DNA of 58,003 nucleotides, counting the filler, from Catajapyx aquilonaris (Eukaryota), in the NCBI GenBank assembly GCA_000934665.2. It is 2 parts of 2 records of this genome, joined end to end, with 100 filler letters (N's around TTAATTAATTAA, not from the genome) between each part and the next. Parts side by side here need not be neighbours in the genome. Positions count along the whole stretch, not along the records: positions 1 to 28,931 come from KZ539231.1; 1 more part is not named here. The stretch is one strand, 5' to 3'. Each line of letters opens with the position of its first letter. The first letter of the stretch is position 1. The notes beneath the pieces were generated by a model. The model had not been told where the DNA came from and ran no database searches. It saw only the letters and a list, made by a program, of their open reading frames with translations. Shown here one piece after another: positions 1 through 58,003 of the stretch. A program made the position numbers and the translations under genes.

Positions 1-549
1 TCCTCAGCGTCAGTACTAGGTCCCTGCACACTCGTTTTTCAAGTAAGTATCACAACAGAGCTGTATTTCGCGCCGACCTAAACTCCCCAATTACCGCAAA
101 TCTTCTTTTCATGACAAGAAATCCTAACATTGCATTGTGTTAAACTGATTAGGTGTGCAATAAAGTTTTGTCCTTTAGCAATATTTTCTCGTGTAAAGGT
201 GAATTTTCCACCAGAATTCACTCCCAGGAAACATGATATTATAGGCTGTAAATCATATTGTAAAGTACTGTACCTGTTTCTGTCAATTTTTTCTTACCAT
301 GTAGTGATATTTTTGGAATATGAATACTGCGGAAGATTTCAGGACCTTGAAAATGTTAGTGTAAGAACCATTTTAATGAGGCAATACATCGCAGAAGTTT
401 CCGGGAAACGACTATTTTTTCTATCAGGGAATGCACGTGATTCACATAACAGAGCTGGAAGTGTCAGTCACAAATGTTGCTTACCTTGCTTGACTGAGAG
501 AACAAACGATATCCCTCAGTTCCAACACAATCTTGACTTAGCTCACATC

Positions 550-1757
550 ATGAAGGTTGAGGTGTACATAATTCTGGCTCTTGTGCCCTGTACCATATAT
601 GTTGAAGGATTTGCAAGAGGTCAGTACTGGTACTTCTCGATCCGGTGTAATATAACTTATGGATCTTGAACTATTTTCAGAGGATATAATTTCAAGATGC
701 ATGGACGCCAAGAGAGAAGATATTGAGCCATGTATAATGGAAATATTCAGTGACTTGCAACCTCAATATGAAGCTGGTGAGTGTGTATCCCCAACAGGTG
801 TCCACATTAATTATAATTCAATACGGTGCATAATATGTACTTAAATAGTATATTTTATCAAGCTTATCGAAAGGTCACAGCCTGATGTGGATGTATATAT
901 CACTGTATTTTGTATTTACCAAATGTTCCAACCCATTTGCACATTTTTTTGAAAACTGAAAAAATACGTTTGCTTTCAGGTATTCCTGAGTTTGGTTTGC
1001 CTCCTATGGCAGCAGTTCCATTCGATAAGTTCACAGTGACTGAATACCAAAACGAAAACAGTTACTTCAACCTAGAGATGCGGGACATTATCGGCGAAGG
1101 TCTCGATGAGAGCCAAATGGCAACACTGCAAGTGGACTATGACAATAAACTTATCCATTCGCAAATCCTACTGCCAGAGACTTTGGTGAAAAGCAAATAC
1201 ACGTTGAATGCAAAGTTGACTCTGATTCCCCTAGAAGGAGAAGGAACCTTGTGGGCCAAACTGAGTAAGTGAATTTTAATTACATCAACACACCTGGGAT
1301 AATAAAATATTTACTAATATATATTATCATCAGTATTTTTTCCTATGTTTTAAGTGCATTTAATTCATTTCAGAGACTGGTCATGCAGTAGTAGAATGCA
1401 CTTTTGATTTGATTGGTGATGATCCTCATTTGAAACTAGAGTGCAAAGTACCTGAACTCCAATTCCAGGACGTGACAATTAGATTGAACAATCTGTTCAA
1501 GGACAACCCGATTCTAAGTATGTTCAGATTAGAATAACCCATGCTATTATGATATTTATGTATTCTTTTCGTTTGCAGAGGAAGCAGCAGAATCGTTTGT
1601 CAACCAGAGTGGTCCAGATTTACTCGCTATAATCATACCAGAGCTTGAAAAGCGATTTGGCGAAGTTATTACCAGCTATGGAAATAATATTTTAGAAACA
1701 CTTTCCTTTACAGAGTTAGCAGGACAAGAGTATCTGAAGAAAGCGTTCAATATATAA
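550..1757 (+). CDS. Takeout/JHBP-family secreted protein, copy 1 (257 aa). Exons 550-619, 681-776, 980-1264, 1374-1517, 1579-1757.
   Basis: All introns are GT-AG and the exons join in frame (774 nt). Signal peptide MKVEVYIILALVPC; N-terminal Cys pair (SRCMDAKREDIEPC); takeout motifs GIPEFGLPP and LNNLFKDNPILKEAAESFVN. Lengths of exons 2-5 are identical to the three paralogues. Confidence 0.92.
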
Positions 1758-2116
1758 ATTGGTTTAAAAATAATGAGATTTGTTACTCTAAGACAGTTAC
1801 ACACTGTTTGAGGTGATAGATATAGTGGCCTCACGCCTAATCAGAGTCTAATCACTCTAATGCCATGAAACTGTAATGATTCCAACACCTATATAAGGAA
1901 CAACTAAGCATAATAATATATTATCGAATTTGCATTGTCAACAACAATGTCCTCTTTTGCAGTGACACCATTGAGATGACTCATAGTAGGCGTATTCGGC
2001 AATTCAGATGATTCTGAGATGTGTCACGTGATATCTGAGTTGTTAGCCCTGCCCCTCAGAAGATTATTGCCGAACGGCCGAACTGAGAGACCCCCCTACC
2101 CGCCTGTGGTGCATCC

Positions 2117-2261
2117 CAGTGATATGCCAATGTTCGGGTATTTCGGGGCCGAATTTCGGACGCTTGCGGGTAATGGTGCGGGTAAAATGAAAATGCGGGT
2201 AAAATCGGGTATTTTCAGGTCCTCTCGCGGGGTTTTCGGGCATTTTGCATTGGCAACACTG
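2117..2261. mobile_element. Short MITE with CAGTG..TGCCAA termini (hAT/P-like, 8-bp TSD type)
   Basis: Ends cagtgatatgccaatg ... cattggcaacactg. Flanks gtgcatcc and ctgcatca match 6/8 (degenerate TSD). Confidence 0.55.
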
Positions 2262-2331
2262 CTGCATCAATAACATGAATTTGTTGTCCTCCATGTTTCT
2301 CAGCAAGTAAGTGAGGTCAGGAGTACACTAA

Positions 2332-2829
2332 AGGTGGGTTTATACTCCGCCGTAAGGGGCGAGAAGTAGCAGTAGCGCCGTAAAGAAAGCGAGCCTGCTA
2401 CTGCAAGCGGTTTATACTAGCTACTGTACGTCTACTGTATGTCAAGCATTGCCGGATTCCTAGTACCCGTGGTGTCCGCCAGGTGTCCGCAGCTCCGGTC
2501 TGCCACGGATTTTGGACTTAAATTTTTTAATACTAAAAACGTCCATGGGTCTCGGCAATGATCATATTAGCTGGCCAAAAATCAAATCGTTCCGGGAGTA
2601 TGCCTTACGAGCCAGCTTTCGGACACATACGGCAAGCATTGCGGAGCTTTGCGGAGCCACCATTTTTTTTGCCGTAGTGGCCTTATGACGTAGCTGAAAA
2701 GTTGAATTTCGTTCAACTTTTGCAGCGGCCGTAGGGAGTTGAAATTCATGCCGTAGTGCGCTGGCGATACAGCAGAAGGCGTGCCGTAAGCTGCCGTAGT
2801 GCCCCTTACGGCGGAGTATAAACCCACCT
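2332..2829. mobile_element. PIF/Harbinger-like MITE nested in the 1988-2953 element
   Basis: 29-bp perfect TIR aggtgggtttatactccgccgtaaggggc / gccccttacggcggagtataaacccacct. TAA TSD at 2329-2331 and 2830-2832. Confidence 0.88.
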
Positions 2830-3664
2830 TAAGTTCCTGAGCTTGGGAAGTCAGGTAGGGAGCATGCGCACTTACTTCAGGGGGCGTGGCACCTGATTTG
2901 CCGAACATCCAAACAGCACAGGAAGTCAGATTCTTGAATTGCCGAATACGCCTTAAGTCACATTGCAAAACCGTAAATCGCACAATATTGTTGTAAATGT
3001 TTTGTTTGTTTTTCTATCCAAATAGTTTTCGATATAACCATGCCTGGCTGTGCCATTCAGGTATGGATACAGTGGCATGTGGCATCAATAAATTGGTAAT
3101 AAACTGAATAATAACTGTATCATGCACTGTTCACTTTTTCCTATGTAATTCCTGACCCTATCCACCAATTTTCATACTAAACTGAAGCAAATTATGCTCA
3201 GTCTAGAATAGTGGTGGAAATACTCTCTGCCCAGAACCGTGCTACGTTCGATGATAATTCCAAGCGAAACGGATTCTATAGCGGTCCCTTGAAGTCTCCT
3301 ATATCCGGAGTCGGCTTTATAATAAAGGTTGTGTATTTTTCTATTGCACACCAACATTTTATTTGACATTGTGGGCTTGGGGATGTAGCCTACACGGCTA
3401 TAATTTTGACCATACTTTACACAAGATGTACTACTTGTACAAGTACATGCAAAATAATTATTTTGGCCAGACGTGTCCTGGTGCTATACCGTTATCAGTG
3501 CTCCTTGTTATCATAGATTATACTATAGGTATAGGTAAATCCCCCAAATACCCTGCAAAGGGTGGCACGGGGTACTAAATAAATAAAAATAAAAATAAAA
3601 ACTATGGGTAAATGCAGTTGCATATAAATCCATGATGATAAGTCAGTCCATAAACCCAAGAGAA

Positions 3665-4428
3665 AGTAGGGTAAAGAGGGGCAGATGAATTTTTTAAAAA
3701 TCGGACAGTATTTTTATTGCTTGCTCATCTCAAATTTTGATCACTTCTGAAGCAATTCACTCTACTCTTCATACATCTACACAGGTCTTCAAATTATGCA
3801 CTAAATTAGATCACCTTTTCATCAGGCAGGTTGAATCATGGTGTGGGACATGTTGAATCATCGCATGAAGCAATTATTGCAAGAGAAAAGGGGAATTATT
3901 TGATGTGGCAAGGTGTGCTATGAAGCACTTAGGAGGAGAATGAATCATTAAAATATTCCACAAAAAACTGCTCTATTAGCCTATATATAACATGGTCAAA
4001 TTCATGAATTCAATGAATTCCTGCTCAAATTGTTCAAAGTAACAAAGTGAGTTCAGAAATGCACCCTCTCATTGCTCTGTTTCTGATTGCCGAAATATAA
4101 TCCTTGAAATGAATTATTTTCAAAAAATCGTTTCGAAACGATCACCTGCAATAGTACAGATTACTTAGATAAGCATCATCGCGTCATGAACATCCTCACT
4201 TGTTTTTTGATGCTAGAGCATAACACTATTTGTGAGTTATTTTGACCTTGCAATACAGTGCCTGAAATCCAATTTTGAAATCGGGTAAAATCTTCCATCC
4301 GCAAAAAATTATATGAATCATCAGGAAAATTGCATATTCAATCGTGTTGGTCATGACATTAAAATTAATAATATATTACTGACCTACACATATTATTTGC
4401 ATATGCCTGCTCTTTCCACTGACCACGC
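3665..4428. mobile_element. Possible degenerate pogo-like non-autonomous element
   Basis: Weak inverted similarity between gtagggtaaagaggggcagatg (~3666) and catatgcctgctctttccac (~4400). AT-rich interior, no clear TSD. Confidence 0.3.
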
Positions 4429-4661
4429 ACAGAGCATGCGCTGCTTGTCCTCTTTGTCCCTCATGTCCTGCCACATATTAGCTGTTCAGATTGGTTCCAG
4501 TGAGTCACAAGGAGTTCTTCATTTTTAAATAATTTATTAGTTTTTATGTACGAAGTGAGGCAAGTGTTACGTAATGAATACATATCGGTATGCAAAACCT
4601 GTCACCTTGAAGAATGGAATAAAAGCCCATATCGCAACCAGTCCTTCCTCGCAGAATCACC

Positions 4662-5875
4662 ATGAAGGTTCAACTGTGTCTGCTAGTCCTTGTGCCGGCC
4701 ATCTTTGCTTCTGTTATACCAAAAGGTCAGTATTTTTCAAATTCTTACTAGAAAAGTCAGCGTATTTTTTTCTACTAATTAAGTAGTCAAATCCTGACCC
4801 AAAATATTTACAAAAATAGTCTTCTAAAAGATTAATTAATTTTCAGCGGACGTGATTTCTCGATGCAAAGATGCAAGTCAGGCAGATATGGGGGCATGCA
4901 TTATGAAGATTTTCAACGATATGATACCGGATTTTGCTGAAGGTAATACCTATAGCATGTAGCATTATAACCAATGCCAATGTGTGGAAAGGTGCTAACT
5001 ACAACTAACAACTACTGTACTTTCAGGTCTCCCTGAGTTTTCCCTGCCATCTATGTCTGAAGTCCCAATAGAAAATTACGGAGTGAGTGACTACCAAAGC
5101 GAGAATAGTTACTTCAACATAGATATGGCGGATATTACATCCAAGGGGATGGAGGAATCAAAGTTGGTCAAGCTCGATATCGATTACGACAACAAGGTTG
5201 CTACCTGGGAAACAAATGTACCGGAGATCTTTGTGCGTGCAAAATACAAGATGACAGCCAAGTTGACTTTCATTCCCATCGAAGGTGAAGGAACCATGTG
5301 GGGAAAGATGGGTAAGTAAAATATGCAAAGCACTGATAAAAAAATTATGACAATATCCACTGCTACTGCAAACTACAATTTGGATCTATGTTATGGCCAA
5401 TGGCTTTATGCTAATTTTCTTTGCACATTTCAGGAAATGTTGCGGTCAAGGGACACCACAAATTTGACTTTGTTGGCGATGATAAGCACTTGATGACCGT
5501 TGGTACAGTGGACGATCTGGACTCCGAAACCTTGACAGTTCGATTCAACAATCTCTTCCCAGGAAACGAAATCTTGAGTAATAAGATAATTAATTCGCAT
5601 AGATTAGATGGGCATCACTCACACAACCTGCAGACCATACCCATTAAATCAAGGTTATTTTCTAAATAATTAAGCCGCTATGTCCTATGTTTTCAGAGGA
5701 AGCTGCCGAAGCGTTCATTAACGGAAACACCAAAGATATTGCCGATCTCATCGAGCCCGAGTTGAATAAGAAATTGAGCATACTCGTCACAAACACTGTC
5801 AACAATATAGGAGCCACTCTTCCACTGAAGGACATTGCAGGAGAACAATACATCCGAAAAGCCTTCAACCTCTAA
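4662..5875 (+). CDS. Takeout/JHBP-family secreted protein, copy 2 (255 aa). Exons 4662-4725, 4847-4942, 5027-5311, 5434-5577, 5697-5875.
   Basis: GT-AG introns, in frame (768 nt). Signal peptide MKVQLCLLVLVPAIFA; Cys pair SRCKDASQADMGAC; motifs GLPEFSLPSM and FNNLFPGNEILKEAAEAFIN. AATAAA at ~5997. Confidence 0.93.
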
Positions 5876-6329
5876 AGTTTCAATTGCAGTAAAATGCAGT
5901 TATGCATTATTATGGAAGACGTAATGTACATTAATTTTGTGATTTTGCATCAACCGTATATGTATGGAAGTGGTGAATATATTAAAGGAATTGGTTAATA
6001 AAAAATACCTCGACCAACCAGAGTTTGATGTAGGCTCTAATGTCATAAATGCTGTTTACCAGCGTTCATTTGTTCCGCGATATAATGTCCGCGATAATGC
6101 GCATGCAACATGAACATTTCATGCATGTCATTATTATATTCTGATTTTTACAACAAAATAATGACAATAATGCTTGACGGAGAAGCATGTAATCACATCC
6201 ACTATATGACAGATATCACTACTTAGATGATTCTTCTCCACGACAATCACTCTCTGCATTTTTGATATGGATGGTCGGAGCTGCTAGGCTGGGCTCTCGT
6301 AGGCCCAATGCAACGGAGAGAGTCTGAAC

Positions 6330-6490
6330 CATTACACTGGACCTACCAGCCCAGTCCAGTTTCCACCTGGCAAGACAGGCTCCCGGCCAGCATCCTCCGC
6401 AGGGGCTTCGATGTGGAAGTTTCCTTATCTCTTCTCTCTTGTGCTCACAGAGCCCAGATAGAACACTCACAGGCACGGAAACATTGGCGT
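6330..6490 (-). pseudogene. Divergent ionotropic receptor (IR) fragment, S1 ligand-binding lobe
   Basis: Minus-strand translation NFHIEAPAEDAGREPVLPGGNWTGLVGPV* matches the iGluR/IR S1 signature NGTWxGLVG. Stops lie on both sides. DNA is similar to 8150-8330 and 9060-9180. Confidence 0.7.
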
Positions 6491-6651
6491 ATTGTGTATT
6501 TTCTTACAATCTGACATCCGTAGTGTGTTGTTTGGATTTCATGCGCATACAATATTCTCCATATTACAAGTATTCCAACATTGTATAGCCATAGGTATTG
6601 CAAAGGTAATTGCCAAATCAATGAGTTACCCCTACGGAAAAGTATTTCATA

Positions 6652-6679
6652 ACCCGAGGAACGCCGGGTATGCTGCTAG
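6652..6679 (+). mobile_element. Helitron 3' terminus
   Basis: GC hairpin acccgaggaacgccgggt followed by CTAG|T, the typical insect Helitron 3' end. The 5' end was not located. Confidence 0.6.
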
Positions 6680-6699
6680 TACACTGATAAACTTACAGT

Positions 6700-7080
6700 A
6701 GCCTACGTACATGTTGCACTGGATGTGAGTGTGCAACACTCTTCCAAGTGTTACAAGTTTGGCGACATGATGCTTGTGACCCAGCTAGCAACTCTTGGAA
6801 GAGTGTTGCAGAATGGAATATTTAGGCAAGGCAAAGCCATAAATAGGTTGACGGTACCCAAATATTCGGTTCTGCAATAAATTGTCGTGAGGAAGAAGCA
6901 CGTCGTGACATCTGGTGCACTGCTCGCTCAGCTCCTATAGTTCAGATTCTCGGCTGGACTCCTGATTGGACTGGATTAATAGGGCCAATTCAGCGATTTC
7001 AGACTCTACGAGACCAGTCCAACCAGGAGTCCAACGATTTCAAACTCGACCTCCTCTGCAACGGTCCGACCAGTGCCTGT
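6700..7080 (-). pseudogene. IR pseudogene fragment (end of S1 joined to S2 across a deletion), interrupted by a hairpin insertion
   Basis: Reads LVGPLQRR..EIVGL.. then DVTTCFFLTT, then YGFALPKYSILQHSSKSC*LGH[insert]IQCNMY. The last part aligns with IGFSLPKYQILFHYWKRCELGHVQSYMY in the 12.4-13.0 kb ORF. Confidence 0.72.
6732..6810 (-). repeat. 79-nt fold-back hairpin (inverted duplication of IR S2 sequence)
   Basis: tgcaacactcttccaag...cttggaagagtgttgca forms 17 perfect pairs, and imperfect pairing continues almost to the centre. Confidence 0.85.
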
Positions 7081-7084
7081 ATAT

Positions 7085-7395
7085 GTTGGACTGGATGTGA
7101 CCCAGCTTTCATCTTTTTTGAAAGAATGAAACAAAATGGCATACTTAGGCAATTAGAGAATACAGCGGTGATCCACAGAGTAGGCCTACTCGGGAATGAT
7201 CTGGACGGGACAGTTTCCATCCAAGTGCATGGACTGAATGGATATGTAATATGTCATGCCTCAGCAGAGGGTACATAGTGCTCCACCCAACTCTGACTTC
7301 TTTCTCAGCAGAATTAGGGGCAGCTTTATGCTGCCTGCTGCTAGGCCTACTTCCGCAGAGATCCCACCAGGCCTCTGTCCAGTTGCCATCTGTCA
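7085..7395 (-). pseudogene. IR pseudogene fragment (S1 GNWT motif plus S2 segment)
   Basis: 7085-7250 aligns at DNA level to 12605-12760 (gtgatccacag...agtttccatccaagt). 7345-7395 reads DGNWT..GLVG with a frameshift. Confidence 0.72.
7258..7346 (-). repeat. Degenerate ~89-nt fold-back hairpin inside an IR fragment
   Basis: gcctcagcagagggtacatagtgctccacccaactctg aligns with the reverse complement of cagaattaggggcagctttatgctgcctgctgctaggc, with many mismatches. Confidence 0.55.
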
Positions 7396-7829
7396 AAATG
7401 TCTATTCATAAGATATTACAGCTCTCTTGAGACACTATAGTGTGCGAGTTATCTACAGTAATAGACTAATGATTAACAATAACCTTCAATAGGAACCCAT
7501 GCAAATTAGAATATCACTTGCATGATAGGCCATCAAAAATAGATATACGAACACTATACACATCGCAACAAAGTCTGAGGATCATAAATTTAACGCAGTT
7601 TACTATGTGAATAAAATTCTATCCGTACCAATAGTTGTGGATAATGTTCAATCAGAAATTAACTGATTTAACAGAATTGGCTGAACTGAACAGCTTCAGT
7701 GGATTCAGAACATCAGAAGTGGAATTGAGTGTGTAAAGTGAAGGGTTTGAATTAATTCAAATTCACAGGAATTACATCAATTTTCACAATTATTCATTTT
7801 CACTGGTAAACATACCGTATACACTATAC

Positions 7830-8395
7830 TGTAGACTGGACATGTGATCCAGTTCTTATCTTTTGAAACAGTGAAACAGAATGCCTCGGCACCACTAAGC
7901 CAGCCGTCACCCAATTCGAGCTTCGGGTCACGGTTGGCTTCGCGGTGCCGAAGAATTCAATTATGCAGTGAACTGTCATGGAGAAGAAGCACGTCGTGAC
8001 ATCTACGATAGCCACTGACGTCACTGGTGCACTGCGCAGCTCCTAGTTCGGATTATCGCATGGACTTTTGATTGGACCGAGCCTATATGTAGGGATTTCA
8101 GACTCTAGAGTCTAGACTACTAGGCCATGCCAGTCTGGTGATTTCCATCGGCATCCTCTGCGTATGTTCCACCAGACCTGTCCAGTTTGTGCCTGCCACA
8201 GCCGGGTCCAGGCTAGCATCCTCCACATGGGCTTCGATACGGGAGTTTCTTTACGTGGGGGACGCATTATCTGACGGCTGTCTCTTGTTCGCACAGAGTC
8301 GATGTAGAACACACGGAAACACTGGATTGTCATTTGTCAGGAAGAAGTCCAGGGATTCGTTGCTTGGACCGACAAAGATCGTGACATTCATATAG
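7830..8395 (-). pseudogene. IR pseudogene fragment (pre-S1, S1, then a short S2 piece)
   Basis: Reads MNVTIFVGPSNESLDFFLTNDNPVFP...RIEAHVEDASLDPAVAGTNWTGLVEHTQR, then DVTTCFF. 7835-7880 matches 12605-12655. In-frame stops are present. Confidence 0.7.
7884..7953 (-). repeat. 70-nt fold-back hairpin
   Basis: 30-nt arms cctcggcaccactaagccagccgtcaccca / cgggtcacggttggcttcgcggtgccgaag have 6 mismatches, 3 of which are G:U on the - strand. Confidence 0.85.
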
Positions 8396-8443
8396 CGACC
8401 TTGTCCTGAAAGGCCGTTATATTAACATAACGATCTCGGTCGG
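8369..8443 (-). repeat. ~75-nt fold-back hairpin
   Basis: 27-nt core arms agatcgtgacattcatatagcgacctt / aaggccgttatattaacataacgatct, with 3 G:U pairs on the - strand. One arm is the IR-like MNVTIF segment. Confidence 0.8.
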
Positions 8444-8939
8444 ATAGTCGATAGAGAATGCCGAAGTTGTAATTTGTCGGATGAGTTAATCTAGGAATCA
8501 CTCCAGGTTGGACAGATTCAGCCCCTAGCTCTCTACACAATCTTGGAATTGCGACGAATAATTTGCTATTACAAGGAGTCTAAAATAATATGTTATTACA
8601 TACAACTTCACTTCAGCTTGAATATTCGGCGACCTCTAAAGTACAGTACAGTACAGTATAGTACAGTACAGTACATAATTATGTCGGTCGGATTAATCTG
8701 GGAAATAATACAGATTAGACTGATTCAGGCCCTCTTTTCCTGATGGTTCTGCTCCACCCTGACACTGCCACTAATAAATGATTATTATGAAGGAGCAAAA
8801 ATTGTTATCGTAAACACAGTACATTTTTGTTATTATTATAATAATTTATTGTAAATTGTAGCGGTACGACTAACAAAATAGCACAATGAGCCTTTTACCT
8901 TCATGGCAGTCAGTCCAAATGGGTTTGATGATAGAGACA

Positions 8940-9245
8940 GCAGCACTAGTTCAGATTCTCGACTGTACTCCAGACTGTACTGGCTTAGTACAGGTCAACG
9001 ATTTCCGGCTCTACAAGGTCAGTCCAGTCTGGAGTCCACCGATTTCAGACACCTTCCTCTGCATAGGTCCCACCAGGCCATCATCCTCCACAGGGGCTTC
9101 GATGTGGAAGTTTCTGTACGTGGGGGATGTTATCTGCCCAGGTAGAACACTCGTACGTACGGAAACACTGGATTGTCATTCGCCAGGAAGAAGTCCAGGA
9201 ATGAGTTGCTTGAGCCTGCAAAGAACGTGATGTTGAGTACAGCAA
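8940..9245 (-). pseudogene. IR pseudogene fragment (pre-S1 and S1)
   Basis: Reads VLNITFFAGSSNSFLDFFLANDNPVFP...RNFHIEAPVEDDGLVGPMQRKVSEIGGLQ, with stops and a frameshift. Paralogous to 8040-8395. Confidence 0.7.
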
Positions 9246-9629
9246 CTGCGCTATTCAAAAGCTTAGGAACTAGACTACTAGAGAGTAATCTTCATTGCCT
9301 AGACAGAAGCACATGCAGGCCTAATGACGGTAATTTGCAAGACCCCTTTTGTGTTGGGTCATTTATGGGGTTTAATTTCAAGTTCCACTCAAATTACATT
9401 GTAATGAAAATTGAAAGTCAAATGCTTGGTTCCATAATTGACAGCTTTTAAATACACAGTTTAGGATTGAGGTTAACTGAATATGAGGTAGGCCTACCCA
9501 AATATCCACGTAAGTAAGGTCAGGAAGTATAGGGCAGAAGTAGTTCCTTGTTTGCTTGAGCCTATACCGAGAACACAATATTAATTAAAATATTTGCCGT
9601 TCAGGCCGTTCGAATAATCTGAGAATAGA

Positions 9630-9707
9630 GGGTATGAATCCGACTTACCTGGAGGACTTGATAAGTTAATTATTATCAAGTCCTCCTGGTCAGCCGGAAT
9701 CAGCCCC
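9630..9707 (-). repeat. 78-nt fold-back hairpin
   Basis: 35-nt arms gggtatgaatccgacttacctggaggacttgataa / ttatcaagtcctcctggtcagccggaatcagcccc; the inner 14 bp are perfect. Confidence 0.85.
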
Positions 9708-9783
9708 ATTTGCTTGCTGTACGAGTGTGTCTTTCTACTATCTTGGGAGTACCACGATTGTTGCAGAAGTGGGAGTTGGTGAT

Positions 9784-9857
9784 GATGCTGATGATGTCTA
9801 ATTCCGCATGGACAAGCGTCTGGGCTTGTCCATGAAAAACCAGACATCATCAGCGTC
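9784..9857 (-). repeat. 74-nt fold-back hairpin
   Basis: 34-nt arms gatgctgatgatgtctaattccgcatggacaagc / gcttgtccatgaaaaaccagacatcatcagcgtc with a 6-nt loop. Four of the 6 mismatches become G:U on the - strand. Confidence 0.88.
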
Positions 9858-10214
9858 TGGAACAGGAACTCGTAGTCCAAGTGAGAATGTCCCTCGATAC
9901 GTCCTCATTGTCCGGGCTGTACTGTAGTCGAGGAATTGGTAGGTTCTTGAGCTCATGCTGATGACTGTCTTGATGAAAATATTGAAGTGACACTCGGAAA
10001 ATAGTATCATAAAGATTAGTTTTAAACGATACAGCGTGTGACATTTGACTTTATTTTTAACGACCCGACAGGTTTATTTACAGCAGGCTGTTATAAAGGT
10101 TACAAGTCATTTTTCGAGAAATACGTGAGGTAAAAAGCCGTATCAAATAACATTCTTTTAGCAAATGTTTATGTGTTATTTGTATAATGGAAATCTTTTG
10201 AAGTACCGTAGTGG

Positions 10215-10580
10215 AGTACTTCATGTCCAGGGTGAAGGGCTGGGCTATGTCTCCCCAGGTGAACAGAAGCCAAGGAGTCCGGTTGGAGAGAGTGATTGTC
10301 ATGGAGATAAAAGCACGTGGTGGCATTAAGTCGTAGATATCATGAGACTACTCTCAGGATATCTACGACTTAATACCACCACGTACACGTATAGGGGCGT
10401 CCTCAGTGATAACTAGACGTCATAACATTCTGCATATACAGTGCATAGAGTGGCTTTCAGTTCATATTCTCGGCTGGACTCCAGACTGGACCGGCCTAGG
10501 GGGGCAATTCAGCGATCTCAGACCCTACAAGGCCAGTCCAACCTGGAGTCCACCGATTCCATACTTCCTCCTATGCACAG
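10215..10580 (-). pseudogene. IR pseudogene fragment (end of S1 to pre-M1)
   Basis: Reads YGIGGLQVGL..RSLNCPPRPVQ, then RTPWLLFTWGDIAQPFTLDM, resembling the IR pre-M1 motif P..W....PF...VW. DNA matches 6940-7040 and 8950-9050. Confidence 0.7.
10315..10384 (-). repeat. 70-nt near-perfect fold-back hairpin
   Basis: acgtggtggcattaagtcgtagatatcatgaga-ctac-tctcaggatatctacgacttaataccaccacgt: 31 of 33 positions pair, and one mismatch is G:U on the - strand. Confidence 0.92.
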
Positions 10581-11844
10581 TCCAGCTTTGTACCCCGATA
10601 AACATTACCGTAATTGGTTACCTATCAGGCTACGATATGTGAAACTGTTTTGATGATTAAAATTGTTTTGATGTTAAATACAACAGTTGTTTTCGAAAAA
10701 ATTTCGTGTTAAATTACATGGCGCGTGTGGCATGAAAAATGGCTTGATAGTGAGGTTGGCAAATAAATATATTTCGATTGTCCTGATTATTTTGAAAATC
10801 TCAAGTAAACATTGCTGGTTTCATTTACCTACCTGGATTATTTACCTGGATTTAGGAAATTAATTTCGTATCAGTCCAACATCTTATACTTATACACAAT
10901 ATTACTTCTGCATATCCAAAATAGATGTCTCCGAGCTCTCAGGCCAATGTTGGGTTGCCTCCCGTCTGACGAAACCGACTGGAGCTCTGCAAAGTCTGCA
11001 GTAGTTTGCAGGACATTGGGCACCTGCAGCTTCGCAGAAGGCATATGTCTGTTGCATAATTTTGGTTGCGCTTGGTCTGCCCATGTTTAGGCGCGAGGGA
11101 GTGGTCATATGTCCAGAAAAAGAGGGAATTTGGTTTGCGTCACTTTGCGTAACCGCATTTTATTCGCTTGCTTTACAACATGTAACCTACACATCATGAC
11201 TGCAATATCTAATGCGGAGTAATATTTTCCACAAACACTACAGAGTACACGAGTGGGTCAAATCACTCAAATGACATAATTATAATACGAGGGGGACAGG
11301 GGCAACCTGTACTCCGCTGGCTACCCCTCTATGGGATTATTTTGCCGTGAAGTAAATGATGAATTATGGTGTGTGGGATATAATTATATAAGACACTGAA
11401 TATCTAAGCACATCAATCTGCTATCACGACTATGGAAATATTGAATAACTGCCAGTTTGTTAATATGCCGCACAATTCAATTTCATACATGTAGCCTAGA
11501 AATTAAAATAAATGAGAGCCTATATTTATAGTGCCTATTTAAGAGCCTATTTGACTCTTTTCAGGGCCTAAATGCCTACCTATTTGAGGGTTTCTTCAAA
11601 GAGTTCTGCTATAATATATATACCTAGAGGAAGTACTCCCTATCCTTTCCCATTAGCCAGGCTCAGGGAGTCGCCATGGTTACTTGGGTCATATTGTTGT
11701 TCTGACAGTTGTGTAGCAACTGGGACAACAACCAATAATGACAACTGGGACAAAAATTAGTCCAATAATGTCAGGCGTCCGCCATCTTTACTTGGGTCAT
11801 ATTGTTAGCCTGCTTCGCATTTCACCCCGAGTGCTCTCTCTATA

Positions 11845-12019
11845 CTAGGGGGGAAGATAACTCATGCGTTTGGCGAGGTGGCTTGTAACCTTGGGAACCA
11901 AATAATTAACCCCATCCTCCCTATACCGGTCGACCAAAACTCAGCAGGGGACGTGAGCAATTATGGGTTGTCAAGGTCACAAGCCACCTCCCAAAACGCA
12001 TGAGTTATCTTGCCCCTAG
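11845..12019. mobile_element. 175-bp MITE with ~50-bp TIRs
   Basis: TIRs ctagggggg-aagataactcatgcgtttggcgaggtggcttgtaaccttg / caaggtcacaagccacctcccaaaacgcatgagttatcttgcccctag, flanked by TATA on both sides (TA or TATA TSD). Confidence 0.85.
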
Positions 12020-12144
12020 TATAGGTATTTCATTCATTACAGCAGAACTCTTTGGGGTTTTTAGAGCCTAAAAATCCATGCCTTAGTGAGATGATCCATT
12101 TAATTAATTCAATTTGACATAAATACATCGATACTGTTCCCTGA

Positions 12145-12255
12145 TGTTCACTATAATACGATATCACTATAATCATCATATATACTGTAATCACACACTG
12201 TGTATCACTATATATCACTATAATACTACAGTAAATCACTACAATACTACAATAT
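12145..12255. repeat. Degenerate low-complexity tandem repeat (tatcactataat-like)
   Basis: Recurring cactataat / tatcacta units. Confidence 0.55.
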
Positions 12256-12405
12256 TCATTTCCATTACTTGGATGAAGGTAACGTGCGACTACGAATCTT
12301 TAAGTGAAATTATTGACCGATTGGGCCAAAGTGCTGTAATCTACCAGGGTTTACGAATAGGCTCTCGTGCCACTTTCTCAACCTGTCATGTACGTAATAC
12401 CAGGA

Positions 12406-13330
12406 CTACCTTTTGTTCATTCGGAATTTGGTGTTTTCGCCAATGAAAGCTAAGATTATGACAACGTGAATGACAAAAGGAGCCTTCAACTGACTGATTC
12501 TGCGAGCCATGGAAAGTGCATACAAGAAATTCTTCCCCTTGGCCCCCTTCAAGGCAGTCAGACCCATCAGGTAGCCAAAATCCCTTGTAAACTTATCATA
12601 CATATAGGACTGAACATGACCAAGCTCGCATCTTTTCCAATAGTGAAACAAAATTTGATACTTAGGTAGAGAGAATCCAATGGTGATCCACAGGGACGAA
12701 TCAGGAATGGTCTGGACCGGAAAGTTTCCATCCAAGTCCATAAACTGCAAGGACATGTCATTCAGGATCTGATCGAAGACGATGCAGCTGAAATCCTTAT
12801 AGATGGCCCTTACCAAGCAATTGGTCATGTCCTGCCCCTTCTGCATCCAGGCTCGCATCTTCCTGATGTAGTACACTTCCTCCGAAAATTCTGTCAGCAT
12901 ATTAACAGAATCTGTGACATAGTCCATGGTGTCCCATGAGCAGTTGGGCCAGTCTACCATCTCCCTCAGGCTTTGAGGCAGAGGGTGTAGTGCTGGAGAC
13001 ACCATGAATCCGAAGTACATGGCATCGTATCAGGTCACAAAGGAGCCAGTAGAAGTAGCTTGAGTGAGTCGACTATCGGGGTTAGGCTTGGGTTTTCTTC
13101 AATCAGGGCAGAAAAGGAGAACTAGAGGGAATATAAGGCGAGATGGGCCTGTGGTGTGGACTCTTCAGGAAAAGGGTTTCGCTCCATGGCATACACCTTC
13201 AAGTTGTAGTAAAAACAGACGCCAACTGCCCGTGCACATATTATGTGCACGGGCAGCTCACGAGATATTATACGGGCAGCTCACGAGATATGCACACTGC
13301 TAGAGCCAAACCTGAAGAGTGGACCTTTGG
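12406..13330 (-). pseudogene. Divergent ionotropic receptor, least decayed copy (M1, pore, M2, S2, M3), intronless
   Basis: Reads TLQVWL / LAVCIS (start of M1), AVGVCFYYNLKVY, then SL*FSFSALIEENPSLTPIVDSLKLLLL (pore/M2). The supplied ORF 12406-13020 continues with SPALHPLPQSLREMVD (start of S2), IGFSLPKY and LKAPFVIHVVIILAFIGE (last TM). Stops and frameshifts lie upstream of 13020. Confidence 0.8.
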
Positions 13331-13673
13331 GTTGTCGCCGTTACGGAAACCACGGTGCCCTCGTTAACTTGTAAACCTTGAGCTATTTGCATGTACTCCA
13401 TTCAGGTTCACATGAGAAGAAAAGGTAATTGAAAAAAGGGGTCCTTTTTTTGGAATCGGAATGGACACGTCAGCAGAACCGAATTGATCGATGGCAGGAA
13501 AATATAACAATTGTTGCAAGGGTATTGGGTCACTACCAGTTGGGTCCTAAAAATAGGCCTACCTGTTATGAATTGAGTAACATGGCGCAGACGCATTCGT
13601 TAACTAGTGTAATCAGATGTACTGTACACTTGGTTGGATATGCAATAATTATTTATTCGGCCGTAGATGATTT

Positions 13674-14906
13674 GAAGACCTCGGGAGAACAACGATCAAG
13701 GTCCACCTCAGGTGAAACTGAGATATTCGCATTAGGCCCATAAGGCTCCATTGTAAATCCCACTTTCGGAGCCTTCCATATAGTGACCTATGATCATTAC
13801 TCCATAACCACTACCAAACCATCACATTATACGAGTAGTGGCGGATCAAAAGCGGCCATCTCCACGAAGTCCAGAAAATGAACTGCGTGCGGGGCATTGT
13901 ACCTGAAGGCAATCCCTTCCATAAGGTTTGCATGTGGCAGGCCTAAGTCGGCCAACTCCCGAGATATAAGGGACAGAAAGGAGACTGGCAAAGCACATTC
14001 GGCCAACTCCGCGAACTGTGGCAAACCAAATCCGGCCAAATCCGTCCATCTCTGCTGGCGGTGCAAAACCGGCCAACTCCCTAGCGTTTGTGATGGGAGG
14101 CCGCCTGTGGCACCGGCTCAAATCGCGCGCCTAAAAACCGTCGCATTGGCAACGGTGAAGTAGTGCCTTGACATAAGGTAATGTCGCAACTACACAGGAC
14201 GTGTCGGTGTAGCAAACTAACACCACTTCCTCCACCCAGTGTGCCTGAAAATGTCTGGCGAGCAAGACATTCGGTGGGATGAAACCACCTGGGCTTGAGA
14301 TTGGTGTGCCAATATCAAAAAAGAAATTGGACGATGTGCGTTCTCTCATCGAGGTGCACTTTGGTAGTGACTGGGAGACGGTGGGGGGTACTGAATATTA
14401 CAAACATGTCCTTAGTGGTCCAACTGGTGACGAAGAGCAAGACAGGTCTAACAACTGTATGTGCAGAGAAGAAACCAGTACCTTTGTAGGGCCTTAGACT
14501 CTTCACAACATCAATTTGTATTCCTCTCTTTGGACCCAATTATGAATAAAAATAATACTACATGACTGTGGCAGTGCAAAATTAATCCAACTCCACCTGT
14601 GGCATGTCAGACCTGGCCAACTCCAACCTTTGTCATGGAATATGTTGGTAACCCTTTCCCCCACATTTGCGACACAAGTATGTCCATCAAGAACTCCTGA
14701 AGTCCTATCTTTTAGCAGTCACAGCGTGCTTCTATCTGCTATGGTTGTTGATTTCTACGTTTTTTAACTCTACTGAAAATTTCGATAAGCAGGAGATGGC
14801 CGCTTTTGATCCGCCACTACTCATACGCTAGTGACTTTACCTTCTGAGATATGTAACTCATTTTTGACAAAAAGTGGACCTTGATCGTTTTTCTCCCGAG
14901 GTCTTC
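13674..14906. mobile_element. Outer TIR element (Sola-like MITE) hosting a nested Sola element
   Basis: ~33-bp TIR gaagacctcgggagaacaacgatcaaggtccac / gtggaccttgatcgtttttctcccgaggtcttc. Flanks attt and atat are AWWT-like but imperfect. Confidence 0.72.
13833..14822 (+). mobile_element. Sola-superfamily DNA transposon, internally deleted, with a transposase C-terminal remnant at ~14270-14497
   Basis: 31-bp perfect TIR gagtagtggcggatcaaaagcggccatctcc, GAG terminus and a perfect 4-bp TSD ATAC. The remnant PISKKKLDDVRSL...YYKHVL resembles Sola1 C-termini. Confidence 0.8.
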
Positions 14907-15102
14907 ATATTTCTTTACTATTATTTAACATTATAAATGTGTCCAGCCTTCAAGCTTGTTTGAGTATAAAACACCCCCCTGCTATCAATAGAAGAGAGTG
15001 CTGACCCTGATCGTGTCCTATTTCACAAACAACTTATGTTGATTACATCCGCCGGGACACTTTCTTCGCTCGGGTTATTGAAAGACTGACATCAGGACTT
15101 TG

Positions 15103-15137
15103 TATAAAGCAGGCGATTGATTCGAGCGCAATCAGTA
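15103..15137 (+). promoter_or_regulatory. Candidate TATA + initiator core promoter
   Basis: TATAAA at 15103 and the arthropod Inr TCAGT with its A at 15134, 31 nt apart. Confidence 0.4.
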
Positions 15138-16963
15138 TGTCTCGTTACCTCCATGTTACCCGGTAGACTAGTTCCCAGAGGTACTACTCTTTCTTGAGAT
15201 ATAGTGACGTAGTATCTTGCCTTGACTACGGGTCAGTTGAATGACAACAGAATGGGGCTATAATGAAGGGCGACTTAAAGGCAGAACGATATAGTGTAAT
15301 TTGTGAGTCTATGGCGCTAATAGAATATTGGTTTTCTACAGAATCGGAGAGAAAATCATGGAAATGAATGCAATAATGATGTACGGTGTTAATTTTCTAC
15401 AAGCACATTTAATACAAGGCATCATTGTGAGTGTTTAATATAGACTATCGGGTGACAGACAATTGATTAAAGAAAATACTTCCTTGCACAGTGAGGAACA
15501 TCTAATTTACTTGTATTACCTGCAGCTGTAGCATTATATAGTTCTGATACAAGTCCTTAATTACTGTACAAGTCGTTTCATTTCATATAATGTTGCCCAT
15601 TGTGACCTGAGCAGACCTGAGTACTACTGTAAATGTGAACATATTGTAATTATGTAGGCTACTTATTTCCCAGCTTTAGTCACTCAATGATATTTTCTAC
15701 CGAGTCCAGCACCAATCATTTCGGTCATTTCAGTGCAAATCGATGCTGATCGGAAAGTTGATGATTCATTTATTTCGGTGTTCTGACCAGTTGTAGGAAG
15801 GTCCTGAAAGGTATGGCGGCCATGTCTGTGGGGGTGTCGTTCGCCTTTTGTTTCTGTTGTTACAAGGAGAAGAAGAATTACAGCAGTAAAAATGGTGTGT
15901 ATAGTGTTTGGCAATTAAGATGTTGAACAACTCTGGCGTTAAGAATAATTTATCTAAGTTTGGTTACTTTGATGCAACTGGTTACAAAGTGCTTGCAAAT
16001 TGCAAGATCTGCTTCATGATTTAATATGCCACAAAACATTGCTTTCGTAAACTTGAGTGAGAAGTTTGTTGGATCATGCAGAATGGCCAAACTTCCATTC
16101 ATCTTCCTGGCGATGACATAATGCAGTCACTACCACCTATAGTGACTGTAATTTATATTCTCAAGGGCCTTGGCACATTTCATGTTGTACTGAGTAGGCC
16201 TAGGGTAGACTATTAGAAATTCGCCCCTGCTGATGATACAGATGGGCGTATAGATTGCTCATCATCCGATAATGATATTACATAATGAAAATAATGTACC
16301 ACTGCACAACATTTTTCATTTTCACTGTACTCCCGATTATCTGGGTGCGGATTATCCGTGCATCACCAAAAAATAAAATTTTCGCATAAGTAAAACAATC
16401 TACATACAAATGAAAGGCTGGAGTTGAATTATTGTCGTCGTCGTATTTTCTCGCCCAAACATTGTCTCTGCTCTAACATTATTTTAATCTTACAATAAAT
16501 GAACATATTCCTTTTCAAATTCAATCTCGTTTAAGAAAGACCATGGTCTCCACATGTTCACCAAAGAAAGACTTGAGTTGATGTACAAATCCAAATCCAA
16601 CTACTACTCCTTCATTATTCCAATGTCCCTGGCTACGCTCGTGGCTGGAATTGGAGAGGAGAAACTTCCTCGCCAAGTAGAAGAAGTCTTGACAAAAGCT
16701 GGAATGATGTTTCAGTCTCAAAATGACTTTCTAGATTGCTATGGAGACGAAGAGGTGACAGGGAAATCTGGAACTGATATTGAGGAAGGGAAATGCACCT
16801 GGCTTCTGGTCACTGCCTTGAAGCTTGCCAATGAGGAGCAGCATAAGGTTCTCGAGGTCAGTTTCACACTGCAACTACAAACCAGGATGTAAATTATGAC
16901 TTTCAGAGATGCCTGCGAGAGAGAGAATACGCATATTAATCATCACCCTCCTCTTTTAGGAAT

Positions 16964-18046
16964 CCCTTACCGAAATTTAACCCAGCCGCGAGCTTGCCGC
17001 TAGCTCGCCAGAAGCTGGCCAGCTCGCCTCAGGATAGCCGCCACGTCGCGGGACCTCGCGGCTTTCAAATATTCTCCTGACCTCGTCATGACGAGCTAGC
17101 CGCTACTTGGCGCCGAGCAAGTCATTCCGCGAGGTCTCTTTTTCTGACCTCGTCATGACGAGCTAGCCGCTACTTGGCGCCGAGCAAGTCATTCCGCGAG
17201 GTCAAGTCTCTTTTTCTGACCTCGTCATGACGAGCTAGCCGCTACTTGGCGCCGAGCAAGTCATTCCGCGAGGTCGAGTCTCTTTTTCTGACCTCGTCAT
17301 GACGAGCTAGCTGCTACTTGGCGACGAGTTTATTCGAATGTGGGGCAGCTTCCCGCGTGGAGATGGCGCTGTCGTCGGTGTATCGTTGCACCGATTTATC
17401 CCACAACAATGCGAATTAATTTTGGCCATTACTCATGTGCAAAGGTGGCAGGATACTCCACTGCATGCGGCTCAGTTACACCCGAGGTACTTCATTGTGA
17501 CATTAATTTGCTAGAGTCATTAAATGGCAATGCTGTTTAGTGCGAGCAGGACAATCCGCGGTATGAAAGAGCCATACAAGCCGGGCACCTCCGCACTTCC
17601 ACGAAAACCAAGCAACCAACCATGCGAAGAAGAGAATAATAAAAAGCGAAAAAGCCACTTCCCCATCCCCAGTGTGACTTGCTCGGCGCCAAGTAGCGGC
17701 AAGCTCGTCATGACGAGGTCCCCTTACCGAAATTAATTTATATATAATATCAATATAGTGGCGAGGTGGTCGCGTGGTGGGTACCTCGCGACTACCTCGG
17801 CTGGCAAGGTGGTCGCGAGGTACCCACCACGCGACTACCTCGGCTGGCAAGGTGGGTACCTCGCGACTACCTCGGCTGGCGAGGTGGCCACCTCGCCACC
17901 GCCACCTTGCGACCACCTCGCCGACCGCCACCTCGCCGCGACTTCGCCCGCGACATAGCGAAATGAAACAACCGCTAGTATGCGGTTGGGTGGCCATAAG
18001 CTCGTCTGACGACCTCGCCGCGAGGTAGAGAAAATTTCGGTAAGGG
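16964..18046. mobile_element. Non-autonomous CCC-terminated DNA transposon (CMC/EnSpm-like) inserted in an FPPS exon
   Basis: TIR cccttaccgaaattt / aaatttcggtaaggg with a 2-bp TSD AT. It carries subterminal tandem and inverted repeats and a second left end at 17721. Confidence 0.85.
17074..17330. repeat. Four tandem ~70-bp units inside the transposon, with an inverted copy at 17676-17720
   Basis: Unit ctgacctcgtcatgacgagctagccgctacttggcgccgagcaagtcattccgcgaggtc, containing the palindrome ctcgtcatgacgag. Confidence 0.9.
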
Positions 18047-18689
18047 ATGCTATGGAAGCAAAGATCCAGTTCATGTGAGGAGAGTAAAGAGCCTCTACAA
18101 CGAATTGAATCTTCCTCGAATCTACCTTAATTATGCAGAAGAACTGCTGCGTTCCTTCTGTTTTTGATATCTAGACTACACTCTTCCTTTCAAGAAATTT
18201 CAAACTTCGTGCAACCTAATTATAGTTGATATACATATCAAAAAACGGATCATGTTAAGAAAATTATCGAGGAGAAATACCCAGAATGAATAGGCAATAT
18301 TATACTGGAAAAGGGGATGAGGGCTGTCCTAACCTTTTCAAGTCCTACAGCCCGTTTCCCGCTATTTATTCAAATGAACAAATCTCCTCAACATACATAA
18401 AGCCATAGGTCATAAAACAAATCAACATTAATAAACAATTAACAACAGTAGGCTCACCAGGCCGTCTTCTTCTGTACGTCTTCTTCTGTTCAGGAGGCAT
18501 CATGCTCTTCATACTGTTGTTGTCTCCGACCCCTACCAGCATTCATCTGCGATAATAAGTGGTCCGCCACCAGGCAGAATTATTGGTTGAAGGTAGGGAG
18601 CAGCTTATATTATACTGGCAATATTATACTGTAATGTCATTACGAATACGCGAACAAACACCTCAAGGTAAAATGTGTCAGAGGGCACT

Positions 18690-18979
18690 AACGAAAGGCT
18701 GCCGTTTAATTATTGTCGTCGTCGTCCTTTCTTGCCCAAACATTGTTTGCTGTAATAAACTACATATTATTTTTAAAACCAACAAAACAACGAGGAACAT
18801 TGTAAACGTAATAGTGACAGTTATTTCTAAGTTTTGAACACCTTTCGTTGCTGGATATAAAGGTAGACTTCCTTATAGAGTTCTGTGCTTCAAAATTTCC
18901 AAACTTCTCTAACTCGAATCTTCTATAACTCAAAGTTTTTTCCGGTCACATGGAGATACCACTTATAGAAGTTTTACTG
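18690..18979. mobile_element. pogo/Tigger-like MITE remnant, with a related fragment at ~16325-16480
   Basis: Shared aattattgtcgtcgtcgt..gcccaaacattgt at 16427 and 18708. Right-end-like acttatagaagttttactg. Confidence 0.45.
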
Positions 18980-20621
18980 GAGTACGTCAAGTGTGACACT
19001 GCCTATTCCTTCTCGACGTACTCACGTGATCACCAGCACTATTTCCTCCTGTAGAATATTGGTTTCTACAAATTATGCAGCAAGCATGTTTTTAAATAAG
19101 GCAATTATGGGGTCACTTTCACATGTCACGTGAATAGATACTGGTTCAGAAACCTGAACTAGTCATAACAAGTCAGAGTAGTTCGAGGTCATTCATGACG
19201 GTAATCACGACAATCACTGTCATCGAGATGCTGCTGTATAATTATTACCGTCAAGATTTGTGCCACTCTATGTATTACACCTGTCTAGTTACACACTGTG
19301 ACTTACGCTCACTATCGCAGCAGTCCATTTTGACAATCCTGTATTGTCAAATTGATGAATAATACAGCAATATTACGATTGATGCGACGCAATCATTTGT
19401 TATATAATTTGGAAACGGTAAGTGCAAAATAAATAATATCAACCTTGCAGTTAGTGTACATGCGTCATGTAATTTGCATTCGCAATATCACTTACGTCAA
19501 TTAATTGTTAGAAGATTGAGAAAGTGATAAAACTTAAAAAGAGGCCGAGAAATCTCATCTTGGAAATATATAATTATATTTTTTGCTATGACTAGAGCCC
19601 TATAGCTATTTCCGCATATCTAATCCAGTTGTAAAATAATCGACTAACTAATACAGTGTTCGCAGACTGTTTCATAATGATTCCAAATAATTCTAGGGTG
19701 GCATTCAGTGCAAAAAATGATGTTCATGTAAGGCTGTAGCAGGATGTCTTTTGGCACATGTACCAATTTACTTGGGTATACGCAGGGCCTGATTTAGACC
19801 TTGGGGGGCCCGGGGCGATCTTGGTTAGCCCCCCCCCCCNNNNNNNNNNCCCCCCCCCCCCCCGAAATTAAAATATACCGCAGTAAGGATAATATATTCA
19901 CGAAATACATATCACAGTCAGTTTAATGCATTTAAGCCTGGAGCTGGATGTTCGTCAGTTTCGTCACAAGTGGTTAATTATTAATATTTAATAATGATAT
20001 AAAGTATTTTTAATTCTTTAATTTTTTGCCAAATTGTGGCAAGTTGGTGCCTAGTCAAATAATATGGTGGGTGGAGGTCATTATAGTCTCAACAACCTTC
20101 ATAAGGTCGGTCCAATGATGCTAATTAGGCCTATACGTGATCTTTTCAAGTTACAAAAAAAATCATCCTCTGAACCATCTATAATACCACGTGTACTAGG
20201 CTATAAGTAGTTCCTACACGCCTCAACTTTAACTGTTCTCTAGTATGAAGATGTTCAATATTATTCAATGCAGGCACGTACAGAAACCAGATATTTCCAA
20301 GTGAGCCAAATGTCCACCTTGAGCCCCCTTTTTTACACGTCCATTTGGTATAAATTCCACTCATGCCTCGACTCCGCTAACCGATGCGTGATTGGCCACC
20401 TCACATGAGTTTGTATCATTGAGTCAGCACAGGATTTAGTGAGATTTTGAGGTAGAGTCGCTAGACGCAAATGGAACCCGACATGGCTATTACTCTGCTT
20501 GTCATTCATGTAATTAAAGTTCCAGTTTTTGGAAAAATGTTTTGTAAATATATAATAAATTATATAATGAAACGAGAAGAGCGTCAGAAACTCACTCACC
20601 TTGAAATATATAGGATACGAG

Positions 20622-20660
20622 TATATAAGACGACGTTAGAGTCGCATTTTTTCTCAGAAT
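20622..20660 (+). promoter_or_regulatory. TATA box and Inr-like site of takeout copy 3 (same in copy 4 at ~25946-25984)
   Basis: tatataag lies ~30 nt upstream of tcagaat, and the ATG follows ~10 nt later. Copy 2 has a similar arrangement. Confidence 0.55.
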
Positions 20661-20664
20661 CACC

Positions 20665-22406
20665 ATGAAATTCCTGATGTGGTTGCTGGTTGCTCTGGTG
20701 CCCTCCATCTTTGCCGGGGTCGTCCCAGAAGGTCTGCATTTTTACGATATTTATTAGAAACACCCACAGTTTGGGAAAGTACTGCCACTATTGACAACTA
20801 CAACTATAGAAGCTACTCACTTTTGAATATTAAGATTCCCTTTTGTAGAGAACTACTCTGCAATGTATGACATTGTGTTCTTCTAACGGTTGTTCCAGTC
20901 TTACACCTCCAGTCATATGCGTGACACAAAATTGTTGCAGCCTTGCACACTTGTCAAGGTTTTTTTTTTGCCATATGACATAAGTACCCTTGCGTCATAT
21001 GGGCAAGAGTGTCCTCTCGATCTGAAGTAATTTAATTTTTGTTGGGGCCGGCAGTCATGATATCCTGGTTTGTCACTGTCAAGCTGCAGCAGCCACTGTG
21101 ATCAACACTAATTTCACCTGAATCCAATTAGAGTCGCAGTTTTTCTGCAAGTTTTTCCCGTGCCAGTGTTTATTTTAAGTAATGTGGGATATTCCCATTA
21201 ATATTAATATAAAAATAAGTACAATTATCAGCCTTGTTGACTGCATCATAAAGGCAATGTTTCCTCCACATAATTTCAGATGATGTAATTTCTACCTGCA
21301 AGGATGCTAGTCAAGCAGAGATGGGACCATGCCTGGTCGATCTCATCAACAAGATGAGCCCGGACTTTGAAAAGGGTATGAATTTTATGACTCATTATTT
21401 TTCTCGAATAATAATTATATTGCTTTTTATAGCATAATGTTTAATCGTTGACACATTATGAATATTCCATTGCATTCACTTGTCAATCAATACATTGTCA
21501 CTTTATATACCTACATATTGTGTCCGTCATCTTTGATTCATGTCTAAAAGCTTTACTGTATTTTCAGGTCTGCCTGAGTTTGGTTTACCATCCTTGAAGG
21601 AGGTAGAACTGGACAGGTTCGGCATGACCGAGAGCCAAAACGAGAACACTTACTTTAAAATCGAGTTGTGGAACATGATATTTAAGGGTTTTGAGGAAGC
21701 GAAAATGACCAAGATTGATGTCGATTACGACAACAAGATTGCTCGCTGGGAGGCTGTCGTCCCGGAGGTCTTTTTGCGTGCAAAATACAAGATTGACGCC
21801 CAGCTGTCCTTCATTCCCATCCAAGGGGATGGAACCATGTGGGCAAAGCTATGTAAGTTTTCAAAAATCAGTGACACACAGTGTCAGAGTTCAGATTTAT
21901 TATAAAGAATTTATGCAATCTGAACAAGCTTCCATTGGGTCTACGAACGTTATAATTAAAACACGAATAATTGTTGTGATGCAATAATTTCAGCAAATGG
22001 TATTGCTAAAGGATACCACACATTCAACATTGTTGGTGAAGATAATCACTTGGAGGTGGTGGGGACAATGGAGGACCTGGACTACGAAACCGCCACAGCC
22101 AGATTCAATAATCTTTTCCCAGGAAATGAAATCTTGAGTGAGTTTTACTATTGAATCATATAGTGCTGACTGACATTTTCCACTTAAACGTCCTACATGT
22201 AACACTTTTCTTGTTCATTCATTGCAGAGGAAGCGGCCGAGTCCTTCATTAACCAAAGTGCCGGAGACATGTTCGAACTGATCGAACCTGAGTTGAATAA
22301 AAAACTTAGCAAAGTCGTCACCGACTATGCAAACAACATTGGAAAAACTCTTCCCATTGAAAAGTTGGCAGGAGAAAAATATCTTAGAGAAGTGTTCAAT
22401 CTCTAG
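20665..22406 (+). CDS. Takeout/JHBP-family secreted protein, copy 3 (256 aa). Exons 20665-20731, 21280-21375, 21568-21852, 21994-22137, 22228-22406.
   Basis: GT-AG introns, in frame (771 nt). Signal peptide MKFLMWLLVALVPSIFA; Cys pair; motifs GLPEFGLPSL and FNNLFPGNEILKEAAESFIN. AATAAA at ~22505. Confidence 0.93.
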
Positions 22407-25400
22407 AAGTCTAAGAGCAATAGATGTGGTGGATGCTTATACCTAAATTGAGGTGAAAATGTGTTATGCGAAGTTCAACTTTACCAACTACATTTATACA
22501 AATGAATAAAAATTAATAAAAAAGCGAAGTGAATAGTTTTACCTTCATTTATCTATGCATAACGTGTATTATTTACGAAGTCTTCTACATGATTTTTCTG
22601 ATATCGACTAAGGAGCCATAAATAATAGCCTATTAATAGTCCTATACTGTAGACTGTAGAAAGTCACACACAAATCTTACAATCAAACTTTGGCAGATAC
22701 TTTGCATTAAGTTATGTCATGCTATGTGCACTGCCTCCAAAAGAAGATCGAGTATTATGAAACTCTATGAGATGCCATTGTAAGAAGAGGGTTGGAAGAG
22801 CGAGAAGCATCTTCACCCGCAATGGCAGGCATATCAATGTTCATCACTCGGAACGATTTTGCATAAGTGTGGATGCAGGTGCCATTTGTGTCACCCTGGT
22901 TCCACCTTAACTTTACACTATTACATAATGAAATGTACTGCACAACATTCTTTACAGCATTGCAATGACAAGTTGAGTAAGTTTCTCCACGCATCTATAT
23001 AGTCTCTTTCATTGCAACATTTTAAATACGCAGCGACACACAAGTGTTGTGCTGTATATACACTACTTTTTTTTAAATTTCTCAATCAAATGACTCCAAA
23101 GAAGCGTCACAAGTTTTGGCAATAATTTCCTGGTGTCAAAGGCCAATGAACTAAAAGGCAGCATGACACAGACAGTCAATTCTAGTCCCGTCTAGAACTT
23201 AAGCAGCTACACAGAAGCAACAACACAACAATGGCTTTCCATTTCTACATACTGAGAAGTTGTGTCGAACAATAGACTTTACAACATGTGCAACAGCATC
23301 TCTGGCTCTGGGATCATCAACAATATATTGATGCAATAATATTGAAGGGTATGGTGCAAGCAGCCTGGGGTAATGACGTTCATTTAATGGGTAGACTAGA
23401 TTATAGAGAGCCTTGAAGAAGCCACTCTAGACTATACTAGATTGATAATAAATTGCATGATCGGCCTGTCCAGATTGACACCCTCCTGCCCTTCACAGGT
23501 AATGACAAACTTTGGCTTATTGTTTTTAGTTAGCCTACTACACAATGGTCCATGACACCAGTTTTAAGGCATATCGAGTGTATATGCAAATGTTATACAA
23601 GCAGAGCCACGTGAGACTCAGAGCATTAAACGACAGTTTCTTGCTGAAGTCTGCAGTCTACAGCCTTTTGAAGAGGTACCATGAGGAACAGCCGTATTAC
23701 ACCAAATGTGCGGATATATTCAAGAGAGCAAGTTGATAATTGTCTTTTTTAAATATATTGTACCGGAATATTATTTTCAATTTGAATGAAATTTGAATGA
23801 AATTAAATGATCGCAAACCTTTGTTGGTGTCATTTGAGAGATGAGTTAATACGTCAGTATACTACGTGTAACAATACTGTATATATTGCATGCACCTGTG
23901 AATATTAGCAAATAATTTCCCTTTGGACGAAAATTCCTTGTGACTGCCCTTTTTGCCAGTTTATCGGGGCATGGCATTGGCACCAAGTTGTGTCCAGTTT
24001 TGGTAGTTGCTACTGCTTTATATTCAGCAGTTTTTCATCATTTTGTGGTGCTACCTGGTAGTTATGTTAAGTGTGGTTCTTCTGGGTTTGGCAACTTTGG
24101 TTATTAACACGGAATTGTAGGTAAAAATGCTTTTATTATTTTTTATCCACATCATTCTTTGTAATAAATATATTGTCAATCAATCTTTTGCACATCAGTC
24201 ATAACAGGCATAACAGTCATGTACATTGTCTCACATTTTCATTTTTGTGGTGAAAATATATGTCAAGTGTGACATTGCCTATTCCTTCTCGACTTACTCA
24301 CGTGATCATGAGCACTATTTCCGCCTGTAGAATATTGCCCGCTACAAATTATGCATCAAGCATGGTTTTTTTTAAAAAAAAAGGCAATAAATTATGGGGT
24401 CACCTTCACATGTCACGTGAATAGATACAGGTTCAGACACCTGAACTGTCATAACAAGTCAGAGTAGTTCGAGGTCATTCATGACGGTAATCACGCCAAT
24501 CACTGTCACCGCGATGCTTCTGTATAAATAATTACCGTCAAGATTTGTGCCACTCTATGTATTACAGCTGTCCGGTTACACACTGTGACTTACGCTCACT
24601 ATCGCAGCAGCCCATTTTGACAATCCTGCATTGTCAAATTGGTGAATAATACAGCATTATTGCGATTGATGCGACGCAATCATTTGTTATATAATTTGAA
24701 AACTGTAGGTGCAAAATAAATCATACCAACCTTGCAGTTAGTGTGCATGTGTCACGTAATTTGCATTCGCAATATCACTTACATCACTTAATTCTTAGAA
24801 GATTGCGAAAGTGACAAAAAGAGGCTGATAAATCTCATCTTGGGAATGCCGGTATAATTATAGTTTTCGTGATGACTAGAGCCCTATAGCTATTTCCGCA
24901 TATCTAATCCAGCTGTGCAATAGTCGACTAACTTAATACAGCTAGTGTTCGCAGACTGTTTCATAATTATTCCAAAAAATTCAGTGCACGGTATGATGTT
25001 CATGTAAGGATGTCGCAGGATGTCGTTTGGCCCATGTACCATTTTACTTGGGTACACGCAGGGCCTGTTTCAGACCTTGGGGGACCCGGGGCGCTCTTGG
25101 TTGGGGGGGGGGGGGGGNGGGGGGGGCAAACGTAAAAATTAAAATATACAGCAATAAGGATAATTCATGAAATTAACACATCACAGTCAGTTTAATGCAT
25201 TTAAGCCTGGAGCTGGATGTTCGTGAGTTTCGTCACAAGTGGTTAATTTTTAATTTTTAATAATAAAATAAAGTATTTTAACTCTTTAATTTTTGTGCCA
25301 AATTTTGCCAAGTTGGTGCCTAGTCGAATAATATATGGTGGGTGTAGGTCATTAGTCTCAACGACCTTCATAAGTTCGCATAATTATGCTGATTAGGCCT

Positions 25401-25451
25401 ACGTGATCTTTTCAAGTTACAAAAAACACAGATCATCTTGGAGCGATCATA

Positions 25452-25532
25452 CGAACTATCTACTTATAGGACTAGTACACGTGGTATTACATATTCTATA
25501 ATACCACGTGTACTAGGCCTATAAGTAGTTCG
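25452..25532. repeat. Copy-B-specific fold-back hairpin
   Basis: ctacttataggactagtacacgtggtatta-(9 nt)-taataccacgtgtactaggcctataagtag pairs at 29/30 positions. Copy A (~20180-20210) has only the right arm. Confidence 0.9.
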
Positions 25533-25988
25533 TATGCCTCAACTTTAACTATACTCACATAATTATGTAGATGTTCAATATTATTTAATACAGGTGCTCA
25601 AAGAAACCACATATTTCTAAATTCCAAGTGAGCTAAATGTCCACGTGAGGCTTTTTTTACACGTCCAATTGGTATAAATTCCACTCATGCCTCGACTCCG
25701 CTAACCGATGCGTGATTGGCCACCTCACATGAATTTGTATCATTAAGTCGGCACAGGAAAAGATTGCACAGGTTTTAGTGAGATTTTGAGGTAGAGTCGC
25801 TAGACGCAAATGGAGCCCGACATGGCTTGTCATTCATGTAATTAAAGATCCAGTTTTTGGAAAAATGTTTTGTAAATATATAATAAATTATATAATGAAA
25901 CGAGAAGAGCGTCAGAAACTCACCTTGAAATATATAGGATACGGGTATATAAGACGACGTTAGAGTCGCATTTTTTCACAGAATCACC

Positions 25989-27739
25989 ATGAAATTCCTG
26001 GTGTGGTTGCTGGTTGCTCTGGTGCCCTCCATCTTTGCCGGGGTCGTCCCAGAAGGTCTGTATTTTTACGATATTTATTAGGAACACCCACATTTATTGG
26101 GAAAGTGCTACTCACATAGTCACATTTGAATATTATTAAGATTCCCTTTTGTAGAGAACTAGGCCTACTCTGTAATGTATGACATGTGTTTTTCTAACGG
26201 TTGTTCCAGTCTCACACCTCCAGCCATATGCGGACACAAAATTATTGCAGCCTTGCACACTTGTCAAGGTTTTTTTCCCCATATGACATAAGTACCCTTG
26301 CGTCATATGGGCAAGAGTGTCCTCTCGATCTGAAGTAATTTAATTTTTGTTGGGGCCGGCAGTCATGATATCCTGGTATGTCACTGTCAAGCTGCAGAAG
26401 CCACTGTGATCAACATGAATTTCACCTGAATCCAATTATAAAGTCGCAATTTCTCTGCAAATTTTTGCAGGGGCCAGTGTTTATTTTAAGTAATGTGTGA
26501 TATTCACATTAATATTAATATAAAAATAAGTACAATTATTATCAGCCTTGTTGCCTGCATCATAAAGGCAATGTTTCCTCCACATAATTATTTTCAGATG
26601 ATGTAATTTCTACCTGCAAGGATGCTAGTCAAGCAGAGATGGGACCATGTCTGGTCGATCTCATCAACAAGATGAGCCCGGACTTTGAAAAGGGTATGAA
26701 TTTTATGACTCTCATTCTTTTGCTCGAATAATAGATTGCTTTGTATAATATTTTATGTTTAGTCGTTCAAACATTATGAATATTCCTTTGCCTCGCATGT
26801 CAATGAATATGTTGTCACTTTTCACCTACTATTATGTCCGTCACAATATTGATTCATGTCTAAAAGCTTTACTGCATTTTCAGGTCTGCCTGAGTTTGGT
26901 TTACCATCCTTGACGGAGGTAGAACTGGACAGGTTCGGCATGACCGAGAGCCAAAACGAGAACACTTACTTTAAAATCGAGTTGTGGAACATGATATTTA
27001 AGGGTCTTGAGGAAGCGAAAATGACCAAGATTGATGTCGATTACGACAACAAGATTGCTCGCTGGGAAGCTGTCGTCCCGGAGCTCTTTTTGCGTGCAAA
27101 ATACAAGATTGACGCCCAGCTGTCCTTCATTCCCATCCAAGGTGATGGCACAATGTGGGCAAAGCTGTGTAAGTCTTCAAAAATCAGTGACACGCAGTGT
27201 CAGAGTTCAGCTTTATTATAAATAATTTATGCAATCTGAACAAGTTAGAGTCCATTGGGACTACGAACGTTATAATTAAAACACGAATAATTGTTGTGAT
27301 GCAACAATTTCAGCAAATGGTATTGCTAAAGGATACCACACATTCAACATTGTTGGTGAAGATAATCACTTGGAGGTGGTGGGGACAGTGGAGGACCTGG
27401 ACTACGAAACCGCCACAGTCAGATTCAATAATCTTTTCCCAGGAAATGAAATCTTGAGTGAGTTTTATCTTGGTTTTACTATTGAATCATTGTATAGTGC
27501 TGGCTGCCATTTCCACTTAAACGTCCTACGTGTAACACTTTTCTTGTTCATCCATTGCAGAGGAAGCGGCCGAGTCCTTCATTAACCAAAGTGCCGGAGA
27601 CATGTTCGAACTGATCGAACCTGAGATGAATAAAAAACTTAGCAAAGTCGTCACCGACTATGGAAACAACATCGGAAAAACTCTTCCCATTGAAAAGTTG
27701 GCAGGAGAAAAATATCTTAGAGAAGTGTTCAATCTCTAG
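25989..27739 (+). CDS. Takeout/JHBP-family secreted protein, copy 4 (256 aa). Exons 25989-26055, 26598-26693, 26884-27168, 27314-27457, 27561-27739.
   Basis: Same structure as copy 3; 15 coding differences in 771 nt by manual comparison. AATAAA at ~27838. Confidence 0.93.
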
Positions 27740-28189
27740 AAGTTTAAGAACAATAGTTGTCATGGATACTTAAACCTAAAGTGAGGTGAAAATGTGTTAT
27801 GCAATGTTCAACTTTACCAACTACATTTATAAAAAGGAATAAAAATGAATAAAAAAGCGAAGTGAATAGTTTTGTACAACTTCATTTACCTATGCGTAGA
27901 AAACCTGTAAATAACCATGCGCTATGGCTGCCTTCATGAAGAACAAAACATACGGTACTGGATAATAGAAATATTCTATCTCTCATAGTGTATGATTTGT
28001 TATGCGCAGTTGTTACTTTCTAAGGCATAATATACCATGCACATATTAAGGCCAGTTTAATTAAAACTCACATGAGCTGAACCCTGAACGTGTTAAGTAG
28101 TATTCGAGTAACCGGTAATAAGTAGGAAAAAATGTCCATATTTCGACAATGCGACTAATTCCTATCACCATGCTATCCCAGTGGTATAA

Positions 28190-28358
28190 AGGCCCATTCA
28201 CACAGGCCGTCGACGGTTTTGGTTTTTGGTCTCGTCGACGCCGCGGACCAATCAGAACGGGCCCTCACGTAAACAACGCGTCATGGTTACCGTGAGGGCC
28301 CGCTCTGATTGGTCCAAAACCAAAACCAAAACCGTCGACGGCCTGTGTGAATGGGCCT
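28190..28358. mobile_element. 169-bp fold-back MITE (PIF/Harbinger-like)
   Basis: Long TIRs aggcccattcacacaggccgtcgacggttttggtttt, almost palindromic throughout, with a TAA TSD on both sides. Confidence 0.9.
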
Positions 28359-28931
28359 TAATGTGTTGCAAAATTTTACTACCGGCGACAGTGAGAAAAT
28401 GTCACAAAGACGGAATTGGTGAGCTGGCAGCACTGGTGCGAACATGCGTGCATTGTGCGACCTTCGACATCGGTTTGTTTTTAAAGGCATAATGGGGAAG
28501 TAGCCTTCATTTTGGAAACTACATAATAAATTCGCCCATATTTTTTGGATTTTTCTGGCATATTCCGTTTTAAGATATCAGTTTCAGTTCCGGAGATATT
28601 GGCGTTTTTTCGTAGGCAAATGGTGACGCCACTGTTTGCCTCGAAAATGTTGACGTCACGCGAAGTGAAATGAACGCAAAAACGATGTTATAGAACGCGC
28701 CCCGTCATTGTTGTAAAATGCTTCGCTGTTGTTAGCAACCACGGCTGTAGAAGACTCAGGTTAGGTCACTCCCCACCCACCCCCTGCCGAAGGATTACGC
28801 ACCGGGTGGCCACTTGAGATCGCTACGAGACATTTCCCAAGGCTATCATGTGGCGACCCTACCGGACTAAGGCTGAACTTTACAGGTACGAAGGGGAGGG
28901 CTACATGCCGGCCCAACATGGCCGCCAGCGG

Positions 28932-29031
28932 NNNNNNNNNNNNNNNNNNNNNNNNNNNNNNNNNNNNNNNNNNNNTTAATTAATTAANNNNNNNNNNNNN
29001 NNNNNNNNNNNNNNNNNNNNNNNNNNNNNNN
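28932..29031. other. Assembly gap with artificial TTAATTAATTAA linker
   Basis: Exactly 100 nt: 44 N, a six-frame-stop linker, then 44 N. Confidence 0.95.
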
Positions 29032-30576
29032 GCTGCGCCTCTGGCGGCCAGACCTTACTTCACACTCACACCCCGCTAGAGGGAAAACGGCCCCAGTTTT
29101 GCCACCATACCCTGTTTATCCATCTTGCATTATGGTAGGATTTGAGCTAGATAGTATAGAAAAGGGGGGGATTTTTACATTTTTTTTTCTAGAGATTTTT
29201 TTTTTTTTTTTCCAAGACAGGCGATTGTCAGATGCGATACCTTTTCCTTTTGTAGTTTCTTGCGTCGTCTCTTTCCGGACGGTTGGCTCAGTCGCTTATG
29301 AAAGCAGAAGGTCCCGGATTTCGTTCCGCCATTATGGATAATCTAAAAGGAAGCTTTTTGGATATTCCTTGGCGTAAAGGTATTAAGATTTCAAGCTGTG
29401 CAGAGGATTTCGGTCAGGAGGCAGGAGTTTGTGATGGTGCACTGGTCTTGAGAGAATTCATTTATGTAAAAACCTGCGCGAAATTTTTTTTTGCCGTACT
29501 TTTCAGTCTAAGCTGAAATTCATTACGGATTATACAGTAGGAAGGTATGAAAAGGAAAGCATTAGTTAAAATTTCAGCGGAAGTTAATTTCTTAATGACA
29601 ATAGCTCCAGAGACAATGTGAAAATGCATCGATGAACATGATTTTGCGATATTAATTTTTTTTGTATCGAACTCATAATTGTAATTGTGGGGCTGTTCAC
29701 CCTAATTATTATCACGTAATCTACAGAGTTTAGCCTGTACTAGTGTAGTATAATGTCACCACATAGTGCAATTAGCGTTTTATTGGCAACTGAATACTAG
29801 CTCATTACATGTTGGCTCAGTGCCATTAGTTGGTATCACCTAGGTATTTATTGTTGAAAGTTTGATGGGTGGGTGCACTTACGAGATTGCGTCAAAAATT
29901 CATATTTTTAAAATAAAAACAGATCAGTTATGATCGCTAAAATGGGGCGTTTTCAACAAAGTGGGCGAATTTTTATCTGTTCATGATTACATCATAAATT
30001 GGTGATGTAGTGGATCAAATTAGTTGGGGAAACATAATAATAGTTTCCCGGTATGACAGCGATAAGTGCTGTGATCACGCAGATAATATTTAGGGCATTG
30101 TTCAAAATAACTGGCAAATCAATGGAATGGGGATGTCAATAAATCATAGGTGTCTTTTTAGCACAACAAGGCCATTCCATGACAAATCATCTAATGTATT
30201 ACCTCATCTTTTAAAGTATAAATTTTAGTTCCGCCACACTTCAATCAGGCAACTGGAGAAAAAGAGAAGTGAGTGTTCACAAGATTTTTTTTTTGTCTAT
30301 AATGACGTGAGCTCAAAACTGTATTATACTAATTTTTTATCACTCTCTGGTTATGAACATGTCGTTTCTAAGAACTATAGTGCAAGAAAAATTTGTTTGC
30401 ATGTAGCTTGTATCCTTTCAACATAATTACACATAATTAAATAGAGTCAATTGAGGTTCGCATGTTTATGCCAGTCATTTACCGAGCTGTTTAGATTATA
30501 CACAATGTCATTCACCCAGATTGTTTACTACAATGCCGGAATAGGCCTATACGGCTGAATATTCATCACATTAACA

Positions 30577-30592
30577 TAATAATAATAACAAC

Positions 30593-30637
<45 letters not shown>
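30577..30637. repeat. (AAT)n microsatellite
   Basis: About 20 AAT/AAC units. Confidence 0.95.
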
Positions 30638-30638
<1 letters not shown>

Positions 30639-33600
30639 TCGTCATATTTTATTTGCCTAATTTTAATCATATTATTGCCCAAATATACTCGTCATTGTTT
30701 ATTCTCCATGGGCTTCTGGTCATTCAAGCATAGATATTCTATTGCTAATCTATACTTTCAGGACTGCATAATTATGACAGTAGCGGTGATTTCCAATTTG
30801 TTCTGAAATTATTAAGACTATATTTTCTCTTGATTCTAAACAGTTTGGAGAATAAAAGTTTTCCCTAGCATGGTAGTTAAAAAACATGAAAAAAGGAACC
30901 AAACACAAGCAAGTGCCTAGTATCGGAATGTAACCTGCGATAAAGACAAAACGCTGTTACAAACTATGCGCACTTTGCCAAGACAACTTTGCAAATTAGC
31001 CTCCCACCTTTCCGGCGACGCCATTAAAACTCTTTTCAATTCCAAGAATGAAGGGAATAAACGATCGTTTCACTTGATTGCCCTCAAAATCCGTTGTCTG
31101 CTTTTCTGCCAGTTTGATGACCGATTCGTGCAATTCTCCCGTTAGATAACTGCAAAATCTAGCGGCAGAAGGCGAAAAGTAATGTGACCTCGACACGCCA
31201 TTCGTCAAAGTGACCCCCGGCGTTTCAAACAAGCCTAATGTTTCATCCAGAAGTTATGTCAATATAGCATAAGGGGGGGGAAAAAAATCAGACTTGCGGC
31301 AAATATACCGCCCCATTCGTTTTTCCATTTTCTGCACCTCCAAAGAGGGGAAACCATTTTTATATTTTCTTAACAGAGAGGGATAAAGAGTCTCTTTTCC
31401 TCCTTTGTTGGCAGAAGCCTCCAGGTTTGTATATTTTAGAGTGAGATTCCTTCCTACTTGACCAACGTAAACAGTATCAAGAATGGTGGCCCCCTTTCTT
31501 ATTCAAATATTGGGGAGGAGAGACGGGAAAGGGCAGGGGGTGGAGGAGAGACGGGGGGGGGGGGGGGTATCAGTCTTCTTCCTTTGTGCATTGGCCTATT
31601 CTGAAACTGCCATTGAAGTATTCCAACAAAAAATAATTTTAAAATTTTATGCAGCCAAGTAGTACTTTACAAAGGGGAAGAAAACCTTCCAGATCCTTTA
31701 TACACAGAGAAGTACTGTACATGCTTAGGGTTGAAAAGTTAGATTCCTATAAAAATGCAAACCAAACTGGTGGCTCGTATATAACCAGAATATGTTACGT
31801 CTGATAAAGTGTAGGTAACTTCGAACTTTGACTGTACAAAAGAAAACCAGCCTATATACACATGATGGGAATATTTATTACCCTGTAGTCTGAGCATAGA
31901 AATTGTTAAAATTCCTGCCAAATTATGCTCCTTTCAATTTTCCATTCACTAAAACTACCATCCAACTTTGATCTGAATGACCCCCTGCCATATTCCTCAT
32001 CACACGCTCTTTGAGACCGGCCATAGATTGGTTTGAAGCAACGCAAATTGCCCGTGACACTCGTGTCTAACTCTGCTCCTGTAATGGCTGACAGTAATGG
32101 CTATTCATCTACACTAAGGACCTTCATTTATCAACGTCTATTTGTTCTGCTTTAATTACAGGGATTGACCTCGAGAAAAAGTTGGGTCCTTGTCTGGAGT
32201 GTCTGGTCCCCAATATGTCCAACCCTCCCCCAACTTGCAGCTAATGATGAAGCTAGATGGGTGAGGGTTGAAAAGGACCAAGAGTAGGCAGGCAGAGAGG
32301 GGGGGTTTATTGCAAAGCAAAAGTGGCGGAGAGGATGAGAGGCAAAAGGAGGAAACGAGGGAGCCATTAGTAGTAATGGATGCCAGCAATGTAGGGGGGG
32401 AAAGGAGGCTGCCTTATCTCTAGAATGGAAAGTGGGAGGATGGGTAGAAATTCCTGGCGACTTGCTTCCGGATTGCTTGCAGTTCAAATCCTAGTCGACA
32501 ACCCACGAGAGTTGACCTCATAATGGCTGCTGGTTATGCGACTCGGCCCCACAGCCTTGGGTTTGACTAATGACTCTTGCGAGCCAATGATTGTCTAGCC
32601 TGGTTAATAATTACCAACAGGTATTGATACAGATGGCAAGTAAATCACCTTTGGCCAAAGCCGCCTGGCCCATTAATCACCATGGCCGGTCTAGGAAAAT
32701 GAATAGAGGCAGTGTGGTTGGTAGGGTGGTGGTTGTCGTCTCTCGACAGCAGCAAGCTCCCTAAATCAGAGCATTGGTCGAGTGAGAAGGATGCAGAAAG
32801 GAGAGTATGGCCGCCCCTAGTGTGTTTGTGAAGCGGAGTTGTCCAGGCAGTGACGGGACCGTCCATCCTCCTTTTTGCCGCTTGGCTGGACTCTCTTTGC
32901 TAACCAGAGAGAAGGAAGGCTCCTTTGAATAGACGCGGGGGGATCAGCCGTAAATCGCGACAAGGACCAAGTCTTTCTTGTCCACTGGCCTGCACACTCC
33001 CGAGGAATTGGGAACATTTTTTTAGAAGGTCTAGGAGTGATGATTAATGTTTGTTACGCTGATGAAATTTCTAGCACTTTATTTTATTATTTTTAAAGCT
33101 ACATAAATCGGGCGGGCAGGAACAAAATGTGTTTTCCAATAACCATTTCTGCAGCCGTGATTGAACGAGACGGCCAGTATAGCAACCGGGAAGAAAATCC
33201 GGGGACCCCGTCCCTAAAGTGGCGCAACCTGTGCTAATCCTCCAACTTAATTTGTCCAATCCCTTTTCCCTGGGTAAGCTTTTAGAACTGTAGGCTGTCG
33301 AGGCTAGGACCTTGCACATTGCCAATATCATCAAGGACAACTCCTTTTCTTTTTCTTCAGGGACTCCTTCGTCACTTCACCAATCCAAACTCTAGGAAGA
33401 GATAAAGTCTCTAATCTCCTGAACTACCCTGAAAATTTTTCACCCCTTTCTCCCTGGTTGCTCAATCCATTGGAAATGTCAGTCTTGGGCAGTCACCCTC
33501 GAAAACAATGCAGGGGGGCTGCAAGATTTCTCTCTCTTTTCCCATTTCCTCCATTGTGTATAGACAGGGTGAAACGATTGCGCAGTTTAGGAACAGGAAG

Positions 33601-36600
33601 AAAAAAAAGAGAAGAGAATTTTGGGGGTTGATGACGCCTGCTGGGCGTTTGCTCCATCTATGTCGGCGTGGAAAAGTAGACATCCCGTATCCAGGTGGCG
33701 TTGAAGTGACGAACGGCGCAATAAAGAGGGCTGACATTCTCATTAAAACTGTACGAAGTTCACGCCGGCTACCTCATTTCGTTTCCTAGTGTTATTCAAG
33801 CTTTTTTTTTCTCGTAGATGCGCGCTTGTTTACCAAACTTAATTTACTCGCAACTCAAAAATTATGCAAATATTTTTCAGGAAACTATTTTATAGGCAAG
33901 GGTTCTTTCACGCCGTCTTGAAGGTGTGAAGTGGATAACACATTTATTCAAATTGTTGGGATGGATATATTTCATTGCGGAATTTTGTATAAGGTACGAG
34001 TCTGAAACTTCATATAGGACCTATATGCCTACCTTAGTACTTAATGATTGATTATTCAATACATCACAGCATTGTTTCAAAAAAAAACTTAAATTAACTA
34101 GAAAGTAGCGGTGGTATACATACTCGAAAATTTTTGCAGATTTGTTTTCATGTAAGTAGGTGAGATTTTTTCCTCCTTTTCAGCGTGTCTCCCACACTTT
34201 GGTGCAAGTATTGCCCATTGAGGACGTATGCCAATTTTATTTAAAATGTCTACAGCCATTACTCTTTTTAAAAATGTTTCTACACTATGCGTATATGACA
34301 GAAACTTAGTATCTGCGGGCTTTCTGACTCACTTTCAGACTACTGAGTAAGCTGGAAAGTGTCACACTTGTCAGATGTCACAATAAGTTAGAAAAGTCCC
34401 AAAATCTCGAATATTTGGTAATGAAACCTTTTTTTTTCACCATTCCGTGGCAGTGCCTGAATAGATGACAGGCTTTGTCTGGCCACCCTGCAAGTAAGCC
34501 ACCTGAGCGCCACCAAGCAGGCAAAAAGGGCAGAATGATGAAATTAATTTGTGTCCTCGGATTTAGGTAGGATTCACCAGCAGTAATGACAGGAAGTACC
34601 AATCAACTCCGAAAATGGAAGGAGATTCACATGAGATTTTCTCCTCCACCTGGTTGGCCCCAAGGGTGCAGGAGCAGCAGTGTTAGCGATAAAAGCCGCA
34701 ATTTGTAGGTTTTGTAACCGTAAGCCCCGGTGATGATATGGGAATCAATTTGGCGTCTGCCATAGCACGGAACGATATCAAAACGTGGGGAGGGGGGGGG
34801 GTACCGGAATTGGCTGGCAGTTAAGTGAATACGGGCTAAGTTAGAGAGCCATGATGGCAGACTCGCACGCACCTGTTCAGCATCCGCATGGCGTGATGAA
34901 CAAAGCAAGAGCCATTTGGTTTCAGGCCGCAGGTGAGCAGGTATAGGCATGGGGGGAGGGGGGGTTAAAAAGGGAAGGGGGGAGCCTTTTTAGGCTAATG
35001 AGATACAAAAATAGCGGAAACAGTTAAGGGAAGCGTTTGAAACCTTGCTCCGAATTTGGTCGGTTGAAGGAGCGGATGGAATGGGGATGATGGAGCCACT
35101 CTGGCGTGGGTTTTCTGCAGGTGTATATCGGCCTACATCGCTTTTGTGCGGCCTACTACTCGACACGGTCAACTGACTACGGACACTGACGGGTTTACAG
35201 ACCAGGACGGATTTACACCCCACACTTGAGTGCGACGCTCAGATCTACAGTATTTTGGCCAGCATCGAGTGTGGGACTGTAATGCAGCCTGTCAGCACAG
35301 TCCTGCATTGTGGGTCTAGAGAGGTTATATAGATATAGTGCAGGTATATACAGTACAAGGGTGATAGTATCTACTTTTGCGCATATGTGACATCTGCAAC
35401 ATAGTGCACGTATAGTGCAGTGTCATGCGATATAGTTCAACTGCAAAGATTGTACAAAGTTATTTTCTGAGTAGTGACAACTAGTTACCATCACCATCCA
35501 CTCTATCTACCGCCATCAAGCCTATAATGACACGCTTACATCCCCTCAGGGTCCTAAAGCTGAAGTGCATTCTCTACAGTTGCACTGTAGTGTAATTTGT
35601 GCCAAGCACTGCATACCTGTACACTTGTACAGTATGCAAAGTGATGCAAATGACCAGATTCTCAAAGTAGGGTGATCAGGGCTACGCTAACACATGGCGA
35701 TCGTTTATTCTCTCTTTAAAGTGATTGAAAAACTGAACAGAGTTTCTAACTTCTCTCTCTGATCCCTTCTTATTTTGGGACTAGAACTGGCCACACTCTA
35801 TGCTGATTAGTTCTCTTGATGTGCATAAGTTGTGTATGTTCTGACATCATGCTAAGTTTGCAGCTACAGTCATTGACCGAACGAATTGTCACAGGACATC
35901 AGAAGTTGAAGCAAACCTGTATGTAACTTAGAAGGCACTTGCCGCGTAAATGAGCAACAATAGACAGGCGTTGCGTACTGTACTCCATGTGGCTGTTGAC
36001 AAGAAAACATTGGCCGAGTTCCGTATAAATGGGTACTCTGCGAGTCTGGCTGAATAATTGACAATTTGAAATGAAGTCAGGTGAAACTTACTGTACACTA
36101 GTCTTAATGAATTCGTCAGAGTGATTATGGTTGACCGCCAGTCATGGTCCAACTAGTGCACTACTGTAAAGTGAGTAACATCACAGTCTAGTCAGTCTAG
36201 TGATACAGTACGTACGGACGCAGAAGATATTAAATTTTTAAAGGAAATATGATTTGAAACTCAGTCAGATAGACTATTCAGAATCACTTATGCGGTAGAT
36301 TTCCACAAATAATGTACAACCAAACGTGGCTGTCATCAGTGTTGTAATTTCAAAGGATAATCCAACTGAACTACCACAACACAACTAGTGAAACAAACAT
36401 CAGGTAATTATGCTGGCAGATTTAATCTAAATGCAAGTACAGAACTACCGACAGTTACAGTTTGCATTAATTCGCATTTCACATGCCTCTGTACCAGATA
36501 AAAAATTAATTTACATTACAAAGAATATTATATTACATTGTTCCACCCAAAACACTGAATAGGTTTAACATAATGATGGGTAAGTTTAATCGTGTGCAGG

Positions 36601-39600
36601 TACATTTTCATATTTGGTACATATAGAAAAAGAAATCGAGCACAACCTCACAGTCGCATTTGTACTGTATTACATGATATACGAAAAGGCGAAATAGTCT
36701 TATCCTGACCTGTTATGCATCCGCACCTTTGTATCACAAGAGGAATACCCTGCAGGGGCAAAGAAGAATGTTTTGTTGCATTGTGGTGCACGATATGTAT
36801 ACTGTACAGTACCTGCATTAGTATGTAATGTCTCCTCCATATAGTGCTGTAATAATAATACTGTAATAATAATAATCAGAGACATAAATGAAGATCGCTC
36901 TCAAGGGGGAATATCCCCCCAAAAAATCTATATTGGACATCTCAATTCATCGCATGACAAATGCCTTAATTATCCTGCACTAATTATTATTTGATTATTC
37001 GCGGTTCCTAAGCCACTGAAGTAATTCTTGAAATTAAGCCCTCTCACAATAAGGGCTTCTTTACGTGATCGCTGACGAGAAATGCCTTACAGTATGTCTC
37101 ATGAATAGATTTAAAAAGAGCGTTAATTGCGGAGTTTTTATGATGCTACTTTGCACTTCTAGGAGTTAAGCCTGTCATTCGGGAGGCTCTGTGTTTGATA
37201 CCTGGTGCCTAAGTTTATGTCGTGCATTAATGAGCACCCATCATTGGTTAGTGGTAAAGAACACGAGCCAGTAATAATATTTGGCCAATGGTACCTTATA
37301 TTGCACGTGGCAATAAACTTCAGCATAATCCGGAGAAAGGCCCAAAATTGGAAGAAATCCTAGGGGTATTGCAAAAAAAAGGGCATTGAGCGGCTCTGCT
37401 GTGATTAAAGCAGCGGATATTGGAAAAAGAATAGGAAACAACTTTTGATAACTATTGATTAGGTGCTCTCAGAGGTCTTAGTGATGAAGCCCCCTAAATT
37501 ATCGTGTGTGGCTCAGACCCCTGGATTTCCATGGCGCCCACAGATTTACCAACTTTTGACAGACCCTTGAATTAATGCGATTCCTGCAGAATCCGCAGTG
37601 GGACTTCAGTGAAATAGCCAAGTGGTCCTGTGTATCGATATTACTGGATGAAGCCCCCATGGGTGGTGTTACGTCATAGGCAGTGATTGGCTCATTCTGT
37701 AGTAACTCCTCCCACGTCAAGACGATAGCTAGGTGGCAGCACCATTATTGATGCTGAAGAAAGAGCAGCTGGTGTCCGGCCAGGGTCATCGGAATAATGG
37801 AACTCCAGGTTAGAATCGAGTGTAGCTGTGGCAGTGCTGCGAAACTCTTGTTTAATGCATCCTCCTCCTGGTGGAGTTTGGCGACTGCTCGGGTGGAACT
37901 AGAACAATCCAAGGCCCCTCCAACTAATTAATGTTTCAACACGACTGTTCCACGTCCATCAGCAGTCAGGCCTGATAAATTGCCCGCATTTCTTGCGTCC
38001 TGTGGCTTGCACCGAGTTTTTGGGGCTCCCAACTTTTCCAGGGAGAGCCAAAGTGTTAGTAAGCACTTTTCCGTGAGGTTAATTCGAGTCATTCGATTCG
38101 TTAAATCCGTCCCACCTCCATTCACACGAGAGGAAGCAGGAAAAGGAGGGTCTTTGCTTGGATACTGAACGAAACAGATCGCTATGCCCATCCCACCCAT
38201 CTACCTTTTTTTTTTGTCACTCCTTTCGTACATTTTTCCACGCTCGAGAAATTTCGTCGCGTTGTATCAATCACTAGGAGAAACACGCCCATTTCTGCAT
38301 GGAATCGACACGACCCCCTTTTTCTCTCTGCAGACTCGACATTTCATAGTACCATAATCCATCTGACCCTTTTGTGAGTGCGCTGGCAATAATGTCGTAC
38401 GCTATGGAGCAAGGGGTAGTAAACTCTGACGAGGATAAATTTTCACCACTTGGGTGATCTACTTTGCGACAACTTCACACATACCAATGTAGGAAATCTT
38501 GGCCTTGCAAAAGGAGAATAGAGACCCATATCCCAAAGGAGCTCTCCTAGTGAACCTGAATCTTCATTCTGGCTGCAGCAGTCACGAGGCCCCTGCAGCC
38601 ATCGAGTCTATAAAATAGGCCGTAAAAAGGCAGCCAGACGGATGGAGATAGGGGGTAAGGCTATGGGGGAAGGTGGCTGCAACGAGTTTTCAATCGCTTG
38701 ATTGACTTTTTAGAGAAAAAAGTAGCCCTTTGTTAGCCAGCTGCTACTGTAAGTAACAATGGCTATGTAGTTATTTAGCAGGCTGTTTTGGGGAGGTTAG
38801 CATGTCCCATTTATTGCCCTCAAGTAACATTATGTCATTACATGCCCTAAATGACCGTCTTTCTGTAGTTCAAATGCTGCATTATTTAATAAACAACAAA
38901 AGGGAAACTACAAATAGCAGAAAGTCCTGTCAACAATACTATTATGAGCGTTTCTGTGTAAAATTACTGGCCAGCATCAAAGTATAATACCAGTCACAAA
39001 AAAGGTTGGTTTATTTTAACTCCGCCGACAAAACTAGTTAGTTACCTGAAACTTTTGTTGTTTCAACTTTCAATTACATGATGTTAATCAAAACATAGTG
39101 CTGTACAACACCGCCTGTAATATTAGTAGTCAGAGGTTGAATGGTTGGTGCCTGACAGAGAATAGAGGAGCAAGTGATTGTTGGGGTGGCACACCAGTCC
39201 CCACAGTGCCCTTTCGTCGCAGAAAGAGGCCCACTTAAAAATTCCATTCCTGCCAACCCTATACCTATTCGGAGCGAGTAAACCTGCACAATTTCGTACT
39301 GGGACGCTTAATTAAAGCGCTTTGACGACCCAACAAAAGCCAGGGAAGGAGAAGGAAATGGAGGCAACTAGGAAGAGAGAGGCTCCAGGCGTTTAAGAGG
39401 CAAGAGGTGCCCGCTTGGACACCAACTCTGATGCCTTTAACATTTACTGCCCACTTACGTATGGTTCGTCAAGAGCAGTCAATTAGGTCTCGGCCAACCA
39501 TGGAAACATTTACTCAAGTTGCACCGGGTTGGGTTAATGAACTTTCCTCACACCAAAATGCATGTTTCAGCCGCTAATTTGGGCTAACATTTCCCAGAGA

Positions 39601-40769
39601 GGACCTCTGACCCTCTCACACTTCTGCGATTTGTTTCTGTCACTTTTGGAAGCTTGGCCAGATAACTCGCGTAATTATTCCCAATATTTTGGTGGCGGCC
39701 ATTGTTGCATTGTGCCTCGATTCTTCCTCTTTGCCAGCTCCCTAGATAAGGCGTGATAAATGACTCCCAGTTCACTGCTTACTCAAGCTGACATTCACGT
39801 CATTAAATTTCTATCGCCTGCCCAGTTTTTGCTCCTAAAACCAGAATTAAAAATTCAATACAATGTTGGAACGCTGCGTGTCACAGGAAATATCCTGGCA
39901 ATCAGTATTGATTTCCCATCTTTAGCACCCAGTTGCACAGGCCGTTATCCTAGCTCTTTCTCCATGGGAAACCATTGCTGATTTTTTTTTTTGTGGTAGA
40001 AAACACGTGGCCATCTGTTGGGTCGGAGGTCGGTACAGTGTTTACACGAGGCGCATCCCGATAAATGGAATCTGTTGGCTAATAAAAGCGGAGCATAAAG
40101 GCGGTGTCTCCCCGGAGGGTGACACGTCATCCTTTGGCTCGAGGCCAGACCTCTCGTGACATGACCTCTCTTTTCCCTTCCATGCCCCCTCACCCTTCAC
40201 CCTAGGGCGGCGGGGGCCTTATTACTACTCCTTCCTATACTCCATCTTCCTCAGCAAAACCCTTGTTATAAAGCACCATCTCGTAACTCCCGTCTCTGAG
40301 TTCAAGATTTACTCCCAAATCGATACAAATTGCACGGGAGAGGCCTCGGCCGGCGGAAAGCAATTAATCACCCCCCTCCCCCGCCTTCCCCCTACTTCTT
40401 TCCCACCCCACATCCACATCCAAAACCCCTCCCTACACCGCCATTTCCGTGCCTCTACAACCCAACCATTTTCTGCCTACCATTTCCACTGTGGTTGATG
40501 GGCATCATCCGGGAGGTTTCTGTCAGCTTTGAAAGACAAGGTGCATTTCCGATGCCGCTCACGATTAGTTTCGTGTTGTTACGCTTATTGTTACAATGTA
40601 GGTCGTAGAAAATGTTTAGCAAAGGAGTGCCAATCACAATTAAATGTACCTGCAGGTCAACAGGTTGTTCGCTACTGGAGGATATTTCTGATGGACCTAG
40701 CGAATCTGTGCAACTTGATGGAATACGGCCCGGGGGCATGACCGCAGCCGCGACGAAGGCGCGCCAATT

Positions 40770-40837
40770 GGGGCGAAGCCCCACAGGGGGGTGTGGGGGG
40801 GCTCCGCCCCCCCACACCCCCCGCCTCGCAAAGCGAG
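40770..40837. repeat. Three adjacent GC-rich hairpins, probably a transposon-end remnant
   Basis: ggggcgaagcccc; a 17-bp stem ggggggtgtgggggggc-tcc-gcccccccacacccccc; and ctcgcaaagcgag. Confidence 0.7.
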
Positions 40838-43800
40838 TCTGTAATATTCATGGTAGGTGTAATCCGGTCCACTATTCTGAGTAAGTGGTGCTTGTACTTT
40901 CCTGGCTGCGTTTTCCAGTGCCCTACCTTTCTCCAGCTAGACGTCCCCGTACATTTCAGCCAGCCACTTATCAGAACAGTTACAAAAAGCTTTTGGTTGA
41001 GAGGAAAGAGGCTTCACATAGAGATTTGCCCACTGGCGAAAGCCTAATCCTTTCGAATCCCCCATTCGATTCAGCCTCCCAACTCACATTTGTGAGCTCC
41101 TAAATTCCTATCATTTTCCAAGAGTCCGTTGCTGCTATGGGACCAAAAATTTAGTAGTACCTCTTACAAGCAACGGTCACGCTCGCGATTAAGCAGTGTT
41201 GATGTTGAGGCTACTGTTGATTTACATGCTGATCGGTCGTGCCAACTTCTCTTAGGGGGGGACTTAATCCTCTCTGGCTGATAATTGCCAGGGTTACTTA
41301 ATGTGACTGGAATTAATTGTCGCAGGGACAGGATTATTCTAATGGCCCGCAATCGCAAAAGACAATAGTGAAGGTAGAAAAGAGCAGCGGGTTTTGTCCT
41401 CTTAAAAAAAGGGTTACCAAATGGGAACAAAGGGAAGGCAGCCTGGAGTGTGGACGTGACGCGAACCCGGCGGGAGTCGACCCTGCTTCATTCTGGGTCA
41501 TGAGGAGGCCAATTAAACCCTTCTCAGATGTCAATGGGATCAATGGTTGGAGTCTTGAGAGCTTGCAAGTCCCTGGGGTGCACATCATCCATCATAAAGT
41601 GTGACGCAAGGAAAGTACCAGGCGACCTATGACTTTGACTGATAGTGGTGTCAGGCTTGGATCCGGGATTTTTTTTTTGTAGTTTGTCTTTTTTCCGGGA
41701 CAATAAATACACACGTTATCACGTCCCTGCCAGTCCGACCAAACTTGAATAGAGGACCGTAGACAGTGGAGCTATTTGATACCCCATTTTGGTTCTGTCA
41801 ATTCCAACGGTGAATAAGTGCGCTTTGGCAAAGGTCGGATAGACGAAGCGTATTATTTTCCCCCTGGTTAAAATGGAGGTGTGCAGTTTTAATCAGGTCG
41901 GTGGGCTTGATTTTGTCAAGTTCAGAAGCGGACATGGGTAGTCTGCATGTATATAGTCATAAATCATATAAGGGTAGAGTGCAGCTTGCCATGTGTGTAA
42001 ATTCGGACGAATTTAGCGACAACTCTATATTTGGTACATTTCAAATGCAGTGATACATTTGCATTATTCAACCATGAATGTGAAAAAGAATATCCAATTA
42101 ACTGGATATTTGGTTCAGCAGTCCCGACATGCCCGAACTACCCAACCGAAATTGAGCTTTGCGATCGGACTGCTTTGTACTGGTTTTATTATTGGAGAGT
42201 AAAGCCAGTTCACAAGGTATATATTTTTTAGATAAATAAAAAGGGTAAGTACTTGCACAGGTCATGAATTGTGTGTTGAATTATTTTCGGAGGAGTAGTC
42301 AACCGACGTGAGATTAGTAACTCATTGATTTTGTGGAATAAAAGGACGTGGAAGCAATTCAGTGACCCCAGAGTAAATGTGGGTGTCCGAGCGAGCCGGC
42401 ATTTGGTGCTATGGCCATTACGTGTGTGGCCACATGATGGCGTGCGTGCGTTTATGTAACGTATGGTCGGCTCGTTGTGGGCTGGGAAATTGTCGCTGAC
42501 ATGAGTTAGAATGTAATGTGACACAGGCAGGAATCTGACGCGCTTGACAATAGTTGGAGACCGAGATTATGGAATTCATTATGGAATTTGATGGCGGCGG
42601 AATTGATGAGGGTCAGGCTCATGTGTAATAACATGTGCGTTGTTTTCAATATCGATTCGGTTGGAATGTCGGATAATTTTTAAATAGTTTGCCACAAGCG
42701 AGTATAGTGCAATAATGACAAATAGTTGTGGCATCCCGCATAGTCTACTGATATAATGAAGATCATGGATTTCCATGATTATATGCATAAAATATTTAAG
42801 TGAAACCTGTGTAGGAGAAGGTTCCCTACATTTTTAATGCATATTAAAAATTTGAGCTGGCCCAGCAACATCCTGTAATGTATGACGCGGCAGCAGGGCT
42901 CGCCCAGCCAAGTTTCGTAACGATTATTATCTGAGATAGAGTTACAGTGCAGTGTGTGCTTTTGGAACAGTCGAGTGCAACAGAGAATAAAATTTTGAAA
43001 ATCCAGGTGCAGCAGTATTTCCCACAAGTTGAGAGTTTGAAGCGTACACTATAGCCTATTATTATTATAAGGCCCCGTCAATTTCAGATTCACTGGCCAT
43101 TTTAGCCTCCACAACATAAATTAGTGAACTAGAGCTTAAACCACCACTCCACCATGTTGATGAAATAATCTGCTTCTCTCTGGTTATTTTTATTACATAC
43201 AGTATTCCTTCTTGTACCGGGCAGTCTGCTTTAAATAATATTTTATACAACCTGCAGCGCGTGTGTAAGCCTGGGATTACATGGTAACAGCCATGTTTTG
43301 AATGCTTTTTGCTCACTTGTGTTTCTACTAACTTGCTAATATCAACAGTAAACTACTATACCCCGATGCACCGAATACTTATGAACAAGTACTCTGTACA
43401 TGCCTGGTGGATATTGTACTATTAATAAATTACTAAAACATTTAGATACGTAAGTAGGTAAATGCATCCGTTCAGCTCTGGTTGTAGGATTATGCTGGGG
43501 AATAGTCAAATCCAGAAGGCCGGAAGCTTTACGTATGCAAACCTCTGGCTTCTACCTCTAAATAACTGCTAACGTCACTATATGAGGCTCCAATCCTGGA
43601 AAACCTGCATTGTCTCTGCTCCATTGCAAACTTCAAGACATGTAATGTAAGCTACTCCGATATGTTCGGATTAACGCACCTTCAGTCAATTCAGCATGCA
43701 ACATAAATAGGCATCAGTTTAAAATCCAGGATTTATGCTACACCATGAATTTATTCTTGTCGGAACCAGTTAATTAACTTGGATATACCAAGAGCGGTCC

Positions 43801-45164
43801 AGCTATCCCTCATGAAGCAGGCTACCATTCATTAAGCCTCCAGTATAATTTAGCGCATTTTCTGCAATTTATTCATCCAGCCGATATGTCTTCCTCCTAA
43901 TCATCCCAAACCCTCCCCCCCAAACACACACGATCTCCTCGCATGAAAATTATTGCTAGAAACACGTCCTCCTATGATGGATATATCTCATGAGCTATTC
44001 GGAGTGCAACATCGATTATGACAGCCAACTACCGTAGGGTTATTATTTGCCTAGGCGGTGCATGCCGGTGGAAGGGCAGGCCGGACGGTGATTAATAGCT
44101 CCCGTCTAATCACTCTCGCCCTAGACGTATGATGACGATATTTTGTGCATCGTGTCAAGGTTTGACGGAGCGTGCTTGCGATGCAATAAACGCTGGGTGG
44201 GAGGGGCAGGAAAAGAAAATCCATGTAGGAGGGGGGGCTGTAATGTGCGAAAAGGAAGTAAGGCTGCCAATCGAGAGTAGCAGCATCCCATCCCTTTTGG
44301 GGGGTCTAGGTGCTGCAGATGAACTCGGAGGGGGCCCCCTCTGACATTTTTACCGCTTCGCCCGGTTCCCCGCTATTAATATCCGCCCCGGGAAAGGGAG
44401 AGCTGCAACTCGCTGGTGATTAAAAACCGTATTTCTTGGCTGCGGAGGCGCCATTCTCGTTGGCTGCCAGATATATATACGAGCAGGGCGCTGGATATGA
44501 GAGTGGTCGGGGAATTCCCGTCACAGCCACTTCTGGCCCTCCCCTGAAAATAGGGAGGGGAGGGGGGGGGGGTCAACGGGGGACATTGTGGCCGAGGGCT
44601 CTGATGCTGTCCTGTACAGTGGAGCTCCGGTTATCTCAGGTTTCGGGACCTGTTTTAAGTGTTATGCCAGAGGCAATGCGGGGTGGGATTTTTCCAAGCG
44701 TGAAAATGCACTATGACCTGGGGTCTGCCATCACCGAGGTCGTTGCTGGAGGGAAGGATGTGAAATATGCATTAGTAAGTATCTGCTGTGTCTACATCGG
44801 GGATAGGTGTGTTTTACAGAGTAGATGAGAGAGTTGGGAAGTGGGTCATGTTGGGCGAAACTGTACTTGGAGTTTGTATTGGAAACTGTGTTATTTTAAT
44901 TGCTCGTGACTTTATTCGGAGTGTGTGTGTCTACACCGGCTGTTGTTTTTAAAACTGCGGGCTTTGATCCAGTATATTTGTGGCGGAAGCGTCATTCAAA
45001 AATGTAATTTTCCTGAAAATTGAGTAATTAAAATGTCACTCACCTTTTATGAAGCATAATAATTATTGGCCACATAATGGAAACATATAATCTCGCAGGC
45101 ACTTCAAATATTGTTTACTTGATTCTCGCAATTACTCTACGTAAGATCCTTTCGTATAAAAAAA

Positions 45165-45209
45165 TAAAGGACTCCTCTATTCACACTATAGTGTGAATAG
45201 AGTCCTTTA
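45165..45209. repeat. Perfect 28-bp palindrome with an extended stem
   Basis: ctctattcacactatagtgtgaatagag (45175-45202), flanked by taaaggact / agtccttta. Confidence 0.8.
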
Positions 45210-48200
45210 AGAGGAGTCCTATAGGCGCTCTATGCACTAATCTAGCGAATGAAAATAGTATGATGCGGCGCCATCTATCTTCTGCAGTCATTTTTCCAAG
45301 TCTCTCCCCGTTCTCTTTGGCACCTGCAGGTTATGCCACACGTGATACAAGGGTGCGCTTGCATATCTGGCCAGGATGAAGGCCACTAAGGCCAACTTAT
45401 GAACTTGCAGAATTGACGCCTGTTGTTGATTCATTGGAGTCTGGAATATATTTTGACTCACTGTCTGTATAGCCTTGTCTGCACTCCAGAGTACCCAGCT
45501 AGCAACGAATAATCAAAAAAGGAAGAAACTGTGAGTACGACATCGAGTGAAGGTAAGAAAGGTACTGTACATGTTTTAACAACCTATCTGCAAGATATGG
45601 AGGATTGCATTGAAAAGTTTCACTTTTTTGACGTACAGTGCACATTCTTTAAAAAAAACTGTCCCTCTCTCCATAACCTATTAGCCATATTCACGTATAC
45701 TGTAATGTGCCTCAGAGAAAACGAGGAGAGCGAAATCCTACATTCAAAAACAGGGGAATCACGCTCCATGCGTAGTTGACAATTCAGCAGTGCTTTTCAA
45801 AGCGAAACACTTTGCAAGGTAATACCTTACAGACATTATGTGAGAAATTTGAACAGCCTTTGGTTCAAGTCAATCCGACTATAACATCCCACGAGTACTG
45901 TACGTGCAAAGTTACGCGATTTGGCTAGAGAATAGAAGGCTAGATGGAAATATCACTTATTAAAGTTGAATATCAGTGTCAATGATTACTACCATTTTTG
46001 CAATAGAAGAATCCTATCACTTCACCTGCCTTAAAAATATATAGAGCACAGCAAGTCGGTTTCGTCTGTTCGCCCTAAATAAGCTCCACTAGTTTTAAAC
46101 CTCGCAAAAAAATCAGCATTAATATTACTCCTAAAAATGAGCAGTGCAAACAGCAGGGAACGAACCAAGCCAAACAGATATAGGCCCGGCATAAATAATA
46201 CCCACGCAATTGCAAGTTTAGTCGTATAAAGATATTATGGATCGTGAGTCTGAAATCCCAGCTCGATTACGGGCTGCAACCTGTTAAATTGCTGGGGAGA
46301 GAAATGGCGCCATTCTCCCCCCGGCGAGCTGGGAAAAGGAGAATGGAAAATGGCCGTCCTCTTGGCGAATCCCGGGGCGAGGCCGCAAGCAAAATGGGAG
46401 AGGAATAAAAGGCAGGAGCCTCTAGAAAAAAAAATATAAAGAGCCAGGCGAATAATTTTCATGTTTAGGAACAAACCGTCGTAACGTTGGGAACCGTCAG
46501 AAACTTGCGTGATTAATCCCGCAAGGAACTCTACTTTCCGGGGCCTTGCCGTGCACCGCAGTATGAAATACGGTTATACATAGTGAGTCGCACTTTATCA
46601 TCTGCCAACTGCCGGCTTCTATTGTTGCTCTGGGAGTTATGTGAAGCAGCTCCTTTTCCCGCCTGCACTCTCTGACTTGGAGGGTAAGGATTCAAACTCG
46701 TACCCCCTCGGGGTTTTCCTAGAGATGAGACCAGGGGGACATCTCCGGACTTGCCCATTCCCGGCACGACCCCTGCAACACTCCAAAAAAGACAGATACT
46801 GCAAGAGGAAAGGGGGGGGGGGGACATTATTTGCCAGTCTTGCGCATTCTCGCACTAAGGGTAATCGATGCTCAAATCCTATCACGTGCAATTAACGGTC
46901 CTGGGAAGAAAAATGTGTCGCACCCCCCTACTTTTGGTGTACCAAATTCGGTGAGCTGTAATGATGTGGGGGGGGGGGGGTGCTATTAATGCTGTGCTTA
47001 GAGTGGGATCAATGGGTAGGGAGAAAGCCCGCCTGCTGGGGTGCTGCAAGAAACAACTTTTTTCCGGTGATGGATGGGAATATTGCCCTCTATCAAATAT
47101 TTCAAGCTGGGTTGCTTTTTGCCAAATTGTTTCACGTGGTTTTTTGGATCGATTTGGAGAACCTTGCTGTGTGTAATTGAAAACGTTTAATGGCATTAAT
47201 TTGGGGTCAAATAATTTTGTGAGGCGCACTTTGTTTACTGACACTCATAATTTTATTGCCGTACACCGGTCAATTAAATACGGGCTAATTTATTATAACA
47301 TCAACATGTTGATTTGGAAGATAGTTAATTTTGGGTACACAGTTTATAACGAGCTCTATTAGATGGGGCATGTGGTGGTTCGTACTGGCTAGTGATACGG
47401 TCCTATCTGATGTTTTGAGGGGGAAATTGGATGAAGTGTGGTCAGATATAGGTGTAACATTGCAGGGGTTATTAAACCTGCGGATTAATAAACTAGCGAT
47501 TAATTTGGCTTCTTATAAAGCATGCCAGGTTTCATTAGACTTTTTCTCAATCCTGAGGCGTAATCATGTTCTATTATAATGCACTGTACCCAAAGGCATT
47601 TTCTTGCTGCGTAATTGAGTTGTTAATTCATAATTGCATCGACATACTGCAATGTCTACATTTGAGTATCAAATCAACTCACATTTCTACCACAACCCAA
47701 TGCAGACACACTGTCAGACCATACGACTAAAATATTCTGCGGGAACAGAGAATTGATAATTCTGCTCTGTTGATGAAATCCGTTCCATGTGAACAACTTT
47801 CCGGCGAAGAAAGACCAAGCTCCGGGTTTTCTCAGGCGCCCTCCCACAAGCCAGCTTCCGTTAATTGGATTTTACGCGGATCAGGCTGTTCCCCCATTCA
47901 TTAGACTGGAACGGGGAGATGGGAGGGGGAGGGGGGCTCTCTTCTCCCTTTTCCCCTCCATCCCCCATCTCCCATGAAGATATTCCTCTCCGCCCCTCGT
48001 ACTTTCAAAGTGGATTCAGTCACATCCTCACCCGACTCGAATTATAACTTCTTCCTGCTTCCTCTCCACATATCCGGTTCTGCTACTTCATCTAGGAAGA
48101 AAATATTCAGTAAAAAAAAAAGGTTTTGTCAACTCTATAGGATTGGATCCACAATCTGCCGGGTGACAGGGTGAAGAAAAAGGGTAATAAAAGCGGTGGG

Positions 48201-51200
48201 AGATCCCCGGGCCTCTTAATTAATCGTGGGATTCTGCCAAGGAAATGGCGAGGAAAGGGTAAAAAATGGCGGGGTTGCAGAAAAGTCAGTCATGTTCTCA
48301 ATTCGCCGCCCTTCTTAATTAGGCTGGGAAATTTATTAGGGTAACAGCCTCTCACCAAAAAAAAAGGGTGGGCCGTAAACAGTATCCCCCCCTGTGAATT
48401 CTAGTTCCCCTAAAGTTGGTTCAGTTAGCTTCCAACTCAATCATCAGCGCTTATCACTCCAGGGGACGTTGGAGAAAAGAAGGGAAGAAAAACTCTTTTT
48501 CTGGAATAAATGCATCTTTTATCCGACTCGCGGTTATTACAAAATGAGTCGCAAGTAATATCCCCGGTAATGCGGTCTCCGTTAATTCATCATCTGCATG
48601 TCGTAATGAATTGCCTCTTTTTGGATAGTGCTCCAACAATCCTTGGCCTCTCCCGGCTCTATTCCCTCATTGTAATATTATTCCACTGCAGCCGTGTTTT
48701 GAAGATGGTCGCGGTAACTTAAGCTGGGCCTAAATTAAAAAGGGTCTGAATGAGGACATTGGCCGCATCAGAGGCACTGCAGTAATTCAATGTTTTAAAG
48801 ATATCTTCTATATCCAAAATAGGATGTAAACATCTGCATGCTTTGTGCTTTATTAATTTTTAATTATAATTTTTTAAATTTTGCAATAATGTACATGTCA
48901 TTTTGAGTACACATACACTGAAATTATCATGCACAAGACATGACAACTCTGTGCCTTCTAATCGTCCTAAGTTTATCGCTTGATGTAAAGGACTGCCAGA
49001 AGAAGTTGGCTCAAGTATACAATATTGGAGTTGCCAAGTTGCAAATTACATCCATGTCGCAAGCATCAGAATATCTCAGGAAACAGGCTCTCTCCTTGTA
49101 TAATGGGAGTCTAGTAAATTAATCATAGCGTGTGCCGTGGAGTGTTCTTTTACCTGTTAGACTAGTGGTAGCGTGTTCAAGTGGGGCTCCAGTCCTTTGG
49201 ACTTGACGAGCAATGAGGAAGGCCCATTCTCAGGGGTTGATGAGGACATTAAGAGTGAATGTAAGCTATTGGCTCCATGGCTACAAGAGACCTAAGGGCA
49301 GCTGGAACGCGTCTTAGGTGCCAGCTGTTTTTTCTTGACTTTGACACAAATTAGCCGTGAGTTGAGTAGTATAACACGTAGTTAGAGGTGTGCTGGACAT
49401 TGTGTCTGGTGATAAATACCAGGTCATTTTTGTCGTCTGGACCCGAAACATGTCTTGGAGCCTTTCGAGTTAATGAAACGAGTAGAACCAGGCCCAAATT
49501 CCGCCCCATCTCTTCACATTAGCCTAGCAAATTCTAGCGCTTGCAAAGCAGTCGTAAAGTGCGGATTTTGCGTCTTAATTCCTCATGCATGGAGGCATAA
49601 AAAGGTCGACGCCTCCTCTCGCTCCGTCGCCTCCCGAAAATCCTACATAGTATATATAGCTAACCCTCGCTGCTTCTTCTTAGAAAGAAGCACCGTAAAT
49701 AAAGCGAATCGAGATTGGTGTGTTTGTCCGGACGCAAACGGTGTCGTCGCGACGCTTCCTGGTGCTGACTCGCTGGGAAAGGTGGGCGGGTATGATTCGC
49801 CAGACATAAAGCACAATCTTCCGACAGACTCTGATGAAGACTCATAGGGGTCTCTCGGTAAGCGGTACAAGTTGAGGGGGGGTACAGTTCCTTCTCTTAG
49901 CTCAGAACCTAGGAACTCGAGACAGATCTAGGAGGCAATTAGTCTGATTTAGACGCCGGAGCTTGCCTCTCTGCTGCAAGCCCTTCATTTTACCTCTAGT
50001 AGCAGGAAGGAGGACTTGGGAGCCTCTTATTAAGTAGCCGCCGCTATCTTTGCTGTCGTCGTCGTAGTCCCCAAACGCCCTAGTCATTTTGCTCTAAGCT
50101 GTTTTCGAGACGGAGCAACAAATATATTGGAAACTGGTTGTTAGTCGGCTTATTAGACAGCGTAAGTACTGTACAACCGGTTTCGACAAAGGGCCCCATA
50201 TTCTTGCGAGCACCTAAGGGCTATGCAGGTGGTGCGCCGATGCGGATGGACAAACCGTGGCAATACATGGGAGTGTGTTTCGCACCGCGCGGCCCGGGAG
50301 CCATAACCGGAGGGGGAATAAAACCCGAAGCTCGCAGCCCGGAAAATCTCCTCCATAAACGCGATAGGTGGGCAGGAGAGGTCGGGAGGCAGCTTCCCTC
50401 CCTCCCCATACTATTTAGCCACCCCCTACCATGCTGCTAGGTTGTGCTGGCACATTACGTTTATTAGGGGAGGCCGACTCCGACAACGCCCATCACGCGC
50501 CGCGCTGTTTCTTTGCCCTTCGGACGCGTAAAGGCAGGCCGGATAGGGTCGTAACTTGGCACCGAATGAGTTGGCAATTCTGGAACCCAACCTCCCCCGT
50601 TTTTTTGGGGGGGGGGATGGCGGGGGTGAAAGAATGAGAGGAAGGTAGAAAGAAGGGGGTGGGTCCACCAGCTGCTGGGGATCCTGTTGAACATTGGGTG
50701 GGGGAAAGGAAGAGGAAATTTTTCTGGGCGGTGGTCGTTCAAGCAGTCTCTTCAAGGGGAGTGTTGCCGCCCAAGTAGGTGTTACCACACTTGTAACAAC
50801 GTGCTCAGAATATTTTACGAAGGGGTTCCCTTTTTGGGAGAGAGTTATGGACATGGCCGGCTGTACAGTGTGGTCTGCTCTGAAAGTTCCGGAGTGTTGG
50901 GGAACAAGGGCTGGTCATACATCTCCCGGTAGTGTTGTGGACACTGTTGCCTTGTTCAAGTTGGACGAGAGATGGCACCACCAGGTGCACGCCATCTCTC
51001 GTCCAAATTGAGCATGGCAACTTTTTCCCCCTCTTGTTCCAACACTTTTTCTCGACGCTAAAATGGAATTCTGGTAGCTCACCACCGAGGTAAGTTATCA
51101 GCATGGGGAAAATTCAAATTCCCCTTCTCTCTCACACAAGGGCGACAGGGTTAAAGCTAGAGAGAAAGCTGAGAGGAGAAATAAATGTATTCGTCGCCGT

Positions 51201-54200
51201 TCCCGGTTAACATGCAGGCCAACAAGCCATTCCACTACTTCGATCCCTCCCCGGGAAAAGAGAGAAACGTCAGTTTGGCAGCGGACATGGCAAGAGCGAT
51301 GAAAGGAAGCGGCGGCACGTACAAGAAGGCTCTCGGTGTCCCGAAATGAATCAGTCAGGCTGCCCACGTTCCTTCGCCACCATCTCTCCTTCTTCTTTTC
51401 TTCTTCTTTTTTTCCCTTTTTCTCCCCACCGTCTTCTCCTGATGCTGCCCCTACTCATGCATAGGTGATGATGGACCGAGGACAGTTTTCAGGGTATGTC
51501 ACAGGGGGAGTTCTAGAGGGCATTGCCAAATCGTCTCCAGGCCACATTCTCATCATCATTATTATCCGGGGGAGCCTTTTGTGCTCTTATGGCTCTATCC
51601 CTCTTCGATTTACGACGGAGCTCCGCAGATGGCTGTGATGCCAAGGGGTGAAATAGGGGCAGCAGCAGCAGCATTTGGGTCCTCCTGGACCCGGGACCCG
51701 ATATCGGATAGATCTGAAGCAAGCGACGGGCTCTTTGTCCTTGTTTTCATTCCACTTCAGCCTACGTGTTGTTGGCAGGTCGGAAATTTTGGGCCGTCTG
51801 GGAGAATTTTGTACCTCAGAGAATTTCCCACTGGAGCGATTTGTTACCATTTGTATGCTCACCTTATCGTATATCCAGCGCTCTCGGACAACTATAGGAT
51901 CTGGACTGTTTTTCATGCAGTTTAATACAATTCCGGGACATTGTTTTAAAATGACGCGTTTTAATATATTGCGGTCTGTTATTACTCATGTTTTGATATA
52001 TGATGAAATATGTAACGTTTCTTCCTTCTTGGAGTTATAACGCAGCAGGTTATTTCAGCTGTTTATGTTATGATCAGTCTCAGTTATGCGGGTCGCTTAT
52101 TTCACGAACGTTTAAGGTTCACTCTTGATTGCACTTAAAGTCTTCTAAATATCAATGGCAATGACAGCAAAAAAGCGGCATAATAATATTATAGGCGATG
52201 TATTTTTGGTAAGTTCCTTGAAGTGCGTAACTATAGCATATTATTTTGCGAAAGTTGAGGGGCAGTGTGGAGGTTTCACGAAGTCATCTTCTACGTTTCC
52301 AACGGTTACGTAATTAGGTATTTTTATGTCAATGCCCATATAAAATAATTTGTAAGATAATTTGTCCCGTTTTCACCTTGTCATTGAAACTGACTGACAT
52401 TTTTTGACGGACACAATAGAGAATCGATGACGTGTGTCATGTTGAATTTAATGAAGTGTCAAAGCATAACCTTCGAACGAAACATTGCATATATGGCATA
52501 AGGACAGCATTATTTTGAACTTTCACGATGAATAATTTTTCTGTTACTCAAATAACCGCTGCAATTTATTTTTGGGCGAGCTTGTTTTGCCATAATCAAA
52601 TTTTTGTGTGGATTAAAATTCATTTGAATACGAAGCAAAAGTTTCTGTGCATAATTAAAGTAATTACCTAAAAATTGCAGCCAGGCCTAAATATATTGCC
52701 ATTTTACATACATGTAAGCAACATAGTGCAGGAAGCATAGCTAGATTTAACGAAAATATTTAGCAGATTCATGCAGACCTAATATATGAATATCGATTAT
52801 CGACCCAGTAATCATAAAACGTGAAAAGCCACCAGTGTGTACAATAGAATTACAGCATAAGGGCTATACACTATACAGAGTAGTGTATACTGTAAGCTGT
52901 ATGGGTTGCGGAGAACTTCTAAGTGGATTCAAGTGTTTGTTGTTGTCTATGCGTTTAGTGAGTAATAAATTTAATTTTGTGTTATTTTATCCAGGTACCG
53001 ATGAAATTAAGTTTTGGGAAATACCAGTTGTGCGTCTGTCAATAATAAATATATTGACACCCCATAATTTTTTTAAAGGCAAATAAATATATATCCACAT
53101 TCCCGTACAGCATGCAACAGCTCATATAAATTCTGGTTGACGGAAGCAAGGTTTGATGTTTAAAAATTAATAGCTTATTACAAATCAGTATAGGTTCGCA
53201 AAGTTTTGCGATATATCACAAAAACTACTATGAAATATAGCAGAAGGAACGCTACAACGTAAAGAACTCTAAAGATCAGTCACGCCCCGAAGCACAAAGT
53301 GAAATCTGCTAAGCTAAATCATCATTTTATTTAGAATTACCCTCCAAAATTTGTCGAATTTGTTTCCCAAGTGCAGCTAGTATAGCATTCACCTCCGGAA
53401 CAAGCGATGGCCCGTGAATTTAAGCCCTTCCGATCCTGCAGCTTCCGACAGAAACCAAAGCCGAGAGCTTGGATGGTTTCCACTCACCGCCCAAAAAGGC
53501 CCAAGCCAACTCGAGCACTTGTACGAAAAGAAAAGGAATCCCCACCCAAAAAATATATAAGAGGTCGGCTGAGGAAATGTGTAAGCTGGCAGGGGCTTTT
53601 CTCCGGGCCATCTTCCTCCGTCCGTCCGGTTCCGCTCCGGAGGACTCCCACCAGCTCCCTCAGGATTTCTCGCTTCCTCTCCCGAATCGGCTCCGGAAAC
53701 TGTCCAAGCTGGGCCTAGCCAAATGAGAGCCCCATCTAAATGCAAAGGCAAGGGCGAGAACAGGGGGCGGGCTGACCCAGCAACCATCCCCCCTTTGACC
53801 TCCTTTTCCCAACAGAAGCTAAGCCCTAGAATCGGTTTGTCGCTAATTTCAAAACTTTTTTCTCTTCCACAAGCTTTACGGTCAGGGCACTAATGTCCTC
53901 CCACAATTTGCATCTAGATTCACCCGCCCAAGGAACAGCCTAAATAAAGTTAGACACATTCTAAGAAAATCTCTGCAAGAAGTTGAGAGGCGTGTGAGCT
54001 GCTGAAAAGTCAGTTGAAGTGAAAAGAGAGAAGGAGGTGGAGGAAAAGAATGATTCAATTTCCCAGTGAAAAGGCCGATTGGGCATTCCCGGAAATCGCC
54101 GGGGGTGTCATCGGCTGTGGAAATACGCAGGTCCATGTCCTGACGGCGAGAAAGTTGGCTTCTGAGGAACCGGGACAAAAAAAAAAAGGGTCGTCAAGAC

Positions 54201-57200
54201 ATCCAGGGCACGTTCATTGAGCCGAAGAGTCCCGGAGGCAAGTATAAAGCATGAAATGGATGTCTGGTGAGGTCCACAGAAATTCGTAGGAGGATCTGCA
54301 GGTTGGTGCCAGGGTTGTTGGCAACAGGCCTCGATTATAATGAAGGAAGGAAGTGCTTGAGTGGGCTTGACGTGAGGCCGATGTACTGTCGCTTAGGGGT
54401 GTGTATGTGGTAGCAAAGGGGGAGAGACTTACGGTGTAGCGTAGAAGTCATCTCGAACCCTTCTAGATGCAAATGAGATGTAGTGGTGAGGTCAGGCGGG
54501 CGTTTGTCGGAATCGGGCCAGATGGCAAGAGTTCTAGAGGGGAAATGGGGAGACTCTTGGAGAAATCTGTTCTTCGGAGGGGGTGGTGGGAGTGTCTGTG
54601 ACAGCTTCATCTCCGAGCTGTTGCAGAGGCTAGTTAGCTTCCAGTGTCACTTGGGCATATCTAGAAGGGTTTTCTCATCTTGTCCTCAGGGTGATTCAGA
54701 GTTTGTGCAGTCCTATCCCCTCTGAGGAATGAAGATGCGCGCTTTGTCTCTGTAATGGCGAAGGAAGGATGCAAATGTATTCCTGCTGCTCATTTCTGGA
54801 TTGAGGAATAGTTTGAGGGTAATTCCAAACGTGGAAATTGGCAACTATGTGTCTAATGAACCGGAAGTCTTGACCTGGGGCTTACCTGCGACTACAATCA
54901 TCATTACTATCAGCCACATCGTGATGTGTTTAAACAATGTGAAATAGCATTTAGATATAAAATAAGTGGGAAAATAGTTTTCCATGAGTAGTTATATAGG
55001 CTATTTCAAGAATGTACAGAAAATCGTCCTTATGGAAGCTCGTGCATTGTTGCGTGATGGTTCTAATTAGCCTAAAGGTGAGAGGAACCCATATGGAACA
55101 AGCTACTGAGAAGAAAATCTAATTACATTTGCCTAGCGCCGATTTTTAAATTTAATTGATTTATGCAATCAGGTTAATAGCATCAGGCTCTAAAACGGCT
55201 TTTGTTAATATTTTATTAGCTGATTATCTGAGCGTGATAAACTCAAAATTCATGAATACATATTGCGCTATTTCGCTTCCCTGTAACGAAAAAGAGGTTT
55301 GGCTGGAATATCCATCACCGGAGGACCATCAAAAAATTTCGACCGGTCGCCATCTTTGGATGCAAAAAAAGCCCTACATCGCTTATTACCGCACCTAATT
55401 TACTGGTTTGCAACAATTACACAAAATATAATCGAGTTACAGTAAACCACTAAAAGGAACAGCTTATAGCTGATCCTTGCCGCTACATTTTTGTAAGAAA
55501 AAGCAAAAAAAGAAAGAGCATCCTATTCCTGGGAGAACAATTTTATCCGGTGTTTTAAAGCCCCTCCGACTCCTTTTCTTTTGTCAATTCCCACTAGACC
55601 TCAGCCAAAGTGCAAAAAAGCCGCAATGTTTTCAGAGGCGAATCTACCATCAGAGTAATTATGGTCCAGAGAGGCGCTTTTCCACCTAGTTGGTATTCCG
55701 GTAAGGAGTCGGTTCTATTTGAGGGAGGCGAGAGGTTGTGGGAGCCTGTGGGGAGTGGGGGAAGAGGTTGATGAGGGGCTAATTGCTTCCGTAGGAGGCC
55801 AGGAAAGGGCGGGGTTCAGATCCTCCGAGGTCTGAGGTGAAAGAGGGAAGGTGGGAAAGGATCCGCCCTATTCTCCACCTTTGGATTTCAATCGACCCTC
55901 ACCGAATATTAGTGACTTGTACGTATATACCTGCTTGGAGAACTCTATAGGGTCCTTTTTTCACAAGAATAGAGAATGGCAGAGACTATGTTGAATAAAA
56001 CATGCTATTATTCGAGTCTGGCCGGGACCAAGCAACAAGCTTTCAGTTGGACGTCGCAATTCTTTCTCTCGCATGTTGACACTGCAAAGAAGAAGGGGGA
56101 GGTCCCCGGGCACCCATATCGCCAAGGAGGATCCCCCTTCCACTTATCTTTTCCCCCTCCTCCTGCAAGAAGAATTGCCCTTGGAGGTAGGCTGCTAGAG
56201 AAGATGTGCAAAAGGATGCTTCTATCCAGACTGGCAAGAGAAATCTGGGCCTTTCCAACCTCGCTCTGCCACTTCCATCGCTTTCCCTTGGCATAAAGTG
56301 TTCCAAATGAGGCCGCACCCCCTCGATAGGCCCAGTTATTTTTTACGGGGATTTCCCGGCCTCATTATTCAAGCTTCCTGCAAAAACCAGAGGGAAGCAA
56401 CGGCGGCATGCTAGAGAAAAATCTGCATCTCGGGAGGATTCCACAAAAGACTGCTTGATCTGCGCCATTCACTCGCCTCAACTTTTTTTCTTTCTTCTAA
56501 CCAGACGGCCCACTATTCCTTTTTTGCCTACTGTTGCTACTGACAATGGGTTAAAAATTGCTAGCCGCCTACTTCAATCACTGCGGCGGAACAGGGAAAT
56601 AAAATGGGCACATTCCGCAATGCAACACTGCAGTGGATTCACAATAAATGCGATTGTCGAAATCTGGATGAAATGAAAGGAAAATAGGCCAATTTTTGAA
56701 TTATTTATAGTACCGTATATAGTGTGTCACTTTGGATTAGAAAGAAGTATTTTACCTTTGAATCGTGTGTATAGGGATGTAATTTTCCGGGTAGGGATCC
56801 AAGTGTTGGCCACGGGGGAGGAAGCAATTTGACACGGGGAATGGTGCAGTTGGCAAGGAGCACAACAAGGGGAGGGGGAGAAAGAGGCGGTGATTGCAGA
56901 GGGACCAGGGAATTCATGCTGATTCCACCCAAGACCTGAAGAAAGGAAAGGAAAGAAATAGACCCCCACCATTTCTGTCTTTATCTCACGAATTGTGTCT
57001 GGTATCGATGTGTCCACACTGCCATATTCATTATTGTGGTCTGGGTGGCAAGAGAGCGCAATAATACAAAACGTTCACATATATTTGCTCCAAAAAAGCA
57101 CCATCATCACTGCTGTCCTGTCACATAATTTATAGCAAACGTCCGCCTCCGCATTGCGCCCTGAAAAAGGGCCATGAATTAAAAGGTGGCTATGGTTTGT

Positions 57201-58003
57201 CGCAACGATGGTCCCTCGAACATTTTCCATGTTTGTCACGTCACGGTATCCCCTCCTCTCCATTATAGAAACCCTTCTAAAAGAGAAAAAAAAATGCGCT
57301 CTGCAATTTAATGTTGACAATTAGGCGACACGGGTGGGCTGTCTCCCAGCAGGTGCATGTTTTTGTGACTTTTTGAAGATAAAAATGCAGCTTAAGCGAA
57401 TAGCACGCCCTACTCTTATCCAAGAAGCGGAATGAGCTTCCGCATGACAATAGTTTTGAGGGAGGAAGGTGTCCCCCGGAACAAAGAGCGGTGCATGCCG
57501 AGGGCCTAAAATCGGCCTAAAATGTAAATAGAGCTAGGGAAAAGCGGGGAAAGGGGGTTCCATTATCCCCCAGCCGCTTTCCTTCCGTCCCCATTCCAAA
57601 AATTGCAACATCACCCCGACGGTAATTCCTACTAATTGACAATCCTCCAAGCAGGATATTCGTGTTTAATCACAGTGTTGTGCCCGTCCTCCTACTAATG
57701 ATGTCATACTGCATTCGGAGTTGCCATATTTTCACATTTCTTGGCCCAATCTATGCTGGTACCACGCTGGTACTATTAAACTACTTCGCTGTATGTGTGA
57801 GCTCGTTCTGCGCCTGCGCTATGGAGCGCCTCGGGTGGTTGGGAGTCGGAACTAGTTCCTCATATGTGTTTACTCACAGATTCTGCCCGGTTTTAATTAC
57901 CGGCCACTTTTACTAGTTACTAGTACTCACCTTGGCTATAATTACATCTCTCCTTGAACGTGGCAACAATGGTACGCCATCCTGTAAATAAGTAATGCGA
58001 CGT

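What the first reader, a model, noticed from the sequence alone, without database searches (positions are those of the whole stretch)
6732..10384. Cluster of pre-miRNA-sized hairpins within an ionotropic-receptor pseudogene array: candidate hpRNA/miRNA locus against IR paralogues
Seen in sequence: seven fold-backs of ~60-90 nt within 3.7 kb (6732-6810, 7258-7346, 7884-7953, 8369-8443, 9630-9707, 9784-9857, 10315-10384), with weaker ones at ~7399-7466 and 10986-11038. They are unrelated to each other, lack TSDs and so are not a MITE family. In several (6732, 7884, 8369, 10315) one arm is wholly or partly collinear with IR-like sequence and the other is an inverted copy. Across the six best hairpins my hand count of transition-type mismatches gives about 14 that form G:U on the - strand (the IR sense strand) against 4 on the + strand. 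Established: inverted duplication of target-gene sequence is how young plant miRNAs and Drosophila hpRNAs arise. Inference: a decayed IR array may have been turned into a polycistronic small-RNA source whose antisense arms could silence intact IR relatives.
Basis: partly seen in the sequence, partly recalled or inferred. Interest (0 to 1): 0.85.

Follow-up and report, generated by a model that had tools for sequence, protein, structure and literature searches.

The report
Hairpin cluster from local inverted duplications
A 4-kb stretch of decayed receptor-like gene copies in an arthropod-type genome carries about ten unrelated 70-90-base fold-backs, each made by copying neighbouring sequence backwards. 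It looks like a mutational hot spot, and whether any fold-back makes small RNAs could not be tested.

Summary
The hairpins are real. Six of the seven listed fold far better than shuffles (z -6 to -15), 7258-7346 is moderate, and the two "weaker" ones are chance-level. They are clustered: 6 of 9 hairpins of this class in the 58-kb window lie within 3,653 nt (scan statistic p = 3.7e-4). Alignment with paralogous copies in the same array shows they are copy-specific. For 6732-6810 the left arm and loop are absent from 3 of 3 paralogues, while the right arm is ancestral. Hairpins 7879-7958, 8369-8443 and 10315-10384 show the same pattern less cleanly. This is the signature of template-switch or fold-back inverted duplication, a known source of de novo hairpins.

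The functional reading is not supported. No RNA run is available. The arms have no complementary sequence elsewhere in the window, and the one intact-looking paralogue matches an arm at only 24/36. Mismatches that break pairing on both strands are not depleted (17/35 versus 42/97 in a neutral control). "IR-like" rests only on a language-model lead, with no Pfam hit.

Two things remain unexplained: the clustering and the narrow arm length (33-38 nt in 8 of 8).

The parts
6219..10650 (-). Array of decayed, rearranged receptor-like gene fragments (pseudogene array)
   Evidence: Paralogous blocks 6852-6971~7943-8077; 6938-7073~8947-9076~10459-10580; 6345-6427~8171-8253~9073-9114; 8208-8384~9073-9230; 7080-7250~12599-12761. 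Short - strand peptide matches to ORF 12406-13029 fall in two different frames of copy C (E 0.64 and 4e-5) and in copy A (E 4e-6), so the reading frames are broken.
12406..13029 (-). Intact-looking 207-aa paralogous ORF; carries no hairpin
   Evidence: Longest ORF of the region. 75% DNA identity to 7080-7250. Atlas lead to arthropod clusters, some with Lig_chan. No Pfam, HMMER or PDB hit. No hairpin peak between 12016 and 13221.
6283..6357 (.).
   Evidence: MFE -45.2 (z -6.2) on the - strand versus -29.6 (z -2.8) on the + strand.
6732..6810 (.). Hairpin H1: 36-nt arms, 7-nt loop, 81% complementary
   Evidence: Left arm 6732-6767 is gapped in 3 of 3 paralogues. Right arm is 24-27/36 identical to them. 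The - strand ORF 6785-6934 ends inside it.
6953..7035 (.). Older hairpin inside repeated block P4 (copy 1); also at 8962-9040 and 10473-10554
   Evidence: z -7.2 / -10.4. Shared by three paralogous copies. 4 of 28 consensus pairs show a two-sided change in a 4-sequence alignment.
7258..7346 (.). Hairpin H2, gapped, moderate
   Evidence: z -3.3 / -5.3. Origin undetermined: copy C and ORF copy D are not alignable beyond 7250.
7879..7958 (.). Hairpin H3: 34-nt arms, 12-nt loop, 82% complementary
   Evidence: The loop is absent from 3 of 3 paralogues. Right arm is 19/34 identical to copy A without gaps. Left arm is 14/34 with 11 gaps. Paralogue A has a weak 21-nt inverted repeat at the same place, 6806-6826 / 6857-6877.
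8369..8443 (.). Hairpin H4: 34-nt arms, 7-nt loop, 76% complementary
   Evidence: Left arm is 23/34 identical to the paralogous unit at 9215-9246; right arm is 14/34.
8962..9040 (.). P4 hairpin, copy 3
   Evidence: z -5.8 / -2.5.
9109..9170 (.). Small hairpin specific to unit 3; folds on the + strand only
   Evidence: z -5.75 (+) versus -1.4 (-). Unit 3 differs from units 1 and 2 by a block of changes at its 3' arm (alignment).
9630..9707 (.). Hairpin H5: 35-nt arms, 8-nt loop, 83% complementary
   Evidence: No paralogue available to polarise it.
9784..9857 (.). Hairpin H6: 34-nt arms, 6-nt loop, 82% complementary
   Evidence: Four of its five transition-type mismatches lie in one 6-nt block.
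10315..10384 (.). Hairpin H7: 33-nt arms, 4-nt loop, 94% complementary (youngest)
   Evidence: The outer left arm aligns with copies A and B (19/33 to B); the right arm is 12/33. Copy E carries about 100 nt of extra sequence here.
10473..10554 (.). P4 hairpin, copy 4
   Evidence: z -4.9 / -6.4.

Best explanation
The region is a decayed, rearranged tandem array of receptor-like gene fragments. It has repeatedly suffered short inverted duplications. In each event a stretch of about 35-45 nt was copied in reverse-complement orientation next to itself, by replication template switching or fold-back priming of a nascent or broken strand. That created a near-perfect 70-90-nt palindrome in one step, which has since decayed to 76-94% complementarity.

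Shown here: the hairpins exist, they are clustered, they are specific to single paralogous copies, and one arm is the ancestral sequence.

Inferred: the molecular mechanism (template switch or fold-back); that the cluster reflects a local hot spot in a rearrangement-prone array, free of coding constraint; and that the hairpins are by-products with no established small-RNA role.
For: - Hairpins are real and absent from composition-matched resamplings.
- H1's left arm and loop are missing from 3 of 3 paralogues while its right arm is 24-27/36 identical to them. H3, H4 and H7 show the same asymmetry.
- In H1 the host motif next to the insertion (CTGGATGTGA, 6718-6727) recurs in diverged form in the loop and arm junction. 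A template-switch return upstream of the departure point predicts this (read).
- The paralogue of H3 carries a weak pre-existing inverted repeat at the same site (pair I22), the classic substrate for quasi-palindrome extension.
- Complementarity ranges from 76% to 94%, so the events happened at different times.
- The array is mosaic, with blocks in different orders in different units.
- The intact-looking copy 12406-13029 carries no hairpin.
- The mismatch spectrum is neutral-like: pairing-breaking mismatches are 17/35 versus 42/97 in polarised paralogue substitutions.
- The hairpins are not an assembly error. Three contig sets from short-read runs carry 6636-10600 with 0 differences. These come from one sample that may be the source of the assembly.
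- Template switching is documented as a one-step source of hairpins and of de novo miRNA precursors (PMC10710096, abstract and Results part 1). Fold-back of the nascent strand is documented as a source of palindrome elongation (PMC5677150, passages).
Against: - A uniform mutational process does not predict 6 of 9 events in 6% of the window (p = 3.7e-4). The 'hot spot' is a post hoc assumption, and only 58 kb of background could be examined.
- All 8 ungapped hairpins have arms of 33-38 nt. That is not an obvious expectation of template switching, and it matches the 35-bp pri-miRNA stem optimum quoted in PMC10710096.
- All 7 listed hairpins fold better on the - strand. The 14:4 G:U bias (p = 0.031) is not explained by strand-asymmetric mutation, since the control gave 27 versus 28 (Fisher p = 0.042 on the 18:5 alignment-based count).
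- Three of the seven hairpins (H2, H5, H6) have no paralogue that could polarise them.
Confidence: 0.6

Rival explanations
1. Young small-RNA cluster. The array is transcribed on the - strand, possibly as read-through downstream of the receptor-like ORF at 12406-13029. Some hairpins are then processed by Drosha/Dicer or Dicer-2 into miRNA- or siRNA-like RNAs antisense to receptor paralogues.
For: - Several unrelated hairpins within 4 kb, the geometry of a polycistronic cluster.
- Stems of 33-38 bp, near the 35-bp optimum quoted in PMC10710096.
- 7 of 7 hairpins more stable on the - strand.
- G:U count 14:4, p = 0.031, with no matching mutational asymmetry (27 versus 28).
- The arms derive from gene-like sequence.
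- The array lies downstream of ORF 12406-13029 on the same strand.
Against: - No complementary target in the window; the intact paralogue matches an arm at only 24/36.
- Loops are 4-8 nt in 5 of 6 hairpins, against >=10 nt for pri-miRNAs.
- No Rfam family reaches its gathering score; the best sub-threshold hit is 25.7 bits against 70.
- Pairing-breaking mismatches are not depleted.
- The G:U bias weakens to p = 0.076 on MFE pairs, is 14:14 in the other regional hairpins, and 4 of the 14 sit in one block.
- In primates more than 6,000 template-switch hairpins yielded at least 18 miRNA genes (PMC10710096 abstract), so the prior per hairpin is low.
Confidence: 0.2
2. The hairpins have a DNA-level role, or are kept by a DNA-level process. 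Examples are cruciform or protein-binding sites, or arms repeatedly re-homogenised by template switching, without any RNA product.
For: - The P4 hairpin is kept in three paralogous copies, with 4 of 28 pairs changed on both sides.
- Template switching between imperfect arms can homogenise and expand them (PMC13100816, abstract seen in the search listing only).
- What departs from the neutral spectrum is a shortage of + strand G:T mismatches, not a shortage of transversion-type mismatches.
Against: - No shared motif among the hairpins.
- Four sequences give little power for covariation.
- The mechanism is speculative and not testable here.
Confidence: 0.1
3. The hairpins are copies of small fold-back mobile elements (MITEs).
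For: Two longer MITE-like fold-backs do occur in the window, at 11849-12016 and 28186-28362.
Against: - The hairpins share no sequence with each other or with anything else in the window.
- One arm is host sequence that aligns with the paralogues.
- At >=90% likeness, no extra contigs pile up on them, unlike the true high-copy repeat at 6486-6681.
Confidence: 0.03
4. Assembly or amplification artefact (chimeric inverted joins).
For: Inverted chimeras are a known artefact of some library methods (recalled, not from a call).
Against: - The arms have diverged to 76-94%, whereas artefacts would be perfect copies.
- Contigs built from three runs carry the region with 0 differences. These runs are from one sample that may be the source.
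Confidence: 0.02

Closest known systems
Template-switch-mutation (TSM) hairpins and TSM-born miRNA precursors (Monttinen, Frilander, Loytynoja 2023, PMC10710096; related PMC8794818 and PMC5453318 seen in search listings only)
   Same: A stretch is copied as the reverse complement of adjacent sequence in one step. This creates a near-perfect stem where the ancestral (here paralogous) sequence had none or only a weak one. Stem size is in the pre-miRNA range.
   Different: Here the inference uses paralogues, not orthologues with ancestral reconstruction. Six to ten events are packed into 4 kb. Arm length is unusually uniform (33-38 nt). Expression is unknown.
Quasi-palindrome correction and palindrome elongation by nascent-strand fold-back (rad27-delta yeast, PMC5677150, passages read)
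   Same: A pre-existing weak inverted repeat (paralogue of H3) is extended into a long one. Host sequence is duplicated at the loop of H1.
   Different: Those are laboratory events in a repair mutant. Here they are fixed, aged events in an animal germ line, and no mutant background is implied.
Drosophila hpRNA loci (PMC10317233, passages read; PMC10292708, listing only)
   Same: Inverted repeats born from gene sequence, sometimes in tandem clusters. One example is 13 local inverted repeats in the hp-tHMG cluster.
   Different: hpRNA arm homology is about 200 bp with near-perfect complementarity to an identifiable target, and the loci are defined by Dcr-2-dependent siRNAs. Here the arms are 33-38 nt, no target was found in the window, and there are no RNA data.
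MITEs / fold-back elements
   Same: A short palindromic structure.
   Different: These hairpins are single-copy, share no sequence with each other, and have one arm made of host sequence.

Membership tests
Animal miRNA gene / cluster | Stem-loop with a stem of about 35 bp | tested here: met
   Arms are 33-36 nt in the six ungapped hairpins of the region.
Animal miRNA gene / cluster | Unstructured apical loop of 10 nt or more (as quoted in PMC10710096) | tested here: not met
   Loops are 7, 12, 7, 8, 6 and 4 nt, so 1 of 6 reaches 10 nt.
Animal miRNA gene / cluster | Discrete ~22-nt reads with a star strand and 2-nt overhangs | not testable with these tools
   No RNA run was listed for this DNA.
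Animal miRNA gene / cluster | Match to a described miRNA family | tested here: not met
   Rfam: 0 matches at gathering score in the window. At E <= 1 there are only sub-threshold hits, 22-26 bits against cut-offs of 60-100.
hpRNA (endo-siRNA hairpin locus) | Long inverted-repeat arms (about 200 bp of target homology in PMC10317233) | tested here: not met
   Arms are 33-38 nt.
hpRNA (endo-siRNA hairpin locus) | Extensive antisense complementarity to a target gene | tested here: inconclusive
   None in the 58-kb window; the intact paralogue matches at 24/36. The rest of the genome is not held.
hpRNA (endo-siRNA hairpin locus) | Dicer-2-dependent 21-nt siRNAs; primary transcript rises in dcr-2 mutants | not testable with these tools
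   No RNA data.
Template-switch / fold-back inverted duplication | The new segment is the reverse complement of adjacent sequence | tested here: met
   76-94% complementarity over 33-36 nt, with 0 such hairpins in 20 resamplings.
Template-switch / fold-back inverted duplication | Segment absent from the ancestral state and explained by one event | tested here: met
   H1: absent from 3 of 3 paralogues. H3, H4 and H7: one arm collinear and the other not. Not testable for H2, H5 and H6. Paralogues stand in for a true outgroup.
MITE | Many related copies with terminal inverted repeats and target-site duplications | tested here: not met
   No related copies in the window. No extra contigs at >=90% likeness. 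One arm is host sequence.
Ionotropic receptor (iGluR/IR, Pfam PF00060 Lig_chan) | Significant match to the ligand-gated channel domain | tested here: not met
   No Pfam hit for ORF 12406-13029 or for 10 array ORFs at E <= 1. None in 149 ORFs at E <= 0.01. The only support is the Atlas feature lead: 13 of 30 hits in a set with PF00060 on 29% of members. The array ORF 10078-10347 gave no usable Atlas hit.

The most novel reading that the evidence does not exclude
The hairpins form a discrete size class: arms of 33-38 nt in 8 of 8, with none at 22-32 nt. They are concentrated on one decaying receptor-like array and all fold better on its sense strand. This could mean the array is being converted, hairpin by hairpin, into a polycistronic small-RNA locus. 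On that view template-switch events are retained only when they fit the Microprocessor/Dicer size window, which would make this a snapshot of the birth of a miRNA/hpRNA cluster from its own target family. Alternatively, the uniform arm length could reveal a molecular ruler in the generating mechanism, for example fold-back copying that runs to the 5' end of a short nascent lagging-strand primer.
Probability: 0.15. Interest if true: 0.75.

Novelty: new member of a known kind. Interest (0 to 1): 0.4.

Why it matters
If these hairpins are only mutational scars, the locus is still a compact natural example of one-step hairpin creation by inverted duplication. The 'before' state is preserved in neighbouring paralogues, and the locus hints at a local hot spot and a preferred event size. 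If some hairpins are expressed, it would show in an arthropod how a dying gene array can supply the raw hairpins of a new small-RNA cluster aimed at its own family. That process has so far been inferred mainly from primate miRNAs and Drosophila hpRNAs.

Tried and rejected
- Whole-genome background: no genome is held for this window, so density could be compared only within the 58 kb.
- Expression: no RNA holder was listed. Only DNA runs of one sample and a small 2022 run with next to no coverage were found.
- Identity of the gene family: Pfam gave nothing. The word-based homologue search among longer proteins gave 0. HMMER against 1.84 billion representatives gave 0. PDB phmmer at E <= 10 gave 0. 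The AlphaFold single-sequence model was unusable (mean pLDDT 34.9), so no fold search was run. The second Atlas query (10078-10347, - strand) gave no usable hit.
- Polarising the remaining hairpins: for H2, copy C and copy D are not alignable beyond 7250. For H5 and H6, ORF 9581-9904(-) has no similarity to ORF 12406-13029 (E = 33) and no DNA paralogue.
- First stem scanner: the version with a tight X-drop missed known hairpins and was replaced.
- First G:U tally: the gapped-alignment tally (5:18:24) included some loop-side columns. The ungapped recount (4:14:17) is the one relied on.
- Hairpin 17762-17842 lies in a tandem-repeat block and is probably of a different nature. It was nevertheless kept in the count of 9, which is conservative for the clustering test.
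- MITE and assembly-artefact readings were rejected (see rivals).

Full report
WHAT THE WINDOW IS. The window looks like arthropod nuclear DNA. Four + strand exons match the haemolymph juvenile-hormone-binding-protein family (886-1272, 4999-5875, 21537-21905, 26853-27221), and one matches polyprenyl synthetase (16503-16892). No whole genome is held for it.

The finding lies in a stretch, about 6219-10650, made of repeated blocks in varying order. One block (7080-7250) is 75% identical to part of a 207-codon open frame at 12406-13029 on the - strand. Peptide-level matches to that frame occur in two different frames of copy C (E 0.64 and 4e-5) and in copy A (E 4e-6). The array is therefore a set of broken copies, sense on the - strand.

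Whether the family is 'ionotropic receptor' is not established.
- Pfam finds nothing.
- Two large homology searches and a PDB search find nothing.
- A single-sequence structure model was unusable.
- The only support is an ESM-Atlas feature lead: score 0.96 to arthropod clusters, with 13 of 30 hits in a set where 29% of members carry Lig_chan.
- From memory, not from a call, the ORF also has the look of an iGluR S2-M4 exon.

THE OBSERVATION.
- All seven listed fold-backs are present. Six are far more stable than dinucleotide shuffles (z -6.3 to -14.9), 7258-7346 is moderate (-3.3 / -5.3), and the two 'weaker' ones are at chance level.
- An ungapped stem scan finds 8 hairpins in the window and none in 20 composition-matched resamplings.
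- Counting 6732-6810 as well, 6 of 9 lie within 3,653 nt. Nine uniformly placed events do this with p = 3.7e-4.
- The hairpins share no sequence with each other or with the rest of the window.
- Contigs built from three short-read runs carry 6636-10600 unbroken with 0 differences. These runs come from one sample, possibly the source of the assembly. Together with the divergence between arms, this excludes an assembly artefact.
- The same laying shows that 6486-6681 is a very high-copy repeat, whereas the hairpins are not.

ORIGIN. The paralogous copies act as a record of the state before each event.
- H1 (6732-6810). In the four-way alignment A1 (quantified), the left arm is gapped in 3 of 3 paralogues. 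The right arm is 24-27/36 identical to them. So about 51 nt, consisting of an inverted copy of the neighbouring sequence plus a loop, was inserted in copy A. The host motif that precedes the insertion recurs, diverged, at the loop and arm junction. A template switch that returns upstream of its departure point predicts this.
- H3 (7879-7958). The loop is absent from 3 of 3 paralogues. The right arm aligns with copy A without gaps (19/34). The left arm does not (14/34 with 11 gaps). Copy A has a weak 21-nt inverted repeat at the same place (pair I22), a quasi-palindrome that was extended in copy B.
- H4. The left arm is 23/34 identical to the paralogous unit; the right arm is 14/34.
- H7. The outer left arm aligns with copies A and B, and copy E carries about 100 nt of extra sequence.
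- H2, H5 and H6 have no usable paralogue.
- Complementarity ranges from 76% to 94%, so the events are of different ages.
- H1, H3 and H7 arose independently in the same homologous ~200-nt segment of three different copies.

This is the known signature of template-switch or fold-back inverted duplication. That process is documented as a one-step source of hairpins and of new miRNA precursors in primates (PMC10710096, abstract and first part of Results read). It is also documented as palindrome elongation by nascent-strand fold-back in yeast (PMC5677150, passages).

FUNCTION. Nothing available shows a small-RNA role.
- No RNA run is listed.
- Rfam has no match at gathering score and only generic sub-threshold hairpin hits.
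- No arm has a complementary partner in the window, and the intact-looking paralogue is too diverged.

The G:U argument needs care.

A control argues against a simple mutational asymmetry. Singleton transitions, polarised in three- and four-copy alignments of the same array, split 27 to 28.

Several things weaken the bias as evidence of RNA-level selection:
- Four of the 14 lie in one 6-nt block of H6 and may be a single event.
- Counted on MFE pairs the ratio is 18:8 (p = 0.076), and the other five hairpins of the region give 14:14.
- Mismatches that break pairing on both strands are not depleted: 17/35 against 42/97 in the control (p = 0.69).
- Selection on an RNA stem should remove those mismatches first. 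What departs from neutrality is a shortage of + strand G:T mismatches.

All seven listed hairpins do fold better on the - strand, but 8962-9040 and 9109-9170 fold better on the + strand.

WHAT REMAINS ODD.
- The clustering is real within this window, and 'hot spot' is a label, not an explanation.
- Arm length is strikingly uniform: 33-38 nt in 8 of 8, with none between 22 and 32 nt, although perfect 18-nt arms would have been detected.
- That size equals the ~35-bp stem preferred by the Microprocessor, as quoted in PMC10710096. However, five of six loops are shorter than the >=10 nt quoted there.
- Either a ruler in the generating mechanism or size-selective retention could produce this pattern. 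Neither can be tested here.

VERDICT. The claim of a polycistronic small-RNA locus that silences IR relatives is untested, and the indirect tests available lean against it. It is best filed as a new, unusually dense example of template-switch-type hairpin birth, with a modest chance (about 0.15-0.2) that some hairpins are expressed small-RNA precursors.

Noticed in passing
window 6486-6681: Very high-copy interspersed repeat. Summed contig depth is about 10,000-29,000, against 25-34 for the flanking single-copy DNA. Many short contigs end at its borders.
   Followed up: partly
window 11849-12016 and 28186-28362: Two long fold-backs of MITE-like build, with 51-nt arms / 66-nt spacer and 41-nt outer plus 30-nt inner arms; z -11 to -19. 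The inverted repeat of the first extends into its flanks. Both have more - strand than + strand G:U pairs (8:4 and 4:0).
   Followed up: partly
window 25455-25533 and 50939-51028: Two further hairpins of the same size class outside the cluster (35- and 38-nt arms, 9- and 14-nt loops, 91% and 84% complementary). No paralogue is available to test their origin.
   Followed up: partly
window 17077-17328 and 17759-17948: Tandem repeats (72 nt x 3.6; 43, 32 and 26-nt periods) whose units are themselves palindromic. The hairpin at 17762-17842 belongs to this block.
   Followed up: no
window 886-1272, 4999-5875, 21537-21905, 26853-27221 (+ strand): Tandem family of JHBP/takeout-like gene exons (Pfam PF06585, E 1e-14 to 1e-17) surrounding the receptor-like array. 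There is also a polyprenyl synthetase exon at 16503-16892.
   Followed up: no
window 6847-7278, 8874-9230, 10346-10642 (+ strand): Unusually long + strand open frames (143, 118 and 98 codons) run through the three copies of block P4, antisense to the presumed gene. They have no Pfam hit and are probably chance.
   Followed up: no
window 28932-29031: Assembly gap of 99 N flanked by TTAATTAA repeats. It produces spurious 'palindromes' in repeat searches.
   Followed up: no
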